Source: Psammoneis japonica (Eukaryota). Taken from it: a stretch of DNA of 57,774 bases. Positions within the stretch are counted from its first letter, which is position 1. Every line of letters begins with the position of its first letter. The notes below the pieces were generated by a model. That model saw only the letters and a list, made by a program, of their open reading frames with translations, was not told the DNA's origin and ran no database searches. The stretch spans positions 188,947 through 246,720 of the forward strand of contig QPGO01000113.1 of NCBI GenBank assembly GCA_008632985.1, read 5' to 3'. Both the position numbers and the translations under genes were made by a program. Shown here in pieces: positions 1 to 57,774 of the stretch.

Positions 1-437
1 GCGGTAAACACAATCCACGGTTCGGTTGCAGTGTCGCAAATATTACCCGCTGAATCGGTTAACCACGTTCTGTTCAGCATTGAATCAATTATTTTGTCTT
101 GCAATAACTGCCTTGACTTGATAAAGTTTCCATGATAGGAGTAATCGAGTTGGGACCTGATTTTTGCGTGCCGACCGACAAAGTGTCTGTCTGTCGCTCT
201 GTAATTCTCGGCTGTGGAAAGTGCAAGTGAAAATGGGAAATGGCCTTCATCGGAAAAGGACTGTCCATAATAAGGTATACCCGCAATTGGCGACGAGTCG
301 TCCACCATGCGAGAAGACGCCCATGATAATGACCAATGCGTAGACTGTTTGTTGGCCACACCGATTGAGGATACAACGAGGGCCGCATACAGAAATGCGC
401 ACGAGAATCCGATCAGTGCGAGCTTGTTGGTAAACAT
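1..437 (-). CDS. Zeta-toxin-like P-loop kinase paralog, 5' part only (runs off window start), with N-terminal hydrophobic signal/anchor
   Basis: Manual translation from ATG at 437 (absent from ORF track): MFTNKLALIGFSCAFLYAALVVSSIG...FVGRHAKIRSQLDYSYHGNFIKSRQLLQDKIIDSML...ICDTATEPWIVFTA. This matches the LDYSYH...RQ.LQD.II...EPWIVFTAG block of the neighbouring gene at 1986-2333. Confidence 0.75.
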   Translation of the reverse strand, partial: MFTNKLALIGFSCAFLYAALVVSSIGVANKQSTHWSLSWASSRMVDDSSPIAGIPYYGQSFSDEGHFPFSLALSTAENYRATDRHFVGRHAKIRSQLDYSYHGNFIKSRQLLQDKIIDSMLNRTWLTDSAGNICDTATEPWIVFT

Positions 438-635
438 GCTGAAAGAATCTGAACCAATCGGTGCTGAACGCTCTCCAGTGTGTTTTCTCGTCAATTATTA
501 AACTCTAATAAGCGGTTTGTCGAATACTATGATGCGAAAACAAGAATGTTCGGACCAAGTCATGGTCGATTCTTGTTCTTGTTTCTTTCTCGGAGGGTTG
601 TGTGTNATGTGCAGGGGTTATGAGTCCCGAAAAAC

Positions 636-1094
636 AGGGTTTGGGCCGATTTCTGGTACAAAACTCACGTAGAAAATTCGCGTAGAATATCTTGTTCGTC
701 GTGCTTTTCCCGTGCTTTGCGAAAAATAGGCCACGACCTCAAGGAATCGATTTCAGTCATAACGGTTGACACTTTGCGTACTTACTTTTTGATGACAAAC
801 ACAACGATGTCCACCGTTCGGCAAAATTCCATCATTGGAAAATGTTTACCGTGGTGGTACCGTGGTGAAGTGTTGATCGAATTTCTGAAAATGGAATTTT
901 GAAGTGTTCACACACAGAATCGTGTTACTTATGTAAAAGTCATCATGTAAAGTGTCAATGGTTTCAGGGGAAAACGATTCCTTGAGGCGTCGGTGGAGCA
1001 GAGAAGCACGGTAGAAGCAGGAGAAAAAAATCGGCCCAAACCCTAATTTTTATAATTTTTTCTACGTAGAATATCTACGTGATTTTTGTACCAG
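636..1094. repeat. Non-coding element with two-part inverted repeats (MITE/Helentron-like remnant?)
   Basis: AGGGTTTGGGCCGATTT (636-652) is the reverse complement of 1028-1044. CTGGTACAAAACTCACGTAGAAAATTCGCGTAGAA (653-687) is a near reverse complement of 1060-1094. Confidence 0.5.
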
Positions 1095-1178
1095 TGCACA
1101 TGGCTTATCTGAATCAATCTTGAATCTTGACTCTCTTGAAGTGGGCAGCAGATTTAAAAGTTAGAAAGTTTATCATAA

Positions 1179-3391
1179 CTATGATACTGCTTTTCCTCCG
1201 ATTGCAATCTTCTCTTGCAACTGTTTGCTAGACTTCAAGAACTTCCGTCGAGACGGGATGAACTTGCATGTTTGATGCCAAGTCGACTCAAACGAATCCC
1301 AGTCCTGTCGTTCGGTTAAAATTTCAATGTCTGGAGCCCCGGGCGCATTATTTAACTCGATAAAGTAGTCAACTAATGGACCCAGTACCTTTACAGACTT
1401 TGGGACCTGCTCGAGGGCTTTTTCTAGTGTTTCGCGAGGAACAATGCGTCCTGTTTCCTTTGCTCTGGCCTGTTTAACAAGGGATGATTTGGAGGAGGAA
1501 CTCGTAACAAAACAAGAATCAATTTTATGCAAGACTGAACTTACCGCAGCGCGCTCGTAGACAGCGTCCTTGGGTGCTGTTACATGAATAATTGCTTGGC
1601 GGAGAACAGGAAACTGGTGGCGCAACTCTTGGAAATAGCTTTTGTACCATGCTGAATCACGTAGCGACCCGTCCACCATCACGTTTTTGCCAGCCTTCAA
1701 AGCCGCCAGTGTTAAAATCTCCGCGACAAATCCCGCTTCCTTTCTTGTCAGTTCGCCAGCTAATTCTGGGGAGTGGTCCACATATATGTGAAACTCGGGA
1801 AAGTGCCGTCGAATCTCGTCAGGATCCACAGATACAAATGCCAACAATGGGAACCGACCTTTTTCTACGAGCTTGTTAATGGTGTAGCTCTTTCCAGCCC
1901 CCATTGCTACAACACGCGACAACAGCGTCATTCAGAAGAACAAAACGTGAGCAGAATCCAAGAAACTGACGGTTTTCGAGATTGTTTAGAATTCCATACC
2001 TCCCGCAGTGAAAACAATCCAAGGCTCGGTCGGTGTATCGCAGACCTCTCCATTGACATCTTTAATCACGGCACCGTCTAAACTGTCTGTTATGATGCGA
2101 TCCTGGAGTCTTTGTCGTTCTCTCCTGTAGTTTGCATGATAGCTGTAGTCCAGAGTGGCGCGAATATCGGCGTAAGGTCCAAAGAATTTCATTTCCTCTA
2201 TTTTGTTGTTTTCTTCAGTCGATACAACGACTGAGAAAGTCCGTTGCCTTCGTCTCATTGGGGGTGCAAGCTTGCACGCAGCTTCTGACGCATCTATTTG
2301 CTCTTTGTCGGAAACTTGCTTTCCCTTGGGCATTTGCAGCCAGTTAACTTAAAGAGATCCCAGTCATTTTCATCTCCTACAAGCTCAAGCTCCTCTCCGT
2401 TGTGAATTTCGCAAAAGTAGTCTAGTGAAGGTTTCAATATCTTGATCGCATCTGGGATCTTTTCTAAGATATCATGAATAGCTTCCTCAGGTATGTGACG
2501 ACCGGTTTCTACGGATCGAGCCTAGGTAATCAACAAACGCCAAACGCATAAGTGGATGCGTTTTGCCCCCCCCTTTCAGTGCATGCACGTCACTTACGGA
2601 TGCCCGTTCAATAACTAAATCCAGCGGAGCCGTTATATGAATCATGGCGATCTTGTAGTCGGGGAATTTTCTCGAATCATTTCAAAATAGTTTGAGTACC
2701 ACTCTGCATCATGTAAATAGCAGTCAAAGATCACATTTTTCCAGCTCGAAGTGCGACGAGGGCAAGAATTTCCGCGATATACGATGCTTCCTTTGAAGTT
2801 AATCGATCTGCTTCCGCTGGGTTTTTCTCAATGTAAGTATTAAACTCAGGCAAGCGAGACCGAAGCTCGTATCGATCCACAGGTATGTAAGAGAGAAGAG
2901 GCATACGACCATTGCGGACGAGGGTATGGATTGTGTGTCCTTTTCCGACGCCCATTGCTTTGTTGGAGAAACGAGCACAAAGGTTGGACACGCATCACTG
3001 TGCTGTTGGCAAGCTTCAAGTTGCAAAACTTACCTCCGACGGTGAAGATAATCCATGGATCATTCGGAGTCGTAGAGTTTGCCTCGATGTTTGATCCCAT
3101 TATTGTATCAATTATCGAGTCTTGGAGCCATTGCCGATCCTTTTTGTAGTGGTGATGGTAACTGTAGTCCAGAGTCTTTCGAATTTCGGCGTATGATCCG
3201 TAAAACCCGTGATCTGCAACTGCTTCATTTATCTCCTCTGTTGAAAGTGCAATAGAGAACCGGGAAGGAGCTTGTCGCTTTCCTCGAAGTCTAGGAGAAC
3301 CGATAACACCGGTATCATTCGAGGTTGCAGTGCTGTCTATCTGCTTTTCCTTTTCTGCATTCGTCCCATTTTCTTTCACACTTGCAGTCAT
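1179..3391 (-). CDS. Multi-exon zeta-toxin-like P-loop kinase, probably two tandem domains in one gene
   Basis: Domain 1: LDYSYH...PWIIFTVG / AMGVGKGHT...IHITAP...ETGRHIP. Domain 2: LDYSYH...PWIVFTAG / AMGAGKS...VDPDEIR...DGSLRD...IHVTAP...ETGRIVP. GT-AG introns near 3033-2959, 2597-2522, 1999-1908 and 1544-1471. Single-base shifts near 2735, 2680 and 2345 are needed to join the frames. Confidence 0.75.
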
Positions 3392-3726
3392 GTCGCCAAA
3401 TTCGAACTGCGAGGAGGCCTACTGTAAAGTTATTGAGAGGCAACTTGGTGCCGTTGTAGCAGGGTCGGAAGTCACTATCGCAACTATGAGAATAGATCAA
3501 ACGAGAAGACTTGATGGCAGTAGGAGCACAACAAACAAGCTGCCATACGAGGAAATTGACGCGGATGATTTGTCGTCTTGTCGACGACGACGACTCACTC
3601 GTGTCGTCATTCGCACTATTTGCAGTGAATGCGGCGCATGAGAGTTGCCGCCAACACGAGCCAGCCCGACTCAAAAATTCCAAAAAATCGCTTGTGGTAA
3701 CCCGGAAAAAGAGATCCAGAAGCACG

Positions 3727-4430
3727 NNNNNNNNNNNNNNNNNNNNNNNNNNNNNNNNNNNNNNNNNNNNNNNNNNNNNNNNNNNNNNNNNNNNNNNNNN
3801 NNNNNNNNNNNNNNNNNNNNNNNNNNNNNNNNNNNNNNNNNNNNNNNNNNNNNNNNNNNNNNNNNNNNNNNNNNNNNNNNNNNNNNNNNNNNNNNNNNNN
3901 NNNNNNNNNNNNNNNNNNNNNNNNNNNNNNNNNNNNNNNNNNNNNNNNNNNNNNNNNNNNNNNNNNNNNNNNNNNNNNNNNNNNNNNNNNNNNNNNNNNN
4001 NNNNNNNNNNNNNNNNNNNNNNNNNNNNNNNNNNNNNNNNNNNNNNNNNNNNNNNNNNNNNNNNNNNNNNNNNNNNNNNNNNNNNNNNNNNNNNNNNNNN
4101 NNNNNNNNNNNNNNNNNNNNNNNNNNNNNNNNNNNNNNNNNNNNNNNNNNNNNNNNNNNNNNNNNNNNNNNNNNNNNNNNNNNNNNNNNNNNNNNNNNNN
4201 NNNNNNNNNNNNNNNNNNNNNNNNNNNNNNNNNNNNNNNNNNNNNNNNNNNNNNNNNNNNNNNNNNNNNNNNNNNNNNNNNNNNNNNNNNNNNNNNNNNN
4301 NNNNNNNNNNNNNNNNNNNNNNNNNNNNNNNNNNNNNNNNNNNNNNNNNNNNNNNNNNNNNNNNNNNNNNNNNNNNNNNNNNNNNNNNNNNNNNNNNNNN
4401 NNNNNNNNNNNNNNNNNNNNNNNNNNNNNN
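3727..4430. other. Assembly gap (N run)
   Basis: Continuous run of n characters. Confidence 1.
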
Positions 4431-4486
4431 NAAAATGTGAGGTCAATCTATCCGATGTCCTATCGAGCGAAAGGTGAGAGTGATAA

Positions 4487-6046
4487 ATGCTTTTCGATCT
4501 GAGGAGGGGACAAAACTGTGGAGTCATTGCATCTCTTGTTGTCGTGTTGGCTCTGGAATGTGCGCTTGCACTGGTCACTAGATCTGCGACAACTCCGCTG
4601 TTTCTGACGCCACTTTATCAACGGCGAAATGATGCAAAGTTCCGACTAGCAGCCATCCCATTGGACTCGTCTGAAAAGGCCTATCCGGAGCAGACTCCTC
4701 ATTCGGGGCGCCATTTTCTTCCGTCACACCCGGCCTACCGTGTACCAATGTGGCGAAGTTGGATTTCACGTCAGAAACGACGAAAGAGGTTCATGGAAGG
4801 ATGGTACTATCGGCTCACTCTGACTGAATACAATGTCAGCTTTGCCTTTATTGTTTCTATCGAAGATCCAGGACACAATCCACCGTCTGATTTGGCATTG
4901 GCATGCTTGCAGATTGTTGGGCCTGGCGATGGGTATTTGGTACTAGGCGATCGGGATGATTCAAAGTTTTGGGCGTGGGAAAAGCAACAAGGTCTGGGAT
5001 GTACATTCGAGTACAATAAAAATGTGGACCTGGAAGAAATGAGGCTAAGAACTGCAATGATCCCGGCCGAGTGGCGTGAAAATGTGAAATCGGGGTTTCA
5101 AGTTCTGCCCAATACACTTCAGGGACGACTACACGGACACGATGGCTCGTTAGGTGGAGTGCTTGACCAGCAGGGCCTTCCTGGCTACTGCGATTTCGAT
5201 ATGACAATAGAGCCCCTTTCTGGATGGGGAGATAGTGAGGAAATTAACCAGCAAAGCACAGCTGGGTGGCTTGCATCATTTGCAGTTTTCGAGCCTCACT
5301 GGCAGGTAACAATGGCAGATGGACGAGCAACGGGAAGTGTGACTTGGGAGAATAAGACTTATGACTTTGTCGACGAACCTTTCTATGCTGAAAAGAACTG
5401 GGGTGCAGCTTTACCCACAAAATGGTATTGGACCCAGTGTAACTCGTTTGAAGGCTACAAGGAAACTGGAAAACAACTATCAATTACAGCAGGAGGAGGC
5501 GTTAGAAAGATCCCATTCGGACAGACTGAATCCTTGGGAATGGTCAGTGTGCATTACAATGGAACATTCTACGAAGCTGTGCCGTGGACCGGTACAATGG
5601 AATGGGAAGTGAAAACTTGGGGTCAATGGATACTCCGAGGAAAGTGCACTAATCGAAAGCGACCATTTGAAGTGGAGTACGTTTGCCGATGTGATCCTGA
5701 GGTAGATCCTGGTGTTGTCATCAGAGCCCCCACCGCCGACGAGGGGATGGTGTACTTTGCTCGCGATTCGTTCGATGCCAGTGTAACTCTCACATTGTGG
5801 GAGCTAGAGTGGGACAAAACGACGAAAGACTATACTCGACGTGAAGGCCCTCCAATCATCAACAAAGCAACAAGTTCATTGGGCGCGGTCGAAATAGGCG
5901 GCGGCCCCTGGTGGGACACTTGGAAAGGAACCTCCAAAATGAAGCAACCAATGAAAGCAATGGTGCAGTTTCCGTATAAGTTGGGTGGTCTCAAAAAAAG
6001 ACTGGGCTCCCTCCGGCGACGGGCTGTGGGTAGGTTCCAGTCATAA
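4487..6046 (+). CDS. VTE1: Tocopherol cyclase
   Basis: Intact 519-aa ORF with motifs RFMEGWYYRLTL, FAFIVSIEDP, FEPHWQVTMADGRATG, YAEKNWG, KWYWTQCNSF, AVEIGGGPW and a hydrophobic N-terminal presequence. Confidence 0.92.
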   Translation: MLFDLRRGQNCGVIASLVVVLALECALALVTRSATTPLFLTPLYQRRNDAKFRLAAIPLDSSEKAYPEQTPHSGRHFLPSHPAYRVPMWRSWISRQKRRKRFMEGWYYRLTLTEYNVSFAFIVSIEDPGHNPPSDLALACLQIVGPGDGYLVLGDRDDSKFWAWEKQQGLGCTFEYNKNVDLEEMRLRTAMIPAEWRENVKSGFQVLPNTLQGRLHGHDGSLGGVLDQQGLPGYCDFDMTIEPLSGWGDSEEINQQSTAGWLASFAVFEPHWQVTMADGRATGSVTWENKTYDFVDEPFYAEKNWGAALPTKWYWTQCNSFEGYKETGKQLSITAGGGVRKIPFGQTESLGMVSVHYNGTFYEAVPWTGTMEWEVKTWGQWILRGKCTNRKRPFEVEYVCRCDPEVDPGVVIRAPTADEGMVYFARDSFDASVTLTLWELEWDKTTKDYTRREGPPIINKATSSLGAVEIGGGPWWDTWKGTSKMKQPMKAMVQFPYKLGGLKKRLGSLRRRAVGRFQS

Positions 6047-6227
6047 GACGGAGAGGTGGCGCTTCGCCTGTGGTCTTCGCAACGCTAATAGCTAATAAAC
6101 TGTAAAGCACTATGAGAAGACATATGACTCTACGATTCATGATTATTACTAGGCTAAGTCTTAGAACATAAAGAGTTGCCACACAACGAATGACACGCAA
6201 TTCCCTGATGAGATTTCGTACTCAAGA

Positions 6228-8575
6228 TCAATCGCACTTGATCCTTCCGTAAATGTATTTGACAAAAACCAAACTGAACTGGAATCCAGCACTTCCAAGC
6301 ATAAGGAAGAAGGCGAAAGATACTATCGCCATGTAGCCAAAGTAGAACGAGCTCTGCAGGAAACCACTCATTCCACTTCTGTGGAAGTAATAATAGAACG
6401 AATAGACGTAAATGAAGAGACCAGTCATTCCTCCATTAACGTACGTGGCCCACCACCAGCGATGGTCTTCTCTTGCCAGCTGAAAGTATAGCAATGCAAC
6501 CGTGATGAAGGACGTGACAATTACAAGAAGAACAAAAGCAAGAAGAAGGATTCCAAAGAGCGTGTAGATCTGATGGCCCCACATTGATGCGAAGATGTAA
6601 TGCAGCTCAATATAGATTGCCGAGAAAGGAAGGAATCCAGCAATTATGACCTGAAAAGTCCGGCCACGGTACCACGGGATTTCCGTCGGGATCTCTCTAG
6701 CAACCTTTGTTGTGCGGGTCGGCGCGTTGAAATCAGGACTGGCGTAGTTCTTTGCCAGAATGCCACCCAAGACTGTCAGAGGGAAGGAAATAAAGGTGTA
6801 CAGAGCTGTCACCGTAAGGATCGCTGTGAATGGCAGGGCACTAGTTGAGCCATGCATAAGCGCCACAGAGTTGACCCACATAAAGACGCAAACGACCGGG
6901 AGAGGGAAGAACGCCGCAGTCGTAACAACGCATCGCACCCACTGCTTGCCATTCATCTGACGGTACAGTCTCACCGCCACGTATCCACCGACCACCGAAA
7001 ACAAACAGTATAGAATGATGGCCCCTGCCATGATCGAGCCACGTTTCGTTGTAGATATCAATCCCGTCAATGCCAAACAAAGGTGGAAGAAAGTCACCAC
7101 AATGAGTTGTTGCCCGGTTCCGACCGCCGCACAAAAGAGGGCCGAGTTTTGAGGGAAGCGAAAAACATCTCCGTGAATAAGCTTCCATCCCGACTGAAAG
7201 AGTCATGTAGATTGAAAGTAATGAAACGACGTGAGTGACTGTGGCAGAAAAGTAACAGGCAACACAACGAGAAACCCACCTCTTCCTCTTCCATGGCTTC
7301 GTCATCGAGCTCCATGTACCTTGAGAAATCGTTCTTGAGCACCCTCAATAGAATTACCGTCAGGAACGCCGTAAGGAGAAGCACCAAGACAAAAGAGTTG
7401 ATGATGGACAACCAGTGAATCTCAAAGGACGAGGGCAAAAAGCGCGAGTCAGCGTATCGGACCATGCGGTCCTTCCATTCAAGTTCAGGCTCCTCATACC
7501 ACTGAACCGAATAGGAGAACTGAACCGGAATGGGCTTCTCCACGTTCGTAATGTCGACTTTGCGCTCCATCTGTCGATATTCGTACAACAAAAGTTAGGT
7601 TGGGTAATAAAACGAGAGAACAGCGAGCTTCTGAATTTTCTGTACTCACGTCAGTCGTAACCCTGGCGGCTACAATCTTGTTCTTGTTTGTTCCAAGGTA
7701 AAAGTGGAGGTGAGGGAAAAGATACGTCTGGCTTCCGTCAACCTCACCCATGATGATGTCTTCGTTGTAAGTGTCGCCAATGTAGCCCCACATCGGAAGG
7801 TCTTCCACAAACATCTCAAAGAAGTAGTTGTTATGAATTGCCTCCTTGAAGGCTACGAGTTCTTTCTTTCCCAACGTGGTCTTACACAAGAGTCTCCAGT
7901 CGACAGAGTCTAGGAAAGAGATTTCATAAGGTGAGGTCTCACGACGATCTCCCATTATGGATTCTCCGAGACGCTGCTTGTGACGGAGAGCACCCGCACG
8001 TTTTTCTTCCCTGCGGTGAGAGCTATCTAACTCTAGGTTCTCTTCTTCAGCCGCCTCCAATTCCTCTTCTGATGTGGCGTGCGCTTTGCAAAACGGAAGA
8101 GAATAATAACGATACGTCTCGGTCGGATTATTGAAGGGTCTAGAACGCAAAAAAGAAAACATACCGTGAGTGTGTCTTCAGAACTTTGGGGCAGACACTA
8201 CTAGATTTGTCATAACGATATGAGTCTTCTCATCAACAAAACATGTTCCAACTGATTCAACACCGGCCAAGCGAAATAAAAGACTCGCTCTCGAATTACA
8301 TCGACGACCTCTGAACCAAAACTGCCAATCAAACCTCCCTCTCCATGACTGAGATGTATTTTTATTCAACGCGATCCTGCACCACCGTAGAACTTGTACC
8401 AAGTCTACGACAAAGCGACTCACCCAACCTTATTCACGACAATGTGAACGGCGTCATGTTCCTGGTACGTCTTTCCTGCCTTTACACGCTTCACCTTCTT
8501 TCCAAAGGCATCGGCGCCTTGATGACACGTTGCTAAAAGCAGAACCGAAGCAAGTACATTTCGAAGGCCCACCAT
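6228..8575 (-). CDS. Transmembrane 9 superfamily (EMP70/nonaspanin) protein, multi-exon
   Basis: Signal peptide MVGLRNVLASVLLLATC; NKVG/PFNNPTETYRYYSLPFC; FFEMFVEDLPMWG; FEIHWLSIINSFVLVLLL; GFLPFSAIYIELHYIF; EDHRWWW; C-terminus IYGRIKCD. Introns near 8423-8141, 7649-7577 and 7258-7194. Confidence 0.93.
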
Positions 8576-8799
8576 CGTCGAGGGTTTTTTTTTTGGCAAT
8601 GATTGTTGCTCCGCGGTGTGGTCGACGGTCATCGCACTTGCCCAATGCCTTCGTCCGTTGAAAGCTACGGGACAATGGTACAAAGTTGAACTTACCAAAC
8701 GACAAGTAGGTTTCTACTTACAGGGAAACCTGGTACTAACTATTACCGCATGACAGACATCAGCTCGCGCGCTCTCGATCGCGCATATACGGTACGCGG

Positions 8800-8830
8800 A
8801 AGCGAGAGAGAGAGCGAGAGCGAGCGAGAA
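8800..8830 (+). repeat. Short GA-rich imperfect microsatellite upstream of the TM9SF gene
   Basis: agcgagagagagagcgagagcgagcgagaa. Confidence 0.5.
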
Positions 8831-9161
8831 GGTCTGCGCTGTCAAACCGTCGCTCCTTTCGTCGACTTTCAGTTTGGAGTTTTGGGCCGTTGTTACCGGT
8901 ACAAGTTGTTAGACTTCTTACTTTTTGGTATTAGTCTTTCCATGGCAAGTCGTACCTGCATTCTGTTCGTTGAACAATCAAGATGAAAAATTTACTAGGC
9001 GCGTTGCGTCGCAAGCTGCTATCTTAAATCTAGATTCACATGTAAAACTTTCCTCCCAAAGCTGAGCATTATGTTCGTATGAGTTGCTCGCATGATGCTT
9101 AGGATCGACGTCATCATCTATTCCCTCAGAAAAAGCTACAAACGTGTACATGCAAAGACAC

Positions 9162-10826
9162 TTAGCTACCTCCAATCTTCATCTTTCCAGATGCATCAAA
9201 TCCCGGTAGAATTTCATCATCGATATCCTTTGTCGCCCAAGGAGCTTTTTCTCCCATCCTCTCTGCTTCAATCTCCATGGTTTCCAAATCAAAGATGGAC
9301 GTAGTCTGCTCCTTCCATGCACGGTCCTGCTGTTCCTTGAGCGTCATGCCCTTTCCATAGATCCTAGTGGCAACTACCTCGGCTTCGCTAGCAATCGTCT
9401 TGATTCGTGTGGCCAAATCACCGCGATCGTCGTCCGTTTCGAGGTTTCCAAAGTTGAGCAACACAGCTTTGCAAGCATTGATAAAATCAGGTGGAGGGAC
9501 ATCCGGCATGGGCTTTTGTTCCTCGGGAAGTTCTCCGTCGACAGCCTTTTGAGCATTTTCAGTAGTTCCTGCAACCTACAAAAATCGTATACATTGATAA
9601 TAATCGTGAGATCCCGGCTGAAGTGTTTTAGCATCACACGCTTACGCCCGGCAACTTACGAGCAAATTTTCTTTCGGAGTAAATGCATCTTCCAATATCT
9701 CTTCTCGTTCCGCTGAATCGCCTGCCCGGAGAAGTTTGCGGATTAGCTTCACCTCCTTGCTTGAGGCCTGCTTGTCCTTTTCATCATTCGCACGCTTAAT
9801 CAATCTCTCCATTAGCTTAGCGGGACCCACGGCACCCGCATCTCTAGCCTGGGTGACGTTTGCTTCAAGCAAGAGGAGGAACGGCTCAGTAATCTTGCCC
9901 TCGCGGCCCATCTTTACAAGAGCACCCTCCATACGCATAGGATCTCCCATAGCAAGCACCGCCTTGAGATCTTCTGTAGCTTGCGCAATGCGCTTTTGCT
10001 GCTCCATAGCAAGCGCTTCCAGAATCTTTTTAGAATCTTCGTCACCGTTTGATGAGCGCTCAGTTAGCACCTTGACGAACTGGGCGTCAAACTGATCGTA
10101 ATAATTGTAGACAATCGTGGCCGGCGTTTCACCAGCTTTGTACGGCGGAAGAACCTTCTTAACAAGGCCTTCATAACTCATGCGAATCTCAGGGGTGAGT
10201 TCTTGATCATAAAAGCTAACTTTCTCCTTTTTCTTCTGGCTCTCAACGCCTTCTTTCAAATCTGCGGTATTGATTGCCTCAGCCTTTCGTAGCACATCGG
10301 CAGCAGACATGTCGCGACCCGCATCTGCCTGGGCTTCTGCCTCGGCAATACGCGCCTTTTCCGCTTCCTCGGCTTCTTTAGCGGCACGTTCTTCCGCAAG
10401 CTGGGACACTTCTAGCTGCTTTTTCACGTCAAGAATCATTTCGTGAAGGTCCTTCAGAGCCAGTCGCTCCTGCGGATCTGTGGAATTTTCTGCCTTTTGC
10501 ACCAGCCAGTCCAACCATTCCTGATCACCACAACGATCCAAGTTGTTGATCACATCCATCCGAGGATCGTTTGTAGAAAACACAAGCTCTCCGAGAAATT
10601 GATCATAAGCGGCATCCAATTCGCGAGAAATACCACCCTTCTTCTCGGGGGTCTTTGCGTCGGCAGCGACCGACTTGAGAATGTCGTATGCATCACTGTT
10701 CACCTCATCCATGATACCAAACAACGGCGCACATTTTGATGACTTGCGTACAAATGAGGGTGACGAGGAAAAGGCGGTGGCAGCCGGAGCCGCCGTCAAA
10801 ATAGAGAGAGCCAACGTGAGCTTCAT
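9162..10826 (-). CDS. Plastid-targeted helical protein (resembles the plant At4g37920 family), 2 exons
   Basis: Bipartite presequence MKLTLALSILTAAPAATA-FSSSPSF; motif SKEVKLIRKLLRAGDSAEREEILEDAFTP; intron about 9658-9569 joins the two ORFs. Family call is from remembered similarity only. Confidence 0.65.
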
Positions 10827-11384
10827 GGCAGAAGAACAAAAAGAAAAAAGAAGTGAGAGCTGATGGCTGTCGGAACAACAACGCCTGCACAAGCCTTCAG
10901 CGAGGACGTCAGTGTCCGCGCGCAACAACGCGCCCCTATGTAAGCACCATTGATTGGCCACGACGTCATCAACATTACTTATTGCCCGTCACATCCCGGT
11001 CTGTCTGCCCTCTTGCGCTCGCGTGCGTGATTGCACCATCTCACACATCACAGCGAGCATCAGGCATCAGCAACGACGATGATGTGGCATATACATATGT
11101 TACAATCTTTCGCATGAGACGGCGGCGATGACAATCGCACATTGAAGGATTCTGAGGTGAACTCGACAAGCAGTAACACTTTCGAGCATGATTTTCTCTA
11201 CAAAGTTCTTGTTTTTACAACAGTCTTGGCATCGAGGTCGTGGCATGTGAATTCATTTGTCAGGGGCATCACCGTACTATGTGTTTTGCTGTCACTCAAA
11301 TGATTGGGGAAGTCGAGAACCACTGACGTTGTATGCGGAAGAAAATGAATCTGCCGATAATCTTAGGATGAAGCTGAGCGACTC

Positions 11385-12164
11385 ATGCAGCGGGCTAAAG
11401 AACTTCGAGAAACTATTCCAGAAAACAAGATGACAAGTACGGAGAAAACTTCAACAAAGACAGACGCCCCTGTCTCGAAATGGGGAGTGGAGCACACCGA
11501 AATTCCGGGAGTTGAATATCGACTTTACGTTGACATCGGAAGAGAGGAAGGAACATGGATGGATCCTCGTTGGGGCGCAAGTGGAGCGAGGATTGAATTC
11601 TCCTTAGATGTGCGTTTGCTACTAGAAGGCGGAGAAGGAGCATTGGCAGACAAAGAAGTTCAAGAAAAGATGGTTAAAGATAACTTCAGTGGGAGGAGCT
11701 CACCTGTAATGGTCCTACAATCCGCCTCGAAAGCACGCCTTCGGGGCGGTTTTGACAGCATGCCGTGTCATGGCGGTGGTTATCGTATAGACGCCGCAAA
11801 AAATGGATCCACCGTTCGGTTCTTTATCAGTGTCGATGGAACACCTGAAACGGGTTCCTCGTTTGGGTAAGCCAATCACATATTCTTCAGCCTCTCAAGC
11901 AAAACCATAAGACCTCTTCTCTTGGACGTTCGCGAACTCACTTTGCTAGGTCGCGTCTCACACAGGGATGTCTCAATTCCGAAAGGCTGCCTGTACTTCT
12001 CGCTGCCGTGTTTCGGAAACGTTGCCAACTTATCAACCAAAGAAGGAATTGTCTCTGTTCGACAAATTGGATGGCATACAGGCTGGCGGAGGGAAGAAAG
12101 TAGAATCGCAGGGGTGTTTCGAGCTGTTCCGATTGAAACTGCACGAAAACGCGATGGCTTCTGA
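11385..12164 (+). CDS. Conserved algal hypothetical protein, 2 exons; true start probably upstream near 11188 across a frameshift
   Basis: ORF with DIGREEGTWMDPRWGASGARI...; GT-AG intron about 11867-11965; exon 2 DVSIPKGCLYFSLPCF...GWRREESRIAGVFRAVP. Confidence 0.6.
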
Positions 12165-12230
12165 GGAGTAGATCTTGCAGCAATAAGAGTCCAATCCAGC
12201 GGACGCCTACACACTAAAGTTGATACAAAC

Positions 12231-14999
12231 TCAGGCGTCCTTTCGCTTATTGTGTACTCTGATCCGCCAGATCGACCACAACCAAACACTGCCACACGCA
12301 ATCACGCAGATGATCATCAATATCCCGATCACTGCTGCCAAGAGTATCCATGGGACAGCCACTGGAAAGCTATTCTCGGAGTCTCCTGTGCAGATGCGGA
12401 TGTCGTCATCATGTATTCGTCGCATTGGATGCGCTTCTGTAGTGAAAACGAAATCGTTCGGAGATACGTAGTCGTCGGGTCCAAAAAGAAGGAGCAAATA
12501 CTTTAGCGTCTCCGCAATGAAGTAGGACGGCATGTCGTCTACATGGCCCTTGCCAAGATCGTAGACATCCTGCAGTCCGGCGTATCCTCCTTCTACTTTG
12601 CAGTGCTTGTTCAAACTCTCGAGCACCTTCCATCCCATGGTCTGATACTGTTCATCCCGTGTCAGTCGATACAACACGAAAAGGCTTTCGACGTACTCTG
12701 GCCGGAGAAGATACGATCGATCCCATGCAAAAAAAGAAGCCGCAGGGTCGGTATCGACTGATATTTTGTCATGCGTTTGAGGTCGTATTCTGGCCTGCTC
12801 GGGTGCCAAGCCTGACGGTGTTCGTTTATAAGCGTCATGGCATCCCATCAGCAAAACTCGAGCGAGGTTCATGTCTTGGTTCAAGTCGCCGTTCAGCTCG
12901 ATAGCCCCAAGAGCCAAAAGTCCTGGCACAAAGCACAGCAGGTGGTGAAACATGGAGTTGTCTACCGGATAAACAGAGGATACATTTTCGTAAGGTGGCC
13001 CATTGAGAGGCAGAACGTGACTCTTTCGCATTGATGATTTCATGAACTTTCGATACAGCAATAGCATTTCTTTGTCAACATCGGTGCATTGCCCTGGAGC
13101 TGCATGGAGCTTGCCGCACCCGTTCAATAGAGGCACCTTGAGCAGATACTCATAAAACGAGTCTGCACCAGATCCTAGTCCGCCTCCGCCGTTACGTGGG
13201 CTTCCAGTCATGACGTTCCAAGATGTTGGAACAATGCCCTGTTCCAGTCGGCGCCGAAATGCGGTATCGTTATGGCTATCTGTGACTCCTTCAAAGATAG
13301 CATTGGCCGCATCGCGGTACGTCCAGTCACGAGTGACACGCGTCAAGAAGCTGAATTCAACACCAAACGATCCCATTCCTGCCAAAGAGTTGAAATGGTG
13401 CTCGTCTGTGAAGGCATCCCGCCCCCACTCGTAGATTCGTGCGTACAAGCGGTGCAAAGACGCCTTCCACGAAGACGAGGTCGGCGGTGGAGCAAGCACA
13501 TTGTACATTCTGGGAAGATCAGTCGGGGAAGAAGCAAAGGGACCAGCAATCATGGCGTCAGCAGCATTTTTTGCAGCCATCAGCAGCCGCGTATCACCTG
13601 ACAGACTGTATGCTCCAAGCAACCCTCCCAGGACACGCAGAGAATACTCAAAAGTTTTCGTAGTTCGGAGAGACGTGGTTTGAATGTCGTAGGAGGTAAG
13701 GAGTGTAACGGCCTCGTTATATTCTGCTGTAAGATTTGCAAGATAGAGTGTGTCGATTGAATCGTGAAGCGTTGCCGAGTAGTACAACCAAGAATGACCA
13801 GTGCGTGACAAAGGCGACAAATCATCATGCGGAATGGTGCCAGTTGGTGGACGCGCTTGACCACGGAGCACAGCAGATGCGTAGCCACCCCATGCATGGC
13901 GAATCGCCTCTCGTACGGCCTCATATCTTAAACGTCGCTCTTCTGACAGTGATGAAAGATCTGGCGGGTCGATTGGGGAGAGCATCTGGCAAGGGATTAC
14001 TTCTTCTTGACCGTAGTGAGGAAGCCAGCTACTCAAAGCTTGAAGCATCTCCCATCGGTTGTGATTGGGAAGGTGCATTATCCAGTGGCCCAACTTCCAC
14101 AGCCGTACTGGTGTACCACGCACCCTGCTCTGTAATAGTGTCGAGCGCTCATTCCTCAGTAGCAACTGACAGGCTGCGTAAGTTTCATTAGCCTGAACGG
14201 CAGCAGTAAAGGACGCTTGGTCAATGAAAATTTGTTTTTCTGAGAAAGTAGCAAGGCTCTGTTTGAGCAAAGATCGAGTGACAGGGGTGTTTACGAGCAG
14301 CAAGACACCTGTGTTTGGCCTATCGTCGGCAGCCCAAACAAAGCAAAAGTCGGCGTCTTTGTAAGATTGATGCTCATTGAACAGTTGGTCAAACAACGTC
14401 ACTCTGTCCTGAATACGGATCTCGGGATCAGTTACAACAGCATCGGCGTCTAACCATAACATGTACTGCAAATTAGGATGTGTCTCCATCAAGAAGAGAA
14501 GAAACCGCAGCTTGTCGAATTTTATTCGCCTTTTGTAGACATGTTGCCACTCATTCAACGGAAGCAACACGTCTTCTGACGGAAACAGTGTCTCATCGGC
14601 GTAGGCATATCCGTGATGTTTTGCATATGCCGCTTTGTTGTGACTCAGCCACTTGCCCAGGTAGCCAGAGAATTTCAAGCCACGGTGGAGCGATACCACT
14701 GCAACTTTGGCTCTGTTCAACGGGACAAATCTCACGTTGCGAGAATGTGGACGGATTGCGATCCGATTCAAAACTACAAAGTAGTACAACTCATGTATCA
14801 CCAGAACTAGAAGAACGAGTGCAAGGAACGCAATCGCAAACAGGCGAATTCGCGTTCGTAGCCACCGTCTCCACCGCCTCCGTTTATCAACTATTGTGTT
14901 CAAGGCGGAGGAAGAAGAATCATGGCGCAAAGAACCTCCAGCAGATTGCGCCTCAATGTCGATAGGGTCTCCATCATCATTCCGCCTCCTCCTTATCAT
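12231..14999 (-). CDS. Membrane-anchored fusion: GT34-like glycosyltransferase plus GH47 alpha-1,2-mannosidase
   Basis: Single 922-aa ORF. N-terminal TM; GT34-like motifs NKAAYAKHHGY, KL...WLDADA, NTGVLLL, DQASF, WIMHLP; GH47 motifs HAWGGY, DSIDTL, FEYSLRVLGGLLGAY, ADSFYEYLLK, HLLCF, LRPEYVES, SYFIAETLKY, FTTEAHP; C-terminal TM. Confidence 0.85.
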   Translation of the reverse strand: MIRRRRNDDGDPIDIEAQSAGGSLRHDSSSSALNTIVDKRRRWRRWLRTRIRLFAIAFLALVLLVLVIHELYYFVVLNRIAIRPHSRNVRFVPLNRAKVAVVSLHRGLKFSGYLGKWLSHNKAAYAKHHGYAYADETLFPSEDVLLPLNEWQHVYKRRIKFDKLRFLLFLMETHPNLQYMLWLDADAVVTDPEIRIQDRVTLFDQLFNEHQSYKDADFCFVWAADDRPNTGVLLLVNTPVTRSLLKQSLATFSEKQIFIDQASFTAAVQANETYAACQLLLRNERSTLLQSRVRGTPVRLWKLGHWIMHLPNHNRWEMLQALSSWLPHYGQEEVIPCQMLSPIDPPDLSSLSEERRLRYEAVREAIRHAWGGYASAVLRGQARPPTGTIPHDDLSPLSRTGHSWLYYSATLHDSIDTLYLANLTAEYNEAVTLLTSYDIQTTSLRTTKTFEYSLRVLGGLLGAYSLSGDTRLLMAAKNAADAMIAGPFASSPTDLPRMYNVLAPPPTSSSWKASLHRLYARIYEWGRDAFTDEHHFNSLAGMGSFGVEFSFLTRVTRDWTYRDAANAIFEGVTDSHNDTAFRRRLEQGIVPTSWNVMTGSPRNGGGGLGSGADSFYEYLLKVPLLNGCGKLHAAPGQCTDVDKEMLLLYRKFMKSSMRKSHVLPLNGPPYENVSSVYPVDNSMFHHLLCFVPGLLALGAIELNGDLNQDMNLARVLLMGCHDAYKRTPSGLAPEQARIRPQTHDKISVDTDPAASFFAWDRSYLLRPEYVESLFVLYRLTRDEQYQTMGWKVLESLNKHCKVEGGYAGLQDVYDLGKGHVDDMPSYFIAETLKYLLLLFGPDDYVSPNDFVFTTEAHPMRRIHDDDIRICTGDSENSFPVAVPWILLAAVIGILMIICVIACGSVWLWSIWRIRVHNKRKDA

Positions 15000-15125
15000 A
15001 GTTCGACCTTTTAAGAGACCCCCACTATTGGGCAGCAGTCACGAGTCCAATCTTCAAGTGCTAGTGGCGAAATGAAGCGGTCGCCTTTCCTCTGTCATCG
15101 TCAATATGAACATCTTTGGCCTTGC

Positions 15126-15165
15126 TTTGGCGCATCGTCATCAGTGGGAAATTTTGCGCGGGAAA
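15126..15165. promoter_or_regulatory. Two E2F-like sites in a divergent promoter
   Basis: TTTGGCGC at 15126-15133 and GCGGGAAA (TTTCCCGC on minus strand) at 15158-15165 match TTTSSCGC. Confidence 0.35.
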
Positions 15166-15336
15166 TCATTCATGTTCTTAGCGTTTGAAAATTAACCTCA
15201 GTATAAGTATTGAACATAGAATTTCCATCTAAATCGCTAAGGTTTTCATTCGTCTGGTGGTTGGATCGATGTGATGAGCCCATGGCCCATGGCCCAACAA
15301 TATCAACTCAAGCCACAACAGCGACAAGCGACCACG

Positions 15337-15795
15337 ATGAGCACCTCTGAACAACGACACCCCGTCTCTGTGAAAGCTACGTATTCGATAACTAAGAATG
15401 AAAACGCGGAGAGCTCGACAAAAACATTCGACTCTTCGAACTGTCAGCCAGCGTTGATTGGTCTCGCCCCCGGTGTTGCAGCTGAAAAGGTATTGTTGCA
15501 GAGGCATCATGGCTTTGCGTGTGACGCATGATTTGATAACTTAGATCTAACGATCGTGATTTGCTCTTCTTTAAAGCCCGAGGCGGGAGATTTCACATAC
15601 TCTGGTATGCATGATCATGGACCATTGCCGGTCCAAAGAGAAGGTGGGGACATGGCATTACTAATTGGATGTGTCAACGAAGCAAAGCAGTTCTCTGATA
15701 AGTTCTTGACAGAAATTATTCAGGCTGAAAAGGCCAACAGTTCTAAGAAGGGACATACTGCTAAGAAGGCGAAAATCCTGAAAGAAGGACCATAG
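15337..15795 (+). CDS. Small protein resembling KEOPS subunit Gon7, 2 exons
   Basis: Exon 15337-15489, intron GT 15490..AG 15576, exon 15577-15795 in frame. Layout ATYS...KTF...DHGPLP...LLIGCVNEAKQFSDKFLTEIIQAEK resembles fungal Gon7. Confidence 0.5.
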
Positions 15796-15877
15796 CTTTA
15801 CGCGAACGAAAACGATTGCTGAAGTTACAGGTTCCAAACAAAACCAGTCTTTAGCTATTAGCTGCCGTATGCGAACA

Positions 15878-18800
15878 CTAAGGAAGATCCATCTGTGGTA
15901 CGTCGTTCATCAACCGAGAGAGCGTCGTATCGCCAATGTCAACGTCAATAACGGCCTCCCCGTGCAAAAGGGCTTCCAATCTGGAAGTAAAGTCCTTACT
16001 TTCTCGTTCAGTTTGAGAGAGCACACGCTCTCTCCCTCCCCTTGGTCTTTTGTTGCCATCCCCAAGCAATCTAGGACTTCCCAAAGCTGAATCCAATGAT
16101 CGCTTGTTTTTCCGCAAGAAGTCTCCAGAATTCAAGAACTCCGCATTCGACTGTCGAAGGGAGGTGTGAAGTGGTGAATGAAATGGAGATGCTTGCCCAT
16201 CAAAGTCCCCGACGCCTTCTTCAAACGGAACAATGTCACCTTCACGTGCGTGATAGTCGAGTTCCTCTTCATCTCTAGCTTCAGTAGTAGACTTGTCTTG
16301 TTCCAAACGCTGTAGAGCTGGAGTTTCCTTTACGAAATCTTCGTCACTCATTGTTGCAACCGACGAAAACAACGTTGGCGACTGCTTCATCGTAGCTCGA
16401 CCACTGCCTCCCATAGCAGGATAGTTCGAAAGCTGTAGGCTGTAGGATTGTCCATCGCCTTGCAAGCGCTTCGTTACAGCTTCTCGAATATTGTCCACCT
16501 CTCCTCGCGGAAGATAAATATATTCATCCTTTCGAATAAGATTCTCGGACATTGCATTCGACTCTTTCCACAAAAGTGCGCTTTCGAGACAACGTCGAAA
16601 CTGTTTCGTATCCAGCATGGCTTCACAGTCATTGCGAACATCGAGCGGTGCACGGCTAAGCATGTTCTCAATCACATAGCGAAATGATCCGTTGAGAGCT
16701 CCGTGCATCTGCGTCAATATCGGCTCGACAAACTCCGGGCGCAAAGTGTCTCTCCAGGAAAGGGGAAGGTGCTCGTAGCGATTGAAGTAGTCCTTCACCC
16801 ACGGATTCGGACACTCGGCGAATTCTCGCGGTGGCCACTTTGACAGAGAAGAGTCCTGTAGGTCTTGTGCCAACGAGACTATCTCGGCCGATAAGGATGT
16901 GATTGTGGATTTTGTTAGGCTCAGGATACGTTTGTCAGCTTGTGGACCCTGATTGTAGGCTGCGGTCCATACTGTATCACGGATGCAAAGCCGGACAAGA
17001 TATGGCAAAGCGACACGTTGCAAGGAAGGAACTTGTTCCGGATAGCCGTTGGCGTAAGCCTCAAGTAGCTTGAGACACGAAGTCTCCAGTGCCGTGTCTA
17101 ACCGGGTCTCTAGATCTCCTGATTCGTCAATAGACACAACTTCGGGCTTGTGACCAAACCCCGAGGCGCCACTCGACAAAGCACCAAGCATTGCGCCTGT
17201 ATACTCATGTTCAGAATCATCGCCAAGGTTCATGACAACGACAGGAATTTCGCTATTCATAGTTGCTTCGATGGTCGTCGTCCTCGGCTTTACCTTGGAT
17301 TTTGGACGAGGTGGAATAACCAACAAAGCAACATCGCATGGTTCATTCGTGACATCGGTGTTGCCATTTACAGCAACTGTCCGCAATTCTACGTCAGGGC
17401 CGTACCGACACGCTGAAACTTGACCATAACGAAGTTTTGTGTTCAACCATTCATGAATTAGCTCAGTGAAACTAACATCTTCGGCGACCGAGGCTTCCGG
17501 TAAAACGACCGCAATCTTGCAGAGGCATACAAAGTTGTCACTTTTGCATCCGTAATTGCTTGCGAAGGTCCCCTTTTTGGATGTCGTGAGTAGGCCGGCA
17601 AGATCTATCGGCTCTCCGTGTCCAAGTCTTTGTCTGCGGAAGAAGTCTTCTATTCCCAATTCCGAAGCGGCACCTGCATCTTCCTCCACGGATCGTCCAT
17701 AAGCATCTTGTGCGTCTATGAGCTGTCCTTCAGTGAGGATACGAGACGATAAGTAGGTTGGATCAATTTGCCTCAACGCTTCCTTGGACCGTTCCGCTTG
17801 TAGCCGACCTTCGACCTTCTGTCGCCATCGACGCCAGAACAACAATTTCCTTGCAGCGCAAACCTTTCTTTCCCATTCCAAGGCTGCTTTCCGTTCAATT
17901 TCGGCCTTGCGCTTTCTTTCGGCTTCCTCTCGTTGGCGCTGAAGTTCTAGAAGGCGAAGCCGCTTCTCTTCCTCTTCACGACGCTTCCTCGCCTCTTCTT
18001 CTTGTCGCAGCTTCAGCTTCCGTTCTTCTTCACGCTTCAGCTCAAGAGCCACCTGGCGCTGGCGCTCTTTTTCGGCTTCTTCGGCCTTTCTTCTTTCCTC
18101 TTCCAGCCTTTCTGCGATACGTCTCGCTTCCTCCTCCATTTGCTTGCGCCGACGTTCCTCAGCAGCAATTGCTTGGGCCTTTCTTGCCTCCTCAGCTTCG
18201 CGCTTCATCCTTTCCTTCTCCTCTGCTCGTTTCCTTTTCAGCTCCTCTTCGAGCTCTTTCTTTCTCTGAGCCTCTAGACGACGCTCTTCTTCAGCTCTTC
18301 TTTTCTCAAGCTCCTGCGCTGCTCGACGCGCTTCCGCTTCTTTGAGCTGCCGTTCTTTTTCCGCAAGAACTCGCGCTTCTTCTTGACGACGCTTTTCTTC
18401 TCGCTCTTTTTCTGCTTGTCGGGCGGCAGCAGCTTTTGCGGCTTCCTGCTCTTTCTTCAGCCTCTCAAGCACTGCGGGTTCCGCTGACCCTGCCGTGGAC
18501 GTGGCCGCCGGGGCGGGCAACGGGGCGTCCGACCCTACCAGGGATGCGCCCTCTCCGCTTACATCACCTCTGCACACTGCCAGTCTCGTAGCGCCCTTGA
18601 GCTTGGCTTCGATTGTTCTCATCATCTTGCGTGGTTGCAGGGGAACGACAATGTTCTTCTCTGGGTCTCTGCTTTCCTTGTAAGAGGTGAGTCGCCATCG
18701 AATCACGTGATCTTTTTTGCCCGATGCATCTACCTGCTTCTCCTTGACGGTAATATTGTAGTGCTTGCAAGCCGCCAATGCCTCACTTTCGTCCTCGAAA

Positions 18801-21459
18801 CAAAGCAACTTGATGAGGCGTTTCAGCGGGTATTCATCGTAGAAGGTCTCGCTCAAGTCCTTCTTCTTGGTCCCAAATGTTTTTGACATTATGCGAAAAG
18901 CAACCTTTCGCATCTGTTGCACATACTTGAACATGATGCAAGCAAAAAGATACGGAGTGGAAGGCGAACGTAAAATGGCAAAGAAGCGAGCATAGTTATA
19001 ATCTTTTTTTGCCTGTCACAATCACGAGTGGAGAAAAACGTGAGGAAGGAGTTGCTTCTCGTACGGCAACCGCGAATGGCGACAGTGACATACCTTGTAG
19101 ATGCGTAGCGCCAACTGCACAGGTTTAGAATTGTAAACCATAGGACGCTCCCGGAATAAACGCGCCGCGTAATTCAGTACTTCGGAGCCTCCATCGTTGT
19201 CCATTGTGAGAAGCATGTACAACCCCCTCATTTCTGGTTCCGCGGTTCCACGAGTCGTCGTCTTTGCGGCTTGTGATCCAATCAATCGGTTCGGAGACGC
19301 GGCCTGATTGTCTAGAGGCGATCCGTCAAAGTCACGAGGCCCGTTTCCCATGACGATAGGAGACTCGCATCCATGAATACCTCGTCCTTTCACTCCTTGC
19401 TCGTCAGCCACTTCTAGCGTGGATCTTCCAAGCGAATCATCATAGTACATGTTCAATGTCTTCATGGTTTGTCCAAGCTCCGTGATATTTTGCTGGCTCT
19501 GACTGTTTACGAAATCTGGAATATGGCTCAGCTGGTGCTCACACATTGCATGCCATCGTGCAATGCGCTCGTGACATCGAACCGCCCGCGCATCGCAGTT
19601 GCCGCCGGTTCCAACATAGTTTTGCAAGATGAAATCCTTCCGTACCATCCTTGTTCTGCAGGCCAGAACGAAAAGAGTGAGAGCGTGATACTATACAACA
19701 ATAAGAAGCCTAAGCATGTGCGAGTTGGTGACACACCTGTCCCAGATAAACTGTATGCAACCAAAAGAACCACACAGAAGCCAGGAAATATGAGTGGTTG
19801 GAGTAAAACCTAAAGAGTAAGAGTGGGGATAAAAACATGAACAATTCGTACCTGATAGACGTCTAGAGGCGGAGGACTTTGTACTTGCGTAAAGCGCGGG
19901 TCTGGGCCTTGTCGATCTCGTTCCATAACCCACTCCTCCAGATAGGCGCACACCGCTTCGAGAACACCAGGAGGTCGGACCCATTCCGGAACATTCAGTT
20001 TAAAGTCCGCGGCTGAACGGCGAAATCGCTTGACGGCGGTTTCTCGTAGAGTCCAACCATCAGGATGGATTGTGCCAGGCTGAGGGATTTCAAGTAGCTG
20101 GATATCATTTTCTTGCTCGCGTCTCTGCAGCTCATCATCCGGGCACATGGAAAGACATGTACCGACTAGCGATACTGCGGTTTCCAAGTCTTCTCTGTCA
20201 GTGCTGTCGATTTCTTGCTCGTCCTTGTCGTCCTCTTCTTTTTTCTGCCTCAGACCTTCTTGCAGTCTCGGCGTCTTGGGAGCAGCAAATCGGCGTTTGT
20301 TCTTCTCTGCCAATGACTCCACAGGAGTAAACGATGGCGCATTTGGATTCAAGGAACTGGATCCTCCGAGTGGTGGTGCATTTCGCAATCCTCCAGCGGA
20401 CGCTTGTGACGGAGGCGCACTGCCTGAGGCCGCAGCCGCAGCGGCCTCTTTCTGCCTCTTGCGCTCTAGCAGCTTTTTCTTCTTTTCTTCCAGCTTGGCT
20501 TTGAGTCTCGCCAGCTTCTCTTGTTCCGATTCTTTCCTCGTCGTTGTAGGTGGTTCTGGAACCGGCGGAGAAAAAGACCCCCTTGTAGGTGACATGGATG
20601 CATCTCGCGCCGACGATAGCTGAGTTGGAGGTGGACTTGTGCTACCGCCACCCCAAGCGCTTGCCCCAGACTGCTGCGGATTACCAAACGGAGATGGCTT
20701 ATTAAAGTCTGAATCGCCCATATCTTCATCGTCAGAAGCTGCGGCACCAAACGCCTCTGTGGTCGAAGAAGACGCTCCAAACGTCGTTGGGAATGTTGTG
20801 TTTGAAGAGCTAAACGTTGGTGCCGTGCTGCCGCCAAAGCCTGACGCACTGTTTTCTCCGGTAGGAACCACATTGGCTGATACACCAAAAGAAATTGTAG
20901 AAGAAGTCGTTGCTGCAGTTCCACCAAAGGGACTGGCAGCCGATGAAGTATTTACGGCCGGAGCAAACGCGTTTGTGGATCCAAATCCCGGCGGCTGAGA
21001 CGGTTGCTGTGCGTTGCTTCCAAATGGAGAAGACTGGGCAGTCGTTCCTCCAAAACCGTGTGGAGCGGAAGCTCCTCCACCAAATGTACCACCAAATTGT
21101 TGATTCTGTTGTTGTGCGGCAGGAAAAGGAGCTGGTTGATTTGTATTATTACCAAAGCCAGACGTGAATCCAGAAGTCTGTGTCCCAGCAAAGTTTGCCG
21201 GGGGCTGATTTGTAGAAGCCCCAAACGGCACCAGATTCGACGAGGTACCAAAGGTTGTAGCTGGTGAGCCTGCTGTCCCTCCAAATGGCGTAGATGAAAC
21301 CGTCGATCCAAAGCCTTGCTGAGGGGCAGCGGAAGTCGAGCCAAACGCAGAGGATCCAAAGCCTCCACCAAAATCCGGTTGAGACGACGATCGCTGTTGT
21401 GATCCAAACCCCGACGGTTGTTGCTGTGACGATCCAAAGCCTCCTCCAAATCCTGACAT
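15878..21459 (-). CDS. SAC3: SAC3/GANP mRNA export factor (TREX-2) with N-terminal FG repeats
   Basis: FG/GFG repeats; LVGTCLSMCP, AVKRFRRSAAD, VRPPGVL, FIWDRTRMVRKDF, HERIAR, NYARFF; long coiled-coil C-terminus. Introns 19851-19751, 19736-19656 and about 19093-19013. Confidence 0.9.
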
Positions 21460-21690
21460 GGTGATTGTGTTTCAGATGTTAGTGTGTTGTTTTGGAGAGC
21501 GGCGGCGTCAGAAGTCAGCGTGCCATTGTCAAAACTCAAAACTGAAAACACTTCCAAACTCCAAACTGTTTTGCTTGCACCGACGACTTCCAGACTGACT
21601 CTACAGCGCCGCTTGCGCGCGCGCGCGCGACAGACGTGATAACGAAGGAATGAAGCTAACAAATGCGTGCACCACACTGCTTTTTCCAAC

Positions 21691-22057
21691 TGCAGTATGC
21701 GACTGTTATATACATATTTATGATTATATATTATTTATATGTCAATCGTACCACAGTCGTGGATGCGTACAAAGGACAGAACGATCACACAGAGTTGATC
21801 GGATGTCGAGAATTGCAAATACGATCGATTGACGATGTTGACATCTTATGTGTCAATAGCAATCGTATCCGGACAATCTGTTGTCACGAATATATTCTCC
21901 GAAAGGCCTTTTGTCTGTAGAAGCAGTACAGAAGCTTTAGGCCATTGAGAACTCGTTCGGAGAAACCAAAAATCACAGAGCAAAATTTAATCTCATAATT
22001 TCCACTTTTCGTACACTATTCTACTTTCGTTTACACTCGTTCTTCGAGCATAGTGCA
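21691..22057 (+). repeat. 5' LTR
   Basis: Starts TGCAGTATGC, ends GCATAGTGCA (imperfect inverted termini); differs from 26052-26418 at 3 positions. Confidence 0.95.
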
Positions 22058-25000
22058 TTGTGTATACACACCACAGAAGGTAAAAAGCACGGAAAATGAA
22101 GATTTTAACTAATGTGCCTTTGTAAATTCTTCTATAAACAGGAACGAATCGCATCAGTTCTGCTGGAATCGATTTCCGAGCGGAAGAAGCTCAAGCCGAG
22201 CAGTGCCTCAAGATGGAACGCTGTTTTTCGTCTACCAGACAAGAGGATTCGCTCTAATACGGTCTATTCCAAGCACCCAAGGATCAAGGGCTCTCAAGTG
22301 CACCGCATTGTCAAAAAATCTACACCAAGTCATGGTTGCAGAGAATGCAAGTTCCGAGTCGATCAGGTCCGAGAAATGCGTCTGGCATGCAAGGAGAGAC
22401 CATTGGAGAGTTTTTGGAGACCGAATCAACGAGCCTCGAGTCCAAGAGCAAGATGGAACCGTTGGAAAGTGCCTCAAGAGTCTCGTGTCTCATGTCTTTC
22501 CAAGAATTGCACTTCAGAATCAGAGTTGTTATTTTCAAGACGACCTGAAGAAACCAGAGCTGCTTGACAGCAAGAAAGCCTCTGTTGGACCCAAGAGGTC
22601 AATGATGAGAGTCCATGCGACCCTCAGATGGATTCTAAGTCGAATCTAGCGGGAAACCGAGCGCTGATTTATCAGCCATCACTCGCACCGCAAGGATGGC
22701 AGCATCAGTCTACTGTCCAAAACAATCAACTGTTGCAACTCATCCTTGATGAGCTGATTAAGTTTTGAGTCATCCAAAGGTCGTTCATGACGTCCGTGAC
22801 GAAAAAACATATCAACTCAGGCTCTGACAGCGCAGTTGGTTCCAAAATAAAAAAGGTTCCAAATTTGGTTCCAAAAATGGTCTCCCACATGGTGCCAGAA
22901 CAATCCAAAGTGAATGCAAGGTCTTGTCTTTGAAAAAAGAACACCCACATCACGGATTGAAGCCATTCTAAAAATGAACTAGCAAAAGAGTGCAAGGGTG
23001 ACTCTGAAAGAGACCCAAAAATGCGCCGTTCAAATGGCAATCGCACGCGGTCGCGTCGCGATGACGAAAATGCCGCTCGCAAAAAAAGAGATGAACGTCA
23101 TGATTGATCAGGCGGTTCAAAAAACACTCAAAGCGAGTTCCTTGAACAAAGAAAAAGAGCACAAGGGCAAAGAATCAGATTCTGACACCCTCAGTGAAGA
23201 AAAATGCCAATTTGATCGGATGATCCAGACTGAATCCGAAGAATGGTTTTGGTCTGTTCACGAATTGCATGCTTTGCTGGACATTAGGAAGCCTAGAAAA
23301 AAGGCAGAAATAATTCACACCAGTCCAGGAGTCATCATTTATGTGAACACTTCCTTGGGAAAGGAGAGAAAAAAAAAAGCATCTGCGTGTTCCTGTCGAC
23401 AACGGAACATCGTCAACCACAATTTTGCGCAAATTCGTGCGAAAGTTGAGAACACAAGAATCCGCCACCAAAAACTTGGAAAACCAAGGGTGAGCTCTTT
23501 ACGACTGACAGCAAACACCGAATTCAGTTCTCACTGTGCGAAATTTAATGCGTGCTGACATGCAAACAGTGTGTGTTGAAAACACCAAATTTTTCTTCAG
23601 GTTCAAATGATGTGATCATGGGACGCGACTTAATGTCCAGTCCTGCAAGTCACACTGCACTGCGCAAATGAAGAAATCTAATGGGAAGAAGCAATCACCT
23701 TATGAAGAATGTTCACACACTCTTCGATGCCGATGTTTTCAAGCTGAAAACCGATCACATTGAAAAATGTGACGCCGTGAATGGAGTTGACAACGGAACC
23801 AATGGTCCTCGACTCACATTGTCACGCCATCGATCTTAATCAAGTGACAACTACGGCGATGCATCCAACCCAAATGAACACAACCAACTCAATCTTCTTC
23901 TTAAGAGGTTGAAATCGTTTTGAAAAGTTCCTCAGACGAATGCATGGGAAGCATCAGTGGATCTCATCGTGGAAAATCTGACGCGATTCCACGACGCGTG
24001 AGAACCTTCTCCTATCACAGTCTTTGGAGGCGTCCAATCAAAAGGAGTTTGACCCATTATGAAAGATTGAAGTCTCAAGAATGAAATTGCTCTGAACAAG
24101 TCGCTCTGAGACTCATTGTCCAAAGAAAACAGGTCAAGTTCGACCGCATCTGACACTCAGAAGCTCAGCACAAGGTTCACACAGGTGGTGCATCCTTTAC
24201 CCAATGTTCAGGAAATGCTGTTGAAGCAAGAACGTTTCATGTGTGTAATCTGTTTGATTCAAACATGGAATGCCACCATGTCAAATAAAAAAAGCACACG
24301 TCGTGCTCACACGAAAATCATGCCGTGGGGAGAAAATGAGCACTGTGGACTTCCAATGAGAATCTATAGAGCCCCAGATATTTTTATGCAACACTTGAGT
24401 GAACTCATAACAGGTTTGAAGTTGTCAGGACGACTGCATGTGATCGTTTGTGCCTGACAAAAGTAACTTCAAAATGTCACCTGCACAAGCAACAGCTTAA
24501 TGCGGCATTCAAACGACTAGAACAGTCGCTTAGAAGGTTAACAACAAAAGTCCTTCACTGTTTAACTTGAAATAAACTATCAAGACTTCCATGCGTGACG
24601 ATGTGCAATCGATTGCAAAGAAAATGGAGGCGATTCAAGCAATCGCAACACGAGAAAAACGTAAAGAACACTACGACATCTCGTTGTCATACGTCACTAT
24701 TATCGAGACATGTAGTCTCAACGATCTCCTGTACAATACTAGCCAAATTCACCTCAATAAAGGTCAAACGGCAAAAGTGCAAGTACAGAACGAAAAGTCT
24801 CCGAAAATGTGGAGCGCATCAAATCAAAAACTATATTGTTATCATACACGGATTTCAATATTATACGTTACAACGGAAAAAAGAACTTCTGTCCATAGTG
24901 AAAACACTTATAAAATTCCGAAATATACTGTTTGGCCAACAGATTTATACATATACGGATCATAAGACACAACGGACAAAGTCATACGTTGACAACTTCA

Positions 25001-26051
25001 GTCCCGAATTAGAATACAACGAGGGCAAGGCGAACATCGTCGCGATAGACGCGATCAGCCGACTTACTATAGAAAATTGAATCCTACGACAATGTCCTAC
25101 CGTTAAAACGGGATAAAGACATTCCCTCCAAATTGTCGGACGCGACATATCATACGAACACTTTTCGTGGAGGCGAGCGAGATCGAAAAATGCTCATGTC
25201 ACAAGGATAAAATCGCCTTTTTAAAGGACGATTTAGGAAAAAACAGTGACAGATTGGTACACATTATACGTATCCACTTCACACTGGCAAAAGACAATCT
25301 CACAACACCCGTACGGTTGTATTGTACAATGTACGAGGCAAGACATTAAAATATACATCATGTCGACACACGAGATGTGCCAAAGATCTAGAAAAAGAAA
25401 AGAAAAATGGACATTTATCCACTTAGTGCACGAAACCAGTGCCTTCGGAATGACAAAATAACACCGGTATGTCAGAAAGAAACGTCCAAATAACGATTAA
25501 AATCCAACTGATAGATGGTTGAAGTACAAAAAAAAAAATCCATAATGGAATTCATAACCATCACAGGATTGATTATCAAGACGAAATGGTCATAATATCT
25601 TTGACCATCGTTTATTATTACTTATGAAACGTGGTAGTGCAGCAGAGCAATATGGCATATAAAGTAAGCCCGCCAAACTACATGAAATCCACAAGTAAGT
25701 AAGTGAACGCCACAATTAAGAGCGTACATTAAGTACTGGGCACGATGCTATGTACAATCGATATCAGGAAAAACACTTACTCCAGGACAATTAGTCCTTG
25801 TGTTCATATCAACAAGAACGTCAATGAGAATACTCGACGTAATACTATATATATACATATTAAGTGAGAAACAAACAATGTCACTCTCAAAAGACATTCG
25901 GAAATTGGAACGGCCCTATATTGCCTATACAAAACAACAACAGTCATTGCTAATGGCACAATACAGTGAAAGTGGAGACATTATTGACACTGTCGATGTC
26001 CGTCGAATAATCCACTTACAAATGACTCTAATGTGCAATTAGGGAGGCGAA

Positions 26052-26418
26052 TGCAGTATGCGACTGTTATATACATATTTATGATTATATATTATTTATA
26101 TGTCAATCGTACCACAGTCGTGGATGCGTACAAAGGACAGAACGATCACACAGAGTTGATCGGATGTCGAGAATTGCAAATACGATCGATTGACGATGTT
26201 GACATCTTACGTGTCAATAGCAATCGTATCCGGACAATCTGTTGTCACGAATATATTCTCCGAAAGGCCTTTTGTCTGTAGAAGCAGTACAGAAGCTTTA
26301 GGCCATTGAGAACTCGTTCGGAGAAACCAAAAATCACAGAGCAAAATTTAATCTCATAATTTCCACTTTTCGCACACTGTTCTACTTTCGTTTACACTCG
26401 TTCTTCGAGCATAGTGCA
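26052..26418 (+). repeat. 3' LTR
   Basis: Direct copy of 21691-22057, preceded by the PPT and followed by the TSD CAAC. Confidence 0.95.
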
Positions 26419-26852
26419 CAACTTCGTATTTTGGGTCTGTTGTGTTGTTGCTTTTGGCAAGTCTAAAGCAGTCAAGCTAGAGTTCAGCAGTTACATGGAT
26501 GGATTTGAGATCTCACAAACTGTCGCTGCTGCTGCACCACACAAAAGCAACAACTCCTCACCAGGAGGCAGGGTCACACAACGGTGCAAGAACCAACTCA
26601 ATTTGGTCTTCTTCTCACAGACAAGAGAGAGCAGCTCTCACAGTTTTCTCCATGGAGCAAGACCATTGTTGCAGGAAAGATCTGCTGCTGATCACATGAT
26701 TGTGGGCTTGTCATCATTGATGTGGAGACTGTGGTGGTGTCGTGTGTCCTCACATTCACCACCTCAGTGTCGTGACAAGTCAAGCCAGCTCAAGGAACTT
26801 TCAGAGGTCTTTGCTTTGACTTGGCCCCTCTCCTTCAAAACAACACATCAAC

Positions 26853-27145
26853 TTTTGATGCCAGAGATTTGACAATTGCAGAGCAACTCATCAGTGGGAG
26901 TGTTCCAGCATCACCACATGCACGCAGCACTTTGTTTCTTTCCAGACACCATGGTGCGATCATTGATGGTTGCTGACTGTTGCATGGAGTCTGTTGCTGC
27001 CAAGATTCCAGGCTTCTTCTTCCCGCCACATTGCTTGCAAGAGACACAAAAGACATCCCATCAAGCACCCATTCTGCTTTCCAACAATGGCTGTCAATGT
27101 GCGGAAACTGTCGCTCTGTTTTGTGATCGCAAAAATGGAGGCGGC
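26853..27145. repeat. Diverged dispersed repeat, copy 1 (copy 2 at 36479-36850)
   Basis: Collinear shared blocks ttttg.tgccagagat, tttgtttctttccagaca, tgttgcatggagtc, ccaggcttcttctt, gacacaaa, ttgtgat.gc..aaaaatgga. Confidence 0.65.
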
Positions 27146-27271
27146 GATGACGCATGTTCTTCAAAACAAAAACGTTGACAACACCACACATGTGACTGTT
27201 GGAACACTGGGGACAGATGCAGTTTTCACAGGACAGACAGACAAAGTTGCAGTGTGGGATGCACTGATGAT

Positions 27272-28858
27272 TGTGGACAATGTGGCAAGTTTGCACTCAC
27301 AACTCGGGTTGAGTTGCGTGTCTTGTGCTCACTTTTTAGCTTCTGCACCCGGTTGACATGGCAATGACAACAAGCAGTGGTGTCAGTTGAGTGTTTGCAA
27401 GCCACATGGCAAGCTGGGAGATGGTGAGACTCAACACACACCAGCTCTTGGTGAGCCACAAAGCTCTGCTGAAGCTGAAAAGTTGCGGCACGACACTCAA
27501 AGGAGTGGTGTCTTTCGAGAGCTGGGAAGTTGATGGGAATCCACAGATGAGGACTGGGAAGTCAGCAGGAATCCAAAGGAAAGAGCCAGGATGTTGATGG
27601 GAATCCAAAGGTGTGCCTCATGTTGGTGGATTGCAGCAAACAAGCCAGCTGGATGAGGGTGAAGAAACAATCTCTGGAGGACCTCGCTGTTGGAGAAGCT
27701 GTCAAGGGTCTGCTGAAAGAGGGTGCAGTGATGTTGTGTCAGGGTCAGTGAGACAGAGTGTGCAATTGTTGACAAGCTGTGGAACTCCAACACAAAACAC
27801 AAGTCCCAGAAAATGTGGGCAAGGACACAGCTGAGTGCGACACATGGAAACCATGAGAAAGATTGGCGAGTGTGTTGGAAGAATGTTCAGGCTGGAGGTG
27901 CAGGCACTGATGTCCATGAGGCAGGAGAGCATGCCAGAAAAGCTGGATTGTCCATCAAGAGACACCATGACATTGGAGAAGGATGAGGAAAATCTGGGGC
28001 AAGAAATGAGGCCACCGTGTGAAACAGAGCACAATCTACAAGATGAAGAAGGCAAAGGTGTTCAATGTGATTGTGGGGCAATGCACAAAAGCCATTCATC
28101 ACAAGCTTGGAGGAGCAGCAGAGTTCATGAGAGTTGCAAAGGAGTGGGATGTGGTGGCACTGCTGAGCATTCTCAAGTCAATCTTGTTCCATGCAAATGA
28201 GAAGACAAACCCTCATGTCCAGGCAGTCAAAGCTTGGAAGCAGTTTGTGCTCATTTGTCAAGACAAAAGAAAGGTGCTTCAAGATCATCTCAGTTGGTTC
28301 ATGAGCCCAGCCAAGATGGTGGAAACTTCCTGTGGCAGGATCATCCAGGAAGAAATTGCCAAGAAGCAAAATGGGTTCAGCAAGGATGCTGATGACACTT
28401 GGAGCAAAGAAAGGAACAAGTTGTCAGTGGTGGTGTTGTGGAAGGCACCAAGGATTGTTGGCATGTCTTGAAAGACCTGCACCAGCAGTTCATGTTGGGT
28501 GTTCACATGTGCCCCAATTCAGCTGAAAAGGCATTGCAGGTGTTGGGCACCTGCGGCACCAAAAGAAACCTGAGGGTGCAAGTTTTGTGCAGAGCAAAAA
28601 GAAGAAGAAAATCACATGTTGGAAGTGCAACAAAGTCAGACATCTGAGAAGGGATCATCCTGACAATGATCATTCATCAGTGGAGTTGGATGCCGCAGAT
28701 CACGGGAATCAACAGAGTGGCGATTGTGGACAAAATGTGGCAAGTTTGCATTTGAAACTTGGGTTGAGTTGCAGGTCTTATGCTCGCTGTTTAGCTTCTT
28801 CACCTGGTTGACATGGCAATGACAACCAGCAATGTCAGTTGAGTGTTTGCAAGCCACA
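27272..28858 (+). mobile_element. Short LTR element carrying only a decayed copia-type gag
   Basis: About 135-bp direct repeats 27272-27406 and 28725-28858, each TGTGG...CCACA. Internal gag-like YKMKKAKVFNVIVGQCTKAIHHKL...DVVALLSILK and zinc-knuckle remnant ITCWKCNKVRHL; no pol. Confidence 0.7.
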
Positions 28859-30500
28859 TGGTGAGTCAGGAAAAAGCGAGACTGAACATGTGCCTGTCAG
28901 CAAGCCATGAAGCTCCAACAGTGACAAACGAGCTGGCATGCAAAGGAACAACAAAAAGAGGAGCTTGGCAAAATGGTGGCAGCAGCATGCTGTGTTGCAT
29001 CCAGTGCTGTGTTGTGCATTGCTGTGGTTGCTGGCTCTTGGGTGTAGAAGCCAGCATTGTTGCTTCTGCACATCATGAAAAATGCCCACAAACAACCTGA
29101 GACAGTTTTCTTGCAGTGACAGAATTGCGTTCATTGTGTGCAAATGCATGCGTGACAAGTGTGTTTTTGTCTGGTCATTTCAACAGTTGATGATTGCCGT
29201 GTGCTAAAAATTGTGAGCTCTGGCAGGTGATGACAAAATTGGCTCTGAGGTCTGTGCAGAAATCATGCTTGATTGACCTCATTTCACCTGGAGCTGGAAC
29301 TGGCACAGGTGCAATGCTCACATTGACAATGGCCATTGCACCCAAACCTTCACTCACAACATTCCTGCATGCTCACAAAACCATTCACTCTCATGCCATT
29401 GTGCATGAGACTTTTTTTCAGCATGATGCATGCAGTCTCACTTGATGCCAGCAGACAACTCACTTGCGCACACTTGACACCAGCACAGACAGCTTGATCT
29501 CTTTCACCCACAACTCAGACATCAACAACTGCCATCAATTTGATGCTTCACACTGACCCCACCAGGCCACAGATGGACTGCCTTTGCCAATGAAGAACAA
29601 CTTGCGCAGACCCTGACAAAGCCAGTGCCAGCAACTGTGCTGCAGTGCTGCAGCAAGACTGCATGCAATGCCACGGGGTGGGCAGGCAGTGACAGGGCAA
29701 CCTGTGACATGGATGACCATTGTCTGTGGATGTGGGGGGGCTTGTCACAGATTTCATGCATGGCATTGGATCTTTGCAAATGAGGGGTGATGCCCAAGCT
29801 GCCGTGCCACTTGGGGCCCCTGAAGTCACTCTGGTCATTGCCCCCTGACATGTGTTCTCCAGACAGATTGGGGCATCTTCTTGTGTGGTGGCTCTGGCTG
29901 AAAGTGTGACCCCTCTGAGCCAGAGCAGATGGTTGCTCAGTCAGATGGGGCACTGTGCTCCCACACCACCAGCAAGAAAGATCATGCTTTCACCCCATCA
30001 TGGTGCACCCTGGCACCAAGGAGCTGCCACACCATGGCAGCAGTGCCTCTTGCCTTCTGCGACCAGTGCTGCCAGAGCCTTGCCAAAAAATGCACTTTGT
30101 GTGCTGTGCACCAACTGCCATTGAACTCTGTGCACTTCTTTGCACAAGCAAAAGCAACCATTTGGGGGACTTTTTTTTTGTCCAAATGGCAGACAAAATT
30201 TCCTTGATGATCCTCACAGTGTGGCATTGCCCAAAACAACACATGTCTTTGGCTGTTCAACAGAGAGATTGATGCAACCAGAAAGTTTTTTCTTTCTCCA
30301 GCATGTGTGCAATGTGCCCCTTGCTCACACCAGAAAGGATGTGCCAAATCAATGCTCTGGCATGGAACAAATGTTGCCAAAAGCTTCTTTCTCAACAGCT
30401 GGCAAACCAAACTGCAACCATGGCTGGGTGACAACAGAGTGGACAACGACCATTCCTGCTTGGCCATTGGCCGCCACAGCACAGATGGACTTTCTTTGGT

Positions 30501-33400
30501 GTGTCATCCATGGAGAGTGATGAGTCTTTGGGTGGCAATGTGAAAGAACAAACAGACACATTGGTTGACTTTGCAGCAAACATTGAGAAGAGTCATCTGA
30601 TGAAGAACCTTCACAGCATTTTGCCAGTGGTGTTGCCAACACCAAAGAAAAGGCAAGACAGACATGCTCCAAAGCTCGTGAAGATTTTACAAATGGGCTC
30701 ATCATTTTTTTACATGGATCTGGAGCATGGGGGTGATGACTGTGGAGATGTTCAGCTGTTGACTCTTGCTTGTGATGCTGTGACAAAGTTGACACTGGGC
30801 AAGTTTGACAAGCATGTGTGCCCACCCTCACATGCTCATTGGACTGAAGCAACCATGTCCACACATGGCGTGCACCCAAACCAGGAGAGAGTGCAGCCTG
30901 TCTCTCCTTTTGAAGAAGTGTGGAAGCAGTTTGTGGATGTTGTTGAGAAACATCTTGACAATGGCAACAAGAAAGGCACCCTTGTCATGTGTGTGTGGGG
31001 CAGACAGGCACGTGATTGTGAGTCACTGTTTTGAGTCACAGAGGATGCCCATCATGGAAAACTGTTCATGCCAAGGTGGCACCCTTGTTTCATGGATCCA
31101 GAGAAAGTTGTTGCAGAGCACCTGGGGTGCAAATTGAGCAAAAAACACTCCAAGACAGCTGGGCGTGGATGCAAAGCAATGCACTGCCATGTGATGGGGC
31201 AAAAGCAAATTGAAAATCAAAAGGCATGCACTCTTCTTCCATTGTTGATGATGCTCATGAACAAACACTTTTGGACACACATGCTGACAAATCAAAGTCT
31301 GCCAGATGTGTGGGGCATGAAGAAGAGGAAAGCTCAAGATGCCAAGCTGAAACAAGCTGTGCTGAACAGCTGGTCTGAAGACAACAATGAAAGTTGGGAA
31401 ATTCTGTGTCAACACAGATGCACAGGTCCAGTGGGAGGGCCACACCATGGACCCACTCAAGAAGCCATGCTGTGCTCTGGCACATCACTGGCGTCACTCT
31501 TCTTGTTCTTTTTCCCAGTTACACTGCTTGAACCATTGCCACTGGGACAAACTGATGCAGCAATGAAGACTTTGTTTGTGAATGTGATGGAACATTAGAA
31601 GACTGTGGCAATGATGATGACAATGAGCCAGAAGAAAATTGTGCAGAGCCCAAGGGATGAGGATGAAGAGCCAGAAGAAAATGATGCAAAACCCAAGGGA
31701 GAGGATGAAGAAGAAAAGAAGCCTTGACTTGCCACACATGACAAATCACACCCTGGCGCTCAACATGGACACAAGGGAAAACCAACTCCTGCCATGGCTG
31801 GGCATGTTTGGGCCTTTTTTTGTTCCTTTCCTGGCCTGTTCAGCATCAGTGTGTTGGACTTGGTCCGCTCATTGTGGTCAAGGTTGTCTGTGCATCTGAA
31901 ATGCCATGACAGGAGCAAGCAATGTGTTTGACCAGCTTTGCACAAAAATGCATTTCATCAATGGCAACATGCTCCCATCTGACAAGAATGACCCACGACA
32001 GTGGTCCCCATTGCAAAAATTAATCCTGTTTTCATTGTCATCCAGTCCACTCTTGTTTCAGCATGGACACTTGGACAGAAATGTAGTGCAGACAAAATCA
32101 TGATAAAATGTGTGGGGGTTGAGCCATTGCGTGGACCCAACACATGTCTGCCAAGCCAGTCACACATGAGACAAAGGTTTGTGCTTTGTGCTGTGCATGC
32201 AAGGCTTTCTCTGCACCTTTGAGACACATGCTGGCAAGGAACACACCAAAGATGGTTCACCACCAAAAGCTGTTGTTGATTGACTGCTGCTCAGCACAGG
32301 CACTCAAGTCACTGTGCAAGGGGAGCTGGATGGATTTTGTGTGCAGACAACATTTCTGCACTTTGATGGAGGCGATGCTGCATCTGTCATTGTGCACAAG
32401 ATGTTGATGCCAGTGGGGGTGTGTTTGGGCTGAGCAAGAAAAAGTCCTGAGCTGCAGCTGACTGTGATGCCACAACAAGCTGTCTGGTCCAGCCCTCAAG
32501 AAAGCCAAGCATGGTTGGTTGTGAAAGGCAGTCAAGCAAGTGATGGGTGTGCAGGCAGGCAGCTCCTCATCTACAAAGTGCGGGCAACAGTGTGGAAAGA
32601 CAAGAAGGAGGTGGGATTCCTGCACAATCATGTGGTTGGCCCCACAGACCCCAGCCACACAGTTTTGCATCATTCAGGAGAAGCCAAGGTGAGGATCAAG
32701 ATTTCCAGTCAGGAGATCACCACCAAGCACACTGCCCACACATCTGGGATTGACCACAAAGACAGGGACACCACCAACTGCACCACATCCATTCACACAA
32801 AGCAATTGGCTGGCACTGTTTGTGAGTGTTTTTTTAGCTCAACAATGGTGCGCCACTTGCAATGTGTGCCATCGTGAAGTTTGTGGCTGCTGATCCAAGT
32901 CATCAGTGGCGCAAGTGCTTGCCAAAGAATGAAGGTTGGTGCAAGTTCCAAACAGACTTGGCAACAGAGATGATGAGCCATGGCATCCAAATGGATTGGA
33001 AGAAGGACACAGCAGATGAAAACTCAAAACCAGAAAAGATGAGACAACTTGGGTGCATCCCATGTGATTGCAAAGAATGTTTTTTCTGCAACAAGGGCAT
33101 TGTGCAAGTGGCACTGACCATTGGAGATGTTGCCCAACTCCTCACAATGCACGACACCTGTTCAGCATCAGCCAGACATCAGACCAGGCTCAAACAACTG
33201 AAAATCCTTGACTGTGGAGAGTGTGCTGCAGGAATGATCTCTTTGACATTTCTGATTGCAGCGTGACAATGGATGAGCTTAGAAGCTGCTGTGCGCAAAC
33301 TGGGGTTGGGTGCCAAACTTGTGGAGACCACAGAGTGACTGTTTGTGTGAAGGCTGCTGGCCAACCTGCAATCAAGACATTGACCAACAGCAAATGTGCA
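30501..33400 (+). pseudogene. Decayed piggyBac-like (DDE_Tnp_1_7) transposase with an N-terminal DEDDh exonuclease-like domain
   Basis: Exonuclease-like FFYMDLEHGG...QL...FDKHV.P...THG...VWKQF...D. Transposase fragments in order: LASLFLFFFP, FDQL..MHF, AWTLG..CSADKIMIK, KP..H..KV.ALCCA, ATVWKDKKEVGFLH, GIDHKDRD, KFQTDLA, MRQ...PCDC..CFFC..G, plus a Cys-rich tail; many stops and frameshifts. Confidence 0.8.
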
Positions 33401-34199
33401 CCAAAATGTTGACAAACTGAAATTCACACGTTGGCCAAAAGGAACCAAATTTTGCAAAGCCCCTCACATGATGCTGTGTGCAACAGCAGCACTCTGTTGA
33501 TGCACCCAGGCTGGGTTTTGAGAATTGACACAAACCTTCAAGCCACTTGAAAGCATCAAAACAATCATTTGGAGCCCCCTCTCAGCAGTGGTCATGCACA
33601 CCCCCTCATCCTGGGCGTGCATGCAACAAGGGAAAAAACATTGGAGAATTGATTCAAACACAGCTGTCTCAAGTTGGAAATTGAAAAAATGCCATGCTGA
33701 TGAACATTGAGTGTGACAAAATCACTTGAAAATTTTGGATTGACACTCCCATGCTGACAGGGGGATTCCAACACTGCAACGTGCCTCAGGTGCATGTGGA
33801 AGGCATGGGAGCAAATGATGCAAGAGCTGCAATGCAGTGAAGACTTGCAGTTGTGCTGAGTGCTGAAAGCTCATCACAGCTCCATGCATCATGATGATGG
33901 ATGTGGTGGTGTGTTGTGTGCAAAGAAAAGTGCACAGCCGCAGCACACTGTGCAGTCATTTGCAGTCACCCTGGAGGAACACACAGTTGGTTTTTCACTG
34001 ACTCCAACACCACCATTCAATGCATTGCAACACACAGCAGAGTTGCTGCAATGCAGCTGCAGCAGTGCAGCTCCCATTGCTGCAACAGCTGCAATGTGTT
34101 CCAACATTGCAGTTGCTCCACTGCTGCTTCTGCAACAAGAGCCTTGATCTCAGGCTCAGGAACAACTCTTGTGCTCTGGTGCTGGTTGTTGAAGAACTG

Positions 34200-35750
34200 T
34201 TTTGCTTGAGTTGCACCCCACCTGGTGGGCCCAGCACTGCTCTCATTGCTTCTGAGCCTGAATTGCAAGTTTGTGGCTCAGATCCTTCAAGGATCAAAGA
34301 AGGTGGGACAATGTCATGCATTGTTGGCTGGACTTGTGGCAGGTGGCAAAAAGGAGTGCCATGTGTCAAGCAACAGTGCTCTGGACCAACCAACATGACA
34401 GCAGCCACATGGGGACATTTGTTGCAGCACTTGGAACAGACACCAAACCATTGGATGAAGCAGGTCAAACACTTGACGTGGTCTTTTGGAGTCAAATGCT
34501 GCAAATCTTAGAATGTCCATTGAGTGAATGACAAACTTGCAACTTTGCAACATTCTTGAATTCATCAACTGATGTGAACATGCACAGTGTGTTCCAGGTG
34601 ACACTGCACGACCCCCACAACACAATTGCCAACACAGCTGCTGCTGCTGGTGGGTGCTGCTGCCTGCGCCATTTGTTGCTTGTCCCTTTACAAACAATGG
34701 CACCTCCTGAGATGCTGCAGCAAGATGGAATCAACCTGAAGACAGGCTTCTGTGTGTTGAGCTCAATGATGTGTTCATCAAAGCTGTCTTGAATGAAATG
34801 GGCGTGAAGCAACACATTGTCCTGTGGCATCATTTCCACAGCAATGGGCAAAACAAGTGTTCTGGAGTTGTTGTCACACTGGCTGGAACAAAACAATGAA
34901 AAAGTCTTTCATTGTTTCCCACCACTGAACATTGAAGAAATGCCAAAGAAATGCTGAGCATGTTTGAGTCATGGGGGGTCCCCACAGCAGACATGAAGGC
35001 TCTGCGCAAGCAGCACAAAGTTGAGCACACTTAGATTCTCATTGACGAGGCCCAGAGGGTTCATGAATTTGATGCCATGTGGGCTTGATTGTTGCCGCAA
35101 CTCAAGACTTCTTAACCCTCCTTGGGTCTCACACTTTCCACTCAACTCCTGCCCCATGTCTTTTTCAACTTCCTTGTCAGGGAGGTCAAGAACTTGACCA
35201 CAGTGATGTTTTGCGACCATTTTAGATTGGCACGAGTCAGGCCAACTGGGTCAACTGTTGGAACATGGTCATGGAAATGAGCATTGTTGACAGTGGCAAG
35301 GAGCAAGCAGAGTTTCACATCAGAGCATCTTGAGAGATGTGCACTTGACGTTGAGCAGGTTTGCAAAATTTCAAACTCCAACTCAAATGGGACAAAAGCC
35401 CAGCTCCAACTGCAAAGGCAGGCATTGGTCAAGGCTTTGATCACAGCTTTGTGATCACTGGATCCATGCTTTAAGATGAGTTGCTGAGAAAGGCTGTTTC
35501 ACATGTTTTGCTGGGTGTGCTCCACACAGATGCAGCAACTTTTTCACCTGACAACTTGTTGCCAATGGCAAGAGCCAGAGTCTTTGTGCTGCAGGGCAGC
35601 CTTGCTTGTCAGGCTGCACAGTGGTTCTGCAGCAATGGCATGCACAACCCCAATTGGGGGCATGGAGCCTCCCAAACAATGGCACCAAGGAGTTGGCAGA
35701 GAGGGCAGCTCTGTTGCTTTCAACCTCTCAGCTCAAAGCATGCAAAAACC
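34200..35750 (-). pseudogene. Probable decayed MULE/Mutator-type transposase
   Basis: Minus-strand fragments in the expected order: PLF...H...WG, SSDHKAVIKAL (cf. ISDRHKGL..A), SNMLS (cf. TSN.AES), and a SWIM-like C..C...CPHVAAV. Heavily mutated. Confidence 0.42.
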
Positions 35751-36478
35751 GGGCAGTCTTTTCTCTTGGAGACCAGCTCTGACATTCACTTGATTGCTTC
35801 CTGTTGTCATGTCATTCAAGCCTGAGTGCAAAACAAAAGCGCCAGGCTTTCTGGGCAAGAGGGGAGATGTGGGTTGAAGCGGCATGTTTGGCGAACAAGC
35901 GCCACTCAAAATCCTTTTTCTGGGTGCCCCTCTGGGAGGGGTGCTGCCTCTGCAGCCTTTCACCCCCCTTTGGTGGGGTCAGGTTGAGACAATGTGAGCG
36001 CAAATCATGGTGACCCCAAAGCTGCAGCAGCGGCAAGAGGGAAAGTTGCGACCTTGTGCACATGGCTTCTGAGCTGACACAATGGGCAGACATCACGGAA
36101 AAGCAAGAGACAACACTCTGCTTCACCAAATTCTTGTTTTTGGTTTGTTTGTTGTTGCTTTTGGCAAATCCCCACCAAGCAGTTGTGTTTAGAGCACAGC
36201 ACTTGTGGACAGATGTGAAATCTCATGGACTCCTGCTGATGCTGTGCCCAGCTCAGGCAGCAGGTTGAGTTGGCACACAACTCAGCTGGCGTCTTTTCAC
36301 AGACAAGAGCACACCTCTTTTTTGCCATGGAAAGAGGCCATTTTGTTCTCATGAAGCTGAACCCTGAACTTCACAGTTGTTGATGTGGGGCTGCGTTCTT
36401 GCACTCACCTTCAGTGGCTTGAAATTTGAGCCAGCTCAAGAGACAGCAGGAGGCCGCCGTTGCTTCTCTTTCCATCGA

Positions 36479-36850
36479 TTTTGCTGCCAGAGATGCAACG
36501 ATCACAGAGTGACTCATTCACCAGAGAGTTCCAACACCACCACCTGCACTCATTTCTTTGTTTCTTTCCAGACATGGCATCATGTTGAATCAGCTTGCTC
36601 TGCCCACGAGGCATGTTCAGAGTGCACAGCCCGCATGCGCAGCACTCCCATTGGCCGATCATGGTTTTGCTGATTGTTGCATGGAGTCCACTGTCACCGA
36701 CACTCCAGGCTTCTTCTTGCCACCGCGCCATTTGCAAAAAGACACAAAATAAAAAGAGATTACCATGTAGTTGAGCATTCATTCGTTGAAAAGAAAACGC
36801 AGGAACAGTCGCGTTTCTTTCCGCATCATTGTGATTGCGAAAAATGGAAG
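36479..36850. repeat. Diverged dispersed repeat, copy 2 (copy 1 at 26853-27145)
   Basis: Same collinear blocks as copy 1, with an extra segment of about 70 bp. Confidence 0.65.
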
Positions 36851-37248
36851 TCTTGTGGGCGAGTCGTGATTTGAAATTTGAATGGCGCGCATCGAGCGTT
36901 GGGTCCCGAAAGCAGTATTATAATAATATTAGTAAATTCATAATCTATGAAATTATAAATATTCAATAATGTAGGTCAATAACTCTTATGAGAGCACCGC
37001 ATATAACGGCTAAACGATTAAGTTGTCAAACACGACCTGTCACACGACAAACTCTAGTATTGATTCTACGTGTGTTGGCTGGCGCGGTTCTGGAGTCGCG
37101 CCACGCCAACAAAAAAGAAGCAAAGAATTTTTTACCGAACTCGAGTCCCATCAACGGTGTGGTCCGGCCTTTTGAGAGAACAACCAAAACCGGAAACGCG
37201 TTTGCTATTCCAACAACAAAAATACGAGAACCAGAGAGAGTGTTACCC

Positions 37249-38086
37249 ATGGCGATACGCAAGTCCGAGCCGTCACCGGTGAGGGAAGCAATCGAGGTAG
37301 ATCTTCAGAGTGGGACGCCTCGAGTGGAAGCGATCGAATACAACAATGATGATGACGATCAAGCAGCAGGTATGAATATAGAAGTGGAGTCACAAATGAG
37401 CAGCCAGCGTGGAATGCTGGTGGAGAGAATAACGTGTGCTCCTATGGAGTCGATTCCAGAAGATGAGGGAATCTTGGCGGCCATTATCAATTACTTTTTA
37501 CCCGACACAGACAGTGAAGCAGTAGCGAGTGTTCCGCCCCCTACAACAAAGTCAATTCTGAGGACCAAAAAGGATGCGGATCAAGGTCCCGTACAGCGGA
37601 ATGTCTCATTTTCGAGTTTGGAGATTCGGGAGTACAAAATGACTCTTGGAGATCATCGTAAGTTTAGTTTCGATATGATTATGCGAATGCCTTGGGGATT
37701 CTCATTCGTGTTGTTTTGTTTTTGATCCCCAAACTTTCACGCGTTCAACTGTAGCGAATGCCAAGTCTGGTCCACCCACGTCTCTTGACTGGGAGTACAA
37801 GCCTAATCCCGAAATTGTCGACTTGGACAAGTACGAGCGTAACAGATGCCCTCGCCGTCATAAAAACAGGCTGAGAATCAGCATCAGGGACCGCGAGCAG
37901 TTGCTCGTGAAGGAAGCGGGCTTTAGCTATACAGAAGTGAAGGATGCTTGGATGAAGGCGTTGGAGGTTAGGAAGAATCGACTCGATACCATTCGGCGGA
38001 GTCCAGCGGCGGAAATGATGGATGAAGTGTGGGAGTCGGCAAACCGCAAGTTTTGGCGTTTGTTTGGTTGGAACAACCTCGGATGA
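37249..38086 (+). CDS. Hypothetical protein of a diatom-type family, 2 exons
   Basis: Motif RNVSFSSLEIREYKMTLGDH / NAKSGPPTSLDWEY...DLDKYERNRCPRR...RE.LL; GT-AG intron about 37658-37753; start codon uncertain. Confidence 0.65.
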
Positions 38087-38206
38087 ATATTAGTACGTAG
38101 CTACATTTTGTGCATAGAGAATAAGTCTAGAAGAGTAGTCGATTGAAGAAAGCCATTGTGTTGCTACGTTCCCTGCTTTGATAAATTGAATGTGCCTAGA
38201 ATGTGC

Positions 38207-39362
38207 CTACCTTTTAGCTTTTGGTTGACTTTCTGAATCTAGAATCTCCCGAATGAATATTTCGTCACGAGGGTGTTCTCGATCACCCTCTTCAAAGGTG
38301 TAGCTAGATGCAATTGCCAACTGAGAGCCATCATGGTTAAAGGCAAGCGCCGAAATGGAAGTGGGAAACTTGGGCAGCGATGTCAGTTTCTTCTTGTTGA
38401 TACCGTCCCAGATAACGACGGTACCCTCGCAACCGCCGGTGGCAAAGGTACCAAACCTAGGATGAAACGCAATCGCATTTACTGGGTACACCACGTCTCC
38501 GTCTCGATGGCACTTGAAAGCGTATTTCTTTTTGCCTGAAATAAAATGCAAGATTTTTAATCACACTTTTGCGTGAGATTCCAACATAGACTTTATTGAT
38601 CGGAAGTACGCATGAAGCAAAACATCGCAAAAAAGAACTGTTCAGAATGAGCGTACAGTACGTACCTGTCTCAACCCCAAGATCATCCAGAAACTCCACA
38701 GCAACACGACCTTCAATAGACCCCAACGCCACCCCTGATCCATCTGGAAAGAATCGCACAGTCCTTGTTTGATACTTGAGCGACGATTCCCGTTCCAGTT
38801 TCATCTCGACCTTGCCATCTGATGCAACGTCCAAGAAGCAAGTTTTGCGTCCCGACGTTGCCACAACAATGCGATTATGAGTTGAATCAAAGTCCATAGA
38901 AAAAGCTTTTCCTGGTAACTCTATTGAAGCTATAGGTTCGCTTGAAGTTGCTTTGGAAGAATCCCACAAGTGAAACATACAATCCCATCCAGCCGATGCG
39001 ACCCATGGTGTACCTGACACTGAAATTACGCATGAACACGCCATTTTGGTATTCTCCCCCGCTGATGCTCCGTGCTGACCTATAGTTGTCACAGAAGACG
39101 TTGCTATATCAAACTTTCGTACAGATCCGTCCAACCCACCGGTAATCAAGGCATCTTTTGTTGTCGCAAGGCTCAGTAAAGGACCGGCATTCATCGCGTG
39201 AGACACCACGGGGGACAAGGCGTTGGTGTCGTGGATGCGAACGGACCCATCCCAGCTTGTACTCGCCACTAGATTCTTTTCTGGGAGAAACTGTAAGGCT
39301 GTTATGCCATCGTTGGGTGGCTGTGGGAGAGACTTGGCTTCTGGGGGAGGAGCGGCCGCCAT
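38207..39362 (-). CDS. BUB3: Mitotic checkpoint WD40 protein BUB3, 2 exons
   Basis: [62 protein letters not shown]; intron about 38665-38536. Confidence 0.9.
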
Positions 39363-39409
39363 GGTGAAGCAGACGAGAGCGATTATTCTTCAAGCTGTTT
39401 TTGTGTGGG

Positions 39410-39592
39410 CCGTTGCTACCGTACGGTAGCTTGATGTCCGCGAAGTTGCGCGCGAGAGCGAACTCGCGAAGAATCCAGAAGAATAACCGCCGAAGCTACA
39501 TAGAAATTAGCTCGGACGGCGGCCAGGCTAATTTCAAATATCTGCATTCATGTAGTTGTGTGTTTCTTTGATTTCACAACATTTTTTGGCGC
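39410..39592. promoter_or_regulatory. Divergent BUB3/WD40 promoter with cell-cycle-like motifs
   Basis: E2F-like TTTGGCGC at 39585-39592; TTTGAA (CHR-like) on minus strand near 39534-39539; CAACGG (MSA-like core) on minus strand near 39410-39415. Confidence 0.3.
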
Positions 39593-39711
39593 GCCCATCA
39601 CCGGATCTGCAATCTGCACCCGACGCCTATTGTCTTACCTCCCACCACCATGAGCACTCAACATTGCGTTCGACAACCGTTTTGAAGGAAGAAGAGTTGC
39701 TCTGTACAATC

Positions 39712-41276
39712 ATGCAGCGTGTCGACGATATAGTCACACCAGCTTCATCTCGTAGTCTACAGAAGCAACAACGACGGCAACTAGCACAACGTATCGCGAG
39801 AAAACGCTTAACGACTCATCAACCCAACTACCCGCAAGAAGCCTATAAGGACGGTTCGAGCCTGGTGTTTCGGAGAGAAATTCACGCTGCTCTAGAAAAT
39901 GATTTGGATGAACTTCAATGTCCTTATACGAGTACTGAATTTTTAAATCAACATGATATCGTCTTGGCAGCGACCGGGCAGGCCTTGTGACGTTGTTCGA
40001 CTTCCTCGGTATTGTCCTCCGCAAAGCGACTCGAGGTCGTTTCGACCGCTCGGCAGTCTTCTTGCTGGGAAGCTTCAATTAGAAACTACGCCAGGCAGCA
40101 CAGCATTCCTGAACAATTTACATATGAAAATCAAAAGTCTAAAGGGGGCGAAGTGTTCGCGGTGGGTATGCCTTCTAGTTTTCAGGTATTCGCTACAGAA
40201 CACGCTTCAACGTGGTGCAAGAATGCGATTCAAAGCTCACCCAAAAAGCTATCACAACAACGATTGAAAACAGATTCCTTGTTTACTTGTGGATGGATGG
40301 CACAAATGCCTAAACGACGTTTTCGACGCAGTTTCAACACTTCGCTGTGGTCCCAGGCCAGAACATGTTGGGAGGGAGCCGACTTTCGGTTTTGCAGGCA
40401 CGAACTCGAGGAAATTGAAGGGTGGAACACGGAACAACCCATTCGACACAATTCTAGCCTTCTCTGCAACAATCACTTGATGTGGGATTTTCGGGAGACT
40501 GCGTCGTCGGCTCTTCTAGCCGCTCATGTAGATGCCGCGTATGACTGCTTTTCTTTGAAACTTATGGATGAACGAAGTTCGCCAAGCAAGAATGTCTTGT
40601 GCATGGACGTGGAAGGTCAAACTGTGATGTTATAGGTGCCACATGTTTTACGTCGGATCATTCATTGGCTACTTTGCATCAGTTCGAGGGAGACCTGACG
40701 GTCAAGATATGGGATATGCGCAAGATGAATCAACAAAATACAGAAACAAAAATTGCTACCATTCCGGCCTTTCCATTGGATGAACTTTTATGCCTCAAGC
40801 CGTCTCACCATTATTCATGCCAAAGGGCAAGCGATCCTTCTTCCTCTTATGCAGTAACAGGATTTTCAGCATCCAGCAACGGAAGCTTGCTAATCACCGG
40901 ACGAAATGAGACTCCCTTCCTCGTAAAGGACGGTGTGGTGAAACGATTGCCAATAGGGCACGGTGATTCGCTCTTTTGTACCACTCCTACAAATGACTTT
41001 ATGGCCTGTATGGACAATCAAGCCAAAGCTGGAAGCCAGACCATTGATCTATATGATTTATCACGCTACCATAGTAATCGAGCTCTTGGAGGATCAAGCA
41101 GAAAGCGGACGTTCGATGGCGAGCTACGTGACGACAACCACGTCAGTTTTCCAGCGAATGCTACAGATCGACATGGCATGGGCTCACATGTTTCATGCCT
41201 GGCGTTGAACGATACTGGGACAGCGTTAGTTTATGGAACTGAAGATGGAGATTTATACCTTTGGCGGGGTGCTTAG
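39712..41276 (+). CDS. WD40-like repeat protein, split by apparent frameshifts
   Basis: Three consecutive overlapping + ORFs; LMWDFRE, VKIWDMRK, VSCLALNDTGTALVYGTEDGDLYLW. Confidence 0.6.
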
Positions 41277-41424
41277 TCTGCTAGAAGCTGGGCGATTGTT
41301 TCGGTTCCTGCATGTCGTCCTACATTGGATGAACACGTGACACCTAACGCGTTTCGAACTTGCCGAGAAACGGCATAGACGTTATTAGAGAAGTAGATGC
41401 TACTGAATGTAAAAATTCGTTACT

Positions 41425-44045
41425 CTATGCATTATTGAGGGTTAGCGTCAGAAGTCCTAACCTGGGAAAGACGCTTAGGACACGTAGTGAGAGAGTCATG
41501 CCTGGTCTCAGCGATCCTACTTCGGACAAGTACCGATGCTCCAAACCTAGCTGAGGGAGAAAGACTGCATACTGATATTTCTCGGGATTAACGCACCCAA
41601 GAACAATAGCATCAAACACAGCTTCCTCTGGATCTCGGTCGAGTACGCGCCTGATATACTCAAACACCCAATATTCCTGTGAACGGCGTTGAAGAGTTCG
41701 CGACGCTCTAACCAGACCCATGCCTTGATTGAAATTTAAGTCGCTGTCATATATTCCTTGGCTGCATTCGTAATCTATTTTTGACCGTCTTTGTCAACTG
41801 CCGCCACGGGGACTGGACACCCAAGATCGTTCTCTGTCAACGCGGAAGGAATCTCGAGCCCGTTTTTCATTAATTCATTAACTCGTTTACGACGGAGATA
41901 GCGTTTTGTCGCAACATGAACCTTAAGCGCCAGAAAAGAGATTGAACAATTACCACAGGCGAATCAGACGAAGAGCAGGAACGCAAATACTGCGCCAGAA
42001 CACGCACCTGTAAGTCTGCGAAGCGTCGAATTGGACTCGTCCATTGCACGTAGCAATCGAGACCAAGCCCAAAGTGTGGGCTATTTATCTCGCCTACATT
42101 GACCGGTTTAAAGAATCGGCGTGCGTACCAAGCATGGCAATACCCGTCCCCTTGCATTCCCTCGCGCAGGTCATTCAAGATTTGTGTTTCTCTCTGCATG
42201 GACTTAAAATCTAACATGAACAACGCATCAAGACGTATCGCTGTAATGAGTCTGCGTCAGATAAGAATTCGTCAATTTCCAATATATGAGATATACCTGG
42301 TGGTGGCTGACTACGAAACGGGAGCACCAGACTACTATCGAGTCGCGCATGACTTCCATTTGGTTCTCCGTTTTCTTCGTCGCGATTACTTTTCCACTTT
42401 CCAATCGCCTCGCCAGCCAGTATCATCATCTCAGTGACAAGCAACATCGCCGGAGAAACGGATACGGTGTACTCGCCAGTCTCGTCTCCTTCGGCAGATT
42501 CAGTAAGATTCTTTCCCGAGTTGTTGGCGGCGTCGAAACGCAGAGAAATACCTATTCCATCCGGTTCATTCTTATCAGGAAAAGCGCTTATCGTCGTCTG
42601 CGGTATGGGATTCGGTACAAATCCCTCTGTTGAACCATTCTCTATGCGATGGTTTCGTCTCTTTGTAGCCGCGGCCAAGAGCGCACCAAGTTGCCATTCC
42701 TCGACGCCTTCTTCCAACATTTCGTCCACCTCATCATAGCTCAATCGATAGTCGACCATGATCCGAGACGGCGTGACAATAATGCTGGAAGAATCGATAG
42801 AGCCATCAGGAAGTAATTCTACCCCAAGCGACAGAGCGAACACGTCCCTTCCTTGTCGAAGAGATATGAGGTCAGAAACGCTGTCCGGGAGCATTGGAAC
42901 TGACGTTGTAGGAAGGTAATGCGATGTCGCTCGTCTCGACGCTATTTCAAATACAGTGGAATTGCGTGGTACCCACCTTTCTGCGTCTGCAATATGCATC
43001 CAGTATCTGTGTCTCGTGCTGCCATCATCATTCGAAAGCACTTCAACGGAGAGTCCGTCATCAATTTCGGTGGTCGAGGCACTGTCGATTGTGTAAACTT
43101 TCAGCTCTTTGAAATCTTTCCTTAGACCTAAAACCGTATCCGGATCGTGTGTAATTGATGATGCCTTCTCAAAATAAGCATGAGAAGTGAGATTTGACCA
43201 AAACTCAGCAAGGAATGTGCATCGACTCTCCGGCCACCTCCTTACCTCTTCCGCAGCGAGAATTTCCTCCTCAGTAAATCTTATTGGAAAACCGCTTCTC
43301 AACAAGGCTATATCTTCATGCTTCTCCCAAGCACCAATATCCACTAGTACGTCAAATGCACCCTGCGTCGAACGTTTCCTCAACAGTCGAGCAAGGACCT
43401 CCATACCTGCTGTCTGATCTACATTGTACTTGAGTCTTCGAATACTTTCCGCATCCCAAACATCCAAATCTCTAAGTCTTAGGTCTCTTACGTCATCCGC
43501 TCGCCGATAAAGATGCGATACCATTCTCTGAAGCTGTTGTGGTGGACCTTTTACACCCACTTGTGTCCCCATCATGAGCAACGACTGCAACGCCATCACC
43601 GCACCACGAACTACATCATCATCTTCTATTGCCGCCTCATCACAGTCAAACATTCTTTCCATTACTTCTTCACCTTCCTGGTGCATGTCAAGTCCAAGAA
43701 GCGACCCTTTGTCAACTGATGTACTCTTTTGTGCTTGAATGGAGTTGCACTCGCAACGTCTGTTGTGTTGTCTTTCCTTTCATTTATTCTTCGACGAATC
43801 AGAGTCGCAACCAAGTCAATAGATCGCTCTTGAATCTCCATAATTTCATCATCCTCAGCAAAGATATCATCGTCATACACCTTTCTGGGAGGAAACCAAC
43901 TACTGCTCTTGACACCCCTGTCTGCTGCTCGTGACATGTAAACATTTTTTTCTGCTCGGAACGAACCGCGTTGTCCCTGCGTTCTGCATACAGAAAATGC
44001 AGCAGCGAAATTCAAAAGAACACACACCACTGAAAAGCAAAGCAT
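41425..44045 (-). CDS. Ribonuclease II (RNB family), probably plastid-targeted, multi-exon
   Basis: VYTIDSASTTEIDDGLSVE, WMHIADA, LVTEMMILAGEA, PHFGLGLDCYVQWTSPIRRFADLQ; presequence MLCFSVVCVLLNFAAA-FSV; frameshift near 43685. Confidence 0.85.
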
Positions 44046-44411
44046 CAGGCCATATTTGACATCAAAGCACATTGCAAACATGATGGGCGGGGTGGATATT
44101 AATATCAACAACAGATGTGGATTCAAAACATCGATGAAGGACTCACGAAGTGCGGTGAGCGATGAGTTCGAATCATCTCATCAAGTGCGAGTGTGCGATC
44201 GATTCGATTGATTCATTCGTCGTCCGTCCGTCGCTCGTCGTCGTTTCGCGCGCATTTTGGATTTGTGATTTTGTTTGATTTTTGATCATTTTTTGGAGCC
44301 GCGATGCATGCGGCTGACTCATCTTTCCCATTTCCCATCCCAATCATTCCAGACAACGAAGTGTTCCCTGTCAAGGAACAATTGTCCCTTACTCTCCCGG
44401 TGTGAAGCATC

Positions 44412-46174
44412 ATGAGAAACCGGGGTGGTCTTTTAGTGGGCTTGGTGTGCTTGGAGTTGCATGCCATGCGCTGTCGTCAGTGGTTTCTCGTCCTATCGCC
44501 AAGTGGGAACAAGGCGAACGAATCATCCGGTTCGCGCCACAAAAACATCCAATGACGCGATGGATGATTCGTACGATGTAGTGGTAGTAGGAAGTGGAAT
44601 CGGTGGTCTCTCTTGCGCCGCAATGCTTTCCAGTTACGGGTATTCCGTAGCCGTCATGGAATCACATTATGCACCAGGTGGTTGTGCTCATGGGTTTCAA
44701 GTGCGCGATGCTGAGTTGGGCGGAGAATTTGTGTTTGACACCGGACCATCGTTCTTTTCAGGTCTGAATCCGGATCTACCTCCAAAGTCTTCAAATCCTC
44801 TTAGGACTGTTCTTGATGCGATTGACGAAAAAGTGGAGTGTGTCCCGTATGAGTCCTTTGGATTGAAGTTTCCTGAGGGCGATTTTGTTCACACGCCCAA
44901 CTTTGGCACTAATGGTGGCGTACTCGAGCAAGTGTCTGGAGAGAGAGGTACTCAGGAATGGAAACAACTAATGAGGAGTATGGAGCCATTGGCAAAAGCG
45001 GTAGCTGCCATGCCCACTGCGGCTCTTCGCGGTGACATTGGCGTCGTGGTAACCGCAAGCCAATTTTTAAAAAACTTTGCATCCTTGAATCCCTTGGAGA
45101 ATCTGAAACTGACAAAATCCTTCCATAACATTGTCGACTCGTCTGGAGTAAAGGATCGATTCACACGGAACTGGTTAGATTTGTTGTGTTTTTGTCTATC
45201 AGGGCTTCCGGCCAAGGGAACAATCACCGCAGAGATGGGGATGATGATGGATGAGTTTTATGCTGATGACGCTTTAATGGATAGTCCAAAGGGCGGAGCA
45301 CGTAGCATTGTTGATGCACTTGTTCGTGGAATCGAAAAGCACGGTGGCTCAATCTTTCTCAAATCGCACGTGGATGAAATAATAATCGAGGATGGACGCG
45401 CCGTCGGTGTGATGCTAAAGAAAAACAACAAGATAGTTCGAGCAGAGAAAGCCGTTGTATCAAACATGTCGGTATGGGACTTGTTTGGTAGTGGAGTTGT
45501 TGACACATCTTTGTTCCCTGCTACTTTTATCGAGGAACAAGAAAACACCTGTTGGCAAATCTTTTATGCACCTACACGTCGGCTTCAAAATGAGTAGAGA
45601 GGAACTAGAGAAGCTGCAAGCTCACTACATGTACATTGACGATTGGTCTCGTGGGGTCGAGGCCGAAGACAACGCCGTGCTACTCTCAATACCATCCGTT
45701 CACGATGATTCGCTTGCTCCCCCTGGATACGGGGTCCTTCATATTTATACGCCTGCTACTGAAGATTTTGCCCGCTGGAAAGACGTGCCTAGAAACTCTG
45801 CAGAATACAAAGCACTAAAGAGGAGCGCAGTGAATACTTGTGGAGGTTCTTGAAAAAGTGATCCCAGATATTCGGGAACGCACTCGTGTGTCTCAGGTTG
45901 GGTAAGATTCTTCGTCTGTTTCGGTTTAGCGTCTTTTATCCTTTGCACATGCCTTATCTGACTCTCTGTCATTTTCATCAGAACACCGTTGACTCATCGT
46001 CGCTTCCTTCGGCGACACATGGGAAGCTACGGCCCAGCCATAAAAGCCGATGAAGGCTCATTTCCGTTCCCACAACCCCGAGTTGCCGGATCGGGAGTGT
46101 TGGCTGCAAACTCTGTCTCGTTAGATTCCATAAAACCGCAGATGAAACTGCTCGAGAAGCTAAAGACACAATAA
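44412..46174 (+). CDS. Carotenoid-isomerase-like (CRTISO/CrtI superfamily) FAD oxidoreductase
   Basis: YDVVVVGSGIGGLSCAA Rossmann motif, ESHYAPGGCAHGF, FDTGPS, PKGGARSIVDALVRG, SFMHLHVG, SIPSVHD, TPLTHRRFLRR.MGSYGPA, AGSGVLAAN; intron about 45902-45981; several frameshifts. Confidence 0.82.
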
Positions 46175-46183
46175 CATTTAAGT

Positions 46184-47678
46184 TTAGTGGGTTGTTATGC
46201 CCTCTAGCATATCAAAGTAAGTTGGGAAGGTCTTTGCTGTGCACCTGGATCATTGATGATAACATTTACCCCTCCGCACGCTGCGAGACTAAAAGTCATG
46301 GCCATTCGGTGATCGTCGTACGTTTCAATCAACACATTGTCGTTGATTTTGTTATCCTTTGGTGGATGAATGATACAATAGTCCCTAAACTCCTCCACAG
46401 TCGCACCAAGCTTTGTGCACTCGGCAACAATAGCCTTCATGCGCTCGGTTTCCTTCAGTCTCCAAGAGTACACGTTGCGAATTGTGGTTGGCCCATCCGC
46501 AAAGAGAGCGGCTACAGCCAAAGTCATTGCCGCATCTGGGATTTCACCACAATCGACATCCACGCCCTTGAGTCGTACCGACGGATCTCTTGTAACAGTG
46601 ATACTTTCGGGCGCCCAAGTGACGGTAGCTCCCATCTGCTCCATCACGTTTGCGAAAGCTACATCACCTTGTACACTTTCAGATCCACAGCCACGAACTG
46701 TAACTGTTCCACCAGTGATGGCGGCCCCAGCAATAAAGTAACTGGCAGAACTAGCATCTCCCTCCACAAGAATTGATTTGGGACTAGTGTACTTTTCTGA
46801 CTCGGCAATTCGAAAAGATGGAGTACCCGACATGTCACCGGTAATTTCAACATTGACTCCAAACTTCTTCATGAGTCCGATAGTCAAAGCAACGTATGGT
46901 GCAGAGATCAACTCATCCTTGATTGAGATCGTGACATCGCCATCTACGACAGGAGATGCCATCAGAAGAGAAGACAAAAACTGAGAAGACATTTTGCCGC
47001 TTATGGAAGCCTCTCCTCCCTTGAGGCCATTTGCATGGATAGTCACAGGGGGGCATCCCGTCTCTTCGACACAAGAAACGTCGGCTCCAAGTTGTTTCAA
47101 GCCATCCACCAAGTCTGCAATAGGTCTTTCCCGCATACGAGGAACACCGTCAAGAACAAAGTCTCCCTTACCCATACATAGGGCGGCTGCGAGTGGCCTC
47201 ATTGCGGTTCCAGCGTTTCCCAGGAACAGTTCACACGTCTCTCCCTCGGGAAGCGGCGAGTTTATAGGACCAGCTTGTCCGTGACTGTAACAGAAGATGC
47301 GTCATGTTTCTCTACTGGGACCTTCATCTGATCCAATGCCTCCACATGTATCGAATATCATCACTCTCGAGCAAGTTATCTACCCGGGTGTTGCCTTCGC
47401 TTAGAGCGGCTAACAAAAGACAGCGATTGCTCAGCGACTTGGACCCAGGAAGCGTAACAGTACCATCCAACTTTTGATTGGTGTCACTGTCAGTGTATTT
47501 GTTTCTTTATCCACGGCTAGGACGCTAATGCAACCGATCGTTTACTGTTTCGAACAGCCCAAGGTGCCGAGGCGATGTGTGTGTTCCTTGCAGAAGGAGC
47601 ATGATGAACAAAACCAAAAGGGTGAACCAACTGGACAGAGCCAATGGCCACTAGAGAGAGCAATGATTTGGAATGCAT
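46184..47678 (-). CDS. aroA: EPSP synthase (3-phosphoshikimate 1-carboxyvinyltransferase), plastid-targeted
   Basis: [76 protein letters not shown]-terminal presequence; several 1-nt frameshifts. Confidence 0.93.
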
Positions 47679-48343
47679 CTTTACAGTGAAAAGCGGGCTC
47701 TAAACAACGTTCAAGACTCTTCTGCTTCAGCTCCCCATTACAAGGAGGATGATGTGCATCAAATCACAAAAAGTGATGTGCGTCATGTGCTTGTTGAAGT
47801 GATGACCAAAAAAATGTGTGGCAGCTGGATCTTATCATAACTTATATTCGTAGTCTAATACAGATGTATGATCGGCGAAAATCTTTATATCCATCCTCAT
47901 CGCTGATGAAACGGATGTAATTTCCAAAGGGAGGAGCTCACAAAATTCGGCAGGAACTGAACAAAATTCGTCGTTCCCGCCATGTCACGTCCCTCCCGAT
48001 CGTGAAAGACGTGGTTTTCAGTCTCTTGACCCGAGAAGCCTCTTGTGAATTATTCTTATTTGAAGCAGTGGCGAAAACCCATACGCTGATTTCACATTCA
48101 TAGGCGTGCACGTTGCCTTTGCGTTACCTACAGGGAGCAGGAATGAGCAGACGCTGCAATTTCTGAAGCGTAAGCAGTAACTCAAACTCACACACATGTC
48201 CCATTAGCTGCGTTTGGGTAGCCAAACCTGCTGACACGCTTTGAAGATCTCTCGTGGAATCAACCAACGCCTCAGGATGACGATAACTAACTGCTATGTT
48301 TCCCTATTACTATGTCTATTATCATCACTATCAACAAGATTCT

Positions 48344-50378
48344 TTAATCGTCCTGAAATTTTGAAATATCAACGCCCCACTTTTTGGATCGTTCTGTTTG
48401 ATCTGCAGTCCCACGATCGCCGAGTCCACCGGATTTCTTCATTGCATCACGGATCGACACGTTCTTATTTGGGCCGTTTCTTGAAAAGTTATCAAAGTCG
48501 TCGTCTCCTAGCGGCAGCTCCTGACGTACTGGCTTTTTATCGGCGCCAGGATCCGGGAGCTGCTGACGAACGACTTTTTTCTTGGTAGGACCTGGATCTG
48601 GAAGCTTTTGGCGAACTGGCTTTTTCTTCTCTGTGGATTCTTCAGTTGTTTTTGGTTTCTTCTGGTTGCCAAGCAGTCGCCCAAACATGCCACTACCGGA
48701 GCCTTTATCAGAGTCTTCAACGTCGTCATCACTCATATCGTCGTCCAGCTCAGTCATGACCTCGCCAACCGACTTTGCTCTCGATGTTGTTTCTGTAGCA
48801 GGCTTTTTCGAGAAATCAGCAATACTACTACCTCCCTTTGGTGGAGGAGAGACATTGCGTCCCACCTGCATAGCTGGACTAGGAGATGGAGCTTTTGGAG
48901 GTGATGGAAGAGGAGAGTTTAGTGCCCTTAACAATTCAACTGCGTATCCTTCGTTTTGTCGACAGTGGCCTTCTCGACTGCCTGCTCACGGAGATACGAA
49001 GAAAAAGTCATATCTTCACCAGTACTTTCTGGTTGAACCCCGGGTACTTCCTGTTTAAACAAAGGTATAGAATGTAAGTATAACTCTCGCATACCATAAA
49101 CAGAAACAGCATCATTCCTACACTTACTGGTGTGTCGGGAACAATAGGTTCCGATTGAAGCAGCCTCTCCTGCGCTACCTTGCGTGCTTGCGCCTCTCGC
49201 TCTTCGGCTCTTTTCTTCTGCTTCTCCTTTCTCTCCTCATCTGCAACCATTGCTCGCTGTGCTTCCCGCTCTTCTTGCAATTTGGAGGCCCAATACGCAT
49301 CTTGCGCAGCCTGCATCTCCTGACGACGTAATTCCTCAGCTCGGAGATGCTCCTCTTCTTCCCTTTTCGCGGCAGCTTCGATTTCTTGCTTTTTCTGTAG
49401 AGCTTCCGCCTCTCGCTTTGCAATTTCATCATTTCGGATCCGTTGCATTTCTGCCATTTTCTGCAGCTGCTTTTGTCGGCTTGCTTCTTGCTGCTTTTGC
49501 AGATCTCGTTTTCGGATTTCCTCAGCACTTGCGGCAGCTTCCAGGCGAGAGCCAAGACCGGCACTTCCAGGAGGAGGAATAGGAGTAGACGGAGTGGATC
49601 CTGGAGCGTCATTGCCTTCATCGTCGTCACTTATAAACGAATCGATTGGCGCAGACGGTTCCTCAGTGGCTGTCGGGGTGACATATCCTTTGAAGCGATC
49701 AGGGTTTGTCACCATTGCTAGATACTCCCGCTTTTTCTTATCCGAGTCCAACTCTGCGCTAGATCCAGAGAAAGTGTTCTTCATAATCGAGTCCTTGGGA
49801 AAGGGAGAGGCCGATTCCTTTCTTCTATTTATCCATTTGTCACTAGACGAGGGAACCCGTTGACGTAGCGGTGTCTTTGGCATGTCGACGTTGCTAGCGG
49901 AAAGAGCTGTCTGAAGGAAACGATCCTTCTCAGCGTCAGTCATTTTCCCTGATTTGAGCCGTTTGACGCGATCTTGGACCGATTCATGTTCATAAGCCGA
50001 AATCGTGTCTGGTACTGTCACAGGATCATCGATATCCACTTTGACGGGCGTTTCTTCCTGCACCTCCGCCTCACTTGGTATCGGTGCTGGAGTATCTTTG
50101 GGGGGCAGCATGTCATCATCGCCATCTTCGTCGTCCTTGCGTTTGAGAACTTTCTTACTCAGAAAAGATCGCAGACCCATGTTTAGTGCCGTATCGCACT
50201 GTCGAGCATTTGTTTCACTTCCATGGTTGATAAGCGACGGTGCAATGCGAGGAAAGCACTTGGAAGATAAATGAGCTTTCCTCGGAGCAGCAAACGCTGA
50301 AACAGGCCTTCTAAATGACGAAGCTTCTGTCCCTGTCACAGTAAATGACAAAAATAGGAGACATGGTCTCAACTTCAT
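48344..50378 (-). CDS. Hypothetical coiled-coil protein with plastid-type presequence, at least 2 exons
   Basis: 456-aa ORF MKLRPCLLFLSFTVTGTEASSF...VSAFAAP with a charged coiled-coil; continues after an intron (about 49122-49051) into the 48344-48934 ORF. Confidence 0.6.
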
Positions 50379-50847
50379 CGTCCAGAGTACTTCCTTTTAA
50401 CAACTCAGAACAACTCCTCAACAACAACTCGCTCTTTATCTCATCCTTCTTCGCTTCATCGCCGATCCTGGAACAGATCCTGAGCTGACAGCTGGCGCCT
50501 CGCGGTTCAGTAAACACATACAGCACTTCTACTGATTCCTACGGAACGGACATGCACTCTTTATCATATACAAACAAAATATAATTTGTTTGTAATTCAA
50601 ATTAACCGTTACTTGTTGGTAATAACTTTTTTAACTTAAAGGTTAACGAAAGAATATCATGCGAAACTTCAAATGTATATTTGTATAAAATATATCGAAA
50701 CAAGCCTTGTAGTATCGTCACTCTGTACTGGTCTGATCGTCGCGCGGAAACACGCACGCGGAAGGAGCTGCCGCTGGAGCTGACCAAAAAAAATAAAAAA
50801 ACAAAAAACACCGAAAACACAAAACACCGACATAAACCGCGAGCACG

Positions 50848-52138
50848 ATGATGAGATTGTTCACCCCCTCAGCTGCATCGCGAGTGACACAAAAACTTCG
50901 GCTGCTCCGCACACGTTCATCAAATGAGAATAAGTCAGCTCTTGCAGTGACAGTTGCCGTTTGTGGGTTGATTAGCTTCTCCGTCGAGAGCAAGGAAAAG
51001 CAGACGGTTCGTCGCCAGAATTATGAGTCTTTCTCGTCATGCCGGTTGGGCGCATGCAACAAGGCTTCTTGCGAACGCGATTACTCAGAATCTGAAACAT
51101 TTAGCCAATCTGTCGAGTACCATCGGTCTTTGCTTAATGAGTATCGTCACAGATGGGATTATGGAAACCCCGAGAATCGCACACCCACTTCCACGGGCTG
51201 GCCTCGCAACGTTCCGACAGACGAAGTGATTTCGTCCCTCCAACAAGATTTATTGTACTGCAAGCGTAGTCCCAACTACAGAAGCGACGAATCATACTGC
51301 GATAATTTGCAATTCAGGATTGCTGTTTATTACGTCCAACAAATGGACGACCCCGATACTCAGAAGAAGGGACTGAAGCTTGTCCGAGATTTGGCGGAGC
51401 GAGGGCACGCAGATGGAATGTGTTACTATGGAATCATACTCAACGACGGACGTGTGGTCGGTGTGGATGCCAACCCTGATCAAGCTACTGTTTGGTGGCG
51501 TCGTTGTGTTGACATGTACAAACACGTGCCAGCTGTGTACGAGCTCGCGGTTGCGCTGTACACGGTGAAGGAGTCGCGGAGAACGAACCTCTGGCGTTTC
51601 ACTTTTTCCGAATGGCAGCCGACACTGGACATGCTGGAGCTGCATACATGCTAGGAGACTGCCTACTAGATGGCATTGGGTGCAAACGTGATCGTGCAGA
51701 GGCATTGGACTGGCTTGTTACTGCGGCAGAGTTGGGTAAGTTAGAAATGCGTGTAGATCCTTCGTTGGTATTGACAAACTCTCTGTGCCTTGCGTATCGA
51801 CTTGTCTCCTTGTTCTTATTTGACAAATCATTTGATGCTTGCCTGCTTGATTTCCTTTAGGGCATCGCGGAGCGCGATCCAGAGTAATGGCTGTCCTGGA
51901 GAAGAAAGAAGGAGAGGACTACGGGAAGTTCACGGATTCTAGTCGCCAAAGCTTGGCGGCCGACGTGGGCGAGCAGATAGCGAACAGTGAAGAAGAAATC
52001 AGTAAATGGAAAGAAGATGATGAGTCTTCAGAAGGAAAGGTGTCGATTGAAAGGAGGTTTACGATTGGAGGTGGAAGTCGAAATCCAGTAGTATTGGCAC
52101 GGAGGAAAACTGTTGTGGAAGAGAGCAGACACGCATAG
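50848..52138 (+). CDS. Sel1-repeat protein, 2 exons
   Basis: LAERGHADGMCYYG, AVYELAVALYT, AADTGHAGAAYMLGDCLLDGIG...ALDWLVTAAELGHRGA; intron 51736-51860; frameshift near 51565. Confidence 0.8.
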
Positions 52139-52499
52139 CTGATGTGTAGTTGCTCGACTTCTTTTCACTATGGCAATGAGACTCTTGAAACAATACTTTT
52201 AAGATATTCTACACTATTAGTTGCACATTTCGTTGACATCGGTGCCGATTGTACATAAATGCAAGTAGTTGATAGTGATGGGTAACGAAGGCGGTTGAGA
52301 CATGTTTTTCTGACGATTACTGTAGAATACGGCGCGAATTGAATTGTTCCAAGGAATCATCTGTAGTCTATAAAGCGAGAATTGCAAATTTTGGTTACGT
52401 GTAGGATCGTTACATTATTTTTTTTTCTTTTTGTTTCTTCAGCTGTTGAATTTTGATCGCCAACGAGATCAAGACGCCTCATTGCGATAAGAGTGCACA

Positions 52500-54200
52500 C
52501 AGCATTGAATTTTGTGATTCAATTAGTTGGTCACGACTGACTGGTTTCCCACCATCCACCACAGTGAATCACGGCATCACAAATGCCTCTTGTTGTGCAG
52601 TGGGGCAATTGTTCGCTTGATTTCCTCTCCCACAATGACACAAACCACATTGAACTCTGTGATCCAGTGAGTCGGACATGACCAACTGGTTCTTTTCAGT
52701 TGGTTGCCTCACCACAGCAAATCACAGCATCAGAGACACCTCTTGTTTTGCAGTGGAATTCTTCCACAGATCCACAAATTTGTCAGGAACAAGAAACTCC
52801 GTTCAGTCTTGCAGCAAGTTGCAATCCTTCCCTGGACCCCCCTTGTCTAAATTGCAATGGCTGGCACCCAACATGAATGGACTCTGCCACAAAATGTGCA
52901 TTGACTGGGGCAACACACCATGTGACAAATCACACAGTTGACATTTTCCCCCCAGCACACATTGTTCAAAACTCATGACACAGAACAATTAAAAAGCACA
53001 AGGTCATTTTTGTGAGATGTTTGTCCCTGGGCAATCTTTGGCTGAAAACAATGAGGCTAGACCCAATCCTTGTGCTTGGTGGCTTGCAAACATTGATGTG
53101 CACAGAGCAGAAGCAGAGTGTCTTTTTTTGACTGTTCCTTCCCAAGTGACTGCAAATGACCACATTTTGCATTTGGTTTTTACATTTTACACCCACAAAG
53201 CATGCAGTCATTGTTCAAAGATGTGTTCACTTGAATCTTGCAGTGGAAGTGTCACCATTCAAATGCTTTCTCTTTGTTGCTGCCTGTTTGGGGGGCTGCT
53301 GCTCTGTGTGAACCTGGACAGAAGAATCATCTTTGGGAGCAGCTTGGATTTAAAGACTTGAAAAGCCATGATGCAAGTCTTGTTGGTGTCAAAAAGTTGA
53401 CTGGCTTGCTTCAATGTGACAAAGTTGAGAAAGGCAAAGAGTGCACATCCATTGGAGAGTGGAGCATCGCCGCCAATGACAACAAAGAATGGCGCAGCAA
53501 ACAAGAGAAAAAGAGAGGCTTGCACAACAGCTGATGCTGCAAATGATGTGCTTGACATTGACTGGTCAACTTTCAAGTTGTGAGAGCTTCAGTGTGATTG
53601 TGCTTCAATGTGATTGCATTTTGAAGGCTTGGACAGAGTGTGGGGTTGTCCACATGCCAGAGGTTTTGCACAGCCTTTGCAAGCACGGGATGGCGGCAAA
53701 GCCTGCAGCAGGGTTTGCACACAAAAAGCAGCCCTGATGTTCTGGTGCTGTTGTGCCAGAGTAGATTGGTGCAGAGCTTGGGAATGTGTGTCCAAACACA
53801 TTTGTTGAAGAACATCGGTGTGTGTGCAGCATCAGGTGTGCGAAGCCAGGAGAGCGCACGTGCAGGGAGTTGGCAAAAGATCTTTCACTCACTTCAGTTT
53901 CTTGTTTGATCAAATTGATTGTGGGCCGGCTGGGGCTTTGATCAAAGAAAGGCCCCACGGATTTTGTGGAACTCACTGCCTCCACAGATGAGCTCTGTCT
54001 TGCTCTGCTCTCCCCAGGAAAACTGAGAAACAAAAATCATGTTGACGAGGAGACTGACAAGAAAAAAGAAACCACTGGTCCTTTTTTGGAACACCGTGGA
54101 CTGTGCACACCAAATCACTCTTCAAAGTTATTTCTTTACACAGCAACACAATGTCGCCTGTCGTAACAACGAACACTCGCGCCTCGCCAGCACAGGGGAG
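52500..54200. mobile_element. Second TpA/CpG-depleted island, unidentified decayed element
   Basis: Fewer than about 10 TA by eye in the core 1.6 kb and few CG; Cys/His-rich nonsense ORFs; no family motif recognised. Confidence 0.55.
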
Positions 54201-54324
54201 CATGTTGTGAGTTGTTCAAGGATTTTCATGTCCATCGATGTTGCTGGATGCGTGATGCGTGCTTCCGCGTACAGTACATGCCTTTCGTAATGGTAGAAGC
54301 AGTAAGGACGGGACGCGTAGAATT

Positions 54325-54336
54325 TTTGGCGCGAAA
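54325..54336. promoter_or_regulatory. Overlapping double E2F site upstream of RFC3
   Basis: TTTGGCGCGAAA, the reverse complement of the classic TTTCGCGCCAAA, about 200 bp upstream of a replication-factor ATG. Confidence 0.55.
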
Positions 54337-54539
54337 GTGACGCCGGCTAGCTAGAGACGGATAGGGCTAGAGTTGGAAGTTGGAAAATTTCAGAGATTTG
54401 CGTGCCTCCGCCTGCATACCGTACACTGCTGTCTGCTGTTCATGCTTATTAGGCGATCCGTTGCTGTGCTGTGGTTGTTGCCGTGTTTTTTATGCTGTTT
54501 TCCTTCTAAGCTCTGAAGTCGCTTGCTTATTGTTTCATC

Positions 54540-55693
54540 ATGCTTTGGGTAGATAAACACCGTCCGTCTAAGCTCTCTCAGTTGACACACAATGACAACA
54601 CGACCGAGCGTCTCGAATCGCTTGCTTCCAACAAGGCTACAATGCCTCACTTATTTTTCTACGGCCCTCCCGGAGCTGGAAAAAAGACACGCATCATGGC
54701 TTTACTTCGCGAAATTTACGGTCCCGGAGCAGAGCGCCTTCGTTTGGAGAAGCGCAGTTTCACAACGCCCACGAAACGCGTCGTTGAAATCAACATGATC
54801 TCAAGCAATTATCATATCGAAATCAGTCCGGGAGACGCTGGGTTGAACGATCGCTACGTCGTTCAAGAAGTCATTAAGGAAATGGCTTCGAACAAGAGCT
54901 TACTTGCAGGGAGGGGAAGAAGCCGGATTTCAAAGTGGTGGTATTATCTGAGGTTGATCGGCTCAGTCGACAGCTCAGGCGGCGTTGCGGCGAACCATGG
55001 AGAAGTATGCAAGTACCTGCCGTTTGATACTCTGTTGCAATAGTCAGAGTCAGGTCATTGAACCGGTGAGGAGTCGATGCCTTGGTATCCGAGTTGCGGC
55101 GCCGACTCATGACAATGTGAGTGGATCCTGTTTCTTGTATGCTACCTTATGTCGTAATTTCGATATCCTTACACACCTCTTCTCTGTTTTCTGTTACAGA
55201 TTTGTTCCGTTTTGAAGAACGTTGCATCCAAAGAGAATATTACTCTTCCCGACGGGTTGGCCATCAACATTGCTCGAGAATCGAGCCGTAATCTCCGTCG
55301 CGCCGTGCTCATGTTGGAGGCTTGCCACGTTCAGCGGCGAGACGCTGGAGCGCTCTCCGAAGATCAACCGGTGCAAAAGACGGATTGGGAGTTGTACATT
55401 TCGCAACTTGCGGCCGAAGTACCAGGGAACAGACACCTCAACGTCTCATGGCGGCCAGAGAGAAATTGTACGAATTGCTCATCAACTGTATTCCTGCTGA
55501 TATCATCATCAAGACTCTCGCAAAGGAACTTATGAAGAATCTAGATGACAGTCTCAAGCTGGAGGTTTTGGAGTGGGCGGCCTTTTATGAACACAGGATT
55601 GCCACGGGGAGCAAGGATATCTTTCATCTTGAAGCATTCCTTGCGAAATTTATGGCCATTTACAAAAAGTACTTGAACGACTTGTTTGGTTGA
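54540..55693 (+). CDS. RFC3: Replication factor C small subunit (human RFC3 / yeast Rfc5 type), 2 exons
   Basis: [76 protein letters not shown]; intron 55117-55199; small frameshifts. Confidence 0.92.
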
Positions 55694-55718
55694 GTGTAGC
55701 AGTACCGGTATGTAGTGC

Positions 55719-57041
55719 CTAAGCGGTATTAATTACAATCTTTCCGACACTCTTGCCACTTTGAATCAAGTTGTGTGCGTCGGCAATTTGGTCCATGTTC
55801 ATTTCAACAACACGTGGGCACCGAAGCTTTCCTTGCTCTAGCCACTCACAGATTTGATCAAAAAGTTCCGTCACAATCTCCTTCTCTTCGGCGAAAAACG
55901 ATAGATTGAATCCCATGACTGATTTGTTACTGACCGTCAAGTCCATTGGGTCAAACCGGGGCATGGAAGACATCTTTCTGCCCATACGGATCCATTCGAG
56001 AGGTGATAGCATGGCTCTTCCAAGAGGAAGGTTACTGTGAAAGCCAAAGACAATTAGCCGTCCCGTTGGAGTCAGGTGATTGTATGAATCCGAAAGCGTC
56101 GAAACGCCATTAGCATCCATGATTGCAGCATATCCCGTTGGTGATATCTCTCGTGCCTTCTCCCATAGAGGCTCTTGGCTCTTATCAATTACGATATCGC
56201 ACCCCAGCATTTTGGCCTCCTCCACCTTGGCAGTCGATCCAACGACACCTACAATTGGCGAGAGACCAAGGATTTTCGACATTTGCACCATCATACTTCC
56301 AACACCTCCAGCAGCAGAATGGATCAGAATGGCCTTGTTGATGTGTTTGTTTGGACGTGGGTAGTGACCCGCGAGGCTCAACGCATACAAGGCCGTGAGC
56401 GAAACCGCAGGTAGAGCCGCCGCTTGTGCAACTGTCAAGCCCTTAGGAATCTTTCGCACTTGAATCTTTGGAACTAGAACACGTGAGCTGTAGGCTCCAA
56501 ATAGAGTACAACCGAAGACACGATCTCCAACTTTCCAATCCTGATTACCGCCAGTCTCTCCTGAACCGACACTCTCGATAGTCCCTGCAATGTCGAATCC
56601 TGGGACAATCGGGTAACCGACAAACTTCTTTGCGCTCTCATAAAGACCCCATCTAATGGTACAGTCGGCATAGTTGATAGAGAAAGCCTCGTTTTTAAGA
56701 ATTACGCAGTCAGATGGAACTTCCTGCGAAACCTTCGACGGAGAATAAGGCGACGGACCAACGTCTGGTAGGTTGTATCCCATGGTACACACACCGTGTT
56801 TCAATGAAACTAGACGCAGCTGCTCCATTCCACCGGGACGACCAATGGAGATACATTTCGTCAATGAAGATGTCTTTGAATCAGTAGTAGATCCAACCTC
56901 TTCCTCGTCGCATGCGGGAAGCAACCGCGGCAGGTACGAGGGGAACAAGGTCGAAACGAACCACGAGACAACATTGCCCCACATGGCTAAAAGAACCTCG
57001 GGGTTTTGTCCCAGGATTGTCCATTTCTTACTTTCTGGCAT
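55719..57041 (-). CDS. VAT1-like medium-chain (quinone) oxidoreductase
   Basis: INYADC..RWGLY, PIVPGFDIAG, ILIHSAAGGVGS, GRLIVFG, NKSVMGFNL, AHNLIQSGKSVGKIV; start assumed at MPESKKW. Confidence 0.85.
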   Translation of the reverse strand: MPESKKWTILGQNPEVLLAMWGNVVSWFVSTLFPSYLPRLLPACDEEEVGSTTDSKTSSLTKCISIGRPGGMEQLRLVSLKHGVCTMGYNLPDVGPSPYSPSKVSQEVPSDCVILKNEAFSINYADCTIRWGLYESAKKFVGYPIVPGFDIAGTIESVGSGETGGNQDWKVGDRVFGCTLFGAYSSRVLVPKIQVRKIPKGLTVAQAAALPAVSLTALYALSLAGHYPRPNKHINKAILIHSAAGGVGSMMVQMSKILGLSPIVGVVGSTAKVEEAKMLGCDIVIDKSQEPLWEKAREISPTGYAAIMDANGVSTLSDSYNHLTPTGRLIVFGFHSNLPLGRAMLSPLEWIRMGRKMSSMPRFDPMDLTVSNKSVMGFNLSFFAEEKEIVTELFDQICEWLEQGKLRCPRVVEMNMDQIADAHNLIQSGKSVGKIVINTA

Positions 57042-57774
57042 GATGAACGTCAATGAAAGATTGACTGTCTCTTTGGGTTGCAGAATTGGAGGTACACCTG
57101 TGAAGAGACAAAGGAAAACGAGAGTGACGACGACGATACGCTGGATTTTGGGTTTGGTAATAAGACGTGGCGCGTGGCGCCCACGAGTCAGTCGTGCGTC
57201 GCGTTGCGCGACCCCTCTTGGCGGGAAAAAACGAAAACTGTGAAGCAATTTTCTACTCTCTACTCTATGGGGCTACGACTAGCATAAAATGCAATATGAT
57301 ATAATCATTGACAAATAAAAAACATTGATATGATATAATAATGACGTATATACAAGAATGTTGAATGACTGCATATGACTTTTTGTGTAAGATTTGTACT
57401 GTTCTACGCACTTAACGAACAAAATGCTGAGGCAATACATAGAATGACTATTCTTAAGTACGAATTCAAATGAAGGTCATGCCCACGCCCGCCACGCCAT
57501 TTTATCAAACATACGAGCATATATGAAGTATTATTCAAAGACGGAGTTGACAAACGGAGTATCGACGGTTGAATGTGTAACATCTACAAAAACATCTAAA
57601 TAGTTGAAAAGTATGGACTTTTGTGAGACATTTGTATATGTAACACATGTAAAACCTGCTATTTATTTTGGCAAGAACCGTTATCATTAAATAAAGGGAT
57701 ACATAAAATCCAATACAAAATGTCTGACCGGTATAACAGGTACGTTTATGCTAGTCGTAGCCTCATACTCTACT

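Follow-up and report, generated by a model that had tools for sequence, protein, structure and literature searches.

Several described processes rewrite mobile DNA through transitions at particular dinucleotides. RIP, which depends on RID/DNMT4 in Neurospora and other ascomycetes, converts CpA/TpG to TpA, with a drop in GC and a rise in TpA/ApT; the usual index thresholds are 0.89 for TpA/ApT and 1.03 for (CpA+TpG)/(ApC+GpT). Decay of methylated CpG in silenced transposons, as in vertebrates, plants, Cryptococcus and diatoms with DNMT5, spares TpA. APOBEC3 (G to A) and ADAR (A to G) editing acts on cDNA or RNA before integration and is strand-asymmetric; ADAR, and above all adenosine deaminases of the TadA/ADAT type, favour a U or T just 5' of the edited A. 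Variants can also pass between copies, and ectopic gene conversion between the LTRs of high-copy families has been described in yeast Ty and primate ERVs. A survey of 60 diatom species found DNMT4 enzymes related to fungal RID, with function unknown, in 31 of them (PMC9998398).

The retrotransposon and the neighbouring islands

The window, a stretch of 57,774 nucleotides, comes from a scaffolded draft of the Psammoneis japonica genome and contains a 705-N gap. The element at 21691-26418 is, judged by its sequence features, a decayed, non-autonomous Ty3/gypsy-type LTR retrotransposon of a high-copy diatom family:

21687..21690, plus strand: left copy of the target-site duplication (TSD) CAAC; the flanks read ...CCAAC/TGCAG and GTGCA/CAACTT
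21691..22057, plus strand: 5' LTR, 367 bp, TG..CA ends, 30 TA and 20 CG; carries T21849, T22012 and A22018
22058..26051, plus strand: internal region, decayed, Ty3/gypsy-type, without a long ORF; decayed RT and a weak RT_RNaseH match
26052..26418, plus strand: 3' LTR, 367 bp, 28 TA and 21 CG; carries C26210, C26373 and G26379

The terminal direct repeats are identical at 364 of 367 positions and have TG..CA ends. The right CAAC copy opens the spacer at 26419 and matches the left flank as a 4-bp TSD, for which the chance of a match is 1 in 256. This matched duplication speaks only against inter-element recombination. A purine run, AGGGAGGCGAA, a candidate polypurine tract, ends at 26051, immediately 5' of the 3' LTR. 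Pfam finds RT_RNaseH alone in the element, and weakly (E 8e-4). The best phmmer match of the decayed RT has E 6.9e-13, with 42 of 129 conserved columns retained, and no integrase was detected. Full-length relatives carry RVT_1, RT_RNaseH, Integrase_H2C2 and rve, in that order.

Composition changes along the element. The stretch at 22.5-24.4 kb is TA-poor (o/e 0.21) with CG near normal (0.82), TA reaches an o/e of 0.86 at 24.5-26.05 kb, and the 3' half is GC-poor (0.36-0.41). Intact relatives, which come from metagenomes and other organisms, have a TA o/e of 0.56-1.18, the same level as the 3' half, so the TA-rich half of the element needs no TA-gain process. No TA-free stretch was found in the related intact metagenome elements, which belong to other organisms and have no bearing on other diatoms. 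A metagenome scan with a 27-base word from the LTR gave 0 matches.

Two TA-free islands lie in the window:

26419..26492, plus strand: spacer from the LTR to the TA-free zone, also the first, unmutated part of the old left repeat; TAs at 26427, 26464, 26478 and 26492, CG at 26425
26493..36750, no strand: island 1; TA o/e 0.03, CG 0.16, TG 1.92, CA 1.87
26419..27142, plus strand: old left terminal direct repeat (L) of island 1, aligned to R
36127..36851, plus strand: old right terminal direct repeat (R) of island 1; TA and CG return after 36750
27265..27510, plus strand: nested direct repeat in island 1, first copy; multi-copy family, summed depth 285-2628 in bins 27004 to 29008
28718..28953, plus strand: nested direct repeat in island 1, second copy, paired with the first
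52525..54129, no strand: island 2; TA o/e 0.06, CG 0.21, TG 1.79, CA 1.78; sharp edges

Across the 10.3 kb of island 1 the remaining dinucleotides are near background and GC is unchanged (0.46-0.55), and the mass balance per kb is +96 for TG plus CA, -50 for CG and -37 for TA. L and R align over 622 columns, 444 of them identical, with 125 transitions, 53 transversions and 18 dinucleotides that read CA in one copy and TG in the other. The nested pair repeats this pattern on a smaller scale (233 aligned, 174 identical, 48 transitions, 11 transversions, 14 CA-vs-TG discordant dinucleotides). The mass balance and the discordant pairs within its own repeats demonstrate that in island 1 TA and CG were converted to TG/CA in situ. 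Both along the island edges and in the 5' half of the element, TA loss is ahead of CG loss. Among the 22 fixed differences listed between the window and run X1 within the island, 11 are CG vs TG/CA, while CpG accounts for less than 2% of letters.

Island 1 is single-copy except at about 27.0-28.9 kb. Pfam searches of 52 island ORFs and all six read-through frames returned no family beyond one sub-threshold match, the period-3 purine/pyrimidine signal gave no clear coding trace in island 1, and when the island was compared with the window by purine/pyrimidine-coded BLAST, only the island's own repeats were recovered. At the L repeat, no homology was found to the left of the young insertion. On the left, the start codon of the flanking gene (minus strand, 19810-21459) is about 300 bp away from the island edge; the right edge falls about 220 bp short of a candidate ORF at 36970-37725. 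One idea considered was that the TA-free zone is a transcript running from R to R, in which case R would have to be 550 bp long; a chromatin domain with the flanking promoters as its borders would fit as well.

Two other origins of the island's composition were rejected. Polymerase-eta-type WA->WG mutation is at odds with AA/TT, which is unchanged in the island (1.13/1.22 vs 1.16/1.14). Pre-integration RNA/cDNA editing as the sole cause is at odds with within-locus repeats that were converted independently and symmetrically.

The three LTR differences and variation in the family

An earlier note on this DNA reported 367-bp LTRs differing at exactly three sites, and the assembly reproduces this. 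All three are transitions (T/C, T/C and A/G): 21849T/26210C (TTATGTG vs TTACGTG) exchanges CG and TG, 22012T/26373C (TCGTACA vs TCGCACA) exchanges TA and CA, and 22018A/26379G (ACTATTC vs ACTGTTC) exchanges TA and TG. The last two form a cluster:

26373..26379, plus strand: the clustered pair, reading CA and TG in this LTR against TA at both places in the 5' LTR; alleles near 50% in the family

They do lie at the island-facing end of the 3' LTR, which stops 74 bp before the TA-free zone. The TA/CG vs TG/CA signature that the note drew from the three differences fits at three of three sites without exceeding chance, since 54.5% of all possible LTR transitions interconvert TA or CG with TG or CA irrespective of polarity (p = 0.16). 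Similarly, the claimed clustering stands as a spacing of 6 bp and has p = 0.095 for two of three random sites falling that close. Taken alone, the three sites carry no statistical weight and do not show a process acting after integration. Spread from the island is contradicted by the DNA that separates it from the changed sites, where seven TAs (26383, 26393, 26412 and the four of the spacer) and four CGs (26389, 26399, 26406 and 26425) are intact.

Evidence from sequencing consists of Logan contigs from three runs of one sample in one study. The contigs break at the LTR edge, with record 1 beginning exactly at 26419, and none bridges LTR and flank. The LTR family is high-copy: summed contig depth, which is not copy number, is 7840-39223 over the element vs 55-70 over single-copy island DNA. 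At 26373, T holds 16223.9 of 31614.9 depth (51%, 20 contigs) and C 49%; at 26379, A holds 11339.3 of 23409.6 (48%, 13 contigs) and G 52%. T at 26373 and A at 26379 occur together on one contig (run X2, record 16). With each allele at about half of family depth and T and A on one contig, these are shared family haplotypes and not private new hits, and the earlier reading of recent, post-integration changes loses its footing. X2 contigs (records 9 and 16) also carry C,T,A, the haplotype that three post-integration hits would predict as ancestral to both LTRs. Position 26210 is not among the variants listed for the family contigs, and at 26219 both LTRs hold a minority A, with G at 66% of family depth.

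Variation in the family is nonetheless skewed. Among the best-supported variable sites listed for 25400-26418, seven of seven are TA vs TG/CA and none is CG-type, a count that covers those sites only, with 72 further variants outside it. The random expectation for the TA-type share of transitions is 0.30-0.31, and an empirical baseline, taken from other organisms by comparing near-identical copies of related elements, gives 163 of 563 (0.29), against which seven of seven is a clear excess (p ~2e-4). The lead of TA loss over CG loss, both in the element's 5' half and along the island edges, matches these seven TA-type and zero CG-type variants. Family variants, island composition and discordant repeat dinucleotides bear out one part of the earlier note, that this genome has a process turning TA/CG into TG/CA and that it reaches the LTR family. 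A TA-specific process is probably real and possibly new.

The direction of change at 26373 and 26379 is harder to read. A diverged subfamily in the contigs has T at 26373, A at 26379 and G at 26374, and the dinucleotide 26373-26374 occurs as TA, CA and TG across the family, which is most simply derived from TA. At five of the seven variable sites, however, the window copy has TA and 54-81% of family depth has TG/CA, so by majority rule TA would be derived, the RIP-like direction. Polarity at the protein level, from 12 RT relatives, is noisy: ten conserved Tyr columns comprise three that are kept, three TA->TG/CA-type steps and four that changed otherwise, and one W became TAG, in the opposite direction. 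Checked against these other copies, the TA-ancestral polarity assumed earlier appears to hold weakly at 26373 and 26379, and the majority rule points the other way.

Origin of the LTR differences

The preferred explanation, whose probability falls just short of even, combines an older relic, hypermutability at TpA and CpG, and an imported haplotype block. The element would have landed on the edge of a far older relic, saturated and TA/CG-free, in a genome whose mobile DNA may be hypermutable at both CpG and TpA. CG -> TG/CA would be the ordinary decay of methylated CpG, and TA -> TG/CA the product of another process, an A:T to G:C transition specific to TpA, in which A or T may be modified or deaminated where this palindromic step lies in silenced chromatin. 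T..A and C..G would be two linked haplotypes, each in about half of the family, with C..G probably made earlier in the family by TA -> CA and TA -> TG. After insertion, ectopic gene conversion from another copy, over a short tract, most likely brought the other haplotype into one LTR as a block. The CG/TG difference at 21849/26210 would most simply reflect CpG deamination in the 5' LTR.

Alternatively, the process may have struck this very copy three times after integration (CG->TG in the 5' LTR, TA->CA and TA->TG in the 3' LTR), with clustering due to spread from the island or to greater strength beside it. Three of three sites fit the signature, the existence of such a process is proved by the island, most of the leading family variation is of TA type, and the C,T,A haplotype predicted as ancestor is found on X2 contigs. 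These points are outweighed, and the reading is unlikely: a pair of new hits would need to reproduce a linked haplotype that is already there, with CA at the first TA and TG at the second, whose derived alleles already hold about half of family depth. The intact TAs and CGs toward the island and the unexceptional p values for fit and clustering also count against it.

The opposite direction, in which ordinary GC->AT decay or a RIP-like process changed the 5' LTR by CG->TG, CA->TA and TG->TA and moved family variation toward TA, likewise has a low probability. It draws on C:G to T:A being the commonest spontaneous change, on the A/T state of the 5' LTR at all three sites, on the family-depth majority of TG/CA at five of seven sites where the window copy has TA, and on the GC-poor 3' half of the element, with its TA o/e of 0.86. 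A RID-like DNMT4 might be involved, such enzymes being present in many diatoms (PMC9998398). However, old relics in the window end TA-free and not TA-rich, and intact relatives share the TA level of the 3' half. The indices of that half are also read as lying on the non-RIP side of the usual thresholds (TpA/ApT 0.77-0.86, (CpA+TpG)/(ApC+GpT) 0.88-1.15). If CA were ancestral, the three states at 26373-26374 would need an extra step, and T..A, itself in half of the family, raises the same problem of a recreated haplotype. A similarly small chance attaches to an assembly or polishing artefact, in which reads of other copies set the consensus at roughly 50:50 family sites and the real LTRs may be identical. 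The two clustered differences are indeed the two listed sites with family shares nearest one half (0.51 and 0.48), no contig joins LTR to unique flank, and the assembly is a gapped, scaffolded draft. Both LTRs keep the minority A at 26219, so majority-driven mixing of the consensus is not general, and they are otherwise identical, with a clean TSD.

Beyond these three sites, a broader proposal can be entertained with slightly less confidence than the preferred explanation. An undescribed diatom process may strip resident mobile DNA of its two palindromic pyrimidine-purine steps, acting in situ and on both strands. CpG would be lost through the known methyl-cytosine route, and TpA through a TpA-specific A:T to G:C transition that outpaces CpG decay, already dominates the variation of the young high-copy LTR family and ends in islands of 1.6-10 kb with a TA o/e of 0.03. 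In effect it would mirror fungal RIP. Candidate agents at TpA include an adenine deaminase with a 5'-T preference and thymine oxidation. Literature searches that included parts of PMC9998398 and PMC2806351 found no report of TA -> TG/CA hypermutation.

If the proposal is true, hypermutation of mobile DNA at TpA counts as a new mutational signature, and it may reflect a new pathway of genome defence or of chromatin-linked base modification in diatoms, a major algal group. Insertion dating from LTRs would be biased, and old transposons would be hidden from similarity searches, as in the 10-kb island where nothing is recognisable. TA- and CG-free islands would then be a simple sequence marker of long-silenced DNA. 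In high-copy families, LTR-LTR differences can be imported family variants and not new mutations, so the three sites cannot date or localise the process.

Comparison with known systems

Several features recall RIP. Dinucleotide-specific transitions saturate mobile or repeated DNA in place and with sharp edges, each copy of a repeat is mutated on its own, and coding capacity is no longer recognisable. Unlike in RIP, TpA is destroyed, TG/CA is doubled and GC stays steady. In the island TpA/ApT is 0.00-0.15 and (CpA+TpG)/(ApC+GpT) 1.6-2.3, and neither the island nor the 3' half of the element is read as bearing the RIP signature.

Methylated-CpG decay explains the CG->TG/CA half of the pattern and the 21849/26210 difference. 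Its imprint is present in the island as the low CG o/e, the TG/CA excess and a CpG location for 11 of the 22 listed differences between window and run X1. That decay does not account for a TA loss that is broader and earlier than CG loss. APOBEC3 and ADAR editing share with this locus transition hypermutation of retroelements with a neighbour preference. They differ in timing and symmetry, because here TG and CA rise equally and within-locus repeats were converted independently, which argues that the process acts on resident DNA. Finally, ectopic LTR gene conversion would import a linked block of family variants after insertion, as suggested for 26373 and 26379; the putative tract here would be short, spanning 26373-26379 and leaving 26219 unchanged.

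Differences between the two LTRs

The host is a diatom: the best relatives of the 440-aa oxidoreductase at 55719-57041 (60-73% identity) are from Cyclotella, Thalassiosira, Seminavis and MMETSP diatom transcripts; introns are nearly absent from the window's genes. The young element is defined as follows.

21691-26418: LTR retrotransposon with two 367-bp LTRs (TG..CA ends) and a 4-bp CAAC target duplication

Its heavily decayed internal region has no long ORF, and Pfam returned only a weak RT_RNaseH match for the interior. A read-through RT piece, which retains 42 of 129 conserved columns, found 34 relatives (best E 6.9e-13); the domain order in full-length relatives (RT, RNase H, integrase) points to an element of Ty3/gypsy type. 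A purine run lies immediately upstream of the 3' LTR.

The assembly contains exactly three LTR-LTR mismatches, at the places named in the earlier note and all transitions: the 5' LTR carries T, T and A (21849, 22012, 22018) and the 3' LTR C, C and G (26210, 26373, 26379). They are real in the assembly, yet by themselves prove nothing. Their common fit to a TA/CG to TG/CA signature and the clustering of two of them, earlier taken as signal, do not exceed chance. With polarity left free, 54.5% of possible transitions in the 367-bp LTR turn TA or CG into TG or CA or the reverse, and the chance of three fits in three is p = 0.16; that of two of three random sites falling within 6 bp is p = 0.095. 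Nor did the changes spread from the adjoining TA-free island (26493-36750), as had been suggested: between the changed sites and its first TA-free base, seven TAs (26383, 26393, 26412, 26427, 26464, 26478 and 26492) and four CGs (26389, 26399, 26406 and 26425) are intact, and 28 TAs are still present in the 3' LTR.

Independent evidence comes from contigs of three sequencing runs of one sample, from one study, compared with region 25400-37400. These contigs and the window disagree at fixed positions in single-copy DNA, so the two are not simply one consensus repeated. Summed contig depth, which is not an exact copy number, is 7840 to 39223 over the element versus 55-70 over the island core; the LTR family is high-copy and the island core single-copy. 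No contig in the three runs spans the LTR and its flank, and one begins exactly at 26419. T accounts for 16223.9 of 31614.9 of family depth at 26373, A for 11339.3 of 23409.6 at 26379, and the two occur together on one contig of run X2. Since both alleles are common and T and A are linked, T..A and C..G represent two haplotypes, each about half of the family.

An element's two LTRs start out identical when it integrates; here, then, one of them later switched at both sites to the other existing haplotype. Two random fresh mutations would not have this outcome. The clustered differences are imported or shared family variants, and the earlier reading of them as fresh post-integration events in this copy is not borne out. 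Short-tract ectopic gene conversion, placing the second haplotype in one LTR, is perhaps the likeliest source; recurrent mutation at hot sites and, after it, consensus mixing during assembly are also likelier than fresh local change.

TA-type variation in the family and its polarity

All seven variable sites listed within 25400-26418 set TA against TG or CA. Five of them (25460, 25468, 25635, 25963 and 26219) read TA in the window and TG/CA in 54-81% of family depth; the other two, 26373 and 26379, read CA and TG in the window's 3' LTR and TA in roughly half of that depth. No site among the seven sets CG against TG/CA, though the LTR alone contains 21 CGs. The random expectation for the TA-type share of transitions is 0.30-0.31. 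An empirical control, in which near-identical copies were compared at 78 metagenome loci of intact element relatives, gave 163 of 563 (0.29), with a CG-type share of 0.245. Against this baseline, 7/7 among the variants listed has p of about 2e-4; 72 further variants lie outside that count. Over all 112 variant places, A>G was counted 27 times, T>C 24, C>T 19 and G>A 19, along with 23 transversions. Within the element, the 5' half (22500-24400) has TA o/e 0.21 with near-normal CG (0.82) and the 3' half TA 0.86, indicating that the amplified family sequence is itself a TA mosaic.

Polarity with TA ancestral is weakly favored at the family level. The dinucleotide 26373-26374 occurs as TA, CA and TG, a pattern most simply derived from a TA origin. 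A diverged subfamily, visible in 4 contigs (agreement 0.91) as a loose end beyond 26371, carries T26373, G26374 and A26379; its loss of three nearby CGs marks it as decayed copies, and it is nearer to T..A than to C..G. On the other side stand the TG/CA majority at the five sites where the window copy has TA and a noisy protein-level test, in which three conserved Tyr positions had been replaced by Cys, His or TGA and one Trp by TAG. The reverse direction, a RIP-like conversion of CA/TG to TA, is less likely, given that intact relatives have TA o/e 0.56-1.18, the level of the element's TA-rich half, that RIP indices lie on the non-RIP side, and that old relics in this genome become TA-free.

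TA-free islands

The island at 26493-36750 has TA o/e 0.03 (22 TAs in 10.26 kb), CG 0.16, TG 1.92 and CA 1.87, with GC unchanged and AA, TT and the remaining dinucleotides near background. Related features are listed below.

52525-54129: island 2, intergenic, 1.6 kb; TA o/e 0.06, CG 0.21, TG 1.79, CA 1.78; edges sharp to tens of bases
26419-27142 and 36127-36851: diverged 725-bp direct repeat framing the first island; 622 aligned, with 444 identical, 125 transitions, 53 transversions
Inside the first island: nested repeat pair; 233 aligned columns, with 48 transitions, 11 transversions

Per kb, the island has gained 96 TG+CA and lost 50 CG and 37 TA; CG loss alone is insufficient, and the balance fits conversion of TA too. 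At 18 places in the terminal pair and 14 in the nested pair, one repeat copy reads CA where its partner reads TG. Such discordance is expected from independent conversion of ancestral TA or CG in each resident copy and would otherwise be very unlikely; the process thus acts in place, on both strands and to saturation. Beyond the TA-free zone the left repeat retains TAs (26427, and 26464 in one alignment) whose right-repeat counterparts are TG or CA, and at 27256, where the island has TG, TA accounts for 63% of depth among the nested family's other copies. TA is absent yet CG present at 26493-27300 and 36400-36750, and the element's 5' half is likewise poor in TA (0.21) but not in CG (0.82); TA loss thus extends further than CG loss, in agreement with TA-type outrunning CG-type variation in the young family. 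CpGs are still decaying: 11 of the 22 listed fixed island differences between the window and run X1 are CG versus TG/CA; one is TA versus TG.

The residual TAs are strand-asymmetric: TTA accounts for 17 of 23 and TAA for just 5, frequent forms being TTTAGA, CTTAGA, TTTACA and TTTAGC. This imbalance runs against expectation, since strand symmetry in the process predicts equal counts. The nested unit (27000-28950; ~1.7 kb, bounded by 200-250-bp direct repeats) is multi-copy (summed depth 285-2628 versus about 60), and X1 contigs joining 27249 and 27280 to 28756 point to variants or solo forms elsewhere. At 31810-31839, X1 has three variants in linkage at roughly half depth (36.3/67.2), a heterozygous patch in an otherwise single-allele island.

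The young insertion point, 26418/26419, is only a few bases from the outer edge of the old left terminal repeat; sequence left of it has no homology to the upstream side of the right terminal repeat. Integration could have been aimed at a silent-chromatin border or have landed there by chance. A 549-aa ORF (19810-21459, minus strand), FG-repeat-rich in its N-terminal half and putatively of SAC3/GANP type in its C-terminal part, has its promoter side toward element and island.

Nature of the process

A TA-specific process is real here. The suspected conversion of TA/CG to TG/CA is supported by the TA-type excess in the family and by the island; the three LTR sites by themselves do not show it. 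The TA half involves transitions only, with strict TpA (not WA) specificity, strand symmetry, in-place action and sharp domain edges. The gene at 19810-21459 has its start codon ~300 bp from the left island edge, and the right edge lies ~220 bp upstream of a candidate ORF (36970-37725). These traits may reflect a base being modified or deaminated at the palindromic TpA step within silenced chromatin. One candidate agent would be a TadA/ADAT-like adenine deaminase, an enzyme type with a 5'-U/T preference; another would be oxidation of the TpA thymine (5hmU or base-J type).

The process appears to be undescribed: a search of mainly open-access literature found hypermutation of TA to TG/CA described neither in diatoms nor in other organisms. 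The CG half, judged by its sequence pattern, is probably ordinary decay of methylated CpG, and diatom transposons are described as CG-methylated by DNMT5 (PMC9998398). Some intact metagenome relatives from other organisms (L033, L038, L064, L030, L023, L029 and L032) are strongly depleted in CpG (o/e 0.04-0.34) with normal TA (0.62-0.92), so that elsewhere CpG usually decays while TA is kept.

Follow-up and report, generated by a model that had tools for sequence, protein, structure and literature searches.

The window analyzed here, a 57,774-nucleotide stretch of Psammoneis japonica DNA, carries at 21691-26418 a broken LTR element with 367-bp LTRs of the TG...CA type, a CAAC target-site duplication, and a polypurine tract (Table 1). 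The interior is a broken gag-pol with the domain order RT, RNase H, integrase. By tblastn it shared ∼68% identity with a Gypsy family found in this genome, and it gave an RT_RNaseH profile match with an E-value of 5.7e-5, just under the curated cut-off. As judged by these features the element is a broken, non-autonomous Ty3/Gypsy LTR retrotransposon, and the gag-RT and RNase H-integrase labels of the initial annotation were roughly right by tblastn against the related Gypsy family. The window also encodes an EPSP synthase with 84–92% identity to the homologues listed (at least 120), of which those bearing a species name are from diatoms.

Table 1. Features of the Gypsy element and its immediate surroundings, in window coordinates
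Feature	Position	Strand	Remark
Left target-site duplication CAAC, 4 bp	21687..21690	+	
5' LTR, 367 bp, TG...CA, TA intact (30 TA)	21691..22057	+	
Spared leader; tract begins sharply at ~22280 (5' border)	22058..22291	+	Sister-copy comparison
Dense TpA>TpG/CpA tract over broken gag-protease-RT; CG kept, TG ~ CA	22292..24241	.	
Graded 3' shoulder of the tract; 20/47 sites changed vs 36 expected	24242..24841	.	
Spared RNase H-integrase remnant and polypurine tract	24842..26051	+	2/118 sites changed in 24842-26341
3' LTR; 3 differences from 5' LTR (TA/TG, TA/CA, one CG-type)	26052..26418	+	
Right target-site duplication CAAC	26419..26422	+	
Adjacent old block, context only, outside the element	26500..36500	.	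TA o/e 0.03, CG o/e 0.15, CA/TG o/e 1.9

A first search for the family returned at least 20 full-length copies with 93–96% identity, and a second returned at least 11 further near-full copies. Only some of the candidates were scored in either search, and so the family is larger than 31 copies. Seven of the 18 later-retrieved stretches were partial and were excluded from the 31-copy alignment, and L020, which contains a recombinant segment, was excluded from the leakage, mosaic, and tract statistics. At sites that are neither TA nor CG the copies differ at 10–92 of 3713 columns (L020 apart). Target-site duplications matched by script in 19 of 20 copies and, on reading its ends, in the 20th as well. 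On its sequences the family is best described as a recent, non-autonomous burst.

The initial annotation had counted about 27 TA dinucleotides by eye in 22330-24350, and the exact count is 27 (observed/expected (o/e) 0.18). CG remains abundant there, as it had also stated (84 CG, o/e 0.84; the CG-rich word that it gave was located at ∼23041), and TA is indeed plentiful in 24560-26050 (116 TA, o/e 0.87, with 73 CG, o/e 1.34) and in the LTRs (30 and 28 TA, o/e 0.85 and 0.83). The two segments differ in TA (Fisher, p = 8e-22) but not significantly in CG (p = 0.32). The best single TA change-point falls at 24364 (support 24331–24689), with a likelihood ratio of 81, where the highest of 500 permutations reached 21. 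Windowed counting, proposed as a check on the step, thus gave a TA step beyond all 500 permutations and no significant CG step. The further claim that TA loss stops abruptly holds at the 5' border, where the fraction of variable TA sites that are changed rises from 2 of 44 in 21692-22291 to 74 of 99 in 22292-24241. It does not hold at the 3' border, which tapers over ∼600 bp (20 of 47 changed in 24242-24841, where a full tract would give 36, then 2 of 118 in 24842-26341).

Part of the TA step is, on sequence comparison, intrinsic to the family. In the two least-changed copies the TA o/e is 0.58–0.61 in the first segment and 0.92–0.95 in the second, the pattern expected of a parent that was already somewhat TA-poorer in gag-RT (o/e ∼0.6 versus 0.93). 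That intact relatives might be equally TA-poor in gag-RT had been raised as an objection to the step. They are somewhat poorer there, yet they hold 96–105 TA in the first segment as against 27 in this copy, and ∼70 of roughly 100 gag-RT TA were lost in this copy itself. Two other copies, L017 and L151, have the opposite layout, with the 5' part spared and the 3' part stripped, showing that the TA step is not a property of the coding domains.

The underlying change is restricted to TpA, which becomes TpG or CpA on both strands, with a preference for TAY. The two least-changed copies, which are natural sequences, served as the reference for the spectrum, and 18 copies were scored against them. 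A>G or T>C transitions accounted for 2697 of the 3090 differences, and 2461 were TA-type (TA>TG 1302, TA>CA 1159); changes in the opposite direction, CA>TA plus TG>TA, numbered 41. Change frequencies were 14–34% in TAN and 0.2–2.4% in other contexts (0.3–1.3% in AAN), a requirement for TA of at least 6-fold over any other context. Per strand, A>G frequencies were 0.45–0.49 with a 3' pyrimidine and 0.21–0.24 with a 3' purine. Leakage to non-TA adenines was likewise specific for a 3' pyrimidine: in 12 mosaic copies it affected 54 of 6571 sites inside tracts and 1 of 4053 outside, and in 30 copies 0.76% inside versus 0.32% outside. The end products within tracts were 2385 TG, 2086 CA, and 42 CG; 863 CG would be expected if both letters changed independently, showing that intact TpA is the substrate. 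TG and CA were near equal in nearly every copy. Neighboring changes were of like kind (TG/TG or CA/CA) at a frequency of 0.510 versus 0.495 by permutation, placing any strand coordination of adjacent changes at no more than 1.5 points over chance. The four-base context accounted for 40% of the site-to-site variance. The process removes TAA and TAG stops, raises GC content, and converts Tyr to Cys or His. It is not confined to this family: in nine Gypsy/Copia clusters drawn from 60 other loci, TA-type was the largest difference class in all nine (42–78%). An apparent sparing of RT in other Gypsy loci was an ascertainment effect of the HMM score and was not used.

Changed sites are gathered into tracts. 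Among 30 copies, 22 are mosaics, 6 are changed throughout, and 2 are spared; tracts are mostly 0.9–3 kb long and differ from copy to copy, sometimes in a complementary fashion. Inside tracts 4536 of 6020 site-copies are changed and outside 316 of 3698, and the level of change within the tract lies between 0.67 and 0.86 in all 29 tract-bearing copies. Ten of 42 sister-copy tract borders fall within 160 bp at 25246-25402 (clustering p = 0.0016), a cluster found post hoc and lying among several resistant sites that blur border placement. Eight copies have a 3' tract starting at ∼25250–25420, and their agreement in the choice between TG and CA is 938 of 1634, as against 938.7 expected. The border therefore recurs without common descent, so that something in the element favors it. 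No nucleosome periodicity of the resistant sites was detected (best period 180 bp, p = 0.57), and local CG density did not predict tract share (rho −0.35, p = 0.18). Local TA density correlated with tract share at rho −0.51 (p = 0.046), a value from 16 autocorrelated bins that was not relied on. The lack of strand coordination between adjacent changes argues for many small episodes or for site-by-site fixation.

The two LTRs of an LTR element are identical at insertion. In 20 copies, however, 323 of the 364 columns at which the paired LTRs differ are TA-type, and several copies combine a stripped LTR with an intact one (10 versus 29 TA in L002, 30 versus 10 in L017). When this copy was compared with 27 others, TG/CA states agreed at 949 of 1648 positions (0.576; chance 0.57–0.59). 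The best sister match to its tract was 96% (42 matches), and none of the sisters shares the tract. Because LTR pairs differ by TA-type changes and the TG/CA choice is at chance level, the changes arose after insertion and independently in each copy. Sister-copy alignment, suggested at the outset as the deciding comparison, therefore identifies the TA losses of this tract as private and in situ, and the proposal that the tract came from a partly mutated parent fails for the bulk of the loss. A small inherited baseline of TA loss is apparent from the alignment: L003 and L012 have 9 of 9 TG/CA states in common in spared regions, and even spared copies have few TA in gag (o/e 0.41–0.49). TG/CA states that have passed through transposition are heritable DNA letters.

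TA removal and CG decay are separate in chemistry and in speed. Inside tracts 74.5% of TA and 4.5% of CG were changed, a rate ratio of ∼29, which bears out the claim that TA removal is a distinct, tract-like, and faster process and not a by-product of CpG decay. The by-product explanation was also rejected on the counts: CG is constant across copies (203–226 in total among 20 sister copies, in which TA totals 67–325), and the 18 scored copies have 126 CG-type (decay) differences against 2461 TA-type. The stronger statement that TA loss is uncoupled from CG loss survives in part. TA loss is distinct and faster, but the uncoupling is not complete, as CG decay is itself 2.6-fold higher inside tracts (182 of 4009 versus 40 of 2303 outside; site-stratified z = 5.9). 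Private CG decay correlated with tract share across copies (rho 0.57, p = 0.001), and other private changes showed no such correlation (rho 0.17, p = 0.38). For CH changes, VAR changes, and transversions the “off” values were higher because shared sub-family variants were counted more than once, and these values were not used as a clock. The enrichment of CG decay inside tracts suggests that both processes probably share one methylated, silenced domain.

Foreign or silent DNA was hit and host genes were spared, with one gene fragment in a flank affected. Host stretches have TA o/e values of 0.55 and 0.59, compared with 0.18 in the tract and 0.03 in the old block; the neighboring 10-kb block, with a CG o/e of 0.15, fits an end stage of the process. 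This copy's 3' half is spared although it lies beside that TA-free, CG-poor block, and among the ends compared such a neighbor showed no association with whether the end beside it was changed (11 ends) or spared (11 ends). Flanks beside changed ends were TA-poorer over the first few hundred base pairs (11 versus 10 ends, p = 0.043), in a marginal test made without empty-site alleles. One flank has no second match, in a search that gives a lower bound only, and has Cys at three repeat positions at which 136 of 138 homologous motifs have Tyr or Phe; the Tyr>Cys changes of this gene fragment lie close to the junction, and Tyr is retained 831 bp away. In L013 the flank and its paralogue are both changed. 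The LTR TA count was not significantly correlated with flank TA (rho 0.28, p = 0.08). These observations are suggestive only of tracts that cross the element edge into the flanks.

Signs of the process elsewhere were sought in proteins and metagenome loci. The Tyr>Cys/His signature was strong in 1 and partial in 2 of the 120 Gypsy proteins listed. One metagenome Gypsy protein, in which Cys or His replaces 8 of 12 conserved Tyr, has no more than 58% identity to any sequence scored from this genome. The signature was found in 0 of 99 Copia homologues of other organisms with at least six covered Tyr columns, including a Fragilaria crotonensis protein, and none of 80 metagenome Gypsy loci had an overall TA o/e below 0.5, in a retrieval that favored unchanged copies. 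With one metagenome protein positive against these two null results, the range is patchy or under-sampled. In the literature searched, outside which most subscription journals lie, we found no report of TpA hypermutation in diatoms.

In the descriptive conclusions as a whole we have high confidence. As to mechanism, we consider it on balance likely that a silenced domain licenses A:T>G:C change at TpA in part of each inserted copy. After insertion, a domain of ∼1–3 kb, sometimes the whole copy, would form at a position that differs from copy to copy. Within it a host activity would act almost exclusively on TpA, with 5'-TAY-3' as the best context, converting A:T to G:C on either strand, one site at a time, until the permissive sites are nearly saturated. 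A change of the A on one strand would abolish the TpA site, and a TA would therefore end as TG or CA and rarely as CG. Ordinary methyl-CpG decay would proceed in the same domain ∼30 times more slowly, leaving young tracts TA-free and CG-rich and old blocks without both. Of the two origins offered initially, a local chromatin domain is favored over inheritance, and we judge it likely, with a little more assurance than the scheme as a whole, that the tract corresponds to a methylated or heterochromatic domain.

For the chemistry, adenine deamination by an ADAT2/TadA-type enzyme has a nearly even chance of being correct. Candidate ADAT2-like and TadA-like genes are present in the genome by sequence, as are two A_deamin loci and 27 C5-methyltransferase matches. 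To our knowledge ADAT2 is universal in eukaryotes, and so the presence of an ADAT2-like gene does not discriminate. Had deamination occurred in one episode and replication followed, TG and CA would each be expected in runs, and none were seen; many episodes or repair-mediated fixation are therefore assumed. The favored context of engineered TadA editors has a 5' T and a 3' C (10.1101/2021.09.16.460622), and CG methylation of diatom transposons by DNMT5 is established (PMC9998398), according to the parts of these sources that were consulted. The process may serve as a defence. We advance only tentatively the wider proposal of a dedicated, chromatin-guided DNA adenine-editing defence in this diatom lineage, in which a natural base editor would act on double-stranded silenced DNA with a TAY motif, in kilobase domains on transposons that spread a few hundred bases into neighboring genes, and would be related by common descent to that of Rhizaria.

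Tracts could also be made in situ by another chemistry, such as a modified thymine (T>C in RTA, for example by oxidation) or an error-prone polymerase or repair pathway. A>G in TAY and T>C in RTA on the other strand have the same sequence outcome, making both readings of the TpA change identical in sequence, and the absence of strand runs would fit a symmetric mark on palindromic TA. We nevertheless regard this as unlikely. Processes of the polymerase-eta (WA) type target AA as well as TA, and this signature was rejected since AA is scarcely changed (0.3–1.3% in AAN versus 14–34% in TAN). A Tet_JBP search gave no match here and none in a control genome either, making it uninformative as to presence, and a literature search for thymine modification with TpA and transposons found nothing relevant. 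That tracts are set by recognition of repeat homology, through RIP-like pairing, or by small RNAs and not by a self-spreading chromatin domain would accord with repeats as targets, with the kilobase size of the tracts, and with the recurrence of borders at one place in the element. However, homology is full-length in all copies, and yet 22 of 30 are mosaics with different and sometimes complementary tracts. Change also appears to extend into the flank without a second match. RIP leaks into flanks too, so this spread is not decisive. The main target in Bigelowiella natans, as described in the consulted part of the preprint on that alga, is single-copy (10.64898/2026.01.13.699255). Together these points make homology recognition distinctly improbable.

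Inheritance would require that a mutated parent was copied, or that template switching by reverse transcriptase made the sharp borders. The family does recombine, with blocks of shared non-TA variants in subsets of copies; the inherited TG/CA states of L003 and L012 and the TA-poor gag of spared copies point the same way; and neither LTR of this copy is much changed, while a parent may have been lost or be missing from the assembly. On the other side, no pair of copies shares a tract, the longest identical TG/CA run of any pair is 16 (permutation range 13–23), mean agreement over 384 pairs is 0.567, and even the close sisters L014 and L017 agree at only 56 of 85 sites. With LTR pairs placing the change after insertion, inherited tracts are contradicted at the family level, and very improbable for this copy. 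An artefact, arising either where the sequencing instrument or the polymerase used for the library misread a modified TpA base or where polishing blended repeat copies, is marginally less probable still. Sites reading TG or CA, rarely CG, in random order could be a consensus of strand-specific miscalls, and contigs of run X1 contain 0.58 of the tract's words, though 0.76 of the tract's 31-mers can be found in other copies. At single-copy depth, however, fixed variants are seen in the X1 contigs; of 148 variable places 135 are transitions, and TA, TG, and CA alleles are all represented, many of them where the copies here vary, although X1 may be the source sample itself and is no proof of this copy's own letters. 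The passage of TG/CA states through transposition, the metagenome protein with its substituted Tyr residues, and the Sanger confirmation of changes reported in the consulted part of the B. natans preprint (10.64898/2026.01.13.699255) also argue against an artefact. That an ADAR-like activity edited the RNA intermediate and reverse transcription then fixed the result is scarcely credible. The genome has its two A_deamin loci, and ADAR favors a 5' U, as stated in the same part of the preprint (10.64898/2026.01.13.699255), but such editing predicts like LTRs and a one-strand bias. RNA-stage editing by ADAR or APOBEC was rejected because LTR pairs are unlike (10 versus 29 TA in L002) and TG and CA are near equal.

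In this family a single 4.7-kb sequence is replicated naturally 31 times, with a particular set of changed and spared segments in each copy. Such an internal control makes it possible to map borders, motif, strand behavior, and the connection with CG methylation to the single base. Since 323 of 364 LTR-LTR differences come from this process, LTR ages and repeat GC content are distorted in such genomes. The findings would indicate that DNA adenine editing occurs naturally in a group amenable to gene knockouts.

A mutator that is directed at repeats and changes A:T to G:C mirrors fungal RIP. In ascomycetes RIP changes C>T at CpA/TpG and so makes TpA, in strand-coordinated runs; it is premeiotic and homology-dependent and needs RID/DNMT4. 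The process described here resembles RIP in its dense, dinucleotide-specific transitions in repeats after insertion, which are like a mutational defence. It differs in that the direction is reversed, with TpA destroyed (2461 versus 41 TA-making changes) and TA lost from LTR pairs. GC rises, TAA and TAG stops are removed and not created, Tyr becomes Cys or His, and strand runs are absent (0.510 versus 0.495). Methyl-CpG decay, with diatom transposons DNMT5-methylated according to the consulted part of the source (PMC9998398), accounts for the slow CG>TG/CA component and for the excess of that component inside tracts; it cannot yield TA>TG/CA, which is ∼29 times faster here. Engineered TadA editors share the A>G change and the 5' T and 3' C preference, but the TA requirement is far stricter here (at least 6-fold) than the 25–52% given for those editors in the consulted part of the report (10.1101/2021.09.16.460622).

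The signature matches, at the level of sequence, the TpA hypermutation of integrated viral DNA in B. natans (Mettrop et al., bioRxiv 10.64898/2026.01.13.699255), the one unrelated alga in which, in the literature searched, a targeted mutator far faster than CG decay has been reported before. The preprint (10.64898/2026.01.13.699255), in the part consulted, gives a ∼1000-fold raised rate per generation in some lines only and proposes a putative ADAT2-type deaminase. From that rate we estimate roughly that saturation would take ∼10^5 generations, short enough that it may account for the all-or-none look of the tracts. Both systems have TpA>TpG/CpA transitions, confined to foreign or silent DNA and patchily on or off, and the copy-to-copy mosaicism here is an analogy only to the line-specific activity there. 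The host here is a diatom and not a chlorarachniophyte, and the words diatom, LTR, and CpG are absent from the consulted text of the preprint (10.64898/2026.01.13.699255). Multi-copy Gypsy/Copia targets are demonstrated here directly by copy alignment and LTR pairs, where the consulted text gives compositional hints for transposons. The TAY preference, the absence of strand runs, and the coupling to CG decay were measured beyond that account. The scale also differs, with 1–3-kb tracts within an element here and regions of 25–186 kb in B. natans, and what is new is the anatomy of tracts within an element, obtained by comparison of sister copies.

The 5′ LTR of the Gypsy element keeps its TA and lies close to a SAC3/GANP gene; an active promoter might have shielded this LTR from TA loss. 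The positions of this gene and of other features of the window are collected in the table.

Positions of genes, the assembly gap and compositionally unusual stretches in the window
Feature	Position	Strand	Remark
SAC3/GANP gene	15878-21471	-	Frame start ~220 bp from the 5′ LTR of the Gypsy element
Frame matching Zeta_toxin/AAA_33 P-loop families	1182-1931	-	
Assembly gap	about 3700-4450		~700 N
First stripped block	26500-36750		10 kb
Second stripped block	52500-54100		CG o/e 0.20, TA o/e 0.07
Short stretch between two genes	44001-44500		CG-rich, TA-poor (32 CG, 7 TA)

The first stripped block has lost both TA and CG. Repeats of 75-76% identity are found near both of its ends (pairs 26853/36479 and 26970/36667), so that the block may be an ancient LTR element. 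None of the frames tried matched a Pfam family at E < 0.01. The short intergenic stretch may be a young tract, that is, a patch in which TA has become TG or CA while CG is kept, or may have arisen by chance.

Among the sister copies of the Gypsy element, L006 alone has TA at 13 sites where TG or CA is common to at least 17 copies, and it carries 15 other private changes. Candidate readings of this pattern are that L006 is an early-branching copy or that reverse changes have occurred. Subsets of the sister copies share blocks of non-TA variants at the equivalent of window 22195-22863, and copy L020 contains a divergent segment; both features suggest that templates were switched between this family and its relatives.

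The genome contains 27 matches to C5 DNA-methyltransferase (loci L157-L166), near full length in five cases. TadA-like, ADAT2-like and two A_deamin loci are also present (L123, L126, L130-L133) and are regarded as enzyme candidates only.

Tyrosine-to-cysteine or -histidine substitution, the protein-level mark of TA>TG/CA change, was observed outside the family. The beta-propeller repeat gene fragment that adjoins sister copy L010 (L256:1502-2440) has cysteine for tyrosine in three repeats near the insertion and retains tyrosine 831 bp away. In a Gypsy RT-RNase H protein of another organism (P0187, from an ENA metagenome), cysteine or histidine occupies 8 of the 12 conserved tyrosine positions, with the glycine, phenylalanine and tryptophan columns intact.

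What the first reader, a model, noticed from the sequence alone, without database searches (positions are those of the whole stretch)
26500..36745. Candidate repeat-targeted hypermutation system: TpA and CpG both converted to TpG/CpA (reverse-RIP-like)
Seen: about 10 kb of TE remnants carry only about two dozen TA by eye, where several hundred would be expected, and very few CG, with sharp edges; flanking genes have ordinary TA and CG. Known: CG loss is explained by 5mC deamination, and fungal RIP creates TA (CA>TA). Neither explains near-total TA removal. Inference: a second process mutates TA>TG (A>G, read as TA>CA on the other strand) in silenced repeats. It affects DNA transposons on both strands, so it probably acts on chromosomal DNA rather than on an RNA intermediate. 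Candidates are a DNA adenine deaminase, error-prone pol-eta-type repair recruited to methyl-CpG T:G mismatches, or a modified A or T base. I do not know a description of this in diatoms, but novelty needs a literature check.
Basis: partly seen in the sequence, partly recalled or inferred. Interest (0 to 1): 0.93.

Follow-up and report, generated by a model that had tools for sequence, protein, structure and literature searches.

The report
TA- and CG-free hypermutated diatom DNA
A silent 10-kb stretch between two diatom genes has had almost every TA and most CG dinucleotides mutated into TG or CA, which looks like the final stage of a targeted TA mutation process so far reported only once, in an unrelated alga.

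Summary
Window 26496-36748 holds 23 TA (about 400-670 expected) and 94 CG (605 expected). TG and CA are nearly doubled and the edges are sharp. A second block, 52489-54128, has the same signature. Single-copy-depth unitigs of a public DNA run reproduce the sequence, so it is not an assembler artefact.

The cause is mutation in chromosomal DNA, not native composition. The TG+CA excess roughly balances the TA+CG deficit. Two pairs of old direct repeats inside the block differ mainly by TG-versus-CA doublets. A relative elsewhere in the genome carries TA or CG where the block has TG or CA. The edges cut through a repeat copy and stop 240-310 bp upstream of two divergent genes. CpG decay is still going on: 7 of 10 listed assembly-versus-run differences are at CpG.

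The TE identity is only partly supported. There are terminal repeats and a nested multi-copy element, but no protein domain, no surviving ORF signal and no homologue.

The TA part matches a 2026 preprint on Bigelowiella natans (TpA>TpG/CpA hypermutation of silent integrated viral DNA). I found no report for diatoms. I read this as a new member of that barely known kind, saturated and combined with ordinary CpG decay. The enzyme is unknown.

The parts
26496..36748 (.). Main hypermutated block (10,253 bp). It is almost free of TA, poor in CG, and has about twice the usual TG and CA.
   Evidence: Run X1 unitigs at single-copy depth reproduce it. No Pfam domain, no ORF signal, no Rfam family or tRNA.
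52489..54128 (.). Second, smaller block with the same signature, less saturated (TA o/e 0.08, CG o/e 0.22).
   Evidence: No Pfam domain.
26419..27051 (+). Left copy of an old direct repeat of about 640 bp. It continues leftwards at 21670-21690, across the young element's insertion. Its first roughly 95 bp (21670-21690 plus 26419-26495) have normal TA/CG; the rest is TA-free.
   Evidence: Alignments; blastn; TA/CG positions.
36111..36749 (+). Right copy of the old direct repeat, about 75% identical to the left copy. Weak homology may run on to about 36848, in normal-composition DNA.
   Evidence: The extension scores 132.5 against a shuffle mean of 101, sd 10.8, max 131, so it is only suggestive.
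27269..28915 (+). Nested multi-copy element of about 1.6 kb, bounded by direct repeats of about 190 bp (27269-27466 and 28722-28915, 82% identical). Depth suggests about 25-50 copies, and contigs elsewhere skip the interior.
   Evidence: Depth 1394-2878 against about 55 single-copy, and joints 27249>28756, 27280>28756, 27295>28762, 27366>28845.
21691..26418 (+). Young, high-copy, non-autonomous LTR element inserted into the left end of the old repeat. Its LTRs are 367 bp and 99.2% identical, with TG..CA ends and a CAAC target duplication. It is context, not part of the hypermutated domain: its LTRs have normal TA and CG.
   Evidence: Depth 8,000-48,000. Only a sub-threshold RT_RNaseH match, E 8e-4, 20 bits against a cut-off of 24.8.
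22191..24440 (+). Interior of the young element. TA is depleted (o/e 0.12-0.38) and TG/CA raised, but CG is close to normal (o/e 0.46-1.21). This hints that TA loss can occur without CG loss.
19810..21459 (-). Left neighbour gene (SAC3/GANP and PAM2 domains), ATG at 21459. Before the young insertion, the block edge lay about 308 bp upstream of this ATG.
   Evidence: The distance is my arithmetic.
36988..37725 (+). First exon or ORF of the right neighbour gene, ATG at 36988. The block edge lies 240 bp upstream. A contig of run X2 skips 97 bases with GT..AG ends at 37657-37755.

Best explanation
The block is old, silent intergenic DNA: decayed repeats bounded by diverged direct repeats, lying between two divergently oriented genes of a diatom. 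Two context-specific transition processes have acted on it in place, on the chromosome, over a long time. (1) TpA>TpG/CpA (A:T>G:C at TpA only). This is the signature measured directly in silent integrated viral DNA of Bigelowiella natans. I infer an enzyme-driven adenine deamination in DNA, or an equivalent TpA-specific lesion, targeted to a silent chromatin domain. (2) CpG>TpG/CpA, most simply deamination of 5-methylcytosine in methylated DNA, as known for diatom repeats. Both processes drain into TG/CA, so the end state lacks TA and CG. The domain stops 240-310 bp upstream of the neighbouring genes' start codons, so it seems to be defined by chromatin state (promoter proximity) rather than by the limits of the repeated sequence. 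Shown: the composition, the mutational origin, in-situ action after duplication, persistence over time, and ongoing CpG decay. Inferred: the deaminase, methylation, silencing and a defence role.
For: Budget: the TG+CA excess (986 by flank frequencies, 1140 by base composition) roughly matches the TA+CG deficit (889 and 1161). Converting TA and CG to TG/CA in the flanks by simulation gives CA 0.117 and TG 0.115, against 0.118 and 0.118 observed. GC is 48.6% against 46-47% in the flanks, as expected from a net AT>GC gain. Independent mutation after duplication: the old repeat pair has 12 TG-versus-CA doublets against 11 for all six other kinds of adjacent double transition together, none above 3 (468 columns). 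The nested repeat pair has 8 against 2 (192 columns). Polarity: among 26 listed differences to an 85%-alike relative, the relative has TA at 3 sites and CG at about 6 sites where the block has TG/CA. The reverse occurs once for CG and never for TA. One site has TG in one nested repeat and TA in the other. In situ: the left domain edge lies inside the left repeat copy, whose first roughly 95 bp keep TA and CG. Persistence: the old repeats differ by 44 transversions in 468 columns. By my arithmetic, ordinary mutation over that time would have regenerated about 170-190 TA in the block; 23 exist. No strand runs: TG 1210, CA 1208, runs test z -0.8, which fits site-by-site events on both strands. 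Specificity: AA and TT are not depleted (o/e 1.13 and 1.22). Ongoing CpG decay: 7 of 10 listed fixed differences between assembly and run X1 are CG versus TG/CA (6 with CG in the assembly), although CpG bases are under 2% of the block. Separability: the young element's interior is TA-poor with near-normal CG. Precedent: in B. natans mutation-accumulation lines, 230 of 231 mutations in two silent viral inserts were A>G or T>C, all at TpA, and the genome has 124 clusters that are TpA-poor and CpA/TpG-rich (Results and Discussion read). Diatom TEs are CpG-methylated by DNMT5a (PMC9998398, passages read).
Against: No methylation, chromatin or expression data could be examined, so 'silent' and 'methylated' are inferences. 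No whole genome is held, so I could not do a genome-wide scan, build family consensuses or search for deaminase genes. The polarity evidence for TA is thin: 3 sites plus 1, from a partial listing (26 of that contig's 103 differences; 963 rows of the table were not shown). The relative is itself low in TA/CG in the stretch seen (4 and 6 in 261 bp, with only the listed changes applied). None of the 10 listed assembly-versus-run differences is at a TA, so current TA activity is not shown, though only 23 TA remain. Surviving TAs are skewed to TAA/TTA contexts (19 of 23 against 40% in the flanks), and the simple model does not predict this. Run X1 may be the assembly's own source, so it is not fully independent. 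The B. natans precedent is an unreviewed preprint, it reports no CpG effect, and its targets are viral, whereas this block's origin is unknown. Diatom identity rests on one protein search.
Confidence: 0.7

Rival explanations
1. One coupled process. Frequent 5mC deamination in a methylated domain creates T:G mismatches, and their repair by patch resynthesis with an error-prone polymerase (pol-eta type) introduces A>G at TpA.
For: TA and CG loss share the same edges in both blocks. CpG decay is demonstrably active. From my own knowledge, pol eta errs at WA motifs.
Against: WA includes AA, and AA and TT are not depleted (o/e 1.13 and 1.22). TA loss is more complete than CG loss (0.03 against 0.16), although it would be the secondary effect. 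The young element's interior is TA-poor with near-normal CG. The sections of the B. natans preprint that I read, and a term search, report TpA hypermutation with no mention of CpG.
Confidence: 0.08
2. A single deaminase with dual specificity attacks A in TpA and C in CpG of silent DNA.
For: Identical domain edges for both losses. The preprint's text cites ADAT2-type enzymes reported to act on both A and C in DNA (I did not read the cited papers).
Against: TA and CG depletion differ in degree and are uncoupled in the young element's interior. CpG methylation of diatom repeats already explains the CG part. No enzyme could be examined because no genome is held.
Confidence: 0.08
3. TpA carries a modified base in silent chromatin (for example N6-methyladenine, or a hydroxymethylated or glucosylated thymine). 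That base miscodes or is mis-repaired, giving TA>TG/CA without a dedicated mutator.
For: Strict dinucleotide specificity and symmetry on both strands fit a palindromic modification site, in parallel with CpG methylation. That base modifications occur in related protists is my recollection, not tested here.
Against: No data on modified bases. No TpA-specific modification is known to me in diatoms. The rate excess needed is very large: at equilibrium, about 100-fold over the reverse transition by my arithmetic.
Confidence: 0.1
4. RNA-level A-to-I (and C-to-U) hyperediting of element transcripts, fixed by reverse transcription and reintegration.
For: From my own knowledge, ADAR-type enzymes prefer a 5' U. 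Terminal direct repeats suggest an LTR-type element.
Against: The two repeat copies mutated independently after duplication. The domain edge lies inside a repeat copy, leaving its first roughly 95 bp unmutated, and reverse transcription would not produce that. Both strands are hit equally with no strand runs. AA is not depleted.
Confidence: 0.02
5. Native composition of foreign DNA, or selection against TA and CG, or a sequencing or assembly artefact.
For: Sharp edges would also fit an inserted foreign segment. Run X1 may be the assembly's own data.
Against: The block has no coding signal on which selection could act. TG-versus-CA doublets between internal paralogues and a relative with TA/CG point to change over time. 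The edge cuts through a repeat copy. Clean unitigs at single-copy depth reproduce the sequence and differ from the assembly mainly at CpG. None of 6734 control windows elsewhere reaches this composition.
Confidence: 0.02

Closest known systems
TpA-targeted hypermutation of silent integrated viral DNA in Bigelowiella natans (Mettrop et al., bioRxiv 10.64898/2026.01.13.699255; outline, Results and Discussion read)
   Same: The same change (TpA>TpG on one strand, TpA>CpA on the other) and the same long-term signature (TpA-poor, CpA+TpG-rich clusters of several kb). It is confined to discrete regions next to normally mutating DNA. Many of the affected sequences cannot be annotated.
   Different: The host is a diatom (stramenopile), not a chlorarachniophyte (rhizarian). 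The block here is saturated (TA o/e 0.03, against 0.45 for their NCLDV region). CpG is lost as well, and the word CpG does not occur in their text. Here the target's origin is unknown and partly repetitive, with no viral gene seen. Nothing was measured in real time here.
Fungal repeat-induced point mutation (RIP)
   Same: Dense, context-specific transitions confined to a block with sharp limits, which destroy coding capacity. Diatoms carry DNMT4 enzymes related to the RIP factor RID, of unknown function (PMC9998398, passages read).
   Different: RIP changes CpA to TpA and so creates TA; here TA is erased. From my own knowledge, RIP needs duplicated DNA and a sexual cycle. Here most of the block is single-copy by depth, and the edges follow promoter proximity rather than repeat limits.
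CpG decay by 5-methylcytosine deamination in methylated repeats (vertebrates, plants; CpG methylation of diatom TEs by DNMT5a, PMC9998398)
   Same: CG o/e is 0.16 with TG/CA excess, and CpG sites dominate recent differences (7 of 10).
   Different: It explains only the CG half. The methylation state of this block was not measurable here.
ADAR or APOBEC editing of retroelements and viruses in animals
   Same: Deaminase-driven transition clusters that cripple selfish elements, and a 5' U/T neighbour preference for ADAR (as the preprint's Discussion states).
   Different: Those enzymes act on RNA or on single-stranded replication intermediates and give strand-coordinated runs. Here both strands are hit site by site in chromosomal DNA, and the specificity is strict for TpA.

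Membership tests
TpA>TpG/CpA hypermutation of silent DNA (B. natans type) | Near-exclusive A:T>G:C transitions at TpA, giving TpA loss with CpA+TpG gain | tested here: met
   TA o/e 0.03 with TG/CA o/e 1.9. Budget and simulation match. AA and TT are not depleted. All four TA-informative polarised or paralogous sites show TA against TG/CA. The evidence is indirect, from composition rather than observed events.
TpA>TpG/CpA hypermutation of silent DNA (B. natans type) | Confined to discrete regions that abut DNA with normal mutation | tested here: met
   Two blocks with edges sharp to within tens of bases. All 114 criterion-positive windows lie inside them.
TpA>TpG/CpA hypermutation of silent DNA (B. 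natans type) | The target is foreign (viral or transposon) and transcriptionally silent | tested here: inconclusive
   Terminal direct repeats and a nested multi-copy element, but 0 Pfam hits, random ORF lengths and 0 homologues. Expression could not be judged.
TpA>TpG/CpA hypermutation of silent DNA (B. natans type) | De novo TpA mutations at a rate orders of magnitude above background, seen in real time | not testable with these tools
   Needs mutation-accumulation lines or strain resequencing. None of the 10 listed assembly-versus-run differences is at a TA, but only 23 TA remain.
Fungal RIP | C>T at CpA, producing TpA excess and CpA/TpG loss | tested here: not met
   The opposite is seen: TA o/e 0.03, CA 1.87, TG 1.92.
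Fungal RIP | Mutation limited to the extent of duplicated sequence | tested here: not met
   Most of the block is at single-copy depth. The left edge lies inside a repeat copy, about 95 bp from its start.
5mC-deamination CpG decay | CpG depletion with TpG/CpA gain, and CpG transitions dominating recent changes | tested here: met
   CG o/e 0.16. 7 of 10 listed assembly-versus-run differences are CG versus TG/CA. 8 and 5 sites have CG in one paralogue and TG/CA in the other.
5mC-deamination CpG decay | The cytosines are methylated | not testable with these tools
   No bisulfite, EM-seq or nanopore data were available.
LTR retrotransposon (as the identity of the block) | Long terminal direct repeats | tested here: met
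   Copies of about 640 bp at 21670-21690 plus 26419-27051 and at 36111-36749, about 75% identical.
LTR retrotransposon (as the identity of the block) | Gag/pol domains (RT, RNase H, integrase), TG..CA termini, target-site duplication, primer-binding site | tested here: not met
   No Pfam domain in six frames read through stops. No tRNA-like or Rfam feature. I could not define termini or a target duplication from the alignments. A non-autonomous or wholly decayed element is not excluded.

The most novel reading that the evidence does not exclude
Diatoms have the same TpA-directed DNA mutator as the rhizarian Bigelowiella. It would then be an old genome-defence system shared across the SAR supergroup. 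It is aimed by silent chromatin, with limits set by neighbouring promoters, and together with CpG methylation it erases both self-complementary YpR dinucleotides until the target is a TA- and CG-free fossil. Blocks like this one would be a simple genomic read-out for mapping the system's targets, and a search for the enzyme could begin with deaminases shared by the two lineages. TA loss without CG loss inside an amplified LTR family would mean that elements can survive the system and still spread.
Probability: 0.3. Interest if true: 0.85.

Novelty: new member of a known kind. Interest (0 to 1): 0.68.

Why it matters
Mutation aimed at invading or silent DNA is well understood in fungi (RIP) and animals (APOBEC, ADAR) but hardly at all in the algae that dominate ocean production. 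A TpA-specific, A:T>G:C mutator runs against the usual GC>AT bias, and it has one experimental report, in a rhizarian alga. Its end state in a diatom would show three things. The process is not a peculiarity of one species. It can run to saturation, at an estimated rate about 100 times that of the reverse transition. Its limits follow chromatin next to active promoters. It also has practical uses. A two-number dinucleotide filter finds the targets in any assembly. Such blocks will defeat homology-based TE and virus annotation, because Tyr and Arg codons are rewritten and no domain survives. They may also bias estimates of mutation spectrum or of element age.

Tried and rejected
- Whole-genome analysis: no genome is held for this window. 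So I made no genome-wide dinucleotide scan, no family consensuses and no search for deaminase, DNMT or Y-family polymerase genes.
- Protein identity of the block: 68 ORFs of 80 aa or more gave only one sub-threshold chance-level hit. Six frames read through stops gave 0 families for block 1 and 0 for block 2.
- ORF lengths fit chance: 2 ORFs of 200 aa or more against 2.0 expected.
- The least interrupted frame (350 codons, 3 TGA; not significant after multiple testing) found 0 of 1.84 billion representatives. One search translated the wrong frame and was discarded.
- Rfam, tRNA and tandem-repeat scans found nothing of note: one 43-bp, 2-copy repeat.
- tblastx inside the script box gave no output, probably because it is not installed.
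- The bacterial promoter scan does not apply to a eukaryote and is ignored.
- Other diatoms: 80 metagenome loci anchored on the GT34-GH47 protein held only 13 diatom-like contigs (about 57 kb), none with such a block. That is too little to conclude anything about other species.
- Expression: no RNA holder was listed. Run X2 behaves like RNA (one GT..AG skip), but lack of cover over the block cannot be used.
- The three differences between the young LTRs (TG/CG, TA/CA, TA/TG) all fall at YpR sites. I estimate a chance probability of about 0.16, so they are not evidence.
- Earlier notes of this scan: nothing on this genome or these words.
- Literature: seven full-text searches found no report of TpA loss in diatom repeats. 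One search failed on a too-short term. bioRxiv supplements (the preprint's Tables S2-S12) are closed and may hold context or CpG data that I could not see.

Full report
OBSERVATION. In 26500-36745 there are 23 TA against 673 expected from base composition (o/e 0.03) and 94 CG against 605 (0.16). TG (1209 against 631) and CA (1207 against 645) are almost doubled. Both flanks have TA o/e 0.57 and CG o/e about 1.0. With the flanks' own dinucleotide frequencies the expectations are 401 TA and 605 CG.

In 500-bp steps, every window from 26501 to 36500 has 0-4 TA, and the adjacent windows have 19-46. The edges are sharp to within tens of bases. On the left, TA sites lie at 26464, 26478 and 26492, then none until 27337. 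On the right, the last is at 36190, followed by 36750, 36761 and 36768. I place the block at 26496-36748 (10,253 bp).

It has the same signature in a less saturated form: TA 9 against 109, CG 18 against 82, TG 174 against 99, CA 169 against 90.

A joint criterion (TA o/e <0.15 and TG+CA o/e >1.5 in 500 bp) is met by 114 of 556 overlapping windows. All 114 lie inside the two blocks. It is met by 0 of 6734 windows in 80 unrelated metagenome loci totalling 710 kb.

NOT AN ARTEFACT. One public DNA run (coded X1) holds 84% of the sampled words of the stretch. Its unitigs, at a depth of about 55-65 that is flat from the block into the right-hand gene, reproduce 26419-38500. The pieces are 504-4156 bases long and carry 1-8 other letters each (tables 2 and 8). 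A base modification read differently on the two strands would split such unitigs, and it does not. X1 may be the assembly's own sample, so the support is not fully independent. It does differ from the assembly at a few sites (see below).

SETTING. The flanks are ordinary genes: tocopherol cyclase, EMP70, a GT34-GH47 fusion, SAC3/GANP, an RNB exonuclease, EPSP synthase and others. The GT34-GH47 protein's best relatives are 43-55% identical. The named ones are diatoms (Detonula, Nitzschia). I therefore treat the organism as a diatom, on that one search.

The block fills the interval between two divergently oriented genes. The SAC3/PAM2 gene is on the minus strand with its ATG at 21459. An unannotated gene is on the plus strand with its ATG at 36988; it is also represented by a spliced-looking contig in run X2 (97 bases skipped, GT..AG ends).

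Immediately left of the block lies a young LTR element, 21691-26418. Its 367-bp LTRs are 99.2% identical, with TG..CA ends and a CAAC duplication. Depth of 8,000-48,000 against about 55 implies hundreds of copies. Its only protein trace is a sub-threshold RT_RNaseH match. Its LTRs have normal TA and CG.

WHAT THE BLOCK IS MADE OF. No Pfam family was found in 68 ORFs of 80 aa or more, apart from one chance-level sub-threshold hit. None was found in six full frames read through stops. ORF lengths are what a stop rate of 0.028 predicts: 2 ORFs of 200 aa or more against 2.0 expected. The least interrupted frame has no relative among 1.84 billion representative proteins. There is no Rfam family and no tRNA.

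Structure is nevertheless visible.

(a) Diverged direct repeats of about 640 bp, about 75% identical, sit at both ends (26419-27051 and 36111-36749). With the young element excised by script, the left copy continues at 21670-21690, so the young element inserted into it.

(b) A nested segment of about 1.6 kb (27269-28915) is bounded by direct repeats of about 190 bp, 82% identical. It sits at 25-50 times single-copy depth, and contigs elsewhere skip its interior, as solo repeats would.

(c) The remainder is at or near single-copy depth.

'TE remnants' is therefore plausible for the frame and one insert, but no protein shows it. I found nothing that supports 'DNA transposons on both strands'.

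MUTATION, NOT NATIVE COMPOSITION. Several lines agree.

Budget. The TG+CA excess is 986 by flank frequencies and 1140 by base composition. The TA+CG deficit is 889 and 1161 on the same two bases.

Simulation. Converting TA and CG at random to TG or CA in the flanking DNA gives CA 0.117 and TG 0.115, against 0.118 and 0.118 observed. The summed squared distance over all 16 dinucleotides falls from 0.0097 to 0.0012.

Paralogues. TG in one copy opposite CA in the other can arise by single steps only from an ancestral TA or CG. The terminal repeat pair shows 12 such doublets in 468 aligned columns, against 11 for the six other kinds of adjacent double transition together, none above 3. The nested pair shows 8 against 2 in 192 columns. 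The same pairs have 8 and 5 sites with CG in one copy and TG or CA in the other, and one site with TA against TG.

A relative. A contig present in X1 and X2, about 85% alike over 32396-33101 and 33498-33598, continues into TA-containing sequence. Among its 26 listed differences it has TA at 3 sites and CG at about 6 where the block has TG or CA. The reverse occurs once for CG and never for TA. This listing is partial: that contig has 103 differences, and 963 rows of the table were not shown.

IN PLACE, ON THE CHROMOSOME, FOR A LONG TIME. The copies of each repeat pair diverged by independent TA/CG-derived changes, so much of the mutation came after duplication.

The left edge of the domain (26496) lies inside the left terminal repeat. 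Its first roughly 95 bp (21670-21690 plus 26419-26495) keep 4 TA and 1 CG in the 77 bases right of the young element, and several more on the left side. The homologous part of the right copy is inside the domain and has one TA. Editing of an RNA followed by reverse transcription would not leave such a pattern.

At the right end, homology may run about 100 bp past the edge into normal DNA, but this is only suggestive: score 132.5 against a shuffle mean of 101, sd 10.8, max 131.

Before the young insertion, the left edge lay about 308 bp upstream of the left gene's ATG. The right edge lies 240 bp upstream of the right gene's ATG. I infer that the limits are set by promoter-proximal chromatin, not by repeat extent.

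The terminal repeats differ by 44 transversions in 468 columns. Applying the per-lineage rates this implies to the block's dinucleotide counts, ordinary mutation should have regenerated roughly 170-190 TA. Only 23 exist, so TA removal continued through most of that time or is recent. This is my arithmetic, not a tool result.

TG and CA are equally frequent (1210 and 1208) and interleaved at random (runs test z -0.8). That indicates site-by-site events on both strands rather than strand-coordinated bursts.

If the block is near equilibrium, TA leaves about 100 times faster than it is re-made from TG/CA, and CG about 26 times faster. This is also my arithmetic.

CPG DECAY IS STILL RUNNING. Ten fixed differences between the assembly and X1's single-copy unitigs inside the block were listed. 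Six have CG in the assembly and TG or CA in the run, and one is the reverse. CpG bases make up under 2% of the block. None of the ten is at a TA, but only 23 TA remain, so this says little about current TA activity.

ONE PROCESS OR TWO. TA loss (0.03) is more complete than CG loss (0.16). In block 2 the values are 0.08 and 0.22. The interior of the young, amplified LTR family (22191-24440) has TA o/e 0.12-0.38 and raised TG/CA, with CG o/e mostly 0.7-1.2. AA and TT are not depleted, which argues against a WA-motif polymerase signature or a loose ADAR-like preference. I therefore favour two processes that share a target domain.

COMPARISON WITH WHAT IS KNOWN. Full-text searches found one directly relevant paper: a 2026 bioRxiv preprint on Bigelowiella natans (10.64898/2026.01.13.699255; outline, Results and Discussion read). 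In its mutation-accumulation lines, two silent integrated viral regions mutate about 1000 times faster than the rest of the genome. Of their 231 mutations, 230 are A>G or T>C, and all of those are at TpA. The process is active only in some lines. The genome has 124 clusters that are TpA-poor and CpA+TpG-rich. Low-TpA coding sequences are enriched in reverse transcriptase and DDE domains. An ADAT2-like deaminase is proposed.

For diatoms I found only the known CpG methylation of TEs by DNMT5a and the presence of RID-related DNMT4 enzymes of unknown function (PMC9998398, passages read).

Fungal RIP is the opposite in chemistry, because it creates TA, and it fails both membership tests I could apply.

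The TA half of the finding is thus the same kind of thing as the B. natans process, seen at its end point in a different supergroup lineage. The CG half is ordinary methylation decay, as far as the data go.

UNEXPLAINED. 19 of the 23 surviving TA lie in TAA/TTA contexts, against 40% in the flanks. None lies in ATAC, ATAG, GTAC, ATAT or CTAG, where about 10.5 are expected. They may be freshly made from CAA or TTG, or these contexts may be poorer substrates; I cannot tell which. Surviving CG are somewhat enriched in GCGC and poor in TCGA.

VERDICT. The novelty is that of a new member of a barely known kind. The mechanism (a DNA adenine deaminase aimed at silent chromatin, plus 5mC deamination) is inferred, not shown. 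The lack of a whole genome blocked the decisive analyses.

Noticed in passing
window 52489-54128: A second, smaller block free of TA and CG (TA 9 against 109, CG 18 against 82, TG/CA about 1.8-fold) that was not in the finding given. It has no Pfam domain and one weak internal repeat (52503-52603 and 52648-52756, 71% identical).
   Followed up: partly
window 21691-26418: A young, non-autonomous LTR element: 367-bp LTRs 99.2% identical, TG..CA ends, CAAC target duplication, and only a sub-threshold RT_RNaseH trace. By read depth it belongs to a family of hundreds of copies. It inserted 231 bp upstream of the SAC3/PAM2 gene's ATG, into the left end of the old repeat.
   Followed up: partly
window 22191-24440: The interior of that young, amplified element is TA-poor (o/e 0.12-0.38) and TG/CA-rich, but its CG is near normal. 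The window's copy is close to the family majority: only one position was listed at which all laid contigs differ. The family may have passed through partial TA hypermutation and still spread.
   Followed up: partly
window 21849/26210, 22012/26373, 22018/26379: The only three differences between the two young LTRs are TG against CG, TA against CA, and TA against TG. All fall at YpR sites, and the two TA losses are in the copy next to the hypermutated block. The polarity is unknown and the pattern is compatible with chance (about 0.16).
   Followed up: yes
window 27269-28915: A nested element of about 1.6 kb with terminal direct repeats of about 190 bp, at 25-50 times single-copy depth. Contigs elsewhere in the run skip its interior (solo-repeat-like forms).
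   Followed up: partly
window 32396-33101 and 33498-33598: A relative about 85% alike exists elsewhere in the genome. It is present in both run X1 and the RNA-like run X2 at depth about 31, and it continues into TA-containing sequence. Its identity is unknown.
   Followed up: partly
window 26496-36748: Surviving TA sites are strongly skewed to TAA/TTA contexts (19 of 23 against 40% in the flanks, with CTAA/TTAG alone 10 against 2.0 expected). Surviving CG favour GCGC (13 against 5.2) and avoid TCGA (2 against 8.3).
   Followed up: no
window 12231-15038 (minus strand): A single ORF fuses a GT34 galactosyltransferase-like domain to a GH47 alpha-mannosidase. The same fusion recurs in the diatom relatives found.
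   Followed up: no
window 3727-4431 and 606: An assembly gap of 705 N and a single N. The window comes from a scaffolded assembly.
   Followed up: no
window 18001-18500: A 500-bp stretch inside the SAC3-like ORF has only 2 TA (o/e 0.12), normal CG and no TG/CA excess (0.91), with strong AT skew. This is probably low-complexity coding sequence, not the hypermutation signature.
   Followed up: no
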